64,000 nucleotides of DNA, taken from positions 71,484 to 135,483 of the forward strand of contig JAZONN010000016.1 of NCBI GenBank assembly GCA_045654485.1, in the 5' to 3' direction. Source of the stretch: Candidatus Enterousia sp. GTDB taxonomy: Bacteria; Pseudomonadota; Alphaproteobacteria; Rs-D84. The position numbers and the translations under genes are program-made. Every line of letters begins with the position of its first letter. The first letter of the stretch is position 1. The notes beneath the pieces are model-generated. The model saw nothing but the letters and a program-made list of their open reading frames with translations, was not told the DNA's origin and searched no databases. Below are positions 1 through 64,000 of the stretch, in pieces.

Positions 1-2190
1 ATCGATAACTGCTTTAACGATATCAACTTCCTTCTTTGAACCGACCAAAGGTACTTCGATTTCTGGGAATACGCGTACGCCTGCTTTCTTAACTTCCAAT
101 GCAGCGGACAAGATAGCGCGTGTTTGCATTTCGCAGATTTCTGGATATGTAATGGCCAAACGGCAACCACGATGTCCCAACATTGGGTTTTGTTCGTGTA
201 ATGCTTCGGCACGTTGTTTGATGAATTCAACGGACTTGCCAATATGTTTTGCCAGTTCTTCGATTTCTGCATCTGTATGTGGCAAGAATTCATGTAATGG
301 TGGGTCGATTAAACGGATTGTAACCGGCAGACCATCCATAATTTTGAACAATTCCACAAAGTCGGCTTTCTGATATGGCAATAATTTTGCCAATGCTGCA
401 CGGCGACCTGCTTCATCTTCGGCCAAAATCATTTCACGCATATCTTGGATACGTGATGGGTCAAAGAACATATGTTCTGTACGTGCCAAACCGATACCTT
501 CTGCACCAAAGTCACGTGCTTGTTTTGCGTCTTTTGGTGTTTCTGCGTTTGCTTTAACGGTCAAAGTTTTGATTTCATCAACCCATTTCATCAATGTACC
601 AAAGTTACCTGTCAATTCAACAGAAACGGTTGGGATTTGGCCTTCGATAATTTGACCTTTTGCACCATCAATAGAAACCCAATCGCCTTCACGGATGACT
701 GTGCCGTCTGTTGTTTTCATTGTTTTTGATTCGTAATCGATTTTGATATCAGGTGAACCGGAAACGCATGGTGTTCCCATACCACGTGCAACCACGGCGG
801 CGTGTGATGTCATACCACCACGTGCGGTAATAACGCCTTGTGCTGCGTTCATACCTGCGATATCTTCTGGGGATGTTTCGATACGAATCAACATAACTTT
901 TTTGCCTTCTGCGGCCCATTTTTCTGCATCTTCTGCATTAAATACGGCTTGACCAACGGCGGCACCTGGGGATGCAGGCAAACCTGTTGCGATAACTTTC
1001 TTTTCCGCTTTTGGATCCAACATTGGGTGCAACAAGTGATCTAATTGGTCTGCACCAACGCGCAAGATGGCTTCTTCTTTGGTCAACAGACCTTCTTCAA
1101 CCATTTCGACGGCCATACGAACAGCTGCAGCTGCGGTACGTTTACCGTTACGGCATTGCAGCATCCACAATTTGCCATGTTCGATTGTGAATTCCATATC
1201 CTGCATATCTTTATAGTGCTTTTCCAATTTTTCACGAACGTCGCACAATTCTGCATATACTTCTGGCATTGCTTCTTCCAAAGACAAGCGGCCGGAATCG
1301 TCTTTTGCCATTGGCTGTGGTGTACGGATACCTGCCACAACGTCTTCACCTTGTGCGTTAATCAGATATTCACCATAGTATTTATTTTCACCTGTTGCTG
1401 GGTCACGGCTAAAGCATACACCTGTTGCGGAATCGTCACCGGAATTACCAAACACCATTGCTTGTACGTTAACGGCGGTACCCCAATCGGCAGAAATGTT
1501 GTTCAATTTACGATATGTGATTGCCTTTTTGCTCATCCAAGAACGGAATACGGCTGCGATACCCATTTCCAACTGTGCCCAAGGATCCTGTGGGAAAACT
1601 TTACCGATTTTAACACCGATTTCTTTGAACTTTTCAACCAAGTCCTTCAAATCATCGGCTGTCAATTCTGTATCCAGTTTATAGCCCTTTTCTTCCTTCA
1701 TGCGTTCCAATGTGTGTTCAAACAGGTCGATATCTGCACCCATAACAACTTCACTGAACATCATGATAAAGCGACGATATGAATCATATGCAAAACGTTC
1801 GTTACCGGAAATTTTTGCCAATGCTTTTACTGTGTCGTCGTTCAAACCCAAATTCAAAACGGTGTCCATCATACCTGGCATGGAAACGCGTGCGCCCGAA
1901 CGAACGGAAACCAACAATGGATTTTCCAAGTCAGCAAACTTTTTACCCATAATGGCTTCAACGTGTGCGATACCGGCACGTACTTGGTCCATTAAATCGG
2001 ATGGATATGTTTGATTGTTTTGATAGTAATATGTACAAACATCTGTTGTAACTGTGAACCCCGCTGGTACTGGTAAACCAACCAAGTTCATTTCGGCCAA
2101 GTTTGCACCTTTTCCGCCCAACAGATTTTTCATATCTGCCTGACCTTCGGCTTGGCCATTACCGAAAGTATATACCCATTTATTACTCAT
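1..2190 (-). CDS. ppdK: Pyruvate, phosphate dikinase (5' part; runs off the left edge of the window)
   Basis: Manual translation from ATG at 2190 gives MSNKWVYTFGNGQAEGQADMKNLLGGKGANLAEM, followed by LLVSVRSGARVSMPGMMDTVLNLG and AVNVQAMVFGN, all PPDK signatures. An AGGAG RBS lies upstream. Absent from the ORF track because there is no stop in the window. Confidence 0.97.
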   Translation of the reverse strand, partial: MSNKWVYTFGNGQAEGQADMKNLLGGKGANLAEMNLVGLPVPAGFTVTTDVCTYYYQNNQTYPSDLMDQVRAGIAHVEAIMGKKFADLENPLLVSVRSGARVSMPGMMDTVLNLGLNDDTVKALAKISGNERFAYDSYRRFIMMFSEVVMGADIDLFEHTLERMKEEKGYKLDTELTADDLKDLVEKFKEIGVKIGKVFPQDPWAQLEMGIAAVFRSWMSKKAITYRKLNNISADWGTAVNVQAMVFGNSGDDSATGVCFSRDPATGENKYYGEYLINAQGEDVVAGIRTPQPMAKDDSGRLSLEEAMPEVYAELCDVREKLEKHYKDMQDMEFTIEHGKLWMLQCRNGKRTAAAAVRMAVEMVEEGLLTKEEAILRVGADQLDHLLHPMLDPKAEKKVIATGLPASPGAAVGQAVFNAEDAEKWAAEGKKVMLIRIETSPEDIAGMNAAQGVITARGGMTSHAAVVARGMGTPCVSGSPDIKIDYESKTMKTTDGTVIREGDWVSIDGAKGQIIEGQIPTVSVELTGNFGTLMKWVDEIKTLTVKANAETPKDAKQARDFGAEGIGLARTEHMFFDPSRIQDMREMILAEDEAGRRAALAKLLPYQKADFVELFKIMDGLPVTIRLIDPPLHEFLPHTDAEIEELAKHIGKSVEFIKQRAEALHEQNPMLGHRGCRLAITYPEICEMQTRAILSAALEVKKAGVRVFPEIEVPLVGSKKEVDIVKAVID

Positions 2191-2251
2191 GGCTTCTCCT
2201 TTGAATTAAAAATGCCACAAGATTATGGGGTATGAAATCCCACTTCGCAAG

Positions 2252-2281
2252 AAAAAAATCGGCACGAATGCCGATTTTTTT
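2252..2281. terminator. Symmetric intrinsic terminator
   Basis: AAAAAAATCGGCA-cgaa-TGCCGATTTTTTT at the 3' end of the 529-aa ORF. Confidence 0.85.
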
Positions 2282-3869
2282 ATCCATTTTCATTTTTATT
2301 TGATTTCAGAAACCCAAATAAACCAGAAAAGCGTTTTTTTTCTTTTTCTGTGGTTTGTTGATTAATCAGTTCTTCGGATTTTCTATATTGAAGTGCGTTG
2401 TTGTTTTTCTTGCTCTTATCGCCAAGGAACATCTTAATATCCCTTAAATCCATCGGGAATATGCCTTCATTTTCTGGTGAAAAAACATCTTGGTTTATTT
2501 TGTTTGTATCAATTTCCGGCATATTTATCATGTATGCGACATCACCTGTGCCACCCAAATACTCACGTCCCGCACTGCGCAGTACATCAACAGAATCACG
2601 TATGTCGCCAATTTTGCCATCCAAAGCATCTGCTATCTCTTTTAATTCTGGTGATTTATAGTGCGATAAAATATCTTCTAAACTTCCTTTGCGGAACCAT
2701 CCTTTTTCGGTAATTCCACCAAAGAATTCCCATTTACCTGTTGGGACATCTGTTTTTCCGGCTGTGCCACTAGAGATATAGAAAGGTAATTTTTTACCGC
2801 CAACATCAACCAAAATAATCGCACGCCCTTCTTTAGAACCAATGTCGTCCATAGATTCAATGATTGCCGGTGTATTACCTATATGTGTCAAAGGTGTCTT
2901 TTGTGCGATAAATTTGTTCAAATACTCTATATCTTCGGCGCTGTTTTTGTGATGCAACAGTATGCCATTTTCGTATGTTGCGTCCAACAATGACAGTGCA
3001 TCAGATTTTTTTATTGAAATCACGATATAGTCCTGATTTGCTGAACCGGTTTTGCCCAATGCAATGGCATAGTGTTTTCCGGCGGCATTAATTTTTTCTG
3101 CGATTGACATTGCGCTTGCTTTGCCTAAACCGGACGATTTACGCAGTTCATAATTATCGGACAGTTTGTCTGTGTCATATATATAAACGGGTGCGGTACC
3201 ACCTTTGATATTATGTTTGGTGTATTCGCCAAGTATTGCATCAAGAACCATATTTGCAGGGTCAAACAATAAAAAGCGACCTTTGGTCGATCGTATGGCA
3301 CGTACGCCATCAATGCCGCTTTTTTCTAAAGTGTTAATTAATTGTTGTGCCTGCTGTGATGACATATTGCCAAGTGGCATACGATAGTGTTCGAATCCCA
3401 AAGCAGACGTTTCCGGTGTTTTGTGTTCCCAATCGATTCCTGTTATTGATTTTAACTGCGGGCCAAAATCTTTGGTTGGGATTGGTTCTTCAACAAGTTC
3501 TACAATAACTTCGTCTTCTTCGGCTGGGAGAACTTCTAACACCTCAACTTCGTCGGATTCTATTTCTGCAACATCTGTTTGATTTTCTCTTACTTCATAA
3601 ATTGGTTCTAAAGTACCATCTTGGTTTTGTATATAATCGACAACGGGCGTTTCGGCAATCATATGTTCAAATTTCATAACTTGTTTGCCGTTTATAAAAT
3701 TGGGTACCAAAACGACGCCTTTTTCGGCCAAATTGCTATTTAATTCCTTCCAATCTTGCACGCTTAAACGTGTAACGGGTAACCCGACACTTGGGTCGCC
3801 GTCCAAGAAGGATTTTAAGTATCTTTCAAAATTTGCGCTGGCACGCAATTTTAAATTACTATCCATCAT
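2280..3869 (-). CDS. Hypothetical protein, 529 aa, with acidic linker and no signal peptide
   Basis: Long open frame; acidic stretch EIESDEVEVLEVLPAEEDEV; C-terminal region with LPFYISSGTAGK..GKWEFFGG; no family recognised. Confidence 0.8.
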   Translation of the reverse strand: MMDSNLKLRASANFERYLKSFLDGDPSVGLPVTRLSVQDWKELNSNLAEKGVVLVPNFINGKQVMKFEHMIAETPVVDYIQNQDGTLEPIYEVRENQTDVAEIESDEVEVLEVLPAEEDEVIVELVEEPIPTKDFGPQLKSITGIDWEHKTPETSALGFEHYRMPLGNMSSQQAQQLINTLEKSGIDGVRAIRSTKGRFLLFDPANMVLDAILGEYTKHNIKGGTAPVYIYDTDKLSDNYELRKSSGLGKASAMSIAEKINAAGKHYAIALGKTGSANQDYIVISIKKSDALSLLDATYENGILLHHKNSAEDIEYLNKFIAQKTPLTHIGNTPAIIESMDDIGSKEGRAIILVDVGGKKLPFYISSGTAGKTDVPTGKWEFFGGITEKGWFRKGSLEDILSHYKSPELKEIADALDGKIGDIRDSVDVLRSAGREYLGGTGDVAYMINMPEIDTNKINQDVFSPENEGIFPMDLRDIKMFLGDKSKKNNNALQYRKSEELINQQTTEKEKKRFSGLFGFLKSNKNENG

Positions 3870-3909
3870 GTAAACTCTTTTTTATATGTTGTATATCAAC
3901 TTAATTATA

Positions 3910-4803
3910 CTACATTTTACATGCGCAAGCCACAGAAAACAATTTTGACAAATCTGAATCCGAACGGGAATTGATAATAATAGGCGCGGTTGCACCCAAA
4001 ATCACCCCACCGAATACCCAATCACCAAATTGTACCATTGCCTTTAAGGTATTGTTTCCTGCTTCGATGTTGTGGAACAATAGTATGTCCGCGTTTCCTT
4101 GGACTGGGCCTGTTATACCTTTTATGGCGGCCGCATTTGGCGATACGGCAATATCGAATGCCAAAGGTCCCGATATAATGCAATCTGTAATTTCGCCACG
4201 GCTATTCATTTGTGCCAAAGCGTCGGCATCAATCGTTGCGGGCATTGCCGGATTAAGTGTTTCAACCGCACATAGTGGCGCAACACGTGGTGTTTCAATG
4301 CCGATTGATTTGGCGAATTTGACTGCATTTTTGATTAATTGAACTTTTTTATCTAAATCCGGATACATAACCATTGCGATATCCGTTAAGATTAAACGAC
4401 GATTCAAACTTGGTGAATACATTAATGCAACATGTGATAAAATGCCATCGCCACGTATACCTGTTTCTTTGTTTAATACGGCACGCAAAATATCAGCGGT
4501 GTGTACAAGACCTTTCATTAAAATATCGGCACGTTTGTTTCGTACCAATTCCACGGCAATGTGCGATGCGGTAATGTCATCGGCACAATCGATGATTTCG
4601 AATGCATCTATGTTTAGGTTGTTTTCATCTGCAATACGTTTTATTTCTTGCGCTGGTCCACATAGTATTGCGGTTGCAAATCCCATTTCAAATGCACGTA
4701 CGATTGACTTTAATGCGTGTTTGTCTGTTGCCATGGCCAATGCGATGGTTCGTGGTGTGTCTGGACGCATTTGTTTCAATATTTTTTCCAGGTTTTCGTT
4801 CAT
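3910..4803 (-). CDS. ptb: Phosphate butyryl/acetyltransferase (PTA_PTB family)
   Basis: ADILMKGLVHTADILRAVL, LSHV, GPLAFDIAVS, GNADILL..NIEAGN, SRSDS motifs. Confidence 0.9.
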   Translation of the reverse strand: MNENLEKILKQMRPDTPRTIALAMATDKHALKSIVRAFEMGFATAILCGPAQEIKRIADENNLNIDAFEIIDCADDITASHIAVELVRNKRADILMKGLVHTADILRAVLNKETGIRGDGILSHVALMYSPSLNRRLILTDIAMVMYPDLDKKVQLIKNAVKFAKSIGIETPRVAPLCAVETLNPAMPATIDADALAQMNSRGEITDCIISGPLAFDIAVSPNAAAIKGITGPVQGNADILLFHNIEAGNNTLKAMVQFGDWVFGGVILGATAPIIINSRSDSDLSKLFSVACACKM

Positions 4804-4826
4804 TTTATCTGTTTCCTTTATCGACT

Positions 4827-4849
4827 AAAAACGCCCATCTGGGCGTTTT
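4827..4849. terminator. Intrinsic terminator between virD4 and ptb
   Basis: AAAAACGCCC-atct-GGGCGTTTT. Confidence 0.8.
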
Positions 4850-4854
4850 GTTTT

Positions 4855-7104
4855 TTATGCCAAATCCTTAATTATTTTGGTTTGTGGGTCATACACACGT
4901 GGTTTACCCATATACCCCAAAGCCCTGTGATGTGCCGCGACCAAAAATTCTGGTAATGGTGAACATTCGCCCATATCAACCTTGGCGGCCAATTTCTTTT
5001 GAACATCATTTTTGCCCAAGAAATATCTTTCCTGGTCGGCCTCAATTGGCCTGTTATAGTGTCCCTGAATTATAACTAACTGCTTTCCTTCTGGTAACTT
5101 CATAATATCCATTGGGGTATAGAGCAACTCTTCAGATGTTTCTTCTTTGTCTTTGCCATCTGGTCCCTTTACGGTTTTTTTAGTCATTTTATTGCCCATC
5201 ATTTTCGAGAAACGATCCGCCGTATCTGGATCGTTTTGTCGCATCACGATTTTGGCGGCGGTTGTTGAAATAATGGTTGCTTCGGCATCAGAACCATATT
5301 TTTCCGCAATCTGGTGCAAATCCTGACCGATAATTAGGTATGAAATCTTTTGGCCACGTCCTAAATCGGGACCTTGGATAACGGCCTGTAATTTTTGCAT
5401 TTTTGGCATTTCGTCCAATACGAACAGTACCGGATAAGGCCCCAAAGTTTCTGCACCTCGCTTTGCCCCCGGTGCATTCGCCAGCAAGAAGTTAGACATT
5501 AACTCCAAGAAAATTGCAGTAATCGGATTCAATGCTTGTGCGTCAACCATATTAATGGACAGATACACCGATACTGGTTTCATTTTTCCATCACGTGGAT
5601 CAATCATACCACGTAAATCTGAGAAGTGGAAATCCGAATGGCTGGTGCGATTGCGTACGGCGGCATTGCGGAATATGTTTAATCCCGACAGGGCGGTTGA
5701 CATAATAGACCCACGTTCTTTGTCTGGTGTGCTTGCCAATTGGGTTAATTCTGTCACCGCACGATGTGAATATGAATAACGTAGTGCTTCATCCACGGCG
5801 GCCATAAACATATCTTTTTGTGGATCTGCCATCATAACCATTTGGTCGCCTTGCTTGCGGCGATTTTCAATTTCTTCGCCAATTGCAATTTGCGATGCGT
5901 TCAACCAATCTAAAATCATGGATAGTGATGCTTCTTTTCCACGCCAAGAATCTGGTATTTTTTCCCAAGTGCCAACATGCACATAGTTCATTGCGTTTAA
6001 TTCGCCACGTTGCAGCATTGCGTGTGCCGCATATGCATTTGGATCATTTGTCATGGAAAGGTAATAATCGCCTAATACGGCGGCGTCTTCGGCATTAAAT
6101 GTGCCATTGACCATGCGTGTATAGAAGTAGTCGTCGGCTTTGGCACGTTCGACTTTGGAAATTATATACTGAATAAATCCGGTCAATGCCGCACGACCTG
6201 TTATTGTCCAGTGTGGGTCGGCCGAAGATCCCGAACGGTCGGGGATTAATGTGTTTGCGATGGAATCGATATACAAATCACGTTCTTCGGCATTAAATGG
6301 TACGTGTCCTGGTGACAATGGGTTCCATGATGGATAATAAATTCCACGTGCTGGATCGTCTTGTCCGGCCCAATTCATAATGAATACCGGCCCAATTGTT
6401 GAACGATATGCGCTTGTTTTTTGCTTCAATTCTGGTTTTGGGTCGTTGATAATCATTGAAACTTTATCACATTCCAAGATTGTTGGTATAACAACACCTG
6501 CGGTTTTACCGGTTCCGGGGGGGGCAACGCACAATGTGGATAACGGTTCGTCAAACATCAATGGCTTACCCTTGAAATAGCCCAATACCATCATAAACCC
6601 TTTGAATAGTCCGTCTTTATTCTTAAAGTCCTGGGCCATCTTTTTTATATCGTCGGCGGATGCCTTTTGTGACGATTTTTTGTCAAATTTATCTTTGCTA
6701 TGTGGGTTGAATTCATCGGTCATTGTTGCGTCAACCAAGAAAAAGTATCCGATAAATGGCAACAATGGTGTTATACATGGGTAATCCGGCCGTAATATGC
6801 AACGCATAAACCAAGACGGAATTTCCGCCAACACGGATAAACCGCCAGATGTCAAAGCGTGATTAAAAAATATATCTAACCATTGGCGTGTTGCTGGCGA
6901 CCATCCATAACGCCAAATTTGTTCAATTGGGAATGCGCACGCAAACATAATTGCGGTCACCCACCATATTAAAATAGACCATCGGATTGACCAGAACTCT
7001 CGGGCCATAGGGGTACGTTCGTGTTCGTCATACGCCGATGATCGGAATATTTTTAACCCCTTGCCTTTGCCGGATGCTGATAAAATGTTGAATTTAATTG
7101 CCAT
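4855..7104 (-). CDS. virD4: Type IV secretion coupling protein, VirD4/TraG family
   Basis: Two N-terminal TM segments, Walker A APPGTGKT, INDPKPEL, Walker B LFVLDEMPKM, IIGQDLHQI..YG, DTADRFSKMMG. Confidence 0.92.
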   Translation of the reverse strand: MAIKFNILSASGKGKGLKIFRSSAYDEHERTPMAREFWSIRWSILIWWVTAIMFACAFPIEQIWRYGWSPATRQWLDIFFNHALTSGGLSVLAEIPSWFMRCILRPDYPCITPLLPFIGYFFLVDATMTDEFNPHSKDKFDKKSSQKASADDIKKMAQDFKNKDGLFKGFMMVLGYFKGKPLMFDEPLSTLCVAPPGTGKTAGVVIPTILECDKVSMIINDPKPELKQKTSAYRSTIGPVFIMNWAGQDDPARGIYYPSWNPLSPGHVPFNAEERDLYIDSIANTLIPDRSGSSADPHWTITGRAALTGFIQYIISKVERAKADDYFYTRMVNGTFNAEDAAVLGDYYLSMTNDPNAYAAHAMLQRGELNAMNYVHVGTWEKIPDSWRGKEASLSMILDWLNASQIAIGEEIENRRKQGDQMVMMADPQKDMFMAAVDEALRYSYSHRAVTELTQLASTPDKERGSIMSTALSGLNIFRNAAVRNRTSHSDFHFSDLRGMIDPRDGKMKPVSVYLSINMVDAQALNPITAIFLELMSNFLLANAPGAKRGAETLGPYPVLFVLDEMPKMQKLQAVIQGPDLGRGQKISYLIIGQDLHQIAEKYGSDAEATIISTTAAKIVMRQNDPDTADRFSKMMGNKMTKKTVKGPDGKDKEETSEELLYTPMDIMKLPEGKQLVIIQGHYNRPIEADQERYFLGKNDVQKKLAAKVDMGECSPLPEFLVAAHHRALGYMGKPRVYDPQTKIIKDLA

Positions 7105-7159
7105 GGTGTTAAGATTATATCAGAAAAAAAGTAATTTATAAATCAGGAAATGTAAAAAA

Positions 7160-7816
7160 ATGAAAAATGTACCAAGAATTTTTATCGGAAATGATATTGC
7201 CGTCGGTGCATCTATTCCTGTGGCACGTGATGTGTCGCATTATTTGACACGTGTTATGCGTCGCCGTGATTGTTTGGTTTTTGGGGATGGTAATGAATAT
7301 AATGCCATATTGTCCGAAGATGGTAAATTATTATTGGTTGGTGACAAAACCCCGCATTTAGACCCTTCGAATGATATTACATTAATGTTTGCGCCGATTA
7401 AACGTACGGATGATTTATTGAATATGGCGACTCAAATGGGGGTGGGGCGATTTTTGCCGGTTATAACCGAACGTACAAATGCCAATCATATAAACTGGGA
7501 ACGTATGAATAAGATTGTGGTCGAAGCGTCTGAACAATCAAACCGCAATTCTGTACCAACAATTTTACCACCGTGTCGTTTTTCTGAACTGGATTTGTCG
7601 GGACTGGTTTTTGCGGACGAGCGTGCGGCATATGGGGCCACGACCGCAAGTGTTTCTGGTGGTGTAAAATCTATCTTGATTGGACCCGAAGGTGGTTTTT
7701 CTGATTCTGAATTTGCTTCATTGGATTCTGCCGGCGCCTGTGGTGTATCGCTTGGTAAAACGATATTGCGTGCCGAAGTGGCGGCTGTTGTCGCAATTGC
7801 GGGGGTGTTAAAGTAA
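7160..7816 (+). CDS. rsmE: 16S rRNA m3U1498 methyltransferase
   Basis: HYLTRVMR, EASEQSNR, IGPEGGFS, LGKTILRAEVAA SPOUT motifs. Confidence 0.95.
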   Translation: MKNVPRIFIGNDIAVGASIPVARDVSHYLTRVMRRRDCLVFGDGNEYNAILSEDGKLLLVGDKTPHLDPSNDITLMFAPIKRTDDLLNMATQMGVGRFLPVITERTNANHINWERMNKIVVEASEQSNRNSVPTILPPCRFSELDLSGLVFADERAAYGATTASVSGGVKSILIGPEGGFSDSEFASLDSAGACGVSLGKTILRAEVAAVVAIAGVLK

Positions 7817-7817
7817 A

Positions 7818-8516
7818 ATGACCACACGTATTGCAAAGTTTATATCTGAATCTGGATATGCGTCACGACGTGCGGCCGAAGAATTAATCGTATCTGGTCG
7901 TGTGGCGGTAAATGGTGTTTGTGTTGAAACGCCTGTGTTCTTTGTGTCGGATTCGGATGTTGTTACGGTTGATGGGGTGGTTGTTGGCAGTCGTGTGCAA
8001 ACCGAGCTTTATGCCTTTCATAAACCTATAAATACAATGACGACATTGCGTGATCCAAATGGCCGGAAAACAATATATGATTGCTTGCCGGATGAATATA
8101 AAAAATTGAAATATGTTGGGCGATTGGATTACAAGACAACGGGGTTACTGTTGTTAACAAATGATGGTGAATTGGCACGTCGCTTAACATTGCCGTCATC
8201 AAATATTCCACGTACATATATTGCAACTGTTAATAATCTTGATGAATCTGGTTTGGAACGTGCACGACGTGGCATGACGGTTGATGGTATACATTATTCT
8301 CCTATGAAGATAGATGTTTTATCGAACAATGAATTGCGTGTCGTAATTACCGAAGGCAAGAAGAATGAAGTTCGAATTGTTTTGCGTGCGTGTGGTTGTC
8401 CGGTTCGCAAATTGCATCGTATTTCATATGGGAATATTTTTTTAGAAAAACTACCCGTTGGAAAAATTAAAAAAATTTCACAGAAAACAATTGACGTGAT
8501 GCTAAAATCTTTCTAA
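7818..8516 (+). CDS. rluB: rRNA pseudouridine synthase, RsuA/RluB family
   Basis: S4 domain (RIAKFI..SRRAAEELI..GRV), catalytic VGRLDYKTTGLLLLTNDG, EGKKNEVR. Confidence 0.9.
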   Translation: MTTRIAKFISESGYASRRAAEELIVSGRVAVNGVCVETPVFFVSDSDVVTVDGVVVGSRVQTELYAFHKPINTMTTLRDPNGRKTIYDCLPDEYKKLKYVGRLDYKTTGLLLLTNDGELARRLTLPSSNIPRTYIATVNNLDESGLERARRGMTVDGIHYSPMKIDVLSNNELRVVITEGKKNEVRIVLRACGCPVRKLHRISYGNIFLEKLPVGKIKKISQKTIDVMLKSF

Positions 8517-8519
8517 TAT
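8491..8519 (+). promoter_or_regulatory. Putative sigma70 promoter for the TPR gene
   Basis: TTGACG-17 nt-TAATAT. Confidence 0.5.
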
Positions 8520-8544
8520 TCTGTTAAAAGGAAGGGAGATTTTT

Positions 8545-9627
8545 ATGAAAAAAATATCTGCGAAAAAAAATACAGTTAACAAAAAAAGCCCTGTTGTGCG
8601 TGCTGTTGCGCCGGCTGTGGAAAAGAAAGAAACAAAATTAAAACCATGTATCCATACTTGGTCTGTTTCGATTTATATTTATTGGTTTATAGTTTTGTTC
8701 TTCTTTGGTGCGTCTTTTTATATCTTGGGTCGTGCGCATAATACCAATTCGATGAAAGCGTCTGTTGCTGTTACAGAAGAGGCCTTGCTACAATCTGCAG
8801 AATATTATAACAATGCTAAACAGAGTTTGATGGATGGTAATGTTGATGCTGCATTGGTTGATTTGGCTGCTGCGATTGATGGTGGCGCCGCATCGGTTGA
8901 TGCCTACATCTTGCGTGCCGAAGCGTATATGCAAAATGGTGATTATGCAAATGCTTTGACTGATTTGGATGTTGCTTTGTCCAAAGATCCAACAAGTGCC
9001 GTTGCATACTATGATCGTTATTTGTTGAATTTGCGTTTGGAAAATTACGAAGCGGCAATGGCGGATATTAACAATGCAATGGCTGCAAATACAACAAGCC
9101 CAAGTGCGATTTTGCAAATGCGTGATTTGTATGCTCGTCGTGGTCAGTTGAATTTGTGGTTAAAAAATTGGGAAGGTGCGGTTGCGGACTATACAAATTC
9201 CTTGTCTCGTCCAGAGGGTACGGTTGATCCAGGTGTTTATGCCGAACGTGCTGAAGCGTACACGGCGTTGGGTGAATTTCGTAAAGCAATCACAGATTAT
9301 TCATCTGCGGTTCGTGTAATTTCTGAACAAATTCAAGGTGCGACCACATTGGAAGAACGTGAACGTTTGTCATCACGTGCGATGTCTTACTTTGAAAAAT
9401 CTGCTGCTTTGAATTTGAGTTTGAGTGACATCGAAGCGACTCGTTTAGATTTAGAATCTGCATACACGATTGCGGTTGCGTTAAATGATGCCGACAGTAT
9501 TGCACGTCTGCAACGTTTGATGAATGAATTAACAGATGTTGCGAATGTTTCTGCTGATGTTCCTGTGGCTGAAACAGATGTGCCTGAAACGCCGGTATCG
9601 GCAACATCTGAAACCGTGACAGAATAA
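8545..9627 (+). CDS. Membrane-anchored tetratricopeptide-repeat protein
   Basis: Lys-rich N-terminus, one TM helix, several TPR-like units (AYILRAEAYMQNGDYANALTDLDVAL; VYAERAEAYTALGEFRKAITDYSSA). Confidence 0.85.
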   Translation: MKKISAKKNTVNKKSPVVRAVAPAVEKKETKLKPCIHTWSVSIYIYWFIVLFFFGASFYILGRAHNTNSMKASVAVTEEALLQSAEYYNNAKQSLMDGNVDAALVDLAAAIDGGAASVDAYILRAEAYMQNGDYANALTDLDVALSKDPTSAVAYYDRYLLNLRLENYEAAMADINNAMAANTTSPSAILQMRDLYARRGQLNLWLKNWEGAVADYTNSLSRPEGTVDPGVYAERAEAYTALGEFRKAITDYSSAVRVISEQIQGATTLEERERLSSRAMSYFEKSAALNLSLSDIEATRLDLESAYTIAVALNDADSIARLQRLMNELTDVANVSADVPVAETDVPETPVSATSETVTE

Positions 9628-9631
9628 ACAT

Positions 9632-9655
9632 AATCGCCCGTTTGGGCGATTTTTT
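9632..9655 (+). terminator. Intrinsic terminator
   Basis: AATCGCCC-gttt-GGGCGATTTTTT. Confidence 0.85.
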
Positions 9656-9681
9656 ATTGCCTTGAATCTTATTGATTTTAT

Positions 9682-9709
9682 TTGCAATGACGTAAATATG
9701 GTTTATAAT
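9682..9709 (+). promoter_or_regulatory. Putative sigma70 promoter of pnp
   Basis: TTGCAA-16 nt-TATAAT. Confidence 0.6.
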
Positions 9710-9718
9710 CACCCAAGT

Positions 9719-9786
9719 GCGAAGATGAAATTGTTCTTTTGTGCATCTAGAAGACAAGGGTGCAGAAACGAATGATTTTTCTTCGT
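9719..9786 (+). promoter_or_regulatory. Long imperfect hairpin in the pnp 5' leader (candidate RNase III autoregulation site)
   Basis: GCGAAGATGAAATTGTTCTTTTGTGCATC pairs, with G-U pairs and small bulges, with GGTGCAGAAACGAATGATTTTTCTTCGT. Confidence 0.65.
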
Positions 9787-9818
9787 AAAACAAAAAACTG
9801 AATAAAATGGAGAAGAAA

Positions 9819-11981
9819 ATGGTATTTGGTTTATTTAAGAAAGATGTAAAGTTAAACGACCCTGTGGTTGTTGAAATTCCATACGGCGATACAACATTGC
9901 GTTTGGAAACGGGTCGTATGGCTAAGCAGGCAAATGGTTCTGTTTTGGCGACAATGGGTGAAACGATGGTTTTGGCGACGGTTTGTGCGGAAAAATCCGC
10001 TGTCGAAGGCCAAGATTTCTTTCCTTTGACGGTTGATTATCAAGAAAAATTTGCATCTGCTGGTCGTATTCCTGGTTCGCGTGATAGACGTGAAGGCAAA
10101 GCGTCTACTGCAGAAACGTTAACTGCACGTTTGATTGACCGTCCAATCCGTCCTTTGTTCCCAGAAACATTTAAGAACAAAGTTCAAATTATTGCCCAAG
10201 TATTTTCATACGATAAAAAGAATCAACCTGACATTTTGTCTATGATTGCATCGTCTGCTGCTTTGGCATTGTCTGGTGTTCCTTTCCAAGGTCCAATTGG
10301 TGCGGCACGTGTTGGCTATATGGACGGCAAATATGTATTGAATCCATCTAAAAAAGCCGTTGAAGAATCCGAAATGGATTTGGTTGTTGCGGCGACCAAA
10401 GATGGTGTTTTGATGGTTGAATCCGAAATTGGTGAATTGGACGAAGCGACTGTATTGGGTGCGGTTAAATTTGGTTTTGATGCCCAACAGGCGGTTATCA
10501 ATGCGATTAACGAATTGGCGGCCAAGGCGGGTAAAGAACGCTGGGAAACACCTGAAAAGACATCAGAACAATTGGCGATGGAATCTGACTTTGTGCGTTT
10601 TGAATCAGAAATCGAATCTGCGTTGCAAATCAAAGAAAAATTGGTTCGCTTGGAAACTTTGGCGAATATTCACGCTGCGGCCAAGGCGCGTATCCCAGAA
10701 TTATTCCCTGAATCCGAACGTGCTGCATCTACATTGGAATCGTGGGCGGATGAAGTTGTTGAAAATATAACTGCACGTATTATGCGTGGCAACATTTTGG
10801 CGGGCAAACCACGTATTGACGGTCGTGACAATAAAACTGTTCGTCCGATTGAAATTGAATTGGGTGTATTGCCACGTGCACACGGTTCTGCATTGTTTAC
10901 CCGTGGTGAGACCCAGGCATTGGTAACATTGACATTGGGTGGTGGCAAAGACGCATTGCCAATTGAATCTTTGGATGGTTCCGAAGAACGTGATTTCATC
11001 TTGAACTATAATTTCCCTGGCTATTCCGTTGGTGAATGCAAGGGCTTGAAATCACCGGGGCGTCGTGAAATTGGTCACGGTAATTTGGCGTGGCGTGCGG
11101 TTCATCCAATGGTACCATCACGCAGTGAATTTGACTACGTAATCCGTATTGTTTCGGACATTTTGGAATCGAACGGTTCTTCGTCTATGGCGACCACATG
11201 TGGTGCGACATTGGCGATGATGGACGGTGGCGTTCCAATGAAACGTCCGGTTGCGGGTATTGCGATGGGCTTGATAAAAGAAGGTGACGATTACGCAATC
11301 TTGACCGACATTTTGGGCGACGAAGATCACTTGGGTGATATGGACTTCAAAGTGACTGGTACAGACCAAGGTGTAACTGCGTTGCAGATGGATATTAAAA
11401 TCACGTCTATTACTTTTGAAATTATGGAACGTGCATTGGCTCAGGCAAAAGATGGTCGTATGCACATCTTAGGCAAAATTGAAAAAGCAATCAAAAAGCC
11501 ACGTGAAAAAGTGTCCGAATATGCGCCTCAGGCATATATGATGAAAATCAATCCAGACAAAGTTCGTGAAGTTATCGGCAAAGGTGGTTCTGTGATTCAG
11601 GCCTTGGTCCGTGAAACAAACACGATTATTGATTTGGAAGATGATGGTACTGTAAAAATCATGGCGACAACCAAAGAAGATGCAGATGAAGCAATTCGTC
11701 GTATCAAAGACATCGTTGCCGAACCAGAAGTTGGTGAAATCTATAAAGGTACGGTGTCCGGTATGAAAGATTTCGGTCTGTTTGTAAAAATCATGAACGG
11801 ATTTGAAGCGTTGGTACATATTTCTGAAATCACCGGCGAACGCTTGGCAAAAATCGAAGATGCCAAAATCAAAGAAGGTGACACGGTATATGTTCGTTAC
11901 TTGGGTGCCGACAAACGTGGCAAAACGCGTATGTCAATGGTTGGTATCGACCAAAAGACAGGCGCAGAAATTAAAAAATAA
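9819..11981 (+). CDS. pnp: Polyribonucleotide nucleotidyltransferase
   Basis: LETGRMAKQANG, FFPLTVDYQEK, RREIGHG, SNGSSSMA, DHLGDMDFKV, KH and S1 domains. Start chosen from the GGAG RBS; the ORF extends to 9807. Confidence 0.98.
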   Translation: MVFGLFKKDVKLNDPVVVEIPYGDTTLRLETGRMAKQANGSVLATMGETMVLATVCAEKSAVEGQDFFPLTVDYQEKFASAGRIPGSRDRREGKASTAETLTARLIDRPIRPLFPETFKNKVQIIAQVFSYDKKNQPDILSMIASSAALALSGVPFQGPIGAARVGYMDGKYVLNPSKKAVEESEMDLVVAATKDGVLMVESEIGELDEATVLGAVKFGFDAQQAVINAINELAAKAGKERWETPEKTSEQLAMESDFVRFESEIESALQIKEKLVRLETLANIHAAAKARIPELFPESERAASTLESWADEVVENITARIMRGNILAGKPRIDGRDNKTVRPIEIELGVLPRAHGSALFTRGETQALVTLTLGGGKDALPIESLDGSEERDFILNYNFPGYSVGECKGLKSPGRREIGHGNLAWRAVHPMVPSRSEFDYVIRIVSDILESNGSSSMATTCGATLAMMDGGVPMKRPVAGIAMGLIKEGDDYAILTDILGDEDHLGDMDFKVTGTDQGVTALQMDIKITSITFEIMERALAQAKDGRMHILGKIEKAIKKPREKVSEYAPQAYMMKINPDKVREVIGKGGSVIQALVRETNTIIDLEDDGTVKIMATTKEDADEAIRRIKDIVAEPEVGEIYKGTVSGMKDFGLFVKIMNGFEALVHISEITGERLAKIEDAKIKEGDTVYVRYLGADKRGKTRMSMVGIDQKTGAEIKK

Positions 11982-11990
11982 GGTCTGTTT

Positions 11991-12359
11991 ATGAAGCCAG
12001 AACAATTAAGTTGGACGGATAAACAGTGGGCGGCGCACCTGGGGTGTGTCGTCCAAGACGTTCCAAAGTTCAAACATTATTTAGAGCATAATTTTTGGTT
12101 GGGAATCTGGGAAGAACGCGGTACGAAATTGAAATATGCGGAAATTCAGATGCGTCATGACACGCCATCTGGCAATGTTCGTTATGTGCCAATGGCAACA
12201 TCGCATGGGTTTAATATATCGTTGGCTGATATGGTTGAATATACAAATAACGAATTTATCCCATCATTGGAATTAAAACCCGCCGTTGCAGGTTTGCGTG
12301 GTGTTCCGCCAAAAATTTTGCAAATGTTGCACATTGAACAAAACAAAAAAGAGAGATAA
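11991..12359 (+). CDS. Hypothetical protein, 122 aa
   Basis: ORF tightly packed between pnp and ybaB with an AAGG RBS; no family recognised. Confidence 0.75.
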   Translation: MKPEQLSWTDKQWAAHLGCVVQDVPKFKHYLEHNFWLGIWEERGTKLKYAEIQMRHDTPSGNVRYVPMATSHGFNISLADMVEYTNNEFIPSLELKPAVAGLRGVPPKILQMLHIEQNKKER

Positions 12360-12362
12360 AAA

Positions 12363-12659
12363 ATGGATATGGAATCATTAATGGCCCAAGCGGCTGAATT
12401 GCAAAACAAAGTTGCTGTCGCCCAAGAACAATTGGGTAATACGGTTGTCAAAGGCATTTCCGGTAACGGCGAATGTATTGTTGATTTGTCGGGTAAATAT
12501 GATTTGTTGAAATTGGTAATAAATCCTGATGTTTTGGCACGTGGTGCGGATGCGGTGGCTGCTGCGGTTATGGCGGCGTATGGTGATGCCAAATCCAAGG
12601 CGGACAGCATTATCGACCGTGTAATGGGGGCGGCGACTGCGGGTGTTTCGTTGCCGTAA
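12363..12659 (+). CDS. ybaB: YbaB/EbfC nucleoid-associated protein
   Basis: LMAQAAELQNKV..AQEQL..TVVKGISGNG...I.L.G...L..L.I.P pattern. Confidence 0.9.
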   Translation: MDMESLMAQAAELQNKVAVAQEQLGNTVVKGISGNGECIVDLSGKYDLLKLVINPDVLARGADAVAAAVMAAYGDAKSKADSIIDRVMGAATAGVSLP

Positions 12660-12675
12660 TTTTTCATAAACTATG

Positions 12676-12704
12676 AACGCCGACCAGACGGTCGGTGTTT
12701 TTTT
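12676..12704 (+). terminator. Intrinsic terminator
   Basis: AACGCCGACC-agac-GGTCGGTGTT followed by a T tract. Confidence 0.8.
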
Positions 12705-12782
12705 ATTGTCTTTAAATGTTTTTTTGCTTTCCACGACGTAGGTTTTATGTTAAAATAAATATAAAAAATATGGAGTTAGGGG

Positions 12783-15700
12783 ATGTCATTCTTCAAAAAT
12801 ACTGCAAGCTTATTGGCAATAATGTGCGTAATTCCTGCGGCGCATGCGGCGACCGCCCGCCCAAGTGTACTGGCGACTGCGACTGGTGTATCTGCATCTG
12901 GCAGTGTTCGTCGTATGCCTACAATGACGGCAGTTATTAAAAATTCAACGACGACGACATCGGCTTCGACGGGTTCGACATTGTTGAACAATTCGGAATG
13001 TATCGATGCGTATTCTGCCTGTATCAAGGGTGCGGATGCATGTGGTCAAAACTTTGAAGAATGCACGAACAAGGTTTTGTTTCATGCCCAAATGCCCGAA
13101 TGTTTGTCCACTTTGGCGCAATGTAGTGCATCCGGCATAACCGATTTGTTTGGGACATCGACTGTGTCTGCATTGGCATCTGGTGCAACAACAAATTCTT
13201 ATGGCGAAGTGACCGATTATATGTACCCATTGGACGGCAGCGTAATGGGGCAAATGATTAATGCGGCGGCAATTGCAAATAAATATGATACCCAAACCTG
13301 TGTAAAACGTTATTCAAGTTGTCTGCGCAAGGATAGTGTATGTGGCGAAGATTTCGAATTATGTACCACACCAAATGAATTTAAGAAGCAGGCCGTATTC
13401 TGTGCGTCAACATTGGCACGTTGTCAAAGTGCCGGCTTGACCGAATTGTTTGGTTCTGCGACTGCGAACGCAACCCCAACTGCAACAAGTCGTATTGGCA
13501 TGATGATAGAAGAGGGTGCGGCGTTGGCGGCCGTAAATGCGGTGTCCACATGTTATAAAGTGGCCGATCAATGTATGTTGAACGCATGTGCGGAAAATCC
13601 ATATATGTGTTTTGAATCGGCAACTGCATCCGAACAAGCGATTGCAAAAAGTGTTGTTGCCGGAACTGTTCCTGAAACGGGTGATATGATTGATGTGTCG
13701 CCATCTCAAAAAAGTGCGGTTCGCAAACATATCCGTGGATACTGTGCAGAAACAATCGGAACAAACAAATATTGTTTTGCGACATTCTTAACAAATGGTC
13801 TGATGCCATCATCATCACAGCTGCTGGACGAAGATAATCAAGAGTCCGTATTTGATATGGCGTACGATGCACGTATGAATTCGGCCATGAAATCCAAAGT
13901 TCAAGATATGATTAATGATTTTGACGAACGTGCAAAATCAAAATGTGTTGCAACGTTTAAATCTTGCGCAATGCGTTCTTGTGGTGATGGTTCAGGTGCG
14001 GCGTGTTATTCGTTGGTATTTGGTCATCAAACCGACAAATCAATTAATAATGAAAATGCATATGCACAAATTAAAAATGGCTGTGCAGCAATTGTAAATA
14101 CGGATGCAAACTGTGTTTATGCGGCACAACACGCAAATGCGGCCGGTTTGTATAATTATCAATTCTCGAAACAAGATGCATTTGCAACATTGTTCCCTGA
14201 ATATGATGGTGGTGCGGAATCCGATCCGTTAAGCATTGTTGCCGAATTGAACGCAACGTTATCATCGTCGTATAACGAAGCGGCGGTTGCACAAATGCGT
14301 AAACAATGTCAATCTGTTGCGACGGGCTGTGTAAAATCAATGTGTGGTACAGATTACGAAAATTGTTATCGTCGTCGTTCGGATATATTCTCGTCTTTGA
14401 CAAATACAAACGATGCTGCGTTCAACAAATCTATGAACAAAGTAAACGGCGTATTGGATTACACAATCATTTTGGGTATGTGTGTTGATACGGTGAAAAA
14501 TTCCGATGCATGTACAGAACACTTGGCGATAGAGGCCGCAAAATTAAAAATTGCGGATGAAATGGATAAATCCGTATGGGGTGGTTCTTCGTCTGCACGT
14601 GGTGCATGGATTGATGCGGGCGCGGGTATCCATATGGAATCTGTAACCGAAGAAACAGATGTTCAACAGACAGATGACCAAGGCAACAAATTATGCACAG
14701 ACAATTGTGGTTCAATTGGCGTATGTGGGTCAATGTCAACCAAAGAATGTGGTGCGCATGATACACCTGCGATGATTTCATACACATCATATGTCCAATC
14801 CCAAGCGGCCAATTCATTATTCAAAGATTTAATTTATGATTTGGAAATCGAAGCCCAGGCCGCATATAACGCCAAATTGACATATCAAATGAACCAATGC
14901 ATGAACGAAAATGCAACCGGCGGTATTGTTGGTAATCGTGATATGGGCGGTTCGTATGCATGGGTTAAATTACGGGGCAATAAAATCCCAGATGATTACA
15001 ATGTAAATGGTATCCAATCGGGTCAAATGGTGGCAAGTAATGATTTGTACAATTCGTTCTGTCGTGTACGTGTAACATTGCAATCGTCCGACAAAGCGAT
15101 TCAAGATGCGTTAACGGGTACAAATTCAACGGCATACTTTGCGGTTGGTGACGGATTTACATGTGGATCATGGTTGTCAACGGATGTGTTGACTACATTG
15201 GCAAATGCCGCCGCCAAAGATGCGGTCAAAGACATGGAAAAACGCCAAAAATCCACACGTATTATCACGACGATCTTGGGCGGAATCGCAACCACAACCG
15301 GCGGCGGATTCTTGGGTCAAAAATTGGCCGAAGATGGTCTTGATGATTGGAATTCAAATAGAAAAGAAAAGTTGGCTGATAAAGTTGACGATGATATTGA
15401 TATTGTTATCAACTTTAACCGCTGGAATAAAGACAAAGCAGACGATGTATTAGACATTTTGGAAGACAGCAAGAAAGCATCTTATTTCAAAGATTGCGAC
15501 ACAGATAAGTTAATAGAACTGCTAAAAATCGCCTTAAAGTCAGATGTCACAGTAGATGGTGATACAGATGGTGATTGTGTGTATCTAAACAACAATGGTG
15601 GCAATTTGCAATGCGTAACTGAAGGGGAAAAGACAGCTGCTACAGCAGAACAACTTATCAAAAAGGCTCAAGACCTTGCGGTAAAGGAAGCGAAAACATG

Positions 15701-15977
15701 TGAAAGAAAAGAAGGTGCCGAAGCTGAAGAGAAAGATAAAAAAAATAACGGCTGGACCAAGGGCGGTGGCGCAACATTGGGTGCGGTTGGTCTTGGGGTG
15801 GTTGGTACCGGTGCGATATATCATATCACCAAAGCGGCACAAGATGCCAAATTAACCGAAGCTGAACAGGCCGCCTATGACGAATTCATGGAATCCGTTG
15901 GATCGAAAATCAGATGTGTTGTTGGTCATGAAGAGATCGCATCCTTTGGTCAATTCGTACCAATGTACAATGAATAA
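12783..15977 (+). CDS. Large secreted Cys-rich protein (1064 aa) with internal Cys repeats and two C-terminal Gly-rich hydrophobic segments
   Basis: Signal peptide (..IPAAHA), S/T/A-rich linker, repeated C-x3-Y-x2-C...CG..F..C...TLA.C...G.T.LFG module, Gly-rich segments ILGGIATTTGGGFLG and GGGATLGAVGLGVVGTG. Confidence 0.85.
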   Translation: MSFFKNTASLLAIMCVIPAAHAATARPSVLATATGVSASGSVRRMPTMTAVIKNSTTTTSASTGSTLLNNSECIDAYSACIKGADACGQNFEECTNKVLFHAQMPECLSTLAQCSASGITDLFGTSTVSALASGATTNSYGEVTDYMYPLDGSVMGQMINAAAIANKYDTQTCVKRYSSCLRKDSVCGEDFELCTTPNEFKKQAVFCASTLARCQSAGLTELFGSATANATPTATSRIGMMIEEGAALAAVNAVSTCYKVADQCMLNACAENPYMCFESATASEQAIAKSVVAGTVPETGDMIDVSPSQKSAVRKHIRGYCAETIGTNKYCFATFLTNGLMPSSSQLLDEDNQESVFDMAYDARMNSAMKSKVQDMINDFDERAKSKCVATFKSCAMRSCGDGSGAACYSLVFGHQTDKSINNENAYAQIKNGCAAIVNTDANCVYAAQHANAAGLYNYQFSKQDAFATLFPEYDGGAESDPLSIVAELNATLSSSYNEAAVAQMRKQCQSVATGCVKSMCGTDYENCYRRRSDIFSSLTNTNDAAFNKSMNKVNGVLDYTIILGMCVDTVKNSDACTEHLAIEAAKLKIADEMDKSVWGGSSSARGAWIDAGAGIHMESVTEETDVQQTDDQGNKLCTDNCGSIGVCGSMSTKECGAHDTPAMISYTSYVQSQAANSLFKDLIYDLEIEAQAAYNAKLTYQMNQCMNENATGGIVGNRDMGGSYAWVKLRGNKIPDDYNVNGIQSGQMVASNDLYNSFCRVRVTLQSSDKAIQDALTGTNSTAYFAVGDGFTCGSWLSTDVLTTLANAAAKDAVKDMEKRQKSTRIITTILGGIATTTGGGFLGQKLAEDGLDDWNSNRKEKLADKVDDDIDIVINFNRWNKDKADDVLDILEDSKKASYFKDCDTDKLIELLKIALKSDVTVDGDTDGDCVYLNNNGGNLQCVTEGEKTAATAEQLIKKAQDLAVKEAKTCERKEGAEAEEKDKKNNGWTKGGGATLGAVGLGVVGTGAIYHITKAAQDAKLTEAEQAAYDEFMESVGSKIRCVVGHEEIASFGQFVPMYNE

Positions 15978-15997
15978 AACCTATACCTTTGGTATCC

Positions 15998-16028
15998 AAA
16001 ATCCCCCCACACGTGGGGGATTTTTTTT
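15998..16028 (+). terminator. Intrinsic terminator
   Basis: AAAATCCCCC-cacacgt-GGGGGATTTTTTTT. Confidence 0.85.
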
Positions 16029-16058
16029 GTCCCCAAATGTCCTGTTTTTATTCTTTTC

Positions 16059-16090
16059 TGTCATCCCGTGGCTTGACCACGGGACCCAGA
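16059..16090 (+). repeat. REP-like palindrome of the CGTC/TGTC-tagged type, with a truncated second copy at 16128-16137
   Basis: TGTCATCCCGTGG-cttga-CCACGGGACCCAGA; the head CTGTCATCCC recurs 70 nt downstream. Confidence 0.6.
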
Positions 16091-16201
16091 TACCACCTTT
16101 TTTTAACCCGATTTATCTGTTGGGGCGCTGTCATCCCAATGTTTCTTATTCGACTATATAATATCCTTATAAAACGTGGGCAATCACTTGGCTGATATAC
16201 C

Positions 16202-16230
16202 TTGAAAACCGCAAAGTTATATTTTATACT
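16202..16230 (+). promoter_or_regulatory. Putative sigma70 promoter of the lptF-lptD-surA-rlmN operon
   Basis: TTGAAA-17 nt-TATACT. Confidence 0.55.
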
Positions 16231-16239
16231 GCATACGAT

Positions 16240-17298
16240 ATGAAAATTTTAAACCGATATTTTGCGCGCCAATTAATTGCGATATTTATTATGCTAATGC
16301 TGGTTTTGACCGGATTGGCATGGATGATGCAAATTATGTCTATGATGAAATTTTTGCTAAAGTACGGTATAAATATTGGTGATTTCTTGGGACTAACCGC
16401 ATTAATGATTCCGTTTATTGCATCAATTATTGTGCCGTTTGTATGCTTTATTGCGGTAATGTTTGTTTACAACAAAATGATATCTGATAACGAAGTCACG
16501 GTTATGGCTGCGTCTGGTATGTCACCGTGGCAAATTGCACGACCGGCCGTTCGTTTGGGGGTGGTGTTAACGTTGTTAAATTTGCTGTTAAACATTTGGA
16601 TTGTGCCAATTAGTCAAAGCACATTCTATGACACGCAATGGAATCTGCAATATGGTATGGCCCATATGAAATTGCAAGAAAGTGCCTTTACCGAAATCGC
16701 AGATGGTTTGGTTGTTTATGTTGACAAGGTTTCTGGTCATGATTTGGGCCAAGTTATGTTGTCAGACCGTCGTGAAGGTTCCGCCACAAACACAATCTTT
16801 GCCGAAAAAGGAAAATTGGTATCGACTGTGCGTGGACTGTCTTTGGTTATGACAAATGGTTCGTTGCAATCAAGTGGTAATCACATGATAACCGGCACAT
16901 TTGACAAATTTGATATGGATTTAAATGTTGTAGAAAAGAGTGGTTCTTCGTCTTTCCGTGTTCGTCGTATTCCAACATCTCAATTGGTGCGTGTTGTATT
17001 TGATGCCGAAACCAAGAAACAACATAAAATGATTTTAACCGAATTGTGTAATCGTTTTATTAGTCCGCTTATGAATTTATTGTTGGCTATGCTGTGTGCA
17101 ACGATTTTATTGCGTTCGTCCTTGTTGCGTCGACGTGCCAGTTTTGCACCAATCGCATCCGTTGCGGCAATGGCAGGAACAATGGCATTGTATATGGCGG
17201 CAACCAATATGATTTCAAGTTTGACCGACTTTGTAATATTATCGATTGTGGTCTTGGTAATTGTGGGGGGCGTATTTATCGCATTGGTTCGCAAATGA
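16240..17298 (+). CDS. lptF: LPS export permease, LptF/LptG family
   Basis: ILNRY.ARQL, DNEVTVMAASGMSPWQIARP, 3+3 TM layout around a periplasmic domain; directly upstream of lptD. Confidence 0.85.
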   Translation: MKILNRYFARQLIAIFIMLMLVLTGLAWMMQIMSMMKFLLKYGINIGDFLGLTALMIPFIASIIVPFVCFIAVMFVYNKMISDNEVTVMAASGMSPWQIARPAVRLGVVLTLLNLLLNIWIVPISQSTFYDTQWNLQYGMAHMKLQESAFTEIADGLVVYVDKVSGHDLGQVMLSDRREGSATNTIFAEKGKLVSTVRGLSLVMTNGSLQSSGNHMITGTFDKFDMDLNVVEKSGSSSFRVRRIPTSQLVRVVFDAETKKQHKMILTELCNRFISPLMNLLLAMLCATILLRSSLLRRRASFAPIASVAAMAGTMALYMAATNMISSLTDFVILSIVVLVIVGGVFIALVRK

Positions 17299-19316
17299 AG
17301 AAAATAACTATATCTTTGTTTGGTTATTTTGCGTGTATGTCTGCATATGCGATATCAATTAATGCCGATGAACCACGTACAATTGTCGCCGACCGTATTG
17401 AATATGATTTTAAAGCAGAAACAATAAAAACATCTGGTAATACAGAAATTGTTAATAAATCGGGGCAAAGAATGACTTTGACTGATTCGTACATAACCCA
17501 ATCTGGTGCAGAATTATCGGGTACAGATATAAAATTATGGTTGGGTGATCATGTTTATGTGGAATCCGAAAATATAACACGTCGTGGCGATTTAACAATT
17601 GCACGCAATGCGACATTTACCGCATGTGATGATTGCGATGCATACGGTGATGCTTGGGAAATATCAACGTATAAAATTATACACGATATGGATACACGTA
17701 TGTTGGAATTTTATAGTCCTGTATTACGTACATATGATATTCCCATTCTATGGTGGCCATACTTTGAAATGCCGGACCCTGGTGTTAAATACAAAACTGG
17801 TTTTTTGATGCCAGATTTTGAATCGACAAATAAAATGGGAACGCAAATTAACGTACCGTTTTATATTTCTATATCAGATACGCACGATATGACGGTGACG
17901 TTATCGTATTTGACCCAAGAAAACCCAATGTTTCAATTGGAACACCGCTTAAACGCAATGTATTCGGAATATAGAACATCTGGTTCTTTTACCCACAATA
18001 AAGCGGGTGAAAATCGTTGGCATATCTTTAACGATGATGTGATTGAATTGGGTGACAATGCACGTGCCACAATTTTCTTGGAACGTACATCTGATAAAAC
18101 TTATTTGCAGAAATACGGATTTTATGGCGATCAACCTTATTTGGATTCTGGTGCGACGTTGGAATTGTTTGGCCAAAGTAGTTACGTTGTTGCCGATACC
18201 CACATATTCCAAGAACTGCGTAATGGCGAATATGGGTCGAATCGATATACCGCACCCGACGGTAATATCTTACCAAATATTCGTGCTGTACATCAAACCG
18301 CACCTTTGTTTGGTGAAACCTATGCTACATTTGGTGCGGATGTATTGGGAATATCCGGTGACGGCAGCGCTTCACAACGTTTAATCGGTGATGCGCGTTT
18401 GACGACACCTTGGACATTGTGGGGTGGCAATCGCATAACGGCCAGTGTTTCCGCAAGATATGATTTGTACCATTTCGATAATACCATTATGTTGGACAAG
18501 AATGCTTATTCTGGTTTTAAAAATAGGTTTTTGCCAAGTGGTTATATCGAATGGGGCTTGCCAATGTTTCGTGCATCTGAAAAATGGACACAAACGATTG
18601 AGCCACGTGCACGCTTTACGATGATGCGTCATTTGGATGAAGAATCTTTTGCGTTAAGCAATGATTCCGCCGGAACAATTTTAACGGATTCGACATTGTT
18701 TTCTAACAACCGTTTTTCTGGCTTGGATTTATGGGAAAACGGTACGTATGCAGATTATGGTGTTCGTTGGTCGGCGTTTAATCCAACCGGCCATATGGTC
18801 GAAGTGTTCTTGGGACAATCGTACGATTTTACAGACCGGCCAAATATTGATTTGAATAGTGGTTTTCACAATGGTTTGTCCGACTATGTTGGTCGCATTG
18901 GCTATACCAATCCAGATTGGTTTAATTTGGCAACAAGGTTTAGATTAAACCAAGACACCTTGGCATTGCATCATATGGAAACGACCGCCAATATCGGTAC
19001 ATCAAAAAATTTCTTGAACGTCGGTCATATATGGTCCCGTAACCTAAGTGATGATTGGACCGAAAATACAGATATTAACGAAGCGGTCATTGGTGCTGGG
19101 GTTCAATTGACAAATCGTTGGTCTATGCGCTGGGATGCGATTTATAATATGGAGGTTCGTCAATTCCAACGTCACACAGGTGGATTTTTCTATACCCATC
19201 CGTGTTATTATTTATCTGTGGAATACCGTCGTGATAATGCAATAAAAGAGGACTATGTCGGCACAACCACATTCCAATTCCGATTTGGTATGGCAATAAA
19301 TGGCCAACAATATTAA
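17295..19316 (+). CDS. lptD: LPS-assembly protein LptD
   Basis: Signal peptide, ADRIEYD, ATFTACDDC...WEI, GFLMPD, C-terminal beta-barrel with HPCY; ATGA overlap with the upstream gene. Confidence 0.92.
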   Translation: MKKITISLFGYFACMSAYAISINADEPRTIVADRIEYDFKAETIKTSGNTEIVNKSGQRMTLTDSYITQSGAELSGTDIKLWLGDHVYVESENITRRGDLTIARNATFTACDDCDAYGDAWEISTYKIIHDMDTRMLEFYSPVLRTYDIPILWWPYFEMPDPGVKYKTGFLMPDFESTNKMGTQINVPFYISISDTHDMTVTLSYLTQENPMFQLEHRLNAMYSEYRTSGSFTHNKAGENRWHIFNDDVIELGDNARATIFLERTSDKTYLQKYGFYGDQPYLDSGATLELFGQSSYVVADTHIFQELRNGEYGSNRYTAPDGNILPNIRAVHQTAPLFGETYATFGADVLGISGDGSASQRLIGDARLTTPWTLWGGNRITASVSARYDLYHFDNTIMLDKNAYSGFKNRFLPSGYIEWGLPMFRASEKWTQTIEPRARFTMMRHLDEESFALSNDSAGTILTDSTLFSNNRFSGLDLWENGTYADYGVRWSAFNPTGHMVEVFLGQSYDFTDRPNIDLNSGFHNGLSDYVGRIGYTNPDWFNLATRFRLNQDTLALHHMETTANIGTSKNFLNVGHIWSRNLSDDWTENTDINEAVIGAGVQLTNRWSMRWDAIYNMEVRQFQRHTGGFFYTHPCYYLSVEYRRDNAIKEDYVGTTTFQFRFGMAINGQQY

Positions 19317-19341
19317 AGGTTGTATAACAAAGGGGGAAATA

Positions 19342-20163
19342 ATGTACAAATTAATTGGGGTTATTGCTGCGTTATTGATTGTGGCGCCGTCTCATGCTGC
19401 GATGGTTGTTGCAACCGTTAATGGTCAGCCGATTACAGATACGGATATCACCGTGCGCACCCAATTGATGGCACGTCAAGGCAAGACGTCCACCGACAAT
19501 CGTCGTGTCGCATTACAGAATATAATTGACGATAACGTCAAATTGGCATATGCGGCAAATTACAATGTGTCGCCCGATGATAAAACGGTTGATACAGAAT
19601 TAAAGAAAATGAATATGGCTGATTTAACGGCGGCCCAACGGGAAATGGCACGTTCGGCATTACGTGCGGAAATTGCATGGCAGATAATTGTTGCACGTAC
19701 TATTATGCCGTCTGTTGATACGTCCGCCGAAGATGTGGCGACCGAACGTGCGAATTTGGCCCGTGAACACGGTTTGCCAATTGAAATGACAATTGTACGT
19801 TTAACCGATATTCCGTCCGATGTTGCTGGTAAATTAACCCGTCCAAAATCTTGTGACGATGCGATGGATATGGCACGTGCGCTGGGTGGTGTGCCACAGC
19901 GTTTTACCGCATTACAGTATGAATTATCTGCCGATATTCGTGAACGTGTTGCGGATCTTGCAAATTTAACTTGGTCACCTGTTGTTGATGGTTCTGTATT
20001 ATTGGTATGTTCGACCAAAAAGACCGATGAATATAAAAATTTGGACGATATAATCAAACAAAACGCAAAATATAAACAAGCCATGTTTTTGGCCGACCAG
20101 CAACTGAAACAATTGCGTCGCAGCGCGGTAATTGTAATTAATGATGACAGGTATAAATTATGA
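19342..20163 (+). CDS. surA: SurA-like periplasmic chaperone (SurA N-terminal domain; PPIase domain degenerate)
   Basis: Signal peptide, VVATVNGQPITDTDI, LQNIIDD..KL, C-terminal LKQLRRSAVI; conserved position after lptD. Confidence 0.75.
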   Translation: MYKLIGVIAALLIVAPSHAAMVVATVNGQPITDTDITVRTQLMARQGKTSTDNRRVALQNIIDDNVKLAYAANYNVSPDDKTVDTELKKMNMADLTAAQREMARSALRAEIAWQIIVARTIMPSVDTSAEDVATERANLAREHGLPIEMTIVRLTDIPSDVAGKLTRPKSCDDAMDMARALGGVPQRFTALQYELSADIRERVADLANLTWSPVVDGSVLLVCSTKKTDEYKNLDDIIKQNAKYKQAMFLADQQLKQLRRSAVIVINDDRYKL

Positions 20164-21272
20164 AAACAATCCTATTTAATTTAACCGATGCCGAGTTAGA
20201 AAAATATATCACAGATATGGGGCAACCAAAGTTTCGGGCCCGTCAAATTCGTGAATGGCTAAATCGTGGTGCGCCGGATTTTTCTGTGATGAAAAATATA
20301 CCGGAAACATTGCGTACTGATTTGGATTCTTGTGCCCAAACATTGCCTGTGAATATTGTGCGCCGATTGGTGTCGTCTGATGGCGAAACGACAAAATTTT
20401 TGTTGGAATTAAACGATGGGGAACAAATTGAATGCGTATTAATGCGAACAACGTACGGTAACAGTGTTTGTGTTAGTTCCCAAGCCGGCTGTGCCATGGG
20501 GTGTAAATTCTGTGCCAGTACTTTGTTGGGACTGCGTCGTAATTTAACCGCAAATGAAATTTATTCTCAGATATTGGTTGCGCAATGGGAATTACGTGGT
20601 GACAGATTATCGGATAAACCAATTCGTCCAAATGGTGATGCGAACAATGGCGACGTATCGCATATCGTGATTATGGGTACGGGCGAACCTTTGCAGAATA
20701 CCGAAAACGTAATTGATTTCATAGAACGTGCCAATAAAGAAATGGGTATCGGTTGGCGCCGTATAACGGTTTCTACGTGTGGTATAGTGTCTGGCATAGA
20801 TCGTTTGATTGAATGGGGACGGCCGATTAATTTGGCAATATCTTTGCACGCCCCGACCGATGAATTGCGTTCTACAATTATGCCAATAAATAACAAGTAT
20901 AAAATTGGCGAAGTTATGGATGCCGCTTGGCGTTTCACGGACCTGCATAATCGTCAGTTGATGATTGAATATATCTTGTTGGGGAAACGTGACACAGATG
21001 GTGAAACGATGTTGTATAATGCCGCACCCGAACACGCCGAACAATTATCTGAAATGTTGCGTGGCAAAAATTGTATGGTAAATTTGATTCCATGGAATGC
21101 GGTTGATGAACGTGACTTTGCGTCTCCGTCGGGCAATGCGGTACATCGTTTCCAAGATATGTTAATCAAAAACGGTATTCACACACGTATTCGTCGTGAA
21201 CGTGGCACGGACATTGGGTCTGCGTGTGGTCAGTTGCGTTTGAATAACGCACGTCAAGGCAACAAAAAGTAA
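20160..21272 (+). CDS. rlmN: 23S rRNA m2A2503 / tRNA methyltransferase RlmN (radical SAM)
   Basis: CVSSQAGCAMGCKFC (CxxxCxxC), MGTGEP, ISLHAP, IEYILL, SACGQL. Confidence 0.96.
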   Translation: MKTILFNLTDAELEKYITDMGQPKFRARQIREWLNRGAPDFSVMKNIPETLRTDLDSCAQTLPVNIVRRLVSSDGETTKFLLELNDGEQIECVLMRTTYGNSVCVSSQAGCAMGCKFCASTLLGLRRNLTANEIYSQILVAQWELRGDRLSDKPIRPNGDANNGDVSHIVIMGTGEPLQNTENVIDFIERANKEMGIGWRRITVSTCGIVSGIDRLIEWGRPINLAISLHAPTDELRSTIMPINNKYKIGEVMDAAWRFTDLHNRQLMIEYILLGKRDTDGETMLYNAAPEHAEQLSEMLRGKNCMVNLIPWNAVDERDFASPSGNAVHRFQDMLIKNGIHTRIRRERGTDIGSACGQLRLNNARQGNKK

Positions 21273-21281
21273 AAATAATAC

Positions 21282-21302
21282 ACCGGCAAATGCCGGTTTT
21301 TT
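21282..21302 (+). terminator. Intrinsic terminator
   Basis: ACCGGC-aaat-GCCGGT followed by a T tract. Confidence 0.75.
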
Positions 21303-21360
21303 ATTGCAAGTTGATATTTAATCTTGTATCTTACAAACGCAATTATCACAGGGGAAAAAT

Positions 21361-21555
21361 ATGGACGAAAAAAAATTATCGTTTGAAGAAGCGTACTCTC
21401 AATTAATGGATTTGGTAAAGAAAATGGAATCGGGTGGTTTGCCATTGGCCGATTCTGTTGCCGCATATGAACAAGGTATAAAATTAAAGGCATACTGCGA
21501 ACAATTGTTAAAAGAAGCAGAATTAAAAATCGAGACATTAAAAGTCGGTGCTTAA
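21361..21555 (+). CDS. xseB: Exodeoxyribonuclease VII small subunit
   Basis: SFEEAYSQL..LV.KMESG.LPL.DS...YEQG..L...C...L..AE. Confidence 0.93.
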   Translation: MDEKKLSFEEAYSQLMDLVKKMESGGLPLADSVAAYEQGIKLKAYCEQLLKEAELKIETLKVGA

Positions 21556-21579
21556 AAAATCAAATTAAATGGATATATT

Positions 21580-24111
21580 GTGGCGGAAAAAAGTAAATTA
21601 ACCCCCGTAATGCAACAATACGTGGATATGAAATCCGAAAACCCAGACGCATTGTTGATGTTTCGTCTGGGGGATTTTTATGAATCATTTTTTGAAGATG
21701 CACGTACAATTAGTTCGGTCTTGGGGTTGGTGTTAACAGCACGTGGTACAGATGGTGACGGTAATTCCATACCAATGTGTGGGATACCTTGGCATGCTGC
21801 GGACAATTATTTTGGTCGCTTGGTGCGTAATGGTTATAAAGTTGCGCTGGTTGAACAAATGGAAACACCGGCTCAGGCCAAAGAACGTGGGCACAAATAT
21901 ATTGAACGTAGTGTCGTTCGTGTTTTGACACCTGGTACATTAACAGATGAAAATTTATTAACGCCCACACGTTCAAACTTTTTGATTGCGGTTATGCCGT
22001 GTGCGGGCGGTAAATACGATGTTGCCGGATGTGATATTTCAACAGGTGAATTTTTCATTGGACAAACAGGCGAATTGTTTGATGATATGACACGTATAAA
22101 TCCGGCCGAGATTATATATCCATTTGGCTGCGCCGAAGAAAAAACAATTGCGCACTTACGTGATGTATTCAAAACAACCCCCGTGTATGAGAAGTTATAT
22201 CATCGTTCAGACATAGACGTTGTTGTATCTCGTGTGTTTGGTGGTGTGGTTGATGTTCATTCTGTTACACGCATATCGGATAATGCCATATGTTTATTGG
22301 CGGGTTATTTATTTAACACCCAACGTGGTGCACCAATCACATTTCGTGCGCCATATACATTCAAGTCGGGACGTCAATTATTGATTGATTCTGCCACTTG
22401 GCGAAGTTTAGAAATTGATGCACCAATCAATGAAGGTGGCACATGCTTAATCGATGTGCTGGATAAAACCAATACGGCGGCGGGCGCACGTAAATTGCGT
22501 TCATATTTACGTTGTTTGTCGGGTGATGCATCGGAAATAGTTTCAAGACAAACCCATATTGCACATTTTTTGGCCAATCCCGATGTTATGGGTATGGTAT
22601 CTAATATGCTGTCTGGTATTCCGGATGTTGGTCGTTCTTTATCACGTTTATTATCTGGTCGTGGCACGCCACGTGATTTACGTCATGTTTCTGATTTTAT
22701 GGCTGTATTGCCAAGGGCTCAGATTTTATCTGCCCGTCTTGATGCGATATTTGCGCCACGCTTTGAATCGATTAATGTTCACGATGAATTGGGAATGCGT
22801 TTATCACGTGCCTTGTCCGATGAATTGCCAACATTCTTTCGTGATGGCGGTGTAATTCGTGATGGTTTTGATATTGCGTTAGATAATATGCGTGCGTTAT
22901 CACACGGCGCACGTGAAACGATTGCGGCATTACAATCCGAATACATATCTCAGACGGGAATTAATACATTAAAGATAAAATACAATAATATACTTGGATA
23001 TTTTATTGAAATTCCGTCTGCTCGTGCGGAATCAATGATGCGTCCAGATTCTGGCTTTATACATCGTCAAACAATGGCGGGTAATATGCGTTTTACTACG
23101 TCCCGTTTGATTGAGTTGGATAATAGTGTACGAAGTGCCGCCGAAAAGGCCGCTGCAATTGAAGCGGACATAGTAAACAACTTTATTGAATCAATTCGTA
23201 CAATTTCTGATGATTTATTATCGACGGTTGAATTGTTGGCGGATGCAGATGTGTGGGTGTCATTGGCAATGGTGTCAGATTTGTATTCATGGGTTCGTCC
23301 GCATATAACCGATGATTGTTCGTATGATGTTGTTGGTGGTCGTCATCCTGTAATAGAATCTGTGTTACGTAGTCATGGTGATAATTTTGTTAAAAACGAT
23401 TGTAATTTAAACGCCAATGCGATTGCATTATTAACTGGTCCTAATATGGCTGGAAAATCTACATATTTACGTCAGAATGCTATAATTGTTGTCTTGGCGC
23501 ATTTGGGATCATATGTGCCGGCAACATCTGCGACCATCGGCATTTGTGACCAATTATTTAGTCGTGTTGGTGCATCTGATAACTTGGCGGCGGGACAATC
23601 AACCTTTATGGTGGAAATGAGTGAAACAGCCAACATCTTAAACCGTGCAACCCGTCATTCATTTATTATTTTTGATGAAATAGGGCGTGGAACGGCAACA
23701 TACGATGGCATGGCAATTGCCCAAGCGGTCTTGGAATTTTTAGATGAAATGCAGCCACGCACACTGTTTGCAACCCATTACCATGAATTGACATCATTGG
23801 TATCAAATGGTGGGTTAAATCATGTATCGTGCTTAACAATCGATGTTCGTGAACATAATGATGGAATTGTGTTTATGCATAAAATTGTTGCGGGCATTGC
23901 AAATCGGTCCTATGGTATTCATGTGGCGAAAATGGCGGGTATGCCATCATCGGTTGTTGCCCGTGCCGAATGTGTATTAAGTGCTTTGGAATCCGAACGT
24001 GGTGCGCTTGTTCCAGAATGTGCACCTGTGGTGGCTCAGAAACCGACCGTACGTAAAAAATCGGCCGTGTCGGATAACTTGCCGCCACCTCAGTTAAACT
24101 TATTTGGGTAA
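21580..24111 (+). CDS. mutS: DNA mismatch repair protein MutS
   Basis: TPVMQQY, FRLGDFYESFFEDA, GPNMAGKS, STFMVEM, DEIGRGT, FATHYHEL, SYGIHVAK.AG. Confidence 0.98.
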   Translation: MAEKSKLTPVMQQYVDMKSENPDALLMFRLGDFYESFFEDARTISSVLGLVLTARGTDGDGNSIPMCGIPWHAADNYFGRLVRNGYKVALVEQMETPAQAKERGHKYIERSVVRVLTPGTLTDENLLTPTRSNFLIAVMPCAGGKYDVAGCDISTGEFFIGQTGELFDDMTRINPAEIIYPFGCAEEKTIAHLRDVFKTTPVYEKLYHRSDIDVVVSRVFGGVVDVHSVTRISDNAICLLAGYLFNTQRGAPITFRAPYTFKSGRQLLIDSATWRSLEIDAPINEGGTCLIDVLDKTNTAAGARKLRSYLRCLSGDASEIVSRQTHIAHFLANPDVMGMVSNMLSGIPDVGRSLSRLLSGRGTPRDLRHVSDFMAVLPRAQILSARLDAIFAPRFESINVHDELGMRLSRALSDELPTFFRDGGVIRDGFDIALDNMRALSHGARETIAALQSEYISQTGINTLKIKYNNILGYFIEIPSARAESMMRPDSGFIHRQTMAGNMRFTTSRLIELDNSVRSAAEKAAAIEADIVNNFIESIRTISDDLLSTVELLADADVWVSLAMVSDLYSWVRPHITDDCSYDVVGGRHPVIESVLRSHGDNFVKNDCNLNANAIALLTGPNMAGKSTYLRQNAIIVVLAHLGSYVPATSATIGICDQLFSRVGASDNLAAGQSTFMVEMSETANILNRATRHSFIIFDEIGRGTATYDGMAIAQAVLEFLDEMQPRTLFATHYHELTSLVSNGGLNHVSCLTIDVREHNDGIVFMHKIVAGIANRSYGIHVAKMAGMPSSVVARAECVLSALESERGALVPECAPVVAQKPTVRKKSAVSDNLPPPQLNLFG

Positions 24112-24115
24112 TGCA

Positions 24116-24988
24116 ATGATATCTGGTTGGGTAATATTGGATAAAGATTCAGGGCTGTTTTCACGAACGGCGGGTGGTCGCATTGCGCGTATGTTGGGTA
24201 CAAAAAAGTTCGGACATATTGGCACGTTGGACCCCATGGCGACGGGTGTTTTGCCAATTGCGATTGGCGATGCGACGAAAATGATACCTTTTGTAGAAGA
24301 CCTTAATTCCCACACCAAAGAATATTTGTTTTCGTGTCAGTTTGGTTTTGAAACAGATACATTGGACATAACTGGTCGTGAAACAAATCATTGTGATATT
24401 ATCCCGACGGACGTCGACATATTGGCGGCATTACCGCAATTGACGGGTCGTATTATGCAAACGCCGCCTTTGTATTCTGCGGTTCATATTGCTGGACAGC
24501 GTGCCCATGAATTGGCACGTCGTGGTCGTTCTGTTGAAATGCCCGCCCGTCCGGTTGAAATTTTTGAATTAGAATACTTGGGTTATCGTGATGGTGCGTG
24601 GCAATTTCGTACACGTTGTGCGACCGGTACATATGTACGTTCATTGGGGCGTGATATTGCGAAAATCTGTGGCACGTATGCGACGGTTGATATGATACGC
24701 CGTGTGCATACAAACGGTTTTGATATATCTGATGCGGTAAAACTTGATTTTTTGGAAAAAGTGTTTAATAATAGTGGGGATTTGGGAAAATATCTCAAAC
24801 CGGTTGATTTTGGACTGGGGGACATTCCGGTTCTGAATCTGGCGGATAAAGACGGCGATTTTTATAAAAATGGTGGCTTTATCCGGACGGACGTATCCGA
24901 TGGCATGTATCGCATATATGTGGGAAATGTGTTCATTGGTGTTGGTGTTGTAACATCCGGCATATTGCGTCCAAAACGAACAATTTAA
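24116..24988 (+). CDS. truB: tRNA pseudouridine(55) synthase
   Basis: KFGHIGTLDPMATGVL, PPLYSAVH, GTYVRSLGRD. Confidence 0.96.
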   Translation: MISGWVILDKDSGLFSRTAGGRIARMLGTKKFGHIGTLDPMATGVLPIAIGDATKMIPFVEDLNSHTKEYLFSCQFGFETDTLDITGRETNHCDIIPTDVDILAALPQLTGRIMQTPPLYSAVHIAGQRAHELARRGRSVEMPARPVEIFELEYLGYRDGAWQFRTRCATGTYVRSLGRDIAKICGTYATVDMIRRVHTNGFDISDAVKLDFLEKVFNNSGDLGKYLKPVDFGLGDIPVLNLADKDGDFYKNGGFIRTDVSDGMYRIYVGNVFIGVGVVTSGILRPKRTI

Positions 24989-25004
24989 CAAAAGGAAAAA
25001 TACA

Positions 25005-25277
25005 ATGTCCGTTACAAAAGCAAAAAAATCTGAATTGATTCAGACATATAAAGTATCTGAAAAAGATAACGGTGGTTCTGTTGAATCCCAAGTTGCGGTT
25101 TTGACTGAACGTATTCGCAATTTGACAGAACACATGAAATCAAACCACAAAGATAATCATTCTAAACGTGGTTTGTTGATGATGGTTAACCGTCGTAAAA
25201 AATTGTTGGCCTATATCAAGAAACGTAATTCTGATGATTACGAATCCTTGATTAAAAAGTTGGGCTTGCGTAAATAA
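25005..25277 (+). CDS. rpsO: 30S ribosomal protein S15
   Basis: GSVESQVAVLTERI..LTEH...HKDNHS.RGLL.MV.RR..LL.Y...LGLRK. Confidence 0.98.
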   Translation: MSVTKAKKSELIQTYKVSEKDNGGSVESQVAVLTERIRNLTEHMKSNHKDNHSKRGLLMMVNRRKKLLAYIKKRNSDDYESLIKKLGLRK

Positions 25278-25307
25278 AAAATATCCGGCGATTGCCGGAT
25301 ATTTTTT
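25276..25307 (+). terminator. Intrinsic terminator
   Basis: AAAAATATCCGGC-gatt-GCCGGATATTTTT. Confidence 0.88.
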
Positions 25308-25350
25308 ATTATAAATCAAACTGTTTTTATGATATAATATATCCAAAGTT

Positions 25351-27513
25351 ATGAAGAAACTATTAACGTGTTTTTTCGCAATTATGGTTGTTGCGCCGGC
25401 TGCCGTTGCGGCAGATGGCGGTATTTCACGTGTGATTCCAACGGGATCATCAAATGCGACGACGTCAGACACCAAATCATCTGTGGCCCGTACGACCAAA
25501 ATGGATACAAAAAACGTCGATACGAATACAGTATCCACATCTGTGCGAAATGCTGTATCACGTGTGTTTTCTGGTGCGCCTGCGGTTCCGGCGTATAAAT
25601 CTGCGGATGTTGTTGCACGTTCTGGTGTTGCATCACGTGGTGCGACGGGGCAAACGTCATCTGAAAAATTAAGTGCGGCGGTCAATACGGTTGGTCGTAA
25701 TTCTCGTGTTTCTTCGGCCAGTATTAACAGCGACCCATCCGTTCGTCGTGCGGGTTTGACTTTGCGCCCCAGTACGGCTGAGGTTGGTGGTCGTGCCATT
25801 ATTGGTGACACGGGTGTTCAAACCGGTTCCAATATTGACGAAGCGATACGTGGTCTGAATTTCCGTGCGGCGTCGCGCAATGAAATATCTGCTGAATCTA
25901 TTGCGGCCGCAACCGAAGTGTTGGAACAAACGGCGACATTAAATAAATCGTGCCAGCAACAATATAATGATTGTATGGATCAATTCTGTGCGGTAATTGA
26001 TGCGAACCAAGGTCGTTGTTCGTGTTCGTCAAACTTGTCCCGTTATACCAAGGTTGAAGACGCCGTCAAAGAAGCCAACACCCAATTAAACGAAGTTGCA
26101 CAACGTATTCGTTATGTTGGTTTGTCTGCGGATGAAATCCGTGCTATTATGAACGAGACCGAGGCCGAAGCCGCCTTATCTGGTTCTGTTGATACATCTG
26201 AAACACGTTCTATGTTGGAAGAAATCGAAGAAATGATACGCAATCCCGTATCAACGACGTTCCATTCATCCGATACCGGTTCGACCAGTTTGGATTTGGA
26301 CTTAGATTTCACATCAGAATCTGCGGATTTATTTAATTTGGATTTCTTAAACACCGACGGGGGCAGTTTTTCAAACCTGCGTGGCACAGATTTATACAAT
26401 GCGGCCAAACGTCGTTGCAATAATGTATTAAAAGAATGTAAAGAGGCCGGTGCAACGTCCAACCAAATTACCGGTAATTACGACTTGGCAATTGATAAAG
26501 ATTGTATCGCATATGAACAGGGCTTGGTAAAAATGAATGATACCCTGCGTTCAAATGTGCGCAGTGCGAATTTAATGTTGCAAAAAGCCCGTCTGGCGGT
26601 ATTACAGAATAAAAACCAATACGATGCCAAGGGGTGTATTGCGGCATTGGAAAATTGTATGTTGGACGATATGGTTTGTGGCGATGATTACTTAAAGTGC
26701 GTTGACCCGACCAAGCGTTACATCGACGAAAACGGCAATGTCGTATTGGGGCAAAGAATTGCCGATATTACCGACTTTATGGTGGATTACAATAACGCAA
26801 ATATAAATGCGGAATTCTTGGGTGATGCATACAACATGACATTGGACGTTGACACGTGTAAAGACAGTGGAAAAGACGGTGGAAGTGACGGTTCGTGTGT
26901 CGCGGGATATTTGTTAAAGAAAATTGGTACCAAACAAAACGTCACCGAAGAGGGGTTGTGTCGTGCCGTATTGGACAAATGCCAACGTTATACATACGAT
27001 ACCGATGGTAAATATAAATCATATAACGATATAATTGTACATTATGTGCAACGTGCAATGGTTAATATCCGTGCGTCCCAGCATCAGATTATTTCCGATT
27101 ATGCATCGTCGTGTATGACCGACATTGCCGCATGTTATAATCAACAGGTCACCCAAGTAAACGCTTGGTCAACCAGTGCTAGTGTCAACAGCATCTATAA
27201 CATCATGCGTGGTGCGTGCCGTAATGTTGCATTAACATGTGCCTATGCGGTGTTCTATAAAGATGAAGAATCTTGTAAACAGGGTGATGAAGGTCAGTGT
27301 ATAGAAAGTATTTCTGAAATGTTCTATCAATCGTTGCTGTGTCCGGCAAATTCAACATACGTCAGCAAAAACTCTAACAGCACCGGTGACGTTAATACGC
27401 ATTGTGCGTGTAATGAAGGATATGAAGTTTGGGGAACGTCCTGTGTCGCCGCATGTCTAGGTGACGAAAAACGTAACCTATCAACCGGTGTATGTCAAAA
27501 GACAACAACCTAA
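25351..27513 (+). CDS. Secreted Cys-rich protein (720 aa), paralog of 41829..43937
   Basis: Signal peptide (..APAAVA), S/T/A/R-rich N-region, CQQQYNDCMDQFC...RCSC, C..VL..C, LQKARL, C...I.ACY.QQ. Confidence 0.85.
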   Translation: MKKLLTCFFAIMVVAPAAVAADGGISRVIPTGSSNATTSDTKSSVARTTKMDTKNVDTNTVSTSVRNAVSRVFSGAPAVPAYKSADVVARSGVASRGATGQTSSEKLSAAVNTVGRNSRVSSASINSDPSVRRAGLTLRPSTAEVGGRAIIGDTGVQTGSNIDEAIRGLNFRAASRNEISAESIAAATEVLEQTATLNKSCQQQYNDCMDQFCAVIDANQGRCSCSSNLSRYTKVEDAVKEANTQLNEVAQRIRYVGLSADEIRAIMNETEAEAALSGSVDTSETRSMLEEIEEMIRNPVSTTFHSSDTGSTSLDLDLDFTSESADLFNLDFLNTDGGSFSNLRGTDLYNAAKRRCNNVLKECKEAGATSNQITGNYDLAIDKDCIAYEQGLVKMNDTLRSNVRSANLMLQKARLAVLQNKNQYDAKGCIAALENCMLDDMVCGDDYLKCVDPTKRYIDENGNVVLGQRIADITDFMVDYNNANINAEFLGDAYNMTLDVDTCKDSGKDGGSDGSCVAGYLLKKIGTKQNVTEEGLCRAVLDKCQRYTYDTDGKYKSYNDIIVHYVQRAMVNIRASQHQIISDYASSCMTDIAACYNQQVTQVNAWSTSASVNSIYNIMRGACRNVALTCAYAVFYKDEESCKQGDEGQCIESISEMFYQSLLCPANSTYVSKNSNSTGDVNTHCACNEGYEVWGTSCVAACLGDEKRNLSTGVCQKTTT

Positions 27514-28469
27514 GAATAATTATCCAAAATATCTTTTAATTCCAACATATCGTCGGGCATTTTGGATTTAAACTTCATTTTTTTGCCGGTAACAGGGTGG
27601 ATAAATTCCAACACTTCTGCGTGTAACATTTGACCATCATGTTCGCGTAAGAAATCCAATAATTCCATGTTTTTTACGCTGCCCAAACGTGTGCTGCCAC
27701 GGCCATAGATTGGGTCGCATAATACCGGAAACCCGTGTGCAGACAAATGTACGCGAATTTGATGTGTGCGACCGGTATGCAATGTACAACGCATTTGTGA
27801 AATACCTATACGTGACCAAGCGTCAATAACGGCGACATCGGTATGTGCGTGTTTTCCGCCCGTTTTAACCATTGTCATTTTTTGTCTGTTGCGTGAAGAA
27901 CGTGCAATGTTTCCGGTGATTTCTGCTTCTTCCCAATTTGGTACGCCCCAAACAAAAGTGACATATTTTCTGGTTAAGTCATGTTCGGAAAACATTTTGA
28001 CCAATACACGAAATGCGGCGTCGGACTTTGCGAATACCATAACGCCACTGGTATCTTTATCTAATCTGTGTACGACACCGGGGCGTGTTTGACCCCCCAA
28101 CGCAGATAAATGCGTATGTGCCAAAATATTTTGAACCAATGTACCTGTCTTGTTTCCGGCCGATGGATACATCACCACGCCACGTGGTTTGTTTACAACG
28201 ATAATATCATCGTCTTCAAACAGTATTTCTAAATCAAAATCCGAAGAAATATTATCACAGGCAACATCTGTTTGGGTGACTGGTATTTCAACCACATATG
28301 TGTCACCAAATTTTATTTTTTCTGAAAATTTAACAGCGGCGCCGTTTTTTGTAACATTAAACTTTTGGATTTCACTGCGTGAAAATTCGGGCATTTGTGC
28401 GGATAAAAATTTATCTAATCTTATTCCTTGGTCTGTATCTGATACTGTAAATTCGCGTACTTGATTCAT
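27510..28469 (-). CDS. rluD: RluA-family pseudouridine synthase (RluD-like)
   Basis: S4-like N-terminus RLDKFL, VVNKPRG.V, RPGVVHRLDKDTSG, TGRTHQIRVH, GDP-like CDPIYG. Confidence 0.92.
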   Translation of the reverse strand: MNQVREFTVSDTDQGIRLDKFLSAQMPEFSRSEIQKFNVTKNGAAVKFSEKIKFGDTYVVEIPVTQTDVACDNISSDFDLEILFEDDDIIVVNKPRGVVMYPSAGNKTGTLVQNILAHTHLSALGGQTRPGVVHRLDKDTSGVMVFAKSDAAFRVLVKMFSEHDLTRKYVTFVWGVPNWEEAEITGNIARSSRNRQKMTMVKTGGKHAHTDVAVIDAWSRIGISQMRCTLHTGRTHQIRVHLSAHGFPVLCDPIYGRGSTRLGSVKNMELLDFLREHDGQMLHAEVLEFIHPVTGKKMKFKSKMPDDMLELKDILDNYS

Positions 28470-28477
28470 AATAATTC

Positions 28478-28939
28478 CTATTTATAATCGTCCCAATCTG
28501 GTCCAACGACACAATCGGACAGTTTAATTTTAAATTCGCGTCCCCCACCATCCACGGGGCATGTCAAGATACCGGTTGTGGTTGCTTCGTCTGCATCACG
28601 TGTTGCGTTTCGATATGCTAATTTAATTTCTGTTGGTTCGGCCACGCATGCGATATAGAAATGTTCGTGGTTTTGTCCATTTGGTCCAACCCAAACACGC
28701 ACCCCAGACCCCAAACCATAGCATGGAAATCCATCCAAATAATATAACACCAAACCACGTTTAACCAAATTTGCATCACCGATAACTGTGCCACGATATT
28801 CGTTCAATGTTAAACCTGTGACGGCTTCCCAATCGGTACTGGTGGAAAAAATAGATACTCTTGGTTGTGGTGCTGGTGTGTCTGCACCTGCGTTCCAAGA
28901 CATAAATATCATGGCCAAAACAATTGCAAATCGTTTCAT
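28478..28939 (-). CDS. Small secreted hypothetical protein with four Cys
   Basis: Signal peptide MKRFAIVLAMIFMSWNAGA; ATGA overlap with the upstream gene. Confidence 0.75.
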   Translation of the reverse strand: MKRFAIVLAMIFMSWNAGADTPAPQPRVSIFSTSTDWEAVTGLTLNEYRGTVIGDANLVKRGLVLYYLDGFPCYGLGSGVRVWVGPNGQNHEHFYIACVAEPTEIKLAYRNATRDADEATTTGILTCPVDGGGREFKIKLSDCVVGPDWDDYK

Positions 28940-29463
28940 TTTTTATCGTCCTGTGGTACTTGGATTTCTGCCAAGTGTGCAGATATTTTTTTTACCCCCA
29001 ATGGTTGCTGGGACAAAGTGTGAACAAAACTAACCGACGTTCCAGCATCCAATAATGTTGCCGAAGGCATAAATTTCTGTTGTGCCAATATTTTACCATT
29101 TTCATCACTTGATACGATGATTAATTCTGGCACGCCATAAATTTCATCAGATATATTTTCGACGGTACCGCTAACCACCAAGTGTTGTCCCCCATTTTCA
29201 TCGGTTGCTGTGTCAACAGATGTAACGGTGGCGATTAATGGGCCACGATTTGCGTTTTTGATTTGATGGTGTGTTATTGCGACGACCGTAAACATAATGG
29301 CCGATAATAATGCACAAAGTGCGGCGAAAAACAACAGCCAAGAATTTTTCTTGGGTGGTTCGGCCACACGCCACACATTGCCACATACGGCACATTTAAC
29401 GGGTGCGCTTGGGTGTTTATCCATCGCATATTCTGTTTTGCAAAAATCACATTTTATTTTCAT
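28936..29463 (-). CDS. Zinc-ribbon (MJ0042-like) + TM + DUF3426-like periplasmic domain protein
   Basis: CDFCKTEY..VKCAVCGNVW, one TM helix, then LVVSGTVEN.S...P. Confidence 0.7.
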   Translation of the reverse strand: MKIKCDFCKTEYAMDKHPSAPVKCAVCGNVWRVAEPPKKNSWLLFFAALCALLSAIMFTVVAITHHQIKNANRGPLIATVTSVDTATDENGGQHLVVSGTVENISDEIYGVPELIIVSSDENGKILAQQKFMPSATLLDAGTSVSFVHTLSQQPLGVKKISAHLAEIQVPQDDKK

Positions 29464-29486
29464 GTTTTTATATATACCACAAAATA

Positions 29487-30800
29487 TTACAAATTCAACA
29501 AACGATATTTGTTTTCTACACGTGTTTGGATTTCTTGGATTATGTTCATGAAATCGGCCACGGTTGCGTTTTTATTTGTTGAAACAGAATTAAATAATTG
29601 TCCTGATTCTGTTGAAATATCGCCTTCGATACGCACGGCCAGATTTGCCATCCTATTTAATTCCACAAAAGATGCATCGGCAAAATTTGCGGTCTTAGAT
29701 TTTGTGTCCCAATAGAAATTATTTTGCACAGAATCGGCGACTTTATCATATACAACCAACCTTGGTGTCATAGAACCGGAAAATCCAACGGTCACAAACA
29801 TTGCATCAATTCGTCCTGCCGTCATATCCAAAGATTGATTGATGTCTAATATTGCTAAATCGTCTTCGGCTTCGATTGATAATCCCCCCAATGTCAAATT
29901 TGATACCCATAAATTTTCTGCGTTTACCGATACTGTTTTGGCTGTGTCTGCAATTGTTATGGTTCCTGATACGTTAATGTCCTTGGAATCAGATGACATG
30001 CTGCCCGACACGGTTGCGTTGTTGGATGTAAAATTGCTATCGATTGTTGTTCTGTTTTGAAATGTGATGTCACGTACTACGATTTCTTTTGCTGTTATAT
30101 CTTCGGCAAAATCCAATGTGCTAACATTTAAAAATTTAGTGTTAATAATATCGTGGCCACTTAAATTTAGTGCGGTCATCATCTTTGCATCGTCTGGATT
30201 TTTTGTTGGTATACGCCACAGATATAATGCGCTATCACGATTAACGGTTGTTGTTTCGATAATTGCGTTATTTATATCTGTTCCCAAATCAATACTGTCG
30301 GTATGCCAAGCGCCAAAAGAACCGTATGCCCGTGTACCATCAATAAATCCCATTGTTCCCCCAGATAGCCCGACAATCGCACGTGTTCTAAGTGGCGTGA
30401 CATCGTTACCGGTACGCACAACGACGCCTTGTAAACTGGCATTGCCACCGGCGTCGCTTGATTTAACAATGCGCAATTGATACATGTTCTGCATATCTGT
30501 AGTAACGTGTTGTGGTATACCAAAAGGTACAAGGTCGTCAATTTCCACCCGTGTGATATTGCGCCCCACAGGTTTTAATAATGTTTCACGATTGGCAATC
30601 ATATATCTTTCAAGTGCGCCTTGAATTTCGTTCATTTCTTTGGCGATTGCGATATTTTGTGTTCGTTCAATTGCGTTATGCTGATATTTGAAAACAAATG
30701 GAATTACAATGGCCGCCAATGCAACGCTTAACAATAATTCAACCAGCATCCCCCCACGGTTCTGATTTTTATTTCCAAAGATTTTTGTTTTTAATTTCAT
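29487..30800 (-). CDS. PilV-like prepilin/adhesin (3rd of 3)
   Basis: Class III signal NRG|GMLVELLLSVALAAI, then YLWR..., MMTALNLSGHDIIN, as in the R64 PilV N-terminal domain. Confidence 0.65.
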   Translation of the reverse strand: MKLKTKIFGNKNQNRGGMLVELLLSVALAAIVIPFVFKYQHNAIERTQNIAIAKEMNEIQGALERYMIANRETLLKPVGRNITRVEIDDLVPFGIPQHVTTDMQNMYQLRIVKSSDAGGNASLQGVVVRTGNDVTPLRTRAIVGLSGGTMGFIDGTRAYGSFGAWHTDSIDLGTDINNAIIETTTVNRDSALYLWRIPTKNPDDAKMMTALNLSGHDIINTKFLNVSTLDFAEDITAKEIVVRDITFQNRTTIDSNFTSNNATVSGSMSSDSKDINVSGTITIADTAKTVSVNAENLWVSNLTLGGLSIEAEDDLAILDINQSLDMTAGRIDAMFVTVGFSGSMTPRLVVYDKVADSVQNNFYWDTKSKTANFADASFVELNRMANLAVRIEGDISTESGQLFNSVSTNKNATVADFMNIIQEIQTRVENKYRLLNL

Positions 30801-30801
30801 C

Positions 30802-32022
30802 TTAATTTATTGTTGATATTGGTGTTGTTGGTTGTGTTGTACTTTGTTGCCATCCAGATTTTATTAATTCGCCAAACTGTGCTTGATTAATTTTTTGTGG
30901 TATTTTTGCACGTGACAAATTAAATTCTGAAAATGCCGGTGGCTTTGTTGATGGGAAAACCCAATCCCCAATTTTCAATGGCGAAGTTGTCGATACTAAC
31001 AATTCGCCAGAAACGGTTAAGCCAAAGTTTTCATAAAAAATCATTTCATTTGCCGATATGAATGGCGTTAACACCGAATGTGTATTTATGCCTGTGAATC
31101 CGCTTATGGTGCGTGTTGTATCGGATTTTATTACCAAATCATTTGCGACGTTGATTTCTTTGGTAATTGTGGCACGTTCTGTGATGATATTTCCTTGGGT
31201 TGTATGTGTTGTTCCGTTTAAATTGGTTGCATTTATGTTTTTAAATCCCGACATATCACCTATGACACGAATGTTGCTGATGGTTGCATTTGTGCCATCA
31301 ATGTTTGCCCCCGCACCAAAGAACAAGTTTTCAGATGATATATTTGTTGCGTTAATAAATGGTGTTATGATGTTTCGTGCATTTGCCGTATCTGCATCAA
31401 TGGTTGCGACGTTGTATATGTGGTGGCTGGCCATATCTAAATCGCGTTCCATCGTATTCCAATTGTCTTCACCCGATGTCGCCCTGTGCAGGTATTTTGA
31501 CGTATCGTCACCCGATACATTACGTGTCACCCTATAAATTAAATCGCCTGCCATAAAATCTGGTGCGGTAACGGCCCAAGTGTTTCCATATGCCACGCCG
31601 TCTTCACGAACAACTGCGGCATCTCCGCCGATATGGTTTGCGATATTGACGGCCTGCAATTCTTGTTTTGCCACCGGAAAGGCCAAATAGACATCTGTGA
31701 TTGTTGCCCCGTTCACGGCGTATTTATCAATAAATCCGGCCACGGCATCTGTATTAATTTGTACCAAGTCATCTTCAGACATTTGTATTTGTGCGTTGTC
31801 TGGCCATTTGTCTTGGTTCATTCGTACAAAGTTAAGCACATTATCACGTACAGATATTATTTTTTTTGCTGCGGTAACGTCTTTTAATTGTTTGTTTGTG
31901 TTTGATATTTGTGAATACACAAACGGTGTTGCCATGGCAATAATGGCCATCGCCAGCACTACCTCTGTAATACTAGCGCCACGATTTTCATGATTAAAAA
32001 TTCGTGTTTTACATACAGTCAT
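30802..32022 (-). CDS. PilV-like prepilin/adhesin (2nd of 3)
   Basis: NRG|ASITEVVLAMAII, KYLHR..., NTMERDLDMASHHIYN. Confidence 0.65.
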   Translation of the reverse strand: MTVCKTRIFNHENRGASITEVVLAMAIIAMATPFVYSQISNTNKQLKDVTAAKKIISVRDNVLNFVRMNQDKWPDNAQIQMSEDDLVQINTDAVAGFIDKYAVNGATITDVYLAFPVAKQELQAVNIANHIGGDAAVVREDGVAYGNTWAVTAPDFMAGDLIYRVTRNVSGDDTSKYLHRATSGEDNWNTMERDLDMASHHIYNVATIDADTANARNIITPFINATNISSENLFFGAGANIDGTNATISNIRVIGDMSGFKNINATNLNGTTHTTQGNIITERATITKEINVANDLVIKSDTTRTISGFTGINTHSVLTPFISANEMIFYENFGLTVSGELLVSTTSPLKIGDWVFPSTKPPAFSEFNLSRAKIPQKINQAQFGELIKSGWQQSTTQPTTPISTIN

Positions 32023-33364
32023 CTCTTCCCGCCATCAAGCATTGTTTAATATCTATTCTTTTTTCCAATCGTTGCCAGTATACATATTGGCATATCAAAT
32101 ACTGTGACAAAGATTGTTTGTTATATACACCTTCTAATTTTTCTATGATGGATTTGCAATTTACCATTTTGTCATCATCTGCGTCCGGTTTGTCGATGAT
32201 TAAAATTTCGTCATTGTCGATATTGGAAACCAATGCGTCTGGCAACAAAGATGTTCCGGCGGGTCTTATATCTATGATTGTTGCGCCGGATTTTCCATTG
32301 TCTAAACCAACTGATGTTTGGTCACGTAATGTGATGTTTGAAGTATATAGTGTGCCAACCTCTAATCCTGACTTTGCGCTGTATTCCAAGGTTTCGTCAT
32401 CGATATATACATCTTGTCCACGTGTTGCATTTATAAAAGACGAAACGTCCAATCTTTCGACACTAAAATTAATATGGTCGGCGACAACCGCGCCACGTAC
32501 ATTCCAATCGCTTGGGCCGGTAAATGCCGTGTGTCCCGCAACCATAGACATATCGTATGCTGCTGCATTTTTCACGTTTATATTTCCTGAGCCGCCAAAT
32601 TTAGATAATGTTTTTGCGTAGACACCGTTTGTATTTAATGCGCCACGTGTCAATGTTAATGCTGACTCGCCAGATTGACTTTGGAATACGGTTCGTCCGG
32701 CGGTCATATTTTCGATGTTGCTACGTACTTTACGTCCGGCCTCTATACCAATAATGTTCATATTGTTTGCCTCGATACCATCAAAGTTACCACGCACCGC
32801 AAACAGAGTTCCGCCATTATTAATCGAAAAATCCCCCATGTTTAAGTCAGCCAAGAATCCTGCGTTGTCCAAATTTTTTTCATTTCTTCTTACTACGTCT
32901 GAATATATTTCTGCTAATTCAATTCCGACTTTGATTTTTTTATCTTCATGCGTTGCATAGAAGCCAATTCTGCGTGCCAGTTCTGCACGTGTTAATTCGC
33001 TTAATTTTTTATCGGTTAATTCAAGATAAGCCGACACGGAAATTGGCGTTTTGTGAATAATTAATGCGATGTCTTGCCCAAGTGCGGTTTTTGGTATGAA
33101 ACCCAATGGTAATCCGTATGGCTCCAATAGGTCCGAAAAATCATTTCCCGCAACTGTTGTTGTGTCGTATGGGATATTTTGCGCATTTTCTTGGATAAAT
33201 ATACGTGCGGCGGTTTGTGCGACTTCTATCTGATGTGTTGTGCTATACATACGTGCATCGGCACTTTGGTCTGTAATCTGTCGTGCGATAAAAGGCATAA
33301 ATGCAAACACCAGCCCCAATGCCAATAACGCTTGGAATAAAAAGTTTCCACGTGAATTATGCAC
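32009..33364 (-). CDS. PilV-like prepilin/adhesin (1st of 3; Q instead of E at +5)
   Basis: GTG start with AGAGGAG RBS; SRG|NFLFQALLALGLV, LARRIG, FLADLNMGDFSINN; C-terminal Cys cluster. Confidence 0.6.
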   Translation of the reverse strand: MHNSRGNFLFQALLALGLVFAFMPFIARQITDQSADARMYSTTHQIEVAQTAARIFIQENAQNIPYDTTTVAGNDFSDLLEPYGLPLGFIPKTALGQDIALIIHKTPISVSAYLELTDKKLSELTRAELARRIGFYATHEDKKIKVGIELAEIYSDVVRRNEKNLDNAGFLADLNMGDFSINNGGTLFAVRGNFDGIEANNMNIIGIEAGRKVRSNIENMTAGRTVFQSQSGESALTLTRGALNTNGVYAKTLSKFGGSGNINVKNAAAYDMSMVAGHTAFTGPSDWNVRGAVVADHINFSVERLDVSSFINATRGQDVYIDDETLEYSAKSGLEVGTLYTSNITLRDQTSVGLDNGKSGATIIDIRPAGTSLLPDALVSNIDNDEILIIDKPDADDDKMVNCKSIIEKLEGVYNKQSLSQYLICQYVYWQRLEKRIDIKQCLMAGRDDCM

Positions 33365-33535
33365 GAACTCTCCTCTGTATGATATCAGCATAGCAATACA
33401 AAAAAGATATTGCAATCTGTTTTCAGATGTTTTAACATTTGGGTGTGTAAAACATAAAATTATATGGCGGTATCGAACGATTCGGTATGCGTTATGGAAA
33501 GAAATTCCTGATATTTATTAAAATAAAGAACAGAT

Positions 33536-33856
33536 ATGCAAAATAAAAAAAATCAATCCTCGGTCGGACAAATGATTCAACGCTGTCATAAATGGCGTCA
33601 AAAGAGAAAACAATATATTGACCAAGCGCGTCAAACATCGGATGAAATCGAACGTGAACGTCTTTTGCAGGCGGCGGAACATTATGGCCGCATCGTAAAT
33701 GCCGAGCAGGGCAAAATAGATTCAACCCGTGATCCCAAAGATAAAGTCGCCGCCGCCGAAGAGGCGGCCGCCGTCGCTGCGGAAGCTTCTGAAAATGCTG
33801 ATGTGGGCGATGATGAAGATACGGGCTTTCCGGATTTTATTACCAATTTAAAATAA
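33536..33856 (+). CDS. DUF4167-like protein
   Basis: QYIDQARQ..D.IERE..LQAAEHYGRI resembles the alphaproteobacterial KY..LARDA...D.V.AE.Y.QHAEHY.RI pattern; acidic tail. Confidence 0.65.
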   Translation: MQNKKNQSSVGQMIQRCHKWRQKRKQYIDQARQTSDEIERERLLQAAEHYGRIVNAEQGKIDSTRDPKDKVAAAEEAAAVAAEASENADVGDDEDTGFPDFITNLK

Positions 33857-33857
33857 T

Positions 33858-33883
33858 AAAAAACGCACCGTTTGGTGCGTTTT
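33858..33883 (+). terminator. Intrinsic terminator
   Basis: AAAACGCACC-gttt-GGTGCGTTTT. Confidence 0.8.
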
Positions 33884-33939
33884 ATTTGTTGAAATTTAAC
33901 TATTGTTTGCTATGCTGTGAAAAAGGAAAGATTTTAACG

Positions 33940-35505
33940 ATGAATGGCAACTATACTGTATTGGCACGCAAATATCGCAGCCAAGATTTTAAATCATTAA
34001 TCGGCCAAGATGTTTTGGTCAAAACCTTAACAACTGCAATAAATACATCTCGTATTGCACATGCCTATATTTTTACGGGAATTCGTGGTACCGGTAAAAC
34101 AAGTACGGCCCGTATTTTTGCCAAGGCCTTAAACTGTTTGTCGTCGGATGGTGCGACGGCAAATCCGTGCGGGGTATGTGAAAACTGTCGTGCGATTGCG
34201 GCGGGGCAACACATTGATGTTATGGAAATTGACGCCGCATCACATACGGGCGTTGATAATATGCGTGATATTTTGGATGCTGCACAATATCGCCCAACCA
34301 ATGGTCGTTACAAGGTTTATATCATCGACGAAGTCCATATGCTATCAACATCTGCGTTTAATGCTCTGTTAAAAACATTGGAAGAACCGCCTGCGCATGT
34401 AATCTTTATTTTGGCGACCACCGAAATTCGTAAAGTTCCTGTGACTATTTTATCCCGTTGCCAACGTTTTGATTTGGTGCGTGTTCCCGTCGATACGTTA
34501 AAGCAGCATTTTGCATGGATTGCCGAACAAGAGCAGGTTGAATTAACCGATGGTGCAAATGAATTGTTGGCACGTGCGGCGGACGGTTCTGTTCGTGATG
34601 GTTTGTCTTTGTTGGACCAAGCGATTGCCCAAACCGGTGGTCGTGTTGATGAACCTGCGGTATTGGACATGTTAAAACGTGCTGATCGTGGTGTTGTTGT
34701 TGATTTTATGAAAACGGTTTTGTCGGGTGATACGGCGGCCGCTTTGGATAAAGTGGATGTGATTTATAATAATGGCGCCGATTTATCTATGTTGTTAACA
34801 GATATGATGGAATGGGTGCATTGGGCGACACGTATGCATCCGTCTATTAATGCGGGCGATATCACAAATTCACCATATACAAATGACCAGCGTGAACAAA
34901 TCCAAGATATTAATACACGTGTGTCTTTGAATACTCTTTCCCGTATATGGCAGGTTTTGGTTGCGTCTGTTCCTGAAATGCAGGCGACCGGCAATCAGAA
35001 ACAATGTTTTGATATGCTGATTGTTCGTTGTATGCATATTGCCGATATGCCGTCTGTTCCTGAATTATTAAAGCAACAAGAATCCGCCAATCGTGTGCGT
35101 GATGTAAAAAATATTTTTGCCGATAGAATGGCCACGGCTACACCGGCATCATCACAACCTGCACCCCAATATTTAACCATTACATCTGCGTTGGAATTGG
35201 CGACGGAACTGCAAAAATCCAAAGAGATATTGCTGTATTCATATTATAGTGGTAATATCGAAGTCACGCAATTTGCAGACGGCGAAATTAAATTTTTTGA
35301 TCGCAAAGGCGATGCGGACTTTACCCATAAACTATCAACTTGGTTAATGGATAAAACCGGTCGTGCATGGAAATTGGTACGTGAAATGGAATCTGTACAT
35401 GCTCAAACTGTATCTGAACAAAAGCAAGAAGAATTGGTTGCTGATCCGTTGGTGGCAAGTGCGATGAGTTTGTTTGAAAATGCAGAAATCGTGGGGGTAA
35501 AATAA
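33940..35505 (+). CDS. dnaX: DNA polymerase III subunit gamma/tau
   Basis: YTVLARKYRSQDF, GIRGTGKT, PCGVCENC, EIDAAS, IIDEVHMLS, LKTLEEPP, SRCQRF. Confidence 0.97.
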   Translation: MNGNYTVLARKYRSQDFKSLIGQDVLVKTLTTAINTSRIAHAYIFTGIRGTGKTSTARIFAKALNCLSSDGATANPCGVCENCRAIAAGQHIDVMEIDAASHTGVDNMRDILDAAQYRPTNGRYKVYIIDEVHMLSTSAFNALLKTLEEPPAHVIFILATTEIRKVPVTILSRCQRFDLVRVPVDTLKQHFAWIAEQEQVELTDGANELLARAADGSVRDGLSLLDQAIAQTGGRVDEPAVLDMLKRADRGVVVDFMKTVLSGDTAAALDKVDVIYNNGADLSMLLTDMMEWVHWATRMHPSINAGDITNSPYTNDQREQIQDINTRVSLNTLSRIWQVLVASVPEMQATGNQKQCFDMLIVRCMHIADMPSVPELLKQQESANRVRDVKNIFADRMATATPASSQPAPQYLTITSALELATELQKSKEILLYSYYSGNIEVTQFADGEIKFFDRKGDADFTHKLSTWLMDKTGRAWKLVREMESVHAQTVSEQKQEELVADPLVASAMSLFENAEIVGVK

Positions 35506-35963
35506 TGAAATGTGAATCTGGTCGTTCTTTATTAGAGGTTATTGGTGTTTTGGCGATTGCGGGCCTAATGACGGTTGGTGCGTTTTCTGCATATAAAGTT
35601 ATGCGAACAAATCAAACACGCACAATTGCAAATGCGGATTTAACAAAATTGGTTCAGGATACCAAGATTTTGTTTGAGGCCCGTGGTGGATACGATGGTG
35701 TGTCGGTTGATTATTTAATCAAGGCCGGTGCATTAAAAAACAATGCATCGCCGATTGGTGGTGCTGATTGGTCGGTTGTGGCCAGTGCCGATGGTCACAG
35801 TTTTCAGATAAATTTGGTCGATTTGACGTCTAGTGAATGTGAATATTTTGCATCTACTAAACCACAATGGGCAACGGCTGTTTTGATAAATGGATTTGAA
35901 GTCGGGTTAACAAGCGGTTGTTTTGAATCAAACACGAATCAATTGTCGTTCATAGTCGAATGA
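35505..35963 (+). CDS. Type IV pilin, PilS/type IVb-like
   Basis: ESG|RSLLEVIGVLAIAGLM (E5 present), Y.GV..DYLIKAG.L....PIGG, Cys pair (SSEC..SGC). Confidence 0.8.
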   Translation: MKCESGRSLLEVIGVLAIAGLMTVGAFSAYKVMRTNQTRTIANADLTKLVQDTKILFEARGGYDGVSVDYLIKAGALKNNASPIGGADWSVVASADGHSFQINLVDLTSSECEYFASTKPQWATAVLINGFEVGLTSGCFESNTNQLSFIVE

Positions 35964-36640
35964 GTTTTGTAAAATACATTTTATTAATGTTTGTGTGTGT
36001 GCTATGCGCATGTGCACGTTATGTTAGTCCCGAACGTGCCACGTGGCATACGTATCTAAATGGTGCAAGTTTTACCGACATGACCGAAATGTCCCGTGTG
36101 GCCAAGCGTCCTGTGTATTTGGGGGCAGGTGGACGTACCGTATCTTCTGTGGTTGATGCGTCGGATGTGTTGGATTATGGTGACAAGGCAACAAACGACA
36201 ATATGATTGCACGTGAATATATGGCCAAATTGGAATATGATTTATATGATGCTTTGCGAACCCCTGGTGTTTCGGTTCAGCGTGCCGGAACAGATGTGGT
36301 TGTAATATTGGTGCGTGATGCGGTTATGGAATTAAACGTTGGTGAAATATCCGAAGCTGGTGATAAAACATTAAAAACCATTGCGGATATATTGCGTCGT
36401 TATGATGCGACGTTTTTGGAAATTGCGGGTTATACCGATGCGATGCGTGATGCCAAAGCGGCGAATGCATTGTCAATGGATATGGCCCAACGAGTTGGTG
36501 TGCATTTGTCACGTCATGGTATCAATACGGTTCGTATGTTTATTGTTGCGCGTGGTTCTGCACGACCAATTGCGGGGCAAGATGGGGTGGGGCGGTTAAC
36601 GAACAGGCGTTTGGAATTGCGTATTGCGCCGGCAAGATAA
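35960..36640 (+). CDS. OmpA-family protein (putative lipoprotein)
   Basis: Lipobox-like LCAC, IAGYTDA, N..LS..MA..V..HL, GRLTNRRLEL. Confidence 0.85.
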   Translation: MSFVKYILLMFVCVLCACARYVSPERATWHTYLNGASFTDMTEMSRVAKRPVYLGAGGRTVSSVVDASDVLDYGDKATNDNMIAREYMAKLEYDLYDALRTPGVSVQRAGTDVVVILVRDAVMELNVGEISEAGDKTLKTIADILRRYDATFLEIAGYTDAMRDAKAANALSMDMAQRVGVHLSRHGINTVRMFIVARGSARPIAGQDGVGRLTNRRLELRIAPAR

Positions 36641-36706
36641 CTTTCTCTTTCCATTTTTAAAAATAATTGTTATAGTTTCGACATAAACAAACCAAAGGAA
36701 GAAAAA

Positions 36707-37357
36707 ATGGCACAGAAAAAAGAAGTAAAAAACTATAAAAAGACAGGTATTATTGCGGCTGTTGTAATTGCGGTTGCTGTGTTGGGTGCGTGGGGTGTAT
36801 CTGCGTTGAATCGTGGTGGTGCGTCTGTTGCCGAAGCGATGGAAACCGTATCTGCTGATGCTGCATCTGCGGGGGATTTGCGTATTGCGGTTATCCGTAT
36901 GGATGCAATTCAAACAACTGCCGCTGCGTTAAAAGATTTGCGTTCTCAGAAAGAAGCGTACGAATCGAAATTGCGTGATGAATTGGGTAAAAAACAAAAA
37001 GAATTAGAAGAAGAAAAAGCAGAAATTGAAAAATCACAAGATGTTTTGTCTCGTGAAGCGTTACAGCGTCGTGTTGTTGACTATCAAAACAAAGTTACAA
37101 AATTGCAACGTGAATTGACCGAACGTGCGCAGAGCGTTGAAATGTCTTTCCAAAAAGCATTGAATGAAATCCAGGAAAAACATTTGGATCCTGTTATCGA
37201 AGGTATTATTGCTAAAAAACAATTGTCATTGGTGATCGATGGTCGTATGGCCCGCACCGGTGCAGATGTTGAAAATTTGGATATTACAGACGAAGTTATC
37301 AAAGCATTGGATAAAAAAGTATCCAAAGTAAAAATGGATGCACCAAAAGGTTTCTAA
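36707..37357 (+). CDS. skp: OmpH/Skp family periplasmic chaperone
   Basis: IAVIRMD.I, long coiled coil, LVID...DITDEVIKALD. Confidence 0.88.
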   Translation: MAQKKEVKNYKKTGIIAAVVIAVAVLGAWGVSALNRGGASVAEAMETVSADAASAGDLRIAVIRMDAIQTTAAALKDLRSQKEAYESKLRDELGKKQKELEEEKAEIEKSQDVLSREALQRRVVDYQNKVTKLQRELTERAQSVEMSFQKALNEIQEKHLDPVIEGIIAKKQLSLVIDGRMARTGADVENLDITDEVIKALDKKVSKVKMDAPKGF

Positions 37358-37370
37358 AATCTAATGGATA

Positions 37371-37398
37371 AAAAAATCCCCCAAGCGGGGGATTTTTT
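37371..37398. terminator. Bidirectional terminator between convergent skp and the OmpA lipoprotein gene
   Basis: AAAAAATCCCCC-aagc-GGGGGATTTTTT. Confidence 0.9.
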
Positions 37399-37407
37399 AT
37401 TTTTGTT

Positions 37408-38046
37408 TTATTTGTTTGGTATAATTTTAATTTCAACACGTCTGTTTTGTGCACGACCTTCTGCGCTGGCGTTCGAAGCGATTGGGTTTGATGAACCCAT
37501 GCCCATTACTTCGAAGCGTGTTGACTTTACGCCTTGACCTTGTAAATAAGATGCGACGGATTGTGCGCGTTCTTTTGACAGGTTCAAATTGTAATCTGCG
37601 CTACCTGTGCTATCGGTATGTCCCGAAACCATAACGGTTGAATTGCTGTATTTATTCAAAACTTTTGCAACCGAATTTAACACCGCATAGAAAGAAGAGT
37701 TGATATCAGCAGAATCGGTTTTAAATGTAATGTTGCCGGGCATAATTAATCGTATGCTGTCGGCTGTTTCGACGACCTGGACACCGGTTGATGCCAATTC
37801 TGCACGCAATTCAGCTGCCTGTACGTCAAGGTAATAACCAACGCCACCACCCAATGCTGCGCCGGCCAATCCGCCAATTAATGCGCCTTTACTGCTTTGT
37901 GTGCTGCCGATTAATGCGCCTGCACCTGCACCGATTGCGGTACCCCATGTTGATTTAGATGTCTGGGTTTGGCCTGTGTATGGATTGACTGTTGTGCAAC
38001 CTGCTACAACGGCGGTCAATGCCATAACAGAGATGATTTTCTTCAT
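37408..38046 (-). CDS. OmpA-family lipoprotein with glycine zipper (YiaD-like)
   Basis: Lipobox VVAG|C, GTAIGAGAGALIG, GHTDSTG, NLNLSKERAQSV, AQNRRVEI. Confidence 0.93.
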   Translation of the reverse strand: MKKIISVMALTAVVAGCTTVNPYTGQTQTSKSTWGTAIGAGAGALIGSTQSSKGALIGGLAGAALGGGVGYYLDVQAAELRAELASTGVQVVETADSIRLIMPGNITFKTDSADINSSFYAVLNSVAKVLNKYSNSTVMVSGHTDSTGSADYNLNLSKERAQSVASYLQGQGVKSTRFEVMGMGSSNPIASNASAEGRAQNRRVEIKIIPNK

Positions 38047-38108
38047 ATTTTCTCCTTTTATTAAAGTGCGTGTATATTTTAAACCATGAAATTACAAAAC
38101 GCAAAAAT

Positions 38109-38132
38109 AAAAAAACCACCAAATGGTGGTTT
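38109..38132 (-). terminator. Terminator downstream of tRNA-Val
   Basis: AAACCACC-aaat-GGTGGTTT with an A tract on the + strand. Confidence 0.7.
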
Positions 38133-38140
38133 CAAAATCT

Positions 38141-38217
38141 TGGTGGGTGTTGAGGGACTCAAACCCCCGACCCTCTCGGTGTAAACGAGATGCTCTAATC
38201 AACTGAGCTAAACACCC
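38141..38217 (-). tRNA. tRNA-Val (TAC), CCA encoded
   Basis: Reverse complement GGGTGTTTAGCTCAGTTGATTAGAGCATCTCGTTTACACCGAGAGGGTCGGGGGTTTGAGTCCCTCAACACCCACCA; anticodon arm TCTCG-tttacac-CGAGA. Confidence 0.96.
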
Positions 38218-38276
38218 GATTGCCTTAACAGCCCGTTAATAATATACTATTATTTTGTATTTGTCCAGAACTTTTT

Positions 38277-39005
38277 TTAATTGATTAATTTTCCGGTCGC
38301 AATATCGATTTTTTCACGTCCGACAACCAAGTGTTCGCCATTTAATTCTGGTTTTTCTTGTTTGTGTATTTTTGTTTTCCAAACGGCTGTTCCGTCTTTG
38401 TTTCTAATTGCGTATAGGTTGTTATCGGTGGCTGCAACAAAAGTATATTTGTCTGTCACAGTAAAAGGTACACCCACACCAATATTGACACACCATTGTT
38501 TTGCGCCAGATGTTGTGTGCAATTTACAGAATGCGTCACCTAATCCGCCCACAAAAATAGAATTTTTTACTGGTATAATTGGTGCAATAATATCAACCAT
38601 TGGTGTGCCGCCGGTCATATTGCTGGCCTGAAATATATCCGCAATCCAAACGATGCTGCGATTGGTGGGGTTAATTTTTATTACTTCGCCGGTCGTTAGT
38701 CCTGCGTAAATATATTTTCCATCGCAGATTGGTTGTTTTTGTGCCGTGACTGTGTTTTTAGTTGGGAATCCACTAAATATTTTTTTGGCACCGTTGCGTA
38801 TAACGTTTGCATTGTCTTGTGTATATGGACAATTGGTATTGTTGTATACGATTTCTGTGGTTGGTATTTCTGTAATTGTTTGATTGGCAATCTTGACGTT
38901 TGTCGAATCGAATACCGCTGTACGTGTGCCTGGTAATATAGGGTCGTGTTTGTCGCATCCAATCAATGCCAAAGCACACCCCATAAACGCAATTGTTTTA
39001 CGCAT
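38277..39005 (-). CDS. bamB: BamB-like PQQ beta-propeller lipoprotein (short, 242 aa)
   Basis: Lipobox LIG|C, HDPILPGTR, propeller blades (G...K.N...G...W; A.....G...W); follows a YfgM-like gene. Confidence 0.65.
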   Translation of the reverse strand: MRKTIAFMGCALALIGCDKHDPILPGTRTAVFDSTNVKIANQTITEIPTTEIVYNNTNCPYTQDNANVIRNGAKKIFSGFPTKNTVTAQKQPICDGKYIYAGLTTGEVIKINPTNRSIVWIADIFQASNMTGGTPMVDIIAPIIPVKNSIFVGGLGDAFCKLHTTSGAKQWCVNIGVGVPFTVTDKYTFVAATDNNLYAIRNKDGTAVWKTKIHKQEKPELNGEHLVVGREKIDIATGKLIN

Positions 39006-39018
39006 AGTTGTACCTTTG

Positions 39019-39669
39019 TTATCTCAAACTTTCTGCGGTTGTAATGATATCTGCCGGTGCGTCTTTGTCGCCGATGATTTTATCTAAAATCTTGTTTGCG
39101 GTTGTGCGATCGCCTTCGGTCATATATTTCTGTGCAACCATCAAACGTGCAGTATAATAATATGGTGAACTTTTTGTGTTTGTATCACTTAAATACTTTT
39201 CGACCTCGGCGGCGGTCATTTTGTCGCCACGTGCGGCCACTACGTGAATTTTTGCCAAATCACCAAAGTCACGTGTATTTGCATTTTCTGCTAATTTTTC
39301 CAACTTATCCATATCTTGGTCGATGATATATGCCTGTAGCAGAGCCAAGTCAGCCATTGCGCCATAATTGTTTTCGGCCAATGCCGCCAATGCGTTTGCA
39401 TCCATGCTTTCTGTGGCCACTTCGAATGCGTTTGCGGCGGCTATTTTATTTGCATTATGTGTGCGAATACCAATTTGAATTCCGGTTGCAACAATTAGTA
39501 TCGCCAAAGCGGCAACCATAAAATGTTTGGAATATTTTTTTACAAAGCGCATAGTTTTTTCATTGTTTACTTCTTCCCATACTTCACGATAAAGTGCATC
39601 TTCCATATGTTCGCTATGGGTTTTTTTGATTGGTTTGATTTTTTTATTTCTTTCCAACATGTTTGCCAT
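39019..39669 (-). CDS. YfgM/DUF2659-like TPR membrane protein
   Basis: DALYREVWEEVNNEK..RF.KKY + TM helix, helical C-terminus; GGAG RBS before ATG 39669. Confidence 0.75.
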   Translation of the reverse strand: MANMLERNKKIKPIKKTHSEHMEDALYREVWEEVNNEKTMRFVKKYSKHFMVAALAILIVATGIQIGIRTHNANKIAAANAFEVATESMDANALAALAENNYGAMADLALLQAYIIDQDMDKLEKLAENANTRDFGDLAKIHVVAARGDKMTAAEVEKYLSDTNTKSSPYYYTARLMVAQKYMTEGDRTTANKILDKIIGDKDAPADIITTAESLR

Positions 39670-39721
39670 GATGATACTCCTGTGCTTGAAAAATATTAAT
39701 TTATGGTATACTATAAAGGTT

Positions 39722-40636
39722 ATGAGAAAGGAAATCAAGAACGCTTTGCCGGCTGTAAAAAATACTGGGATTGTTGCCGCCCGTGGGGTAAGTGACGATA
39801 ACAGTTTGGCTCAATATATTCAAAATGTGCAAAAAATACCGGTTTTGACCGCCGAACAAGAATATGAATATGCGACACGTTGGACCCGTGAACATGATCA
39901 GCGTGCGGCCGAACAATTGGTGGCAAGTCATTTGCGCTTGGTCGTATCTGTGGCATACGATTATAAAAATTATGGGATACCGGTATCTGAATTGATTGCA
40001 AGTGGTAATATGGGGCTTATGCAGGCATTGCAAAAATTTGATCCGGAAAAGGGCTTTCGTTTTTCGACCTATGCGATGTTTTGGATTAAGGCGGAAATTT
40101 ACGAAACGATTTTGAACAATTGGTCTGTTGTACGGATTGGTTCGTCTGCAAATCAAAAACGTGTATTTTTTAATCTTTCACGTGCCAAGCGTGCATTGGG
40201 GATTATGGATAATAATCTTACGGATGAGCAAACCGAACAAATTGCCGAATATTTGGATGTGCCGACGCGTGATGTTGCGCGTATGGCGACACGTATTACC
40301 GCACGTGACGTATCGTTAAATGCGCCACTTAATTCCGAAGATGGTGCAACAGATGTATTATCAAATATGTCTGATGGTCGTGCAACGGTCGAAGATACAT
40401 TGGAACAAATCGAGTTTCGTCGTCGTGGATACGATTTGTTGCGTCGTCATTTGCAAAAAATGTCTGAACGTGACAGGGAAATTTTGGTGGCACGTCGTCT
40501 GCGTGAACCGGTTGCAACATTAGAGGCCTTGTCCCAAAAATATGGTATATCGCGCGAACGTGTGCGTCAGATAGAAGAACGTGCCTATAACAAATTGCGT
40601 GATGCGGTTTTGGCGGATGCGGGCGAAGGAAAATAA
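39722..40636 (+). CDS. rpoH: RNA polymerase sigma-32 factor
   Basis: LVASHLRLVV, GLMQALQKFDPEKGFRFSTYAMFWI, RpoH box QKRVFFNL, YGISRERVRQIE. Confidence 0.93.
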   Translation: MRKEIKNALPAVKNTGIVAARGVSDDNSLAQYIQNVQKIPVLTAEQEYEYATRWTREHDQRAAEQLVASHLRLVVSVAYDYKNYGIPVSELIASGNMGLMQALQKFDPEKGFRFSTYAMFWIKAEIYETILNNWSVVRIGSSANQKRVFFNLSRAKRALGIMDNNLTDEQTEQIAEYLDVPTRDVARMATRITARDVSLNAPLNSEDGATDVLSNMSDGRATVEDTLEQIEFRRRGYDLLRRHLQKMSERDREILVARRLREPVATLEALSQKYGISRERVRQIEERAYNKLRDAVLADAGEGK

Positions 40637-40637
40637 A

Positions 40638-41657
40638 ATGTCTGTTGTGAAAAAAATATCTGTATTGTCTGTTTTGTTGTTTTTGCCGCAAATGGCATCT
40701 GCGTTGGATTATAATACCGGTCGCTTTTCGTTTCGTTTAACGGGATACGGTACGTCTGGGGTCATAGAGCCGGATTTTGAATCGACCTTATTTATTGGTG
40801 ATTGGCGTGTTCGTGGTCAAATGAAGTATGCTTTATCGTCGGGTGCGATTGGTGCGGTTTATGCGCTGGATGAAGCGGCGTTGGACAAAGGTAATTTGTC
40901 ACGTGAAGTGTTTGCGTTTATGGAATTAGATGGTGTTGGTCGTATAGAATTGGGGTTAACCGATTCTGTTGCCCGCAAATTGGGTGTTGGTTTGCCTGAT
41001 GTTGGTGGTTTACGTATAAATGATAGGCCAATATACAATGAAAAAATTATACCAGATGATGCGGTGATTGCGGATACGACATTAACATCCGGTCGTCGGG
41101 CGCCACGTGTGAATTTAGTGACAACAACAGACGATGGTACGCAATATGGGGTGTCGTTTGCCGGTATGACGACTGATTATGATTGGGTTGCTGATTTTGG
41201 GCTAAAATTACGTAATTCGTCTGGAAAATTAAAAACGGCATATTCACTTGGTGCATCGTTTATTTCGCGTCCCGATGATTTTGATGCCGAAGTTTATACC
41301 CCCGGTGTGACTGCCGATTGGCGTGCTCAAATGTCTTTGGGGATGAATTTGCAGTATAACAGTTGGGTTGTTGGTTTGACATCTCGTGTTATATATGACC
41401 AAAATCCTATTGGGCCGATATCTGATGGCTTTGTCCTTGGGGCGGGGGCAAGTTACGATTTGCTGAAATATAGTGTTTCTTTGACGTATATGTTCTCGGA
41501 TACGGGCGTGTGGCAAAGTGACGTCAACGATTTTTATGATCATACGGTTGTTGCATCTTTCCGGTATAAATATAGTGAATTTGTAGATGGGTGGATTTCT
41601 GGTGGTGTGACATCTGAAACACCTTTTGTGTCGGCTGGGCTGCGTATAAGTTTTTAA
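40638..41657 (+). CDS. Outer-membrane porin (alphaproteobacterial/Gram-negative porin type)
   Basis: Signal peptide, GRIELG..D, alternating beta-strands, terminal ..AGLRISF. Confidence 0.8.
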   Translation: MSVVKKISVLSVLLFLPQMASALDYNTGRFSFRLTGYGTSGVIEPDFESTLFIGDWRVRGQMKYALSSGAIGAVYALDEAALDKGNLSREVFAFMELDGVGRIELGLTDSVARKLGVGLPDVGGLRINDRPIYNEKIIPDDAVIADTTLTSGRRAPRVNLVTTTDDGTQYGVSFAGMTTDYDWVADFGLKLRNSSGKLKTAYSLGASFISRPDDFDAEVYTPGVTADWRAQMSLGMNLQYNSWVVGLTSRVIYDQNPIGPISDGFVLGAGASYDLLKYSVSLTYMFSDTGVWQSDVNDFYDHTVVASFRYKYSEFVDGWISGGVTSETPFVSAGLRISF

Positions 41658-41828
41658 CGGTATAATCAAAACAATATTTTCCAAAAAACCTGCCACTTTC
41701 GTGCGCTTTATTGTTTACAGGTTGTAAAAAAATTGATATAATTAAACAAAAGCATACGATGTTATGCGGCGTTTTTTGCAACGAAAGGTTGGGTTTCTGG
41801 CACTTTGCCAGAATATACGGAGGGACTT

Positions 41829-43937
41829 ATGAAAAGTCAAAAAGTTACAGAATCATTCAAGAATGCCATGGGTACGGTGTTTTTATTGGCTGGTGCGTTC
41901 TTTGTTTGTTCAACATTATTGTCGATACGTTCGGTTATGGCCGATCCGATTGCGCCAATCGGTTTTGATTCAATGGTTGGTGATGAAAATATGCGTAGCC
42001 CACGTAGTGACCGTGCCAGCCCACGTAACCAATCCACAACCATACGTAAAACAATTGCACGCACGGCGACAAATCCACGTGCGGCGGCATCGGTAAACAC
42101 ACAAAATCGTGTTGCACCAACTCGTAACGTTGTGACACGCACGGCGACAAATCCACGTGCGGCGGCATCGGTAAACACACAAAACCGTGTTGCGCCAACC
42201 CGCAATGTTATTTCACGTGTTGCGGCGGCTCGTGTAAATGCGGCAAGTCCACGTAATGTTCGTGCCCGTGTTGCAGCAATATCGTCGGCCGATGATGCAC
42301 GTGTATCCTTAACTGGTAGTGCCATCAGGGGCAGTAAAAAAAGTTCTACGTCCACATATTCGTATCTAAATACAAAATTATACACCGGTAATTATGCAAA
42401 CATAATTGACACAACCACCGGTTTGATTTCTGCGGATGCGTATAGCAATTGTATGGAATCGTATTACACATGTATGGACGAAATTTGTACAGCACGTAGT
42501 GCGGCCCAACGTCGTTGTGCTTGTGCCGGCCGCGTCAAAGCGTTTGCCGAAGCCGAAGCGGCATTGGAAACCGCCAATGAAGAATTAATCAAAGTTTCCG
42601 GTGAATTAGCATTATTGATTTCAACACAAGGTAAAGATATTTCCGATGCGTTCAAATTGACCGATGCGGAAAAAGTTTTGAACTGTGTTTCATGGCAAGA
42701 AGCAAAAAGCAAATCTGCATCTGAATTACAATCGTGGTGCTTTAATCACGGGTTCTATGACGGCAATGGCAATGGTGCCACAAATTGCGAGCCAGATTAT
42801 TGCAGCACAGATGGGAACAACTTTGGATTTGATGTTAAGACCATAGACGGCAATTCGTCCGATATCCTGGCACAATTGCAATCTTGGGCGGATGCCAAAG
42901 AAAAGACCACAAAAATATTAACTGTTGATGAAGCGGGCCTTTTGGATGCGTTTGCAGGTGTTTCAGATATAGTTGGTAGTTTGGCGGGCATCAGTGGCAC
43001 AATCAATGGTTCAAATTCGGATAACGAAGTAAAAGATACATTGGCCAACACATGGGGTTATGACTTGTTTGAATATGCGCACGACAACGTATGTTCACGT
43101 GTATTGGACTCTTGCTTTAATGGTATTTACGAGGCCTGTGGTTCTCCATCGAATTTTGGTGGCAAATGCGCCAACGGTCAATCGTCTAATTGTCCATTTA
43201 ACTATAATTCCAACGTTGATGTTGATGCGACGGGTAATATTAAATTGAATGAACGTGGTGCGTCGGCGATGACAAATTCAAGTGCGACATGCTTTGGTTA
43301 TACATCCGCCACCGGTGATCCATATAGCTCTTTGCGTGGGCCGGTTGCTGATGCCCGTCGTAGCATCATGAACAAATACTTGTTGGATGCCAATGCAGAT
43401 TGTGACGTATATGGTGATCAATTGAAAACAACCGCACAAAATATTGGCTATCAAAAAGTTGCTGCCCAACAGGCATTGCAACAGAAACGCTTGGAATTCA
43501 AGATGGTTGCCGAAGAAGAGGTTGCGACCGCCGCACGTAATGCGATAAGCAACTATAACGAATGTATCGGTGAAATATTGGATTGCTATGAAAAGCAACA
43601 GCGTACCAATGAAAATTGGTCAAACAGCCGTATAAAATCATATTGTGCACAAATTACAAATGCACCACATTGTTATGAAGAAATGATTTGTACACCAACG
43701 GCAAACAAGATTTATGCGGTTGTTGACAAGAACGATTCCGCACAGTGTAAGAACACAAACGATTACACAACAAATGATTGCCGTAACGTTGTGACATTGA
43801 ATGAAATCTTGCATGGTACTGGTACGGCTGCATCAAAAGATGGGGAAAATTCTGCAGCTTTGCGTGAATACTGTCTGATTAATTCCGGTGCATCAGATGT
43901 TCGTACGTATCTAGAAAATAGTGAAGCATCAGAATAG
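41829..43937 (+). CDS. Secreted/membrane-anchored Cys-rich protein (702 aa from this start), paralog of 25351..27513
   Basis: Hydrophobic N-terminus, Arg/Ala/Thr-rich region with tandem repeat, CMESYYTCMDEIC...RRCAC, CSRVLDSC, LQQKRL, C..EI.DCY..Q; GGAGG RBS. Confidence 0.85.
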   Translation: MKSQKVTESFKNAMGTVFLLAGAFFVCSTLLSIRSVMADPIAPIGFDSMVGDENMRSPRSDRASPRNQSTTIRKTIARTATNPRAAASVNTQNRVAPTRNVVTRTATNPRAAASVNTQNRVAPTRNVISRVAAARVNAASPRNVRARVAAISSADDARVSLTGSAIRGSKKSSTSTYSYLNTKLYTGNYANIIDTTTGLISADAYSNCMESYYTCMDEICTARSAAQRRCACAGRVKAFAEAEAALETANEELIKVSGELALLISTQGKDISDAFKLTDAEKVLNCVSWQEAKSKSASELQSWCFNHGFYDGNGNGATNCEPDYCSTDGNNFGFDVKTIDGNSSDILAQLQSWADAKEKTTKILTVDEAGLLDAFAGVSDIVGSLAGISGTINGSNSDNEVKDTLANTWGYDLFEYAHDNVCSRVLDSCFNGIYEACGSPSNFGGKCANGQSSNCPFNYNSNVDVDATGNIKLNERGASAMTNSSATCFGYTSATGDPYSSLRGPVADARRSIMNKYLLDANADCDVYGDQLKTTAQNIGYQKVAAQQALQQKRLEFKMVAEEEVATAARNAISNYNECIGEILDCYEKQQRTNENWSNSRIKSYCAQITNAPHCYEEMICTPTANKIYAVVDKNDSAQCKNTNDYTTNDCRNVVTLNEILHGTGTAASKDGENSAALREYCLINSGASDVRTYLENSEASE
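42058..42209 (+). repeat. Two-copy 78-bp in-frame tandem repeat (RTATNPRAAASVNTQNRVAPTRNV)
   Basis: Units start at 42058 and 42136; first ~50 bp identical, synonymous differences thereafter. Confidence 0.95.
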
Positions 43938-43940
43938 TTC

Positions 43941-43967
43941 AAAAAATCCCCCGTTTGGGGGATTTTT
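43941..43967. terminator. Bidirectional terminator
   Basis: AAAAAATCCCCC-gttt-GGGGGATTTTT between convergent genes. Confidence 0.9.
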
Positions 43968-43979
43968 AATTTTTTATTT

Positions 43980-44657
43980 TTATTTAAGAATTTTTTCCAT
44001 AAATGCTTTATGGTTTTCAAAATCTTCGGTCTTTGGTTCGTATTTCCTATACGGAAAATCGCCACCAACTTTTGGGTGTGCCAACATTGCAGCATGTTGT
44101 TTTGCTATTATTTCAGATACGTCCGGTGCGGGTGCGGTATTTTCCAATTCAATATAAACTTTGGCCAGAATTTCCGAGTCAATCAAAGCCCCGTGTGCAT
44201 CCGCACGTGCAGTCAAAGAAATTCCATACCATTTTGCCAATGCATCCAAAGAATAACTTTTTGGCCCAAATACACGATTGCGTGCAATTACAATAGAATC
44301 CAATTGTTGACTGCGTGGTATTTGTGGTAATTTCAACATTTCTAATTCATGATTGATAAAAGGAAAGTCAAAATCCAAACCGTTGTGCGCAACAATTTTG
44401 CTGTCACCGATAAATTCCAAAAATTTTGGTGCGATAACGCCCATTGTTGGTTTGTCTTCCAAGAAAGCATTTGAAATTTTATGAACCATATATGTATCTG
44501 GTGGAATAATCTTTCCTTCGGGATTAATGTATTCGTGGAATGAATTTTCGGTTATTTTGCCGTCTATTATTTCGACAGCACCGATTTCAATGCATCTGTC
44601 GCCACGCATATAGTCAAATCCAGTTGTTTCAATGTCAAAGCAAATAACACGATTCAT
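43980..44657 (-). CDS. dnaQ: DNA polymerase III epsilon subunit
   Basis: FDIETTG, IEIGAVE, VAHN..FDF.FIN.EL, SLDAL, HGALIDSEILA.VY. Confidence 0.95.
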   Translation of the reverse strand: MNRVICFDIETTGFDYMRGDRCIEIGAVEIIDGKITENSFHEYINPEGKIIPPDTYMVHKISNAFLEDKPTMGVIAPKFLEFIGDSKIVAHNGLDFDFPFINHELEMLKLPQIPRSQQLDSIVIARNRVFGPKSYSLDALAKWYGISLTARADAHGALIDSEILAKVYIELENTAPAPDVSEIIAKQHAAMLAHPKVGGDFPYRKYEPKTEDFENHKAFMEKILK

Positions 44658-44713
44658 TTTTTCCAGTCCTTGATAATAAATGTTTGTGGTATTATAATAG
44701 ATGCGTGAATTTA

Positions 44714-46783
44714 ATGCTAGAAAATCTTAATCCCGAACAAAGACGTGCCGTGGAAACAACCGACGGGCCTTTGTTGGTGTTGTCTGGTGCGGGAACTGGT
44801 AAAACACGTGTTTTGACAACACGTATTGCATATATATTAAATAGCCGGCTGGCTCAACCGTGGAATGTTTTGGCGTTAACCTTTACCAACAAGGCCGCAA
44901 ACGAAATGAAAAATCGTTTAACGGAATTGTCTGATGGTGCGTGGTATTCAGGCGATATTTGGTGCGGAACATTTCATTCGATGTGTTTGCGTATATTGCG
45001 TGCAAATGCCGAACGTGTTGGATTACGTCGTGACTTTATAATATTTGGCGAAGACGATCAAAAATCTGTCGTGAAATCTTTGATTGCATCAACGACCAAG
45101 AGCCCATCTGATTATGTCGAAGAATTTTCTGCTATCAAGGACAAAGGTCTTGCTGCATTAAAAAATACAGATAAATTATTTATGGCATATAATGCCGAAT
45201 TGTCACGACTAAATGCGGTTGATTTTGGTGATATTATATTAAAGGTATTGGAACTATTTAACAATAATTCGGATATTTTATCACGTTATCAGAATCAGTT
45301 TCGATATATTCTGGTCGATGAATTCCAAGATACCAATACCGCCCAAATGGAATTGCTGTGTTTCTTAACTCGTGATAAAGATTGTCCAAACATTTGTTGT
45401 GTTGGTGATGATGACCAATCTATATATTCTTGGCGTGGGGCTGAAATTCGGCATATTTTGAATTTTGAAAAGACGTTTGCTGGTACAACAATTATTCGAT
45501 TGGAAACAAATTATCGCAGTACTGCAAATATTCTTGGTGCCGCAAATTCGTTGATACGTCACAATAACGGTCGTTTGGGCAAAGATTTACGTGCGGTTGA
45601 TGCGGCGGGTTCGGGCGATCCAGTATATGTGTTAACATTGCCAACCGATTGGGATGAATCCCGCATAATAACAGATTCTATTCTACGTGAAGGGTCGGAT
45701 AATTTTTCCCGATACGCATTATTAATACGTGCGGGCAGTTTGTCACGTATGTTCGAAGAAGAATTTACCAAGCGTGGCATACCGTACAAATTAATTGGTG
45801 CGACCAAGTTCTATGATCGTATGGAAATACGTGATGTTATTGCGTATTTACGTTTGTTGGTATACCGATTTGATGATATATCATTTCTGCGTGTTATTGC
45901 CAAGCCAAGACGTGGTTTCGGTGACAAAGCGATTGAAAAGTTGCGTGCATCTGCGCCTGATTTAATGACGGGGTTGCGTGTTGCAAATTTGGCGCCAAAG
46001 TTGCGTGCAGCGGCCGATGAATTTTTATCTGCGTTTGATTTTGCGTGGCAAACAATGTCGCCACGTGATGCGGCCCAAACATTATTGGAACGCACGGGTT
46101 ATATGCGTATGTGGGCCGAATCCAAAGACACAGATGCCGCTGATCGTTTAACAAACATACGTGAATTAATTACATCTGTGATATCAAAATATGATACTTT
46201 GCCTGAGTTTCTAGAGCAGGCCGCCCTAATGACCACCGACGATGACGATACCGCCGATGACAACCAAAGTTCAAATTGTGTTCGAATAATGACGATACAT
46301 GCGGCCAAGGGTTTGGAATTTGATACTGTGTTTTTACCCGCATGGGAAGAAGGGGTGTTTCCCAATGATAAAGCAATTCAAAGTGGCGATGTAGAAGAAG
46401 AACGCCGTTTGGCATATGTTGCGATAACACGTGCCCGCAATTTATGCATCATTTCAAATGCCGCATCAAGAATGGTGTTTGGTTCACGTCAATGTAATTG
46501 CCCAAGTCGCTTTATCTCTGAAATAGATGATAAGTTTATAAATGCGCCATACGGTGGTGTTTATAACCGTTATGGTGGCGGTTGGGGTGTTTCTGAGACA
46601 AATATTGCGTCTGTGGCAAAACCTGCGCCTGCGATGAAAAAAACAACGGCTTTGGGCAAATTGGTTACACACAATGAATTGGGCGGTGGTGTTGTTATCG
46701 AAGACAATGGCGATGTGTTAACAATCGCATTCAAAAATTGTGGGATAAAGAAAGTGGCCCGTAATTTTGTAAAAATTTTATAG
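44714..46783 (+). CDS. uvrD: UvrD/PcrA family ATP-dependent DNA helicase
   Basis: LNPEQ..AV, SGAGTGKTRVLT, VDEFQDTN, VGDDDQSIYSWRGA, NYRS, TIHAAKGLEF, EEERRLAYVAITRA. Confidence 0.97.
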   Translation: MLENLNPEQRRAVETTDGPLLVLSGAGTGKTRVLTTRIAYILNSRLAQPWNVLALTFTNKAANEMKNRLTELSDGAWYSGDIWCGTFHSMCLRILRANAERVGLRRDFIIFGEDDQKSVVKSLIASTTKSPSDYVEEFSAIKDKGLAALKNTDKLFMAYNAELSRLNAVDFGDIILKVLELFNNNSDILSRYQNQFRYILVDEFQDTNTAQMELLCFLTRDKDCPNICCVGDDDQSIYSWRGAEIRHILNFEKTFAGTTIIRLETNYRSTANILGAANSLIRHNNGRLGKDLRAVDAAGSGDPVYVLTLPTDWDESRIITDSILREGSDNFSRYALLIRAGSLSRMFEEEFTKRGIPYKLIGATKFYDRMEIRDVIAYLRLLVYRFDDISFLRVIAKPRRGFGDKAIEKLRASAPDLMTGLRVANLAPKLRAAADEFLSAFDFAWQTMSPRDAAQTLLERTGYMRMWAESKDTDAADRLTNIRELITSVISKYDTLPEFLEQAALMTTDDDDTADDNQSSNCVRIMTIHAAKGLEFDTVFLPAWEEGVFPNDKAIQSGDVEEERRLAYVAITRARNLCIISNAASRMVFGSRQCNCPSRFISEIDDKFINAPYGGVYNRYGGGWGVSETNIASVAKPAPAMKKTTALGKLVTHNELGGGVVIEDNGDVLTIAFKNCGIKKVARNFVKIL

Positions 46784-46788
46784 TTAAA

Positions 46789-48162
46789 TTATCGACGGAA
46801 CCAACCCCAAATTCCCTTGGCGCCTTTGCCAATTAATCGACCCGTACCAACAATGGTGAATTTTGTTCCCTGTGCTATTTGTCTGCCTGTCCAATCTTTT
46901 GCTTTGTTTAATGTTGGGGAATTCCAGATCTTGTTTACGTCACCACGCATTGCTGTACCAATAGATTCATTTACAGAACCACCGATATCCTTGGCGATTT
47001 CTGCTGCTTTGGATGCAAAATACCAAACCAACAATCCGACTATAAGTGAAATCCAAAAACCTGGGCTTCTCAAACTTATACTTCCTGTATTGGATACTTC
47101 GACAAAAACACTTCCCACCAAAGCGGTACAAAAACCAATTACAATTGATAAAGACACATAATATACCGATGCATTAACCAATCGGTTGATTTGGTCGCTT
47201 AATTTTTCTGGTTTAAATACACTGGTAAACGCATTATATACCCGTCCAGGAATTGCGTCCAAAGATGTCTTGCCGACCGTTTCCGCCAATGCCGTAAAGG
47301 GCAACATTATAATTCCCAAAAATAAATCCAATATCACACCCAATGCTGCAAATGCAAATTTCCATGCAACTGTCATAAACAATACTATTATCGCAAGGCC
47401 GGCACATGTATCAACGATTGCGTTCCATACGCCTTCGCTTTCACCTGCAATCAGTTCCCAACCCGTCGCAATCATTGTATAGCAAAAGCCAGACAGACGG
47501 GTTGGTATGCATAGTAATGTTGCCGCCATATCTGGCTCTAAAATATTATCGGCCGCAGTATTTGTTTGTGCATATTCGTGAATTTTTGAACAGGTGTCGG
47601 GTAAATCAATCCCTATAAAATCCGTGCCGGCATTTAATATTGCGTCTGCCAAGAATGTTCCAATGGATACAATTGGTGCAATTATTATTGAAAACAATTT
47701 GATTGGCCCATAATGTAAAATCATTAACCATATGGCAACAATACCCGCTTTTTTTGCCAATGATGTGACCAGCTTTTTTACATCATTATCGCCTTGCATT
47801 GAATTATAAATTTCGAATCCCATCCAAAATGCAAACATAACCAATATGAATGCAAATATAAATGGCGTTAATGAGTCCTGTAAAGATTTTGCCACGTGTG
47901 ATAAAGCGTTCATAAAGGACAAGCCGACTTTGGCTTCGATTGGAACAAAGTCATTGGTTATTTGTGCGTTATTGCTAAACACCCTGGTATCAGTCATTAT
48001 TGTTTCGTGTACTGTTACCAAATTTTCTGGTGTTGCCCAATTTGTTGCATCAGAAAATTCGGGCAATGTAAACTCTGCGTATGCACTTTTTCCAAATGCA
48101 ACACAACATATAACGATTGCGATTAATATTTTTGATAAAAATTTATACCATATAATTTTCAC
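46789..48162 (-). CDS. VirB6/TrbL-like polytopic membrane protein (paralog 5)
   Basis: Signal peptide, multiple TM helices, periplasmic Cys pair, LFLGIIMLPF core, basic Trp-containing tail. Confidence 0.5.
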   Translation of the reverse strand: MKIIWYKFLSKILIAIVICCVAFGKSAYAEFTLPEFSDATNWATPENLVTVHETIMTDTRVFSNNAQITNDFVPIEAKVGLSFMNALSHVAKSLQDSLTPFIFAFILVMFAFWMGFEIYNSMQGDNDVKKLVTSLAKKAGIVAIWLMILHYGPIKLFSIIIAPIVSIGTFLADAILNAGTDFIGIDLPDTCSKIHEYAQTNTAADNILEPDMAATLLCIPTRLSGFCYTMIATGWELIAGESEGVWNAIVDTCAGLAIIVLFMTVAWKFAFAALGVILDLFLGIIMLPFTALAETVGKTSLDAIPGRVYNAFTSVFKPEKLSDQINRLVNASVYYVSLSIVIGFCTALVGSVFVEVSNTGSISLRSPGFWISLIVGLLVWYFASKAAEIAKDIGGSVNESIGTAMRGDVNKIWNSPTLNKAKDWTGRQIAQGTKFTIVGTGRLIGKGAKGIWGWFRR

Positions 48163-48163
48163 G

Positions 48164-49633
48164 TTATTTTGCTCTCTCTAATGCTTTGCTTTTTATGTTG
48201 CCATACAATTTATTGACATTTTTCAATGCAGATTTACTGTATCCTTTTAACATTGCACCAAAATCCAACCCGTCTTTTTCGTTTGGCTCTGTCTTTGCAT
48301 CTGGTAATAACTGATCTACTTTTGGACTGATTGCAATGATGTATAATATGAATATAAACAGCATAATTGATAAGAAAGACCATCCATCATCCATGAAATC
48401 AAATGCATCCTTATATCTTTCTGGCAATTGGCTGCGTTCTTCATTGAAGCATTCGACATACGTTTGTTCAAAATTATCGCTGTTGTTGGCCTTGTCTTCA
48501 CACTTTTTAAATACGTTCATAATGTATAATGCTTGCTCGTCCATTTCCGCATTTTCGGTTCTAACTAACTTTGGTAATATGCTTGTGAAACCGTCCACAG
48601 GACCGGGGAAGAACATGTCAGCAGAATATGATACTACGCCGAACAAAATAACAACTTTTAATGTGACGGCTAATGTTTTGATTGCGGCACTAACCAGCAT
48701 ATCTATTGATTTGTTTAATAATCCCGATGCTTTTGCCCATATTTTTTCAAATGCCGCCGCCGCCAATAACAGCGGCAAGAATAATATCACAAATATTAAT
48801 TTGAACATAATAGACAGTATTTGAAAGAATATATTGAATCCCAAATATAAAAACATTAATACCAATGCAAGGCCGGCAACCCAAGTCAATACACCACCCC
48901 CAAAATCTAATCCTAAGAATGAATAGTTCATTAATGCTAGTCCGCCTGCCGCCCCCGCCAGCACAACGGTGTTAACATTGGAAACAACGCATAAAAATGG
49001 TTTGAATACGGGGGATAAAATTTCGTTTTCTGTTGAAAATATCTGATTGGCATTATCGCCACTACATGGTGCAATCGCATTATTTCTAGTGGCCATTTCT
49101 CCAAACGCCGCCCCAACATATAAAATCGGTGTTGCGGTAATATTTGTAATGATTTTTAACGATTGTGTTCCACCGCCCCCAATTATCCCCAGTAAAACAC
49201 CAACCACCAAAATACGTGCGCCGTTTTTCCATAATCCATCAAGCCAAGATTTGATTTCAATTTTGCGTTCACCTGAATCAAATTTTGCAGATTTTTGCAT
49301 TGCTTCGAACATAAGTTTAATTGCAGAAATTGCAACATATAAACCGAATCCCAACGCCATAACCAACCATAGTTTTCCAATAATTTTTGTCCAAAAACCT
49401 TCGGCGGTTTTGCTCAAAATATCAAATAAATCTGATATATATGAACACATAAAGCAACCTGCAGGGGTTGCAGCATCGCCTCCGGCCCCAATTGCATCGG
49501 CAAATGTATTTATGTTTATATACGAAATAGATGTCCCGCCAAGTGCTTGCGACATATACCAAACCCCAAGTCCCACCAAGGCAAAGCAGAACAAGAATTT
49601 AAAAAGATTAAAAATAATACTTATTTTTCCCAT
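48164..49633 (-). CDS. VirB6/TrbL-like polytopic membrane protein (paralog 4)
   Basis: CFMC motif, multiple TMs, KLIFVILFLPLLLAAAAF core. Confidence 0.55.
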   Translation of the reverse strand: MGKISIIFNLFKFLFCFALVGLGVWYMSQALGGTSISYININTFADAIGAGGDAATPAGCFMCSYISDLFDILSKTAEGFWTKIIGKLWLVMALGFGLYVAISAIKLMFEAMQKSAKFDSGERKIEIKSWLDGLWKNGARILVVGVLLGIIGGGGTQSLKIITNITATPILYVGAAFGEMATRNNAIAPCSGDNANQIFSTENEILSPVFKPFLCVVSNVNTVVLAGAAGGLALMNYSFLGLDFGGGVLTWVAGLALVLMFLYLGFNIFFQILSIMFKLIFVILFLPLLLAAAAFEKIWAKASGLLNKSIDMLVSAAIKTLAVTLKVVILFGVVSYSADMFFPGPVDGFTSILPKLVRTENAEMDEQALYIMNVFKKCEDKANNSDNFEQTYVECFNEERSQLPERYKDAFDFMDDGWSFLSIMLFIFILYIIAISPKVDQLLPDAKTEPNEKDGLDFGAMLKGYSKSALKNVNKLYGNIKSKALERAK

Positions 49634-49645
49634 TGTTTATTTTTT

Positions 49646-50854
49646 TTATTTTGTTTTTGGTGCGGGTGCGTCTGGTGCCTTGTTTTTGCCCAAAATTACC
49701 TTCCCCGTGTTTTTAACCAAGTTGAATGCGTTGTCGGCCAACTTCATTGCCTCATTACCAAGTTGTTCACTCAATTTGTTTTCTTCTTTGACGTTAAACG
49801 CACCTAAGATCATTTTTGAAATATTTGGTACTTGTTTTTCTAAATATGTTAACACGAACACCAATGCGGTACAGCTCATCAATGTTAAAGATTGTGTGCT
49901 GTTTTCGCTAATATCTTCGGCAAACAGTGCAGACATATCTGTGGCTTGAATCATTTCTGCACCATCTAATTCTGGCATAACCAAGAAACGCATTAGTATA
50001 TTAATAATTATTGTGTATGATAATACCGCAGAACCCATTGCGACAATAGAGTTAATCATATTTGTAATTTGTTTTTTTCCAATATTATTCCCCAATTTAC
50101 CCAGCCACCCCGGCACACTATCTGCACCTTTGAATGGCAACAGTACCAATGATAATGGGAATAAAAATGCAAAGAATGCCATTGCCACAATAAAATCTGC
50201 GAAATAGAAACAGTACTTAATAAACAATTTAACAAATGTCCATGTCAAAGTAAGGCCCACAAGAAACAAAATAAGATGTTTAAACAGTACACCAATCCCT
50301 GTAAACATTTCCCAATCAAACGCCCCGTCGATAACGGCAACCCCCATCAATATAAAATCTTGTAAAACGCTTATTGTTGTTTTCATCACATCAATAACTG
50401 CATCACGTAATTCTGGACGAAAGAAACCGTTATCTGCCATTGCTTCTGGTGTGTAATTAACGGATGCATTAACAGATACGGGATCTGTTCGTGTAATAAT
50501 TTGTGTGTATGCAGATGTCATATATGCAACTGGTTCTGCGGTTATTGTTGTTATCAACCGTGGGAATGTCACCCCAGTTGCCAACAATCCCAATGCAAAT
50601 ATGGAATTTATAAAAACCTTTTGAATTGATTTTGTGTGCCATGGATCTGGGGAATCACTTTTTATGTTATTCCAAACCGCATTAAAGATATAAATTGCCA
50701 AAATGATACAAAAAACAACTGTACAAACTAATGACAGGTATGTATAAGATTTGCCGGCAATATTTGAAATGATTTGAAACAGTTTATCAAATACCGGGCA
50801 TGCCCAACATTGGGTTGCGCTTTCCACCAAAGATTTTGATACGTTATAAATCAT
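49646..50854 (-). CDS. VirB6/TrbL-like polytopic membrane protein (paralog 3)
   Basis: CWAC motif, multiple TMs, FAFLFPLSLVLLPF core. Confidence 0.55.
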   Translation of the reverse strand: MIYNVSKSLVESATQCWACPVFDKLFQIISNIAGKSYTYLSLVCTVVFCIILAIYIFNAVWNNIKSDSPDPWHTKSIQKVFINSIFALGLLATGVTFPRLITTITAEPVAYMTSAYTQIITRTDPVSVNASVNYTPEAMADNGFFRPELRDAVIDVMKTTISVLQDFILMGVAVIDGAFDWEMFTGIGVLFKHLILFLVGLTLTWTFVKLFIKYCFYFADFIVAMAFFAFLFPLSLVLLPFKGADSVPGWLGKLGNNIGKKQITNMINSIVAMGSAVLSYTIIINILMRFLVMPELDGAEMIQATDMSALFAEDISENSTQSLTLMSCTALVFVLTYLEKQVPNISKMILGAFNVKEENKLSEQLGNEAMKLADNAFNLVKNTGKVILGKNKAPDAPAPKTK

Positions 50855-52125
50855 TTCTTTTTAAACCAACCTACTGCGGTTTTGCCAAAGTTCCACAGTC
50901 CCTTGCCACTGTTCAGCATTCCTTTGGCATCGCCTATTACCTGCTTATGCAATGCGTCTTGGCTTGAACCGATATACTTCATTAATTGTTTTTGTGTCAT
51001 CTGGAAAATTTGATACATCAAATATATTGTCAAAATCGCAGATAGCCACGTCACCGAATGTTCGCCAAAACCCATAAATGCCACACCTGGATCCGCATAC
51101 GGTACGTTTGATGATGCGGAACCACGTGCCGCAACCGAGTAAATGCTTTCGTGTCTTTGAAATAATGCTTTTACAACTGCGATATTTATACATAAAATAA
51201 AAGCACATGCAATCATGGTTATAACAAGTGTTTTTAATGCTTTGACTATTCCATCAAACGCCGGCCATAAATCCAACCATTTATCGCTTGACTTGGTCAC
51301 ATATGTTAAAACATAGAATGGGTACAATATTAATTGTAATCCAAAATCAAAAATACCCTGGATAACCAATAGTGCCATAAAAATATTACTGCTAACAAAT
51401 GTGATTACTAAAATGATACCCGTTATTACATTCAAGAAGTCCGCTCCGTCTGCGGCGACAATTGTCATCAAATCACGCAATCCGTTTTTTATCATTCTTA
51501 ATCCACGTGTAATCATTCGATTGTTGGCGGCCGATAGATTTGAAACAGGTTGCGTTAAAAAGTTACATGAATTTTCTGATATCCAACCGGATTCTAATAT
51601 ATTTTCTGGACAGGTTATGGGTGTAAACTCTGTGCCTGCTACATGCATACCTTTTAAAACCTGTGTTGTATAAACGTTTCCCAAACGAAGAAATGGTTCG
51701 GCCAATACTTTTGTTATGATTGTTGGTTGTACGCCCAATAAAACAACGGTTGCGATAAATGCACGCAATGCTGGTTTTAAAATATTTTCTGATATTTTCC
51801 ATCCATCAACGCTGCCATCAACCATTTCGCCACCACCGGAAAAGCCAAAGTTTGCCAACCAGTTTTTTGGTAAATACATTTTGGTTAAATATAATGTGAT
51901 TGATAATCCAAAAAAAAGCCAAATTAATGAGTATATGATACCCGTACCGTTTTGCCCAACAAAGAAATTATAGCTGGCCATTGCGATACTCATCATTGAT
52001 TCCAGTACCAATGGTACAAAAGGTGCCAAATCCAATGCGTCAACAAGCCCTGCGTGTGCGCAGTTTGGCAATATAAATGCCAACAAAACAACCGTCCACA
52101 AAGGTGCTTTTTTTATCTCCAACAT
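50851..52125 (-). CDS. VirB6/TrbL-like polytopic membrane protein (paralog 2)
   Basis: Signal peptide, multiple TMs, Cys pair, LQLILYPFYVLTYV core, tail GWFKKK. Confidence 0.5.
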   Translation of the reverse strand: MLEIKKAPLWTVVLLAFILPNCAHAGLVDALDLAPFVPLVLESMMSIAMASYNFFVGQNGTGIIYSLIWLFFGLSITLYLTKMYLPKNWLANFGFSGGGEMVDGSVDGWKISENILKPALRAFIATVVLLGVQPTIITKVLAEPFLRLGNVYTTQVLKGMHVAGTEFTPITCPENILESGWISENSCNFLTQPVSNLSAANNRMITRGLRMIKNGLRDLMTIVAADGADFLNVITGIILVITFVSSNIFMALLVIQGIFDFGLQLILYPFYVLTYVTKSSDKWLDLWPAFDGIVKALKTLVITMIACAFILCINIAVVKALFQRHESIYSVAARGSASSNVPYADPGVAFMGFGEHSVTWLSAILTIYLMYQIFQMTQKQLMKYIGSSQDALHKQVIGDAKGMLNSGKGLWNFGKTAVGWFKKK

Positions 52126-52190
52126 CCCATTTAATTTTTATTTATGTCAATTATATCACATTTTGCATAAAATATGGTATAATTAAAATC

Positions 52191-53483
52191 ATGAATCGTT
52201 TAAAAAAGTTTTGGATTATATTTTTTCCATTGTTTATTGCCGGTACGGCTAGTGCCGGTATAATTAGTTCGATCTTTACTGGATTTTTAACAACTGCTGC
52301 CATAACAACTGGCGTTTCTTTGTTGCGTACTGCGATTCCATACGATATGCCTGGTGCGTTGGAATTTTTTTCCACCTGTTGGACGTGTCAAATGTTCGCA
52401 GACATAATGGCTATTATGTCAAGTTTTGTGTACAAGATATACATGTCTGTTGGCGAAGTGACGGTTATGATGGTTTTGATGCTGACGGCTATTTGGTTTG
52501 CGTGGAAATTGTTTAGTGGTTTTCTAAATGCAAAAATAGAAGAACCTTGGTCCATAGCGGAAACCTTTACGCATCATTTGTTTAAAATGTTCTGTGTAAT
52601 TTTATTGTTGTTGGCCCCGCTGCCACGTTTGGTGTCAGATATTGCGGTACGGCCAATATTTAATGTTGGTTTGGTTTTAAATCGTGCGGTATCGGATAAT
52701 TCTGATATCCAAAATTGTCTTGTGTCGACGGCTGTGCTGGATACGTCGCTTGATTCCAATGCCGATGCAAGAGAGGCCTTTTCCCCACGTCTTCGTCACG
52801 AAATGGCATGTGAATTATTGGATGTACATAAATTAACGGGTGTGGGTTTGACGTTGGGGTGGACGTTGGCTCAGTTATCATTTGATTATGAACATGCCCA
52901 TAAATTATTATTTGGTGCATTTATGCCGAATTTGCCGCTATTGTTCGCTGGTTTGCTGATGATGGCTGTTTTTGTGATGGCATTAATACCAATTCCAATG
53001 TATTTCTTAGAGATATTTATAAAACTGTCGTTAGATTTGGTAATGTTGCCGTTGATGTTGTTGGCATGGTTGTTCAAAGGTTGGGCAATATCATTAGATG
53101 GTGCCGGTAAAACGATTCGTGGAATAATAGATGACGTTATAAATGGTGCGCTGGGGTTGGGGTTAACCGGTGTATTCATTGGTTTTAGTATGCAAATGTT
53201 AGATAAATTGGTTGATAAATCCACAGATGCGGAATCTTTGATAGAGGTTATTAAAAATAATGATACCGATGCTGTGGTGAATAGTGTGCTGTTAAACGAT
53301 TCGGGTTTTATCTCTATGTTATTGATTGGTACCTTTATTGCGATGTTTATGTCGTCGATTCCTGCGCTGGCCAAGACATTGTTTAACGTTGAAATATCCC
53401 AAGAATTCTATGAAGATGCCAAAAATAATGCGAAAAAAATGTGGGCAAACAGCAAAAAAATGTGGGAATCTTTGAAAAAATAA
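52191..53483 (+). CDS. VirB6/TrbL-like polytopic membrane protein (paralog 1, divergently transcribed)
   Basis: Signal peptide, CWTC motif, LDLVMLPLMLLAWLF core, KKMW heptad tail. Confidence 0.55.
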   Translation: MNRLKKFWIIFFPLFIAGTASAGIISSIFTGFLTTAAITTGVSLLRTAIPYDMPGALEFFSTCWTCQMFADIMAIMSSFVYKIYMSVGEVTVMMVLMLTAIWFAWKLFSGFLNAKIEEPWSIAETFTHHLFKMFCVILLLLAPLPRLVSDIAVRPIFNVGLVLNRAVSDNSDIQNCLVSTAVLDTSLDSNADAREAFSPRLRHEMACELLDVHKLTGVGLTLGWTLAQLSFDYEHAHKLLFGAFMPNLPLLFAGLLMMAVFVMALIPIPMYFLEIFIKLSLDLVMLPLMLLAWLFKGWAISLDGAGKTIRGIIDDVINGALGLGLTGVFIGFSMQMLDKLVDKSTDAESLIEVIKNNDTDAVVNSVLLNDSGFISMLLIGTFIAMFMSSIPALAKTLFNVEISQEFYEDAKNNAKKMWANSKKMWESLKK

Positions 53484-53551
53484 AAAATCAAGTGGTTTAT
53501 TTAACACAGGGGGCTTTTTTGTAGGTTCCGAATCTGATATAATTCATAGCA

Positions 53552-54061
53552 ATGACGAAGTTTCCGATTCTTTATTGGCCACGTAAAACAACTGGGGATT
53601 CTGAATACCAGTTGGCACGTAAAGTTATAAATAATTCCACCGGAATGATGCCTGATGTATTCCTTGATGATATGGATATATCGGCATTTTTATCGCAGAA
53701 TCCCAATGCGGTTATATATTATCCGGTGTTTTGTGGCTCTACGGGTTGGTGGGGTGAATTGTTGGGTGGCGATGCGGTCGTTTGTGATAAATTGATAATA
53801 TCATCTGAATGTCAATTGATGGTAATCGAATCGCAGGCAACGGCCAAATGTGATGGTCAAAATCAATTGTTGGCGGCCGAAATCTATCCGGCAAGTGGAT
53901 TTTTCAAGAAAATGAATTCTTCTATTGCAACGGTTGCGGATATGTTGGCGACGAATACTGGTACGGTATTGGCGTTGTTTTCCGGACGCAATACGTCACA
54001 ATTTGTGAATATATTGGAATCCACGGGTAATTCATATTTGGGCTGCATCGGTCGATATTAA
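53552..54061 (+). CDS. Hypothetical protein, 169 aa
   Basis: Open frame with genome-typical codon use; no family recognised. Confidence 0.7.
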   Translation: MTKFPILYWPRKTTGDSEYQLARKVINNSTGMMPDVFLDDMDISAFLSQNPNAVIYYPVFCGSTGWWGELLGGDAVVCDKLIISSECQLMVIESQATAKCDGQNQLLAAEIYPASGFFKKMNSSIATVADMLATNTGTVLALFSGRNTSQFVNILESTGNSYLGCIGRY

Positions 54062-54138
54062 AAAACTAATATTTCTTGATTTTTGTAAAAATACCTGTAT
54101 AATTTGCGGGCTAAAATAAATTAAAAAGGGTAAAAACA

Positions 54139-54351
54139 ATGAAAAAAGGCATTCATCCTGAATACTATGCGAACAACGTCACAAGAACTGACGGTTCGAC
54201 AATCGTAATCTATTCTTCTGAAAAGAAAGACATGGTTTTGTCATCTGACAACTTGAATCATTCTGCATGGACCGGTCAACGTTCCAACGCCGGTGAAAAA
54301 GGTCAACGTGCGGCAGAATTCAAAAACAAATTTGCTGGTTTCAATCTGTAA
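54139..54351 (+). CDS. rpmE: 50S ribosomal protein L31 (Zn-free type)
   Basis: MKKGIHPEY, H.AWTG, F..KF; no Cys. Confidence 0.9.
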   Translation: MKKGIHPEYYANNVTRTDGSTIVIYSSEKKDMVLSSDNLNHSAWTGQRSNAGEKGQRAAEFKNKFAGFNL

Positions 54352-54379
54352 TATTAACATTGTCTGACGGGGGTGGGAC

Positions 54380-55084
54380 ATGGAATTGCTGATCAAAGGT
54401 TCAACTGAATTAAACAAAATGTTTATGGCGTTACAGCGTACGGCATCTGGTCTGCGTCGTGATTTTGGTGAAGTTGAAAATTTACAGCAATCATTACGTG
54501 GTGCACGTGATTTTGTGCAGAAGGCATCTGCCCGAATCGAAGACAGTATTTTATCGGACTTGTTATTGGTTCGCCCATCTGCAGGTTTGTTGACCCCAAA
54601 TGTGTCACGTGCCGGCGATGGTCGTGATGAATTCGTATTGGCTTTGTCTGGTGCGTCAAACTTTGTGCGTGGCAATCCGCATTTTGCGATTTCTTTGGCA
54701 TTGCGTTCCAATGATGAAACCAAAATTGCATTGGTTTATTCGCCAATTGATGAACGTCTGTATTATGCGGAATCTGGTCACGGGGCATACGTATTTTCGG
54801 CGTATCATTCCGCCCGTATCAAGGTTTCAAATTTGTCTGAACCAATGGATTTGACAATTGGTTATAATACATCTGACAATCGTCCAATGATTGGTGACGC
54901 ACGCCGTACGGGCTGTCCTGCGTTGGATTTGGCGTGGGTTGCGGCGGGTAAATTGGATGCGTATGTATCTGATGCGTTGGATTTTGCAGAAATTGCTGCC
55001 GGTGATTTGATTGTTCGTGAAGCGGGTGGCCGCATTGAAATGATGGCGGATTTGGTTGCAACCAACGGTCATGTTGAAATTTAA
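54380..55084 (+). CDS. suhB: Inositol monophosphatase family protein (SuhB-like, divergent)
   Basis: LRRDFGEVENLQ, NFVRG.PHFAIS.AL, RRTGCPALDLAWVAAGKLD, IAAG.LIVREAGG; the usual DPLDGT motif is altered. Confidence 0.8.
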   Translation: MELLIKGSTELNKMFMALQRTASGLRRDFGEVENLQQSLRGARDFVQKASARIEDSILSDLLLVRPSAGLLTPNVSRAGDGRDEFVLALSGASNFVRGNPHFAISLALRSNDETKIALVYSPIDERLYYAESGHGAYVFSAYHSARIKVSNLSEPMDLTIGYNTSDNRPMIGDARRTGCPALDLAWVAAGKLDAYVSDALDFAEIAAGDLIVREAGGRIEMMADLVATNGHVEI

Positions 55085-55109
55085 TTCCCGCATTGCGGGA
55101 ATTTTTTTT
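55083..55109 (+). terminator. Intrinsic terminator
   Basis: AATTCCCGC-att-GCGGGAATTTTTTTT. Confidence 0.8.
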
Positions 55110-55157
55110 GCTATTTATTTGCAAACTCTGTGTTTTTATCTTACAATATCACATATT

Positions 55158-57200
55158 ATGAAGTTCAAGAAATTTTTTCGCATTTTATTTAATACATTAT
55201 TTTGGTCGTTTGTTGCCGGTGTTGGTGCATTGGCGGCATTGGTGTTTATTTATGGTAATGATTTGCCTGATTATAAATCTTTGGCGACCTATGCGCCACC
55301 GGTTGCGACCCGTTTGTATGCGGCCGATGGCTCGTTGTTAATAGAATACGCCGAAGAACGTCGTGTGTTTATCGATTATGCGGATTTGCCGCCGCAATTG
55401 GTTAATGCGTTTATTGCGGCCGAAGATCAAAATTTTTGGACTCACCCTGGTATTGATATCCAAGGTATCACACGTGCGTTGGTAAATAATGCTTTGCGTA
55501 TGATGGGGCGTGACACAACGTTATCTGGCGCATCAACAATTACTCAACAGGTTGCCAAGAATTTCTTTCTATCGTCCGAACGCACCATTTCCCGTAAAAT
55601 AAAAGAAGCAATATTGGCGCTACGTTTGGAACGCACCTTTTCCAAGGAACATATATTAACCTTGTACATGAATCAGATATTTCTTGGGGCGCGTGCATAC
55701 GGCGTTGGTTCTGCGGCATTGATGTATTTTAATAAACCGGTAACGGAATTATCGCTGGCTGAATGTGCATTTTTGGCATCTTTGCCCAAGGCGCCAAATA
55801 ATCGCACACGTGCGGTTGAACGCCGTAATTATGTCTTACGTCGTATGGTGGAAGAAGGATTTATAACCCAATCTGATGCGGATATCGCCGCCGCCGAAGA
55901 ATTGAATATCAATAGCGGCTTTACTGCCCAGATGCAGCCGGAATTTCAATACTTTGCCGAAGATGTTCGTCGTCAATTGTTAAATAAATTGGGGCGTGAT
56001 GTTTTGTATAACCAAGGTCTATATATTAAAACGACAATCGTGCCTGAATTGCAGATTGCGGCATCTGCGGCGTTAAATAAAGAATTGGATGCGTATAATG
56101 CGGGTCGTACCGATAAATTACAGGGTGCGATAATTGCTATGAATCCACATACGGGCCGAATTGTGGCAATGGCTGGTGGTCGTTCCTTTGCGGAAAGTTC
56201 TTTTAATCGTGCAACTCAGGCATATCGTCAGATTGGCTCTACGATTAAGCCATTTGTGTATTTGGCGGCTTTGGAACGTGGTTTTACACCACAAACAATG
56301 ATATTAGATGCGCCGATTGTTGGATGGCGTGAAGATAATACATTATGGAAACCTGAAAATTATGATAAAAAATTCTTGGGTGATGTGCCTTTGCGTCTGT
56401 CGTTGGAAACGTCACGTAATGTGCCAACCGTGCGATTGGTGGAACAAATTGGCACCCAAAATGCGATTGAGGTTGCCCAACGTTTCGGTGTATATCCTGA
56501 AAAACTATCTGATATGAATTTATCTATGGCACTGGGATCTGGTGAAACCACGTTGGAAAAATTGGTCTTGGGGTATTCGGCGTTTATTAATGGTGGCCGT
56601 GCAGTTCATCCTAAAATGGTTGATTATATCGAAGATCGTTATGGTCGTATCCTGGATGGTGAAGCGTCCGAAATTGTTGAATGGTCGGACGATATGTTGC
56701 CCCCAGAATCTGTTCAGGCGGGCGAACCTTTATCTGATGAACAAAGTTTATATCAAATGGTATCTATTCTACAGGGGGCGGTTGAACGTGGTACGGGTAA
56801 GCAGGCACGTGTTTCGGGTCATACGATTGCGGGTAAAACGGGTACGACCAACGATGTCAAAGATGTATGGTTTATTGGGTTTTCTAAGAATTTGATTGCC
56901 GGTGTGTATTTGGGATTTGATACCCCAAAATCATTGGGGCGTGGTGCGGGTTCTCATATGGCGGCGCGTGTGTTTGCGGACTTTATGCGTGTTGCATTGG
57001 AAAATGAAAAGAATCAACCTTTCTCGGTTCCAGATGGTATGAAGTTTATGCGTGTTAATCGTCGTAGCGGTGCCTCGGCTGCTGATGATCCGTCCGGCAC
57101 AATTATTCAAGAGGTTTTTAAACCAAATCAAACACCAAATCCGGCCCCACGTTCACAGACCGTAACATCATCTAGTGCGGTTGTTGGTGGTGTGTTTTAA
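55158..57200 (+). CDS. mrcA: Penicillin-binding protein 1A (transglycosylase/transpeptidase)
   Basis: AEDQNFWTHPGID, GASTITQQVAKN, RKIKE, LYMNQIFLG, SxxK (GSTIKPF), SRN, KTGTT. Confidence 0.95.
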   Translation: MKFKKFFRILFNTLFWSFVAGVGALAALVFIYGNDLPDYKSLATYAPPVATRLYAADGSLLIEYAEERRVFIDYADLPPQLVNAFIAAEDQNFWTHPGIDIQGITRALVNNALRMMGRDTTLSGASTITQQVAKNFFLSSERTISRKIKEAILALRLERTFSKEHILTLYMNQIFLGARAYGVGSAALMYFNKPVTELSLAECAFLASLPKAPNNRTRAVERRNYVLRRMVEEGFITQSDADIAAAEELNINSGFTAQMQPEFQYFAEDVRRQLLNKLGRDVLYNQGLYIKTTIVPELQIAASAALNKELDAYNAGRTDKLQGAIIAMNPHTGRIVAMAGGRSFAESSFNRATQAYRQIGSTIKPFVYLAALERGFTPQTMILDAPIVGWREDNTLWKPENYDKKFLGDVPLRLSLETSRNVPTVRLVEQIGTQNAIEVAQRFGVYPEKLSDMNLSMALGSGETTLEKLVLGYSAFINGGRAVHPKMVDYIEDRYGRILDGEASEIVEWSDDMLPPESVQAGEPLSDEQSLYQMVSILQGAVERGTGKQARVSGHTIAGKTGTTNDVKDVWFIGFSKNLIAGVYLGFDTPKSLGRGAGSHMAARVFADFMRVALENEKNQPFSVPDGMKFMRVNRRSGASAADDPSGTIIQEVFKPNQTPNPAPRSQTVTSSSAVVGGVF

Positions 57201-57280
57201 TAATTGCTTAAATTAATTATAATAACATTTGTTTATCGAATCTTTTGTGGTAAAATGTCAGCATAAGGAAAGGATTTTTT

Positions 57281-58369
57281 ATGCTGACACAGTATTTTTT
57301 GCAACAAGATTTTTCGTTTTTTGCCAGTGGTTGGACCCAATTCGCATGTGCGTTTTTCGTGTCTTTTATGATAATGCTTGTGTTTGGCAAACCTTTTATT
57401 GCGGCGATGCGTGTGCTGCAGAAGAAAGGACAGCCCATCAGTGAAAATGTCCCCACGTCTCATCGGGAAAAGGCCGGCACCCCAACAATGGGTGGGTTGC
57501 TGATTGTCTTGGCTATTTTGGTTGGGGCTTTGATGTTTATGCCGTTGTCTAATCCGACCGGTTGGATTGCGTTGGCGGCTTTGGTTATGTTTGGTGCATT
57601 GGGATTTGTTGATGATTATAAAAAGGTTGTTTCGCAATCTAAGAAAGCATCCAATGGTTTGTCGCCACGTTCTCGTCTGTTCGTAGAGGGTATTTTTGTT
57701 GTTGTTTTGGCTTATTTAATTAATAAAACAATGCCGCCATATATTCCGGAATATTCTTTGGCGATTGGGGCTGGTATAATTTTACCGTTGGGATTTTGGT
57801 ACTATGTATTTGCTTATTTTGTAATTTGTGGTGGTGCAAATGCAACAAATATCACGGATGGTTTAGATGGAATGTTGTCTAAATTGTTTATGCCTGTGTT
57901 AATTGTGCTTGTTGTTGCATTGTATGGTGCGACACGTATCGGGTTTATGGATACGGTTATGTTCTTACCAACGGCAAGTGGCCTATATGCGGTACTTGGT
58001 GCGGCATTTGGTGCGGTTCTGGGATTTTTGTGGTATAATTCCAAACCTGCATCCATATTTATGGGTGACGTTGGTTCATTGGCGTTGGGTGGATTTATGG
58101 GTACGGTTGCGATGTTATTGAAATCCGAAATTATTATGGGTGTTGCGGCCGGTATGATGGTGTTGATTTTGTTGTCGTCGTTTGTGCAAACGGTGTATTT
58201 CAAAGTGACGCGTCGTATTTCTGGTACGGGCCGTCGTGTGTTTTTGCGTGCGCCATTACATCATCATTTTGAAGAATTGGGTTGGTCTGAAACTAAAATT
58301 GTCGAACGATTTTTTATCTTATCGATATTGTTTTCAGGCTTCGCATTGGTATTGTTAAAATTTGCATAA
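57281..58369 (+). CDS. mraY: Phospho-N-acetylmuramoyl-pentapeptide transferase
   Basis: KAGTPTMGG, GFVDDY.K, NATNITDGLDG, IFMGDVGSLALG, APLHHHFE..GWSE. Confidence 0.97.
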   Translation: MLTQYFLQQDFSFFASGWTQFACAFFVSFMIMLVFGKPFIAAMRVLQKKGQPISENVPTSHREKAGTPTMGGLLIVLAILVGALMFMPLSNPTGWIALAALVMFGALGFVDDYKKVVSQSKKASNGLSPRSRLFVEGIFVVVLAYLINKTMPPYIPEYSLAIGAGIILPLGFWYYVFAYFVICGGANATNITDGLDGMLSKLFMPVLIVLVVALYGATRIGFMDTVMFLPTASGLYAVLGAAFGAVLGFLWYNSKPASIFMGDVGSLALGGFMGTVAMLLKSEIIMGVAAGMMVLILLSSFVQTVYFKVTRRISGTGRRVFLRAPLHHHFEELGWSETKIVERFFILSILFSGFALVLLKFA

Positions 58370-58379
58370 AGTCGTTATC

Positions 58380-59522
58380 ATGTTCAAGCGCAGCGAAGAA
58401 AGTAAATTAACAAGTTGGTATTTTGAAATAGATCGTCGTCTGTTGGGGTGTGTATTGCTGATGATTGTGTTGTCGGTGATATTTGCGCTATCTGCTGGGT
58501 CGGTTGCGGCCGAACGAATTGGTCAATCCTGGCATTTTTTCTTGGTCAAGGCGATACCTTTCTATATACTGGGTCTGATTACACTATTCGGTGCAAGTTT
58601 TTTGAACAAGAAATGGGTTCTAAGGTTTGCTGCTGCGGATTTAGCGTTCGGTTTGTTGTTGTTGCCATTGACGGTTTTTATGCCGCATATGATAAACAAT
58701 TCGGCCCGCTTTGTTGATTTGGGGCCGTTTAATGTTATGCCTTCTGATGTTATGAAGCCCGGATTTATTGTGATGACGGCATATTTTCTGGCAAAAATGA
58801 AAGAACGTTATGGTGCAAATATCTTCTTTAACAAAGATGCTTGGCGTTTTAATACTTGGCTTAGCTGGTCATATTATCTAATGATATTTTTGCCGGTTGT
58901 TTTTGTTATATTTAATCATCCGGACTTGGGGACATCTATTCTGTATCTGGCGGTATTTTCTGCTATGATTTTTATTGCGGGTATGCCGCTGTTTTTGGTT
59001 CCTGTTTTGGGGTTGGCAGGTTTGTTTATGTTGGTTGTTGCTTTCTTTACATTGGGGCACGTGCATCGTCGTATTATCGCATTCTTTACCGGCACCGGTG
59101 ATACATATCAGGTGGACAATTCGGTTGATTCAATTCGGCATGGCGGATTATTGGGGTCGGGGGATGATGCGTTTGTAAAGCAATATTTGCCCGACGTGCA
59201 TACTGACTTTATTTTTGCGGCCATTGCCGAAGATTTAGGTGCGATAATGGCATGTGGTTTGTTGGTGTTATTATTCTTTGTATTTCGTCGTTTGATAACC
59301 AATGCAACAAATGCCCGTGACTTGTTTGTTATGTATGCGACGGGTGGTGCGGCGGCATTATTTGGCACACAGATTTGTTTCAATATGTTAACAACATTAA
59401 ATTTATTTGCGCCCAAAGGAATGACGTTGCCGTTCATTTCGTATGGGGGCAGTTCGCTATTGGCTTACTGTCTGCTGTTTGGAATGATTTTGGCTATTGT
59501 GCGTGAAGATAAATGGAAATAA
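58380..59522 (+). CDS. ftsW: Peptidoglycan glycosyltransferase FtsW (SEDS family)
   Basis: PS...KP, HPDLGT, YLPDVHTDFIFA..AE, PKGMTLPFISYGGSS; located before murG. Confidence 0.93.
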   Translation: MFKRSEESKLTSWYFEIDRRLLGCVLLMIVLSVIFALSAGSVAAERIGQSWHFFLVKAIPFYILGLITLFGASFLNKKWVLRFAAADLAFGLLLLPLTVFMPHMINNSARFVDLGPFNVMPSDVMKPGFIVMTAYFLAKMKERYGANIFFNKDAWRFNTWLSWSYYLMIFLPVVFVIFNHPDLGTSILYLAVFSAMIFIAGMPLFLVPVLGLAGLFMLVVAFFTLGHVHRRIIAFFTGTGDTYQVDNSVDSIRHGGLLGSGDDAFVKQYLPDVHTDFIFAAIAEDLGAIMACGLLVLLFFVFRRLITNATNARDLFVMYATGGAAALFGTQICFNMLTTLNLFAPKGMTLPFISYGGSSLLAYCLLFGMILAIVREDKWK

Positions 59523-59541
59523 AATATACAGGGGGTGTGAA

Positions 59542-60585
59542 ATGCGTATATGGATTGCAACTGGTGGAACCGGTGGACATGTGTATCCGGCATTAAGTGT
59601 TGCGACGGAATTAGTATCTCGTGGACATAAGGTAACGATATCTTGTGATGGGCGTGTTCGTGATATGGTTCGCCGTGGTGCGCCATCTGGGGCAGGGCTT
59701 GTTCATATTTGGGCGTCTGGCGTTGGTGCAAAAAATCGATTGAAACAAATGTGGGCTTTGTTCAAGATTGGCGTGTCTGCAACTGCATTGATTTTGCGTT
59801 TTGTCGTGTCACGTCCCGAACGTGTTGTTGCATTTGGTGGATATGCATCTGTTCCTGCGGTGTTTGCTGCACACGTATGGCGTATACCGACATTTTTGCA
59901 TGAACAAAATGCGGCTATTGGTCGTGCGAACCGCTTTGCAATGCGCTGGGTGAAAACCTTGATGACAAGTTTTCCAACCGTGACCGGTATTCCAAATGGT
60001 GTCACAAATGTTATTTATACTGGTCTGCCTGTACGTCGTGAAATATTGGCGGTTTCAAATGCGCCATTGCCCAATGCGTCTAAATTGTTAGTGACTGGTG
60101 GTTCGTTGGGTGCACAGATATTGGACGAAGTTGTGCCGGAATCTATTGTGGCGATGAAAAACAAAAAGATATTCGTAACGCACCAAACTCGCCCGGAAAA
60201 TGTTGCACGATTACAAAAGTTTTATTCGGATAATAATATTCGTGCGAACGTACTGTCATTTATTCATGATATGGCGGGTGCGATTGCAGGTGCCGATTTG
60301 GTGATTGGTCGTAGTGGTGCCAGCACGGTCGTAGAATTACAAACGATTGGTCGTCCGGCTATATTGGTGCCGTTGGGGATTAATCCGGACCAAGCCGCCA
60401 ATGCGGCCAGTTTTGCAAAAAATGGTGGTGGTTTTGCAATTGAGCAATCTAAGTTTACAACCCGTTGGTTAACATCGACACTATCGGATCTGTTTGATAA
60501 TCCGTTGCGTTTGGAAAAGATGGCGAAAAAATCATATGTTCCAAATGTCGCTGTTGAAAAAATATCAGATGTTGTAACGAAATAA
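59542..60585 (+). CDS. murG: UDP-N-acetylglucosamine--lipid I transferase
   Basis: GGTGGHVYPA, FGGYAS, HEQNA..GRANR, GGSLGA, RSGAST, Q..NA. Confidence 0.97.
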   Translation: MRIWIATGGTGGHVYPALSVATELVSRGHKVTISCDGRVRDMVRRGAPSGAGLVHIWASGVGAKNRLKQMWALFKIGVSATALILRFVVSRPERVVAFGGYASVPAVFAAHVWRIPTFLHEQNAAIGRANRFAMRWVKTLMTSFPTVTGIPNGVTNVIYTGLPVRREILAVSNAPLPNASKLLVTGGSLGAQILDEVVPESIVAMKNKKIFVTHQTRPENVARLQKFYSDNNIRANVLSFIHDMAGAIAGADLVIGRSGASTVVELQTIGRPAILVPLGINPDQAANAASFAKNGGGFAIEQSKFTTRWLTSTLSDLFDNPLRLEKMAKKSYVPNVAVEKISDVVTK

Positions 60586-60586
60586 G

Positions 60587-60609
60587 AATCCCCTTTTGGG
60601 GATTTTTTT
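60587..60609 (+). terminator. Intrinsic terminator
   Basis: AATCCCC-tttt-GGGGATTTTTTT. Confidence 0.8.
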
Positions 60610-60688
60610 AGATATCACTGAAATTGGTTTATTTTATGCTTGCGCATATTTTGCGATTTGTTCTATGATAATATCGAAGGAAAGGAAA

Positions 60689-62008
60689 ATGCGTCAAATA
60701 ACAATCTCGATATTGTCGATGTTTATTGCATTGCCGGCATTTGCAAATGTGCGTTTGCCGGTTGTAAATGTTGCGTCGGGCGGTGTTTCGGCCCGTGCCG
60801 CATTTGGAGAGAATGCCCCCGTACGTAATGTTACACCACGTATTGCGACACGTAATAAAGCACCGGCTACGCCTGCGTCATCAACCCGTGTTGCACATAC
60901 GGCATCTGTTATTTCAACTGCGCCAATGGTGTCCGTTGATGCAGGGCAACCATTAATTGCGTCTGATGATGTTTTGTCGCCACGTCGTCCAAGTGCGGAT
61001 TTGTGGGCACGTAATGATGGAATGTTGCGTATGCCGACGGCCGATGAATTTTCTGTTATCCGTTCTGATGCTACGTTACCCGAAGAGAGTTTGGATGCCA
61101 AACCTGTTCGTATTGCGTCAACTGCATCTGCTGCGCCGGTCTCACCACGTGTTGCGTATGTTGAAAATGATATTCCATCGCCACAACCTATGGCGCATAT
61201 TGATAATCAGATTGCACGCTTAAATGAAATGCAACGACGTGCCGATGACAGTGTCCGCAATGTTTCGTCCCGTGTAATTGCTGCGCCAATTGCAGATATG
61301 CCGTCAAATTCCACCAAGATTGCCGATGCATCTTCTGTGACGAAACCTGTGGAAACTGTTGCGGTTCGTCGTATGGTTGTTCCAATGGCGGATGAAGTTA
61401 TTACACGAAAGGTTGAATCAAAAACGTCGCCACGTATTGCGGCGGTTCGTGATGATATGTCCAAAATGTCTCCGTCTCAATTGCGGCAGGCATTCCGTAA
61501 AACCTTCTTGTCGGAAAATAAACATTTTTCAACATATCGTATGGACGATAGTTTTGATACGATAAGTGATATGTCTACATCAACCGAAGGTTTTACCGCT
61601 CGTCATTCTTTGTCCGAAGCATCAGAAATTCGTGAACTGGAAATAAAGATAAACTTCCGTAACAATGATTCTGCTTTGTCACGTGAAAATTATCAATTGT
61701 TAACAGAATACGCATCGTTTGTGACCAACAATCCAACACGTGCGGTCCAAGTTGCGATTCCGCAAAAAATGACAGTTGGCAAAGATTCACGCAAATTGGC
61801 GGCCCGTCGTTTGGCTATAATAGAGCAGGCCCTAACTGACAACGGTGTATCGTTGCAACGTATTGTTCCTGTTTTGTCGCAACGTGAAGATGCAGGCATA
61901 GTTTTAAGAATATTATCAAATGAACAATATGAAACTTTGACCAAGCAAACGCATGATATATTTGGTGATACGACAGGCAAGAAAACATATAAAAGCATGA
62001 CGTGGTAA
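60689..62008 (+). CDS. Secreted protein with long S/T/A/P/R-rich region and a degenerate C-terminal OmpA-like domain
   Basis: Signal peptide (..ALPAFA); C-terminus INF..NDSALS......L......RKLA.RRL..I...L...GV...RI. Confidence 0.7.
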   Translation: MRQITISILSMFIALPAFANVRLPVVNVASGGVSARAAFGENAPVRNVTPRIATRNKAPATPASSTRVAHTASVISTAPMVSVDAGQPLIASDDVLSPRRPSADLWARNDGMLRMPTADEFSVIRSDATLPEESLDAKPVRIASTASAAPVSPRVAYVENDIPSPQPMAHIDNQIARLNEMQRRADDSVRNVSSRVIAAPIADMPSNSTKIADASSVTKPVETVAVRRMVVPMADEVITRKVESKTSPRIAAVRDDMSKMSPSQLRQAFRKTFLSENKHFSTYRMDDSFDTISDMSTSTEGFTARHSLSEASEIRELEIKINFRNNDSALSRENYQLLTEYASFVTNNPTRAVQVAIPQKMTVGKDSRKLAARRLAIIEQALTDNGVSLQRIVPVLSQREDAGIVLRILSNEQYETLTKQTHDIFGDTTGKKTYKSMTW

Positions 62009-62724
62009 GGTTTATAAATTCCTTGATTAATTTTATATATCCGCCGGCGTGTCCATTATGTGACACGTCTGTGTCGATACATGGGGAATTATGTGCGGAT
62101 TGTTGGATGTCGTTTGATTGGATATCTGGTGCCAAGTGTGCACGTTGTGGTTATCCTTTTTCAACAGCTTGGGAAAACAATGGTGTGTATTTGTGTCCGA
62201 CGTGTGCCTCTGGCAATGGCGAATTAGATTGGATACGTTGTGCGTGTGTGTATGATGATGTATCACGTTCTGTGATGTTACCGTTTAAGCATGGTGGGCA
62301 AATAAATTACGCACGTTTCATGTCACGTGCAATGATTTGGGCTTTACGTGATATTGATGTAGATGCAGATATAGTTATGCCTATTCCATTGGCAAGACGT
62401 AGGTTGTTTCACCGTGGATATAATCAGGCAACCTTGTTGGCACGACCGATTGCAAAGGCGTTGGGTATACCGATTGATTATGATTCTGTGCATCGCAAAT
62501 ATCGTCCGGATATGGGGCATAAAAATGCACGTGAACGTGCGTCAAATATACACGGTGTGTTTTCTGTTGTGCGACCTGATAATATTCGGGGCAAAAGGAT
62601 TTTATTGGTTGATGATGTTATGACATCGGGTGCTACATTATCTGTATTGCGTCGTGAATTGGTGTGTGCCGGTGCGGTCGCCGTATATGGTGTTACATTT
62701 TGTAGGATTGCACGTTCTGTTTAG
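62002..62724 (+). CDS. comF: ComF family protein (double zinc ribbon + phosphoribosyltransferase)
   Basis: CPLC..C.DC..CARCG..CPTC, P.PL.RRRLF.RGYNQA, ILLVDDVMTSGATL. Confidence 0.93.
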   Translation: MVRFINSLINFIYPPACPLCDTSVSIHGELCADCWMSFDWISGAKCARCGYPFSTAWENNGVYLCPTCASGNGELDWIRCACVYDDVSRSVMLPFKHGGQINYARFMSRAMIWALRDIDVDADIVMPIPLARRRLFHRGYNQATLLARPIAKALGIPIDYDSVHRKYRPDMGHKNARERASNIHGVFSVVRPDNIRGKRILLVDDVMTSGATLSVLRRELVCAGAVAVYGVTFCRIARSV

Positions 62725-62730
62725 TTTGTA

Positions 62731-63102
62731 TTAGTGAATATTTGATTTAATTTTATGATTGTTCATCAATACACGTAATTCTTGAATAATAACTTGACGG
62801 GCGCACAGTGACATTAAATCTAAAAATACTTTATCGTTGTCCGAAAAAGTTTTCTGATTTGAATATATCAATGTTTCTGCAATAAGTTTGCCATTTACTA
62901 CGATACTGTATTCGTATGTGATGTGTTGTGCATTTTGTGCGATAACTTCACATGCAATGATTAATTCCTCGTCACCCGCCGGTAGTGGAACGCTATACGC
63001 TTTAAAGTTTCCGTCTGCGTTTGATTCAATGGAAATCCATCCTGCTTGCAGGCATGCTTTTACCATTTTTAATAATTTTGGATCGATTATATTCTGTGCC
63101 AT
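62731..63102 (-). CDS. Hypothetical protein, 123 aa
   Basis: Open frame filling the gap between comF and the DUF2147 gene; no family recognised. Confidence 0.65.
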   Translation of the reverse strand: MAQNIIDPKLLKMVKACLQAGWISIESNADGNFKAYSVPLPAGDEELIIACEVIAQNAQHITYEYSIVVNGKLIAETLIYSNQKTFSDNDKVFLDLMSLCARQVIIQELRVLMNNHKIKSNIH

Positions 63103-63246
63103 TTGGTGCCTAATTTATTTGCTATAAAAAAGATAATACAATCTCTGTGTTTGTCAAGTTATTGTTTCCTTGCAACTTTATTGACTATTGTCTAAACTAA
63201 ATACGTCCATATATATTTGTTTTTTATATAGCAAAAGGAAAAAAAT

Positions 63247-63771
63247 ATGAAATTACGTTTTGTATCTTTTTTGTCTGCATTGTTGTTGCCGATTGCCGCA
63301 CAAAGTGCCGCCCCATTTGTTGGTTATTATCAAACCATTGATGATGAAACCAATTCGCCAAAGTCCATTGTTGCGTTGTATGAATACACCGATGGTGATG
63401 ATACTGAATTGGCGGGTCGTATTATTGCGTTGTATGGCACCGATGGTGCGGTGTCTGAAACCTTGTCGAATCCAACGCGTGTTGCTGATGCGGTGACTGG
63501 CTCGCCCAAGATGGTTGGTTTGGATATTATCTGGGGTATGGAATGGGATGATGATGACGCACGTTACGAAGATGGTAAAATTATGGACCCAAAATCTGGC
63601 AAGGTTTATTCAAGTGTAATCTGGCAAGAATCGCCTGAGAAATTAAACGTTCGTGGCAAGATTGGGCCATTTGGTCGTACCCAGAATTGGAATGTTTTGT
63701 CCGTGTCTGATTTACCATCGGATTTACAGTCCTTGGATATGCAGAATTGGACACCAACGGTAAAAAAATAA
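63247..63771 (+). CDS. DUF2147 domain secreted protein
   Basis: Signal peptide, G.Y.TIDDET...KS.V, GLDIIWGM, G.I.DPKSGKVY, L.VRG.IG.FGRTQ.W. Confidence 0.88.
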   Translation: MKLRFVSFLSALLLPIAAQSAAPFVGYYQTIDDETNSPKSIVALYEYTDGDDTELAGRIIALYGTDGAVSETLSNPTRVADAVTGSPKMVGLDIIWGMEWDDDDARYEDGKIMDPKSGKVYSSVIWQESPEKLNVRGKIGPFGRTQNWNVLSVSDLPSDLQSLDMQNWTPTVKK

Positions 63772-63780
63772 AAAATATAT

Positions 63781-63808
63781 AAAAAATGCCCATATGGGCA
63801 TTTTTTTT
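63781..63808 (+). terminator. Intrinsic terminator
   Basis: AAAAAATGCCC-atat-GGGCATTTTTTTT. Confidence 0.85.
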
Positions 63809-63873
63809 GAAAAAAGTTATCGAATCGCACCCCTATTTTATGATATACTAAGTGCATAGAGATAAAGAAAAAT

Positions 63874-64000
63874 ATGAAAAAATTTATTGTTTGCCTTTGT
63901 GCATTTATATCTGCTGTCCCTGCGGCGGTTGCTGCGGACGGTATTGTTTCACGTGTTGAATCATCTGAATCTAAGTCGGCTAAGCGTACGGTTGCGGGGC
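63874..64000 (+). CDS. Secreted protein, 5' fragment (runs off the right edge); N-terminus resembles 25351..27513
   Basis: MKKFIVCLCAFISAVPAAVAADGIVSRV versus MKKLLTCFFAIMVVAPAAVAADGGISRV. Confidence 0.7.
   Translation, partial: MKKFIVCLCAFISAVPAAVAADGIVSRVESSESKSAKRTVAG

Follow-up and report, generated by a model that had tools for sequence, protein, structure and literature searches.

A conserved five-gene array in Candidatus Enterousia probably encodes strongly diverged VirB6/TrbL paralogs of a dispersed T4SS

In the 64,000-nucleotide stretch of the Candidatus Enterousia sp. contig JAZONN010000016.1 analysed here (hereafter designated the window), five neighbouring, unannotated membrane-protein genes for products of 402–489 aa are best explained, with a probability of roughly 0.72, as very old and strongly diverged VirB6/TrbL paralogs, most likely serving the VirB6 function of a dispersed chromosomal T4SS of the Rickettsiales-like type. 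VirB6 is a polytopic subunit that assembles as a pentamer, and on this pentamer, in the inner membrane, rests the periplasmic stalk of a T4SS. The five genes are designated A–E:

46789–48162, minus strand: paralog A, 457 aa; last gene of a four-gene operon
48164–49633, minus strand: paralog B, 489 aa
49646–50854, minus strand: paralog C, 402 aa
50851–52125, minus strand: paralog D, 424 aa; first gene of the four-gene operon
52191–53483, plus strand: paralog E, 430 aa when counted from the start kept in orthologs; the open reading frame (468 aa) opens at 52077

The list of open reading frames bore out the arrangement given in the initial annotation, that is, four co-oriented genes, spaced by 1 nt (A/B) and 12 nt (B/C) or overlapping by 4 nt (C/D), and one divergent copy, E. 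D and E are transcribed away from each other across a 65-nt spacer. The conserved start of E is M39 at position 52191, kept in at least 95% of the orthologs. The initial annotation was likewise correct that none of the neighbouring genes is a further vir gene: dnaQ and uvrD border the array at one end, and a conserved 169-aa ORF (orf169), suhB and PBP1A at the other.

As judged by profile comparison, the relationship of the five proteins as distant paralogs of one another is real. Alignment of the family profiles by hhalign gave E-values of 2e-8 (A–B), 3e-8 (A–D), 1e-8 (A–E), 4e-10 (B–C), 6e-7 (B–E), 6e-15 (C–E), and 1e-7 (D–E), each of these seven matches extending over 250–350 colinear columns (334 for C–E), while 24 of the 25 reversed alignments run as controls had E ≥ 0.007. 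The C–D relation was only marginal by the same method (E about 1e-4, probability 57%). Moreover, five columns (P155, G223, G254, F261, and P287 in the numbering of mature E) are invariant across 145 sequences of all five families. A search of 1.84 billion representatives with the D-family profile reached neither the paralogs of D nor VirB6. Mutual homology, on which the initial annotation had made its proposal depend, is shown by the hhalign comparisons.

The array was found one-to-one in 80 of 80 species-level Enterousia/Rs-D84 loci. In two deeper lineages, sampled by three loci (L083–L085), it takes the form of a co-directional E-D-C-B-A operon with all five genes in the same direction, and the pattern of CxxC motifs and loop cysteines described below is retained. 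Median ortholog identity of the five paralogs is 42–54% versus 67–85% for the neighbouring genes; paralog A, with 79 orthologs, has a median of 42%, and D is the most conserved of the five. At two of the deeper loci, L084 and L085, a gene for an exported thioredoxin-like protein with a CPYC motif comes after the array. In none of the 80 species loci, nor in L083–L085, does a vir gene stand beside the array, and within the window the only other T4SS gene verified lies about 40 kb away:

4855–7104, minus strand: VirD4 coupling protein (Pfam T4SS-DNA_transf, 4e-56; TraG-D_C, 8e-20; TrwB_AAD_bind, 8e-18)

The position of the array among housekeeping genes, never next to a vir gene in these loci, would also suit VirB6 descendants that now work outside a T4SS, as a self-sufficient conduit through the envelope or a platform for adhesion (serving, for instance, to take up metabolites from partner cells) independent of VirB4, VirB11, and VirD4, and the lack of standard transporters in Enterousia, together with its proposed dependence on partner cells (PMC12306168), fits such a role. 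We consider this unlikely, however, because VirD4 is present within the window, a T4SS lacking VirB6 would not be complete, and scattered vir islets are normal in related Rickettsiales (PMC2653234).

Assignment to VirB6/TrbL by family models did not succeed. The Pfam scan for PF04610 (TrbL/VirB6) that the initial annotation had proposed for each protein gave no match for any of the five window proteins, nor did the NCBIfam T4SS models, and scans of individual members gave no TrbL match in the C family (37 members), the D family (76), or the E/A families (102). Against the PF04610 gathering score of 25.9 bits, the L084 ortholog of B, assigned to its family by the B-family HMM (1.8e-79), reached a sub-threshold 20.4 bits (E 4.9e-4) over profile positions 74–212 of 215, and TrbL was the commonest Pfam family among B members, with 8 of 83 matching at E ≤ 1, again below threshold. 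FAM70, a spurious but recurrent match, was returned for 30 of the 102 E/A members (best E 3.5e-6), so that the sub-threshold TrbL matches of the B family are weak when taken alone. Comparison of each family with VirB6 alignments by hhalign was not significant (E 0.04–0.8). Since the PF04610 scan fails for all five, VirB6 membership rests on the fold, a short signature motif, and the sub-threshold TrbL matches (8/83 in B); the core of the initial interpretation, five VirB6/TrbL-like paralogs, is supported by the mutual homology and by the structural matches of C and D, and the interpretation as a whole is supported in part.

The signature is part of the only motif common to the five array families, G..F..P-x7-F-[K/E]..W, whose portion P-x7-F-[K/E]..W shows conservation of at least 90% in families B–E; paralog A keeps the Pro and is devoid of the Trp that follows. 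By hhalign, in an alignment that is not significant, the array motif is put on the VirB6 signature P-x7-F-x-x-T..W. The same segment is the only region aligning between two bona fide PF04610 subfamilies (hhalign E 0.004, 47 columns), and it has been described as the sole conserved VirB6 region, a transmembrane-to-cytoplasmic segment with an essential invariant Trp (PMC2653234). The corresponding sites in the window are:

48737–48775, minus strand: VirB6-type signature in B, PLLLAAAAFEKIW (P-x7-F-E..W), which hhalign pairs with sigPlfi~g~LF~aT..W of the VirB6 consensus
50105–50158, minus strand: VirB6-type signature in C, PLSLVLLPFKGADSVPGW, with P, F, and W aligned to those of VirB6
51265–51321, minus strand: VirB6-type signature region in D, PFYVLTYVTKSSDKWLDLW
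53049–53084, plus strand: VirB6-type signature in E, PLMLLAWLFKGW
47299–47301, minus strand: in A, the Pro (within LPF) that is invariant in the transmembrane core common to the paralogs, with no Trp downstream

Paralogs C and D were modelled independently with AF2 (pLDDT 70.5 and pTM 0.66 for C; pLDDT 73.7 and pTM 0.70 for D) and compared by Foldseek with 350,542 PDB chains. The top four matches of C (probability 0.87–0.99) and the top six of D (probability 0.99–1.00, target TM-score 0.48–0.55) were all R388 TrwI/VirB6 chains, and the best match other than VirB6 had a probability of 0.15 (C) or 0.60 (D); these rankings are to be read with every E-value above 1e-3 (4e-3 to 2e-2), TM-scores of 0.3–0.55, and models of medium confidence (pLDDT 70–74). 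Both models display the VirB6 fold of long, mostly hydrophobic helices as seen in TrwI (7O3V, 8RT9, and 8RTD). For both modelled paralogs the closest structural matches are TrwI/VirB6 chains; best matches to an unrelated family were the outcome that the initial annotation had named as speaking against it. The modest E-values and TM-scores, the lack of a significant sequence or profile match of the window proteins to PF04610, and the tendency of helical membrane proteins to yield spurious matches, as with FAM70, would be expected if the five proteins formed a new polytopic membrane family (channel or transporter) unrelated to VirB6, the likeness being a convergence of long hydrophobic helices. 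This explanation seems to us quite improbable, as two independent models rank VirB6 first, at high probability, among 350k chains, the motif aligns, though not significantly, precisely where VirB6 has its signature, the TrbL HMM match of the distant B ortholog covers most of the domain, and the predicted N-out topology with a central periplasmic loop resembles the VirB6 layout, in which the N-terminus is periplasmic, a large periplasmic loop lies at the centre, and several helices are hydrophobic.

The three CxxC motifs reported initially were recovered at the positions given, their codons translating as CWAC, CFMC, and CWTC:

50798–50809, minus strand: CxxC of C (CWAC), residues 16–19 (C16/C19), just ahead of the long first helix
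49445–49456, minus strand: CxxC of B (CFMC), residues 60–63 (C60/C63)
52377–52388, plus strand: CxxC of E (CWTC), C101/C104 in ORF numbering

The motif is 100% conserved in families B, C, and E (about 80 orthologs per family; 81 sequences for C), and that of C persists at the distant loci L083 and L084; A and D are without the motif. The second Cys pair noted in the central hydrophilic loop of four paralogs proved to be 99–100% conserved among about 80 orthologs per family, namely C191/C218 in A, C190/C215 in B, C172/C187 in D, and C214/C245 (ORF numbering) in E. Paralog C has no loop pair, and B possesses a third invariant pair, C378/C395. Signal peptides were recognised in A (..KSAYA/EF), D (..CAHA/GL), and E (..GTASA/GI), the slash marking the cleavage point; B has an N-terminal membrane anchor and C has no signal peptide. 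Going by these sequence features, the signal peptides of A, D, and E and the anchor of B would place the mature N-terminus in the periplasm, and the invariant Cys pairs of the hydrophilic loop fit an oxidising compartment. A set of membrane thiol-disulfide oxidoreductases or metal transporters (DsbB, DsbD, CcdA, or VKOR-like) with a catalytic CxxC, to which the invariance of the motif in three paralogs, the further invariant Cys pairs, and the CPYC gene behind the array in L084 and L085 might point, is very improbable and already disfavoured, given that there is no Pfam or NCBIfam match to the Dsb, CcdA, or VKOR families, no such fold among the Foldseek matches of the C and D models, and equal conservation of the two paralogs that are without CxxC.

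Among known systems, R388 TrwI/VirB6, the best structural match of both modelled paralogs, shares with the array proteins an all-helical build of long hydrophobic helices and, going by the non-significant motif alignment, the P-x7-F..W signature after a transmembrane hairpin. VirB6 has been described as a pentamer of seven long helices, and the R388 stalk contains as many copies of VirB6 as the array has paralogs, five (PMC9259494). Unlike VirB6, four of the five array proteins have a signal peptide or N-terminal anchor, and the array is encoded apart from all other vir genes; its products are 100–190 aa longer than pTi VirB6 (295 aa), have no Pfam match, and contain the invariant CxxC and loop Cys pairs, whereas the pTi and Phaeobacter VirB6 sequences compared here are without CxxC and pTi VirB6 has one Cys. 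Rickettsiales possess 4–5 very divergent VirB6 paralogs, which are the fastest-evolving T4SS parts (PMC2653234), and the ortholog identity of 42–54% in the array is in line with this. Like the array, Rickettsia RvhB6a–e (four in Anaplasmataceae) are tandem, very divergent (~80%) paralogs in a reduced alphaproteobacterial genome with the T4SS scattered in islets. The RvhB6 proteins are, however, 674–1154 aa long with large flanking domains, are identified as TrbL/VirB6 by both BLAST and Pfam, and are encoded directly downstream of virB3-virB4, in contrast to the array proteins of 402–489 aa, which escape Pfam and are encoded between uvrD/dnaQ and orf169/suhB/PBP1A; a further point of difference is the CxxC and loop-Cys pattern found in the array. 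For the Legionella Dot/Icm T4BSS, a central pentamer involving DotA (VirB6-like) and IcmX (VirB5-like) has been proposed in the translocation channel (PMC12857230); DotA, however, is one protein of far greater size, and no sequence or fold link to the array was found.

If the array supplies the VirB6 function, the mature N-termini would be periplasmic by way of a signal peptide (A, D, and E), an anchor (B), or a native N-out topology (C), and each paralog would enter the inner membrane by its hydrophobic helices and add its long helices to a five-subunit cone. Since each lineage has exactly one copy of each gene and translation of four of them is coupled, this cone would probably be a heteropentamer of fixed composition, A:B:C:D:E, and not a homopentamer. 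The hetero-oligomer suggested initially has circumstantial backing in the strict 1:1 set, the translational coupling, and the R388 VirB6 pentamer, and the source PMC12857230, citing Bao 2009, mentions that the Ehrlichia VirB6 paralogs interact mutually. The invariant loop Cys pairs of A, B, D, and E would probably be structural periplasmic disulfides, and the CxxC with which the first long helix begins in B, C, and E could either staple the structure locally through a disulfide or be sensitive to redox state or metal. We tentatively propose, as a scenario that may well not hold, that duplication turned a homopentamer into an obligate heteropentamer with fixed positions, that the periplasmic CxxC of B, C, and E, but not of A and D, acts as a redox or metal latch on the stalk channel, that the change predates the radiation of the order Rs-D84 and was separate from the rvhB6 expansion, and that the T4SS serves to exploit partner cells. 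The VirB6 reading suggests that a partner-dependent gut bacterium with a tiny genome builds a T4SS with five different base subunits; if the scenario were true, the T4SS would let this transporter-poor bacterium, with a genome below 1 Mb, exploit partner cells.

The interval separating the two transcription units of the array also carries promoter-like hexamers:

52126–52190, no strand: D–E divergent spacer, 65 nt, AT-rich

A scan for promoter-like sites gave no excess over chance; the arrangement ATCACA-17-TATAAT at 52155–52183, with TG ahead of the second hexamer, is only suggestive of a candidate promoter.

The initial annotation had read five membrane-protein genes (hereafter designated A–E) as VirB6/TrbL-like paralogs; ORF calls returned all five at the positions it assigned to them, and translation likewise reproduced the three CxxC motifs, CFMC in B, CWAC in C, and CWTC in E.

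Genes of the five-gene array
46789–48162, minus strand, gene A, ORF of 457 aa
48164–49633, minus strand, gene B, ORF of 489 aa
49646–50854, minus strand, gene C, ORF of 402 aa
50851–52125, minus strand, gene D, ORF of 424 aa
52077–53483, plus strand, gene E, ORF; start conserved in ortholog alignments, M39, at 52191

A and B are separated by 1 nt and B and C by 12 nt, and C and D overlap by 4 nt; counted from M39 of E, its conserved start, the spacer between the divergent genes D and E is AT-rich and 65 nt long. Promoter and terminator scans gave sites no commoner than chance, and the expression search led, through two runs of unknown type, only to low-depth fragmentary contigs, with no clear RNA run. 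In contigs of one gut-metagenome run, the D/E divergent promoter spacer carries a TG insertion after 52162 and a 2-nt deletion at 52169, a small strain polymorphism.

Pairwise BLAST linked only B, C, and E with one another. Comparison of the family profiles by hhalign, with two distant orthologs added, gave alignments over 250–350 colinear columns, with E-values of 2e-8 for A–B, 3e-8 for A–D, 1e-8 for A–E, 4e-10 for B–C, 6e-7 for B–E, 6e-15 for C–E, 1e-7 for D–E, and about 1e-4 for both A–C and C–D; none was obtained for B–D. Reversed-alignment controls gave E-values of at least 0.007 in 24 of 25 hhalign comparisons. Moreover, a joint alignment of 145 sequences contained five invariant columns, which mark a common transmembrane hairpin, G..F..(25 residues)..P. 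No further paralogs were found in the window among the proteins of 1064, 720, and 710 aa, three prepilin-like proteins, and the conserved 169-aa ORF flanking E (orf169).

A scan with one genome per GTDB species yielded 80 loci, titled as Candidatus Enterousia or as uncultured Alphaproteobacteria or Rickettsiales MAGs and coming from animal guts, ruminants and chickens among them, and the E / D-C-B-A arrangement with one ortholog per gene was present in all 80. A–E diverge much faster than the flanking genes, with median ortholog identities of 42–54% as compared with 81% for dnaQ, 85% for SuhB, 80% for PBP1A, 75% for orf169, and 67% for UvrD. The D-family profile further led to two more distant lineages (locus L083, and loci L084 and L085), in which the five genes form a single co-directional operon, E-D-C-B-A, amid housekeeping genes, and were assigned one-to-one to the five families by hmmscan. 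Thus, the five-fold set already existed before Enterousia radiated, and E became inverted secondarily. As for the neighbor orf169 (53552–54061, plus strand), it follows E in the same orientation after 68 nt, matches no Pfam or NCBIfam family, and is highly conserved, being 94% identical in the closest species (median, 75%); L084 has no copy at this position, the E ortholog there being directly abutted by PBP1A.

Sequence searches gave little direct indication of what these proteins are. Pfam and NCBIfam scans of six proteins returned nothing relevant, A–E having no match to PF04610 (TrbL/VirB6) or to NCBIfam, and searching PDB sequences with C, either as a single sequence or as a profile, gave only noise. 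C has 294 relatives in a collection of 5.8 billion proteins; the 120 listed are all "hypothetical" or unnamed, and none carries a Pfam domain. Among 1.84 billion representatives, the D-family profile found 59 matches; all belong to the D family, and none connects it with VirB6 or with the paralogs. Two VirB6 alignments, one based on pTi VirB6 and one on a VirB6 of a Phaeobacter plasmid, were compared by hhalign with the five families singly and with the superfamily alignment of 145 sequences; no match was significant, and local HMMs gave no signal in either direction. The negative hhalign outcome carries little weight, because two genuine VirB6 subfamilies reach each other with an E-value of only 0.004: in this positive control, the pTi-type and Phaeobacter-type PF04610 subfamilies aligned over 47 columns. 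The segment aligned between them, P-x7-F..T..W, is described as the sole conserved region of VirB6 and as the site of the essential Trp (PMC2653234). For B, C, D, and the superfamily profile alike, the best alignment to VirB6 was non-significant and fell on this segment with the P, F, and W in register.

Pfam scans member by member found no TrbL in the C, D, E, and A families. In the B family, TrbL was the commonest Pfam family, matched below threshold by 8 of 83 members, and a distant B ortholog matched the Pfam TrbL HMM with an E-value of 4.9e-4 and 20.4 bits (cut-off, 25.9) over profile positions 74–212 of 215. We weight these sub-threshold matches lightly, since a eukaryotic Pfam family, FAM70, recurs spuriously in the E/A families (alignment A5), where 30 of 102 members match it with a best E-value of 3.5e-6; the FAM70 matches almost certainly arise as an artefact of composition or of transmembrane segments.

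The clearest signal for VirB6 came from predicted structures. AF2 models were obtained for C (pLDDT, 70.5; pTM, 0.66) and D (pLDDT, 73.7; pTM, 0.70) from separate alignments of the two families, whose relationship at the sequence level is marginal, and the top matches of both models among 350,542 PDB chains were chains of TrwI, the VirB6 of R388 (7O3V, 8RT9, and 8RTD). These chains occupied ranks 1–4 for C, with probabilities of 0.87–0.99 (best non-VirB6 match, 0.15), and ranks 1–6 for D, with probabilities of 0.99–1.00 and target TM-scores of 0.48–0.55 (best non-VirB6 match, 0.60), the E-values being modest (4e-3 to 2e-2). The DsbB/DsbD-like and PilC/GspF-like readings of the five proteins were rejected, neither having an HMM or fold match. 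As to genomic context, a VirD4 gene lies at 4855–7104 inside the window, and the rvh genes of Rickettsiales have a scattered "archipelago" layout (PMC2653234). Collectively, fold, motif, and context lend good support to the VirB6-like identity of A–E, while curated HMM thresholds are not reached.

Ortholog alignments revealed an invariant CxxC in B, C, and E, an invariant Cys pair in the central hydrophilic loop of A, B, D, and E, and a third invariant Cys pair in B, and the distant lineages keep the same CxxC and loop-Cys pattern. Signal peptides with conserved A-x-A sites occur in A, D, and E; B carries an anchor at its N-terminus, and C begins directly with the CxxC segment. By analogy with VirB6 of A. 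tumefaciens, for which an N-out topology was reported (Jakubowski 2004, as cited in PMC2653234), the CxxC motifs and loop Cys pairs would be periplasmic. The loop pairs are probably structural disulfides, and candidate roles for the CxxC are a staple, a redox switch, or a metal site. Directly after the A ortholog of L084 (14940–15500) and L085 (6336–6896), and co-directional with it, lies a gene for an exported 186-aa CPYC thioredoxin-like protein, which weakly matches Pfam Thioredoxin_2 and Glutaredoxin (E about 0.04) and may be a periplasmic oxidoreductase tied to the Cys-rich VirB6-like set.

In R388, five VirB6 subunits of seven helices each form a pentamer at the stalk base, beneath the VirB5 pentamer, with proposed roles in pilin recruitment and as part of the channel (PMC9259494, PMC12857230). 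A fixed heteropentamer of A–E would be the simplest functional reading, because exactly five non-redundant paralogs are present in every lineage and four of them are translationally coupled. Read as VirB6, the array would offer a natural test of whether five different subunits can make up a VirB6 pentamer like that of R388, and its strictly conserved CxxC motifs and putative disulfide pairs are concrete sites for mutagenesis.

Widespread in guts, the Enterousia lineage (order Rs-D84) has genomes below 1 Mb, lacks a respiratory chain, and possesses few transporters; it has been proposed to depend on partners and to live off other cells (PMC12306168, in which the word "secretion" does not occur). 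If the five "hypothetical" genes are its VirB6 component, they would complete a plausible contact-dependent type IV secretion system and provide, next to Rickettsiales, a second example of a reduced alphaproteobacterium in which VirB6 has expanded five-fold. As this case shows, VirB6 homologs escape standard HMM annotation almost entirely.

Elsewhere in the window, four proteins with no Pfam match (29487–33415, minus strand, and 35505–35963, plus strand) have N-termini like prepilin class III signals (NRG|GMLVE, NRG|ASITE, SRG|NFLFQ, and ESG|RSLLE). They resemble a set of type IV pilins or pseudopilins and show no paralogy with the five-gene array. Three large proteins, also with no Pfam match, are encoded at 12783–15977 (1064 aa), 25351–27513 (720 aa), and 41805–43937 (710 aa), of which the first two have a signal peptide followed by a Ser/Thr-rich N-terminal region; all three could be surface proteins or effectors.
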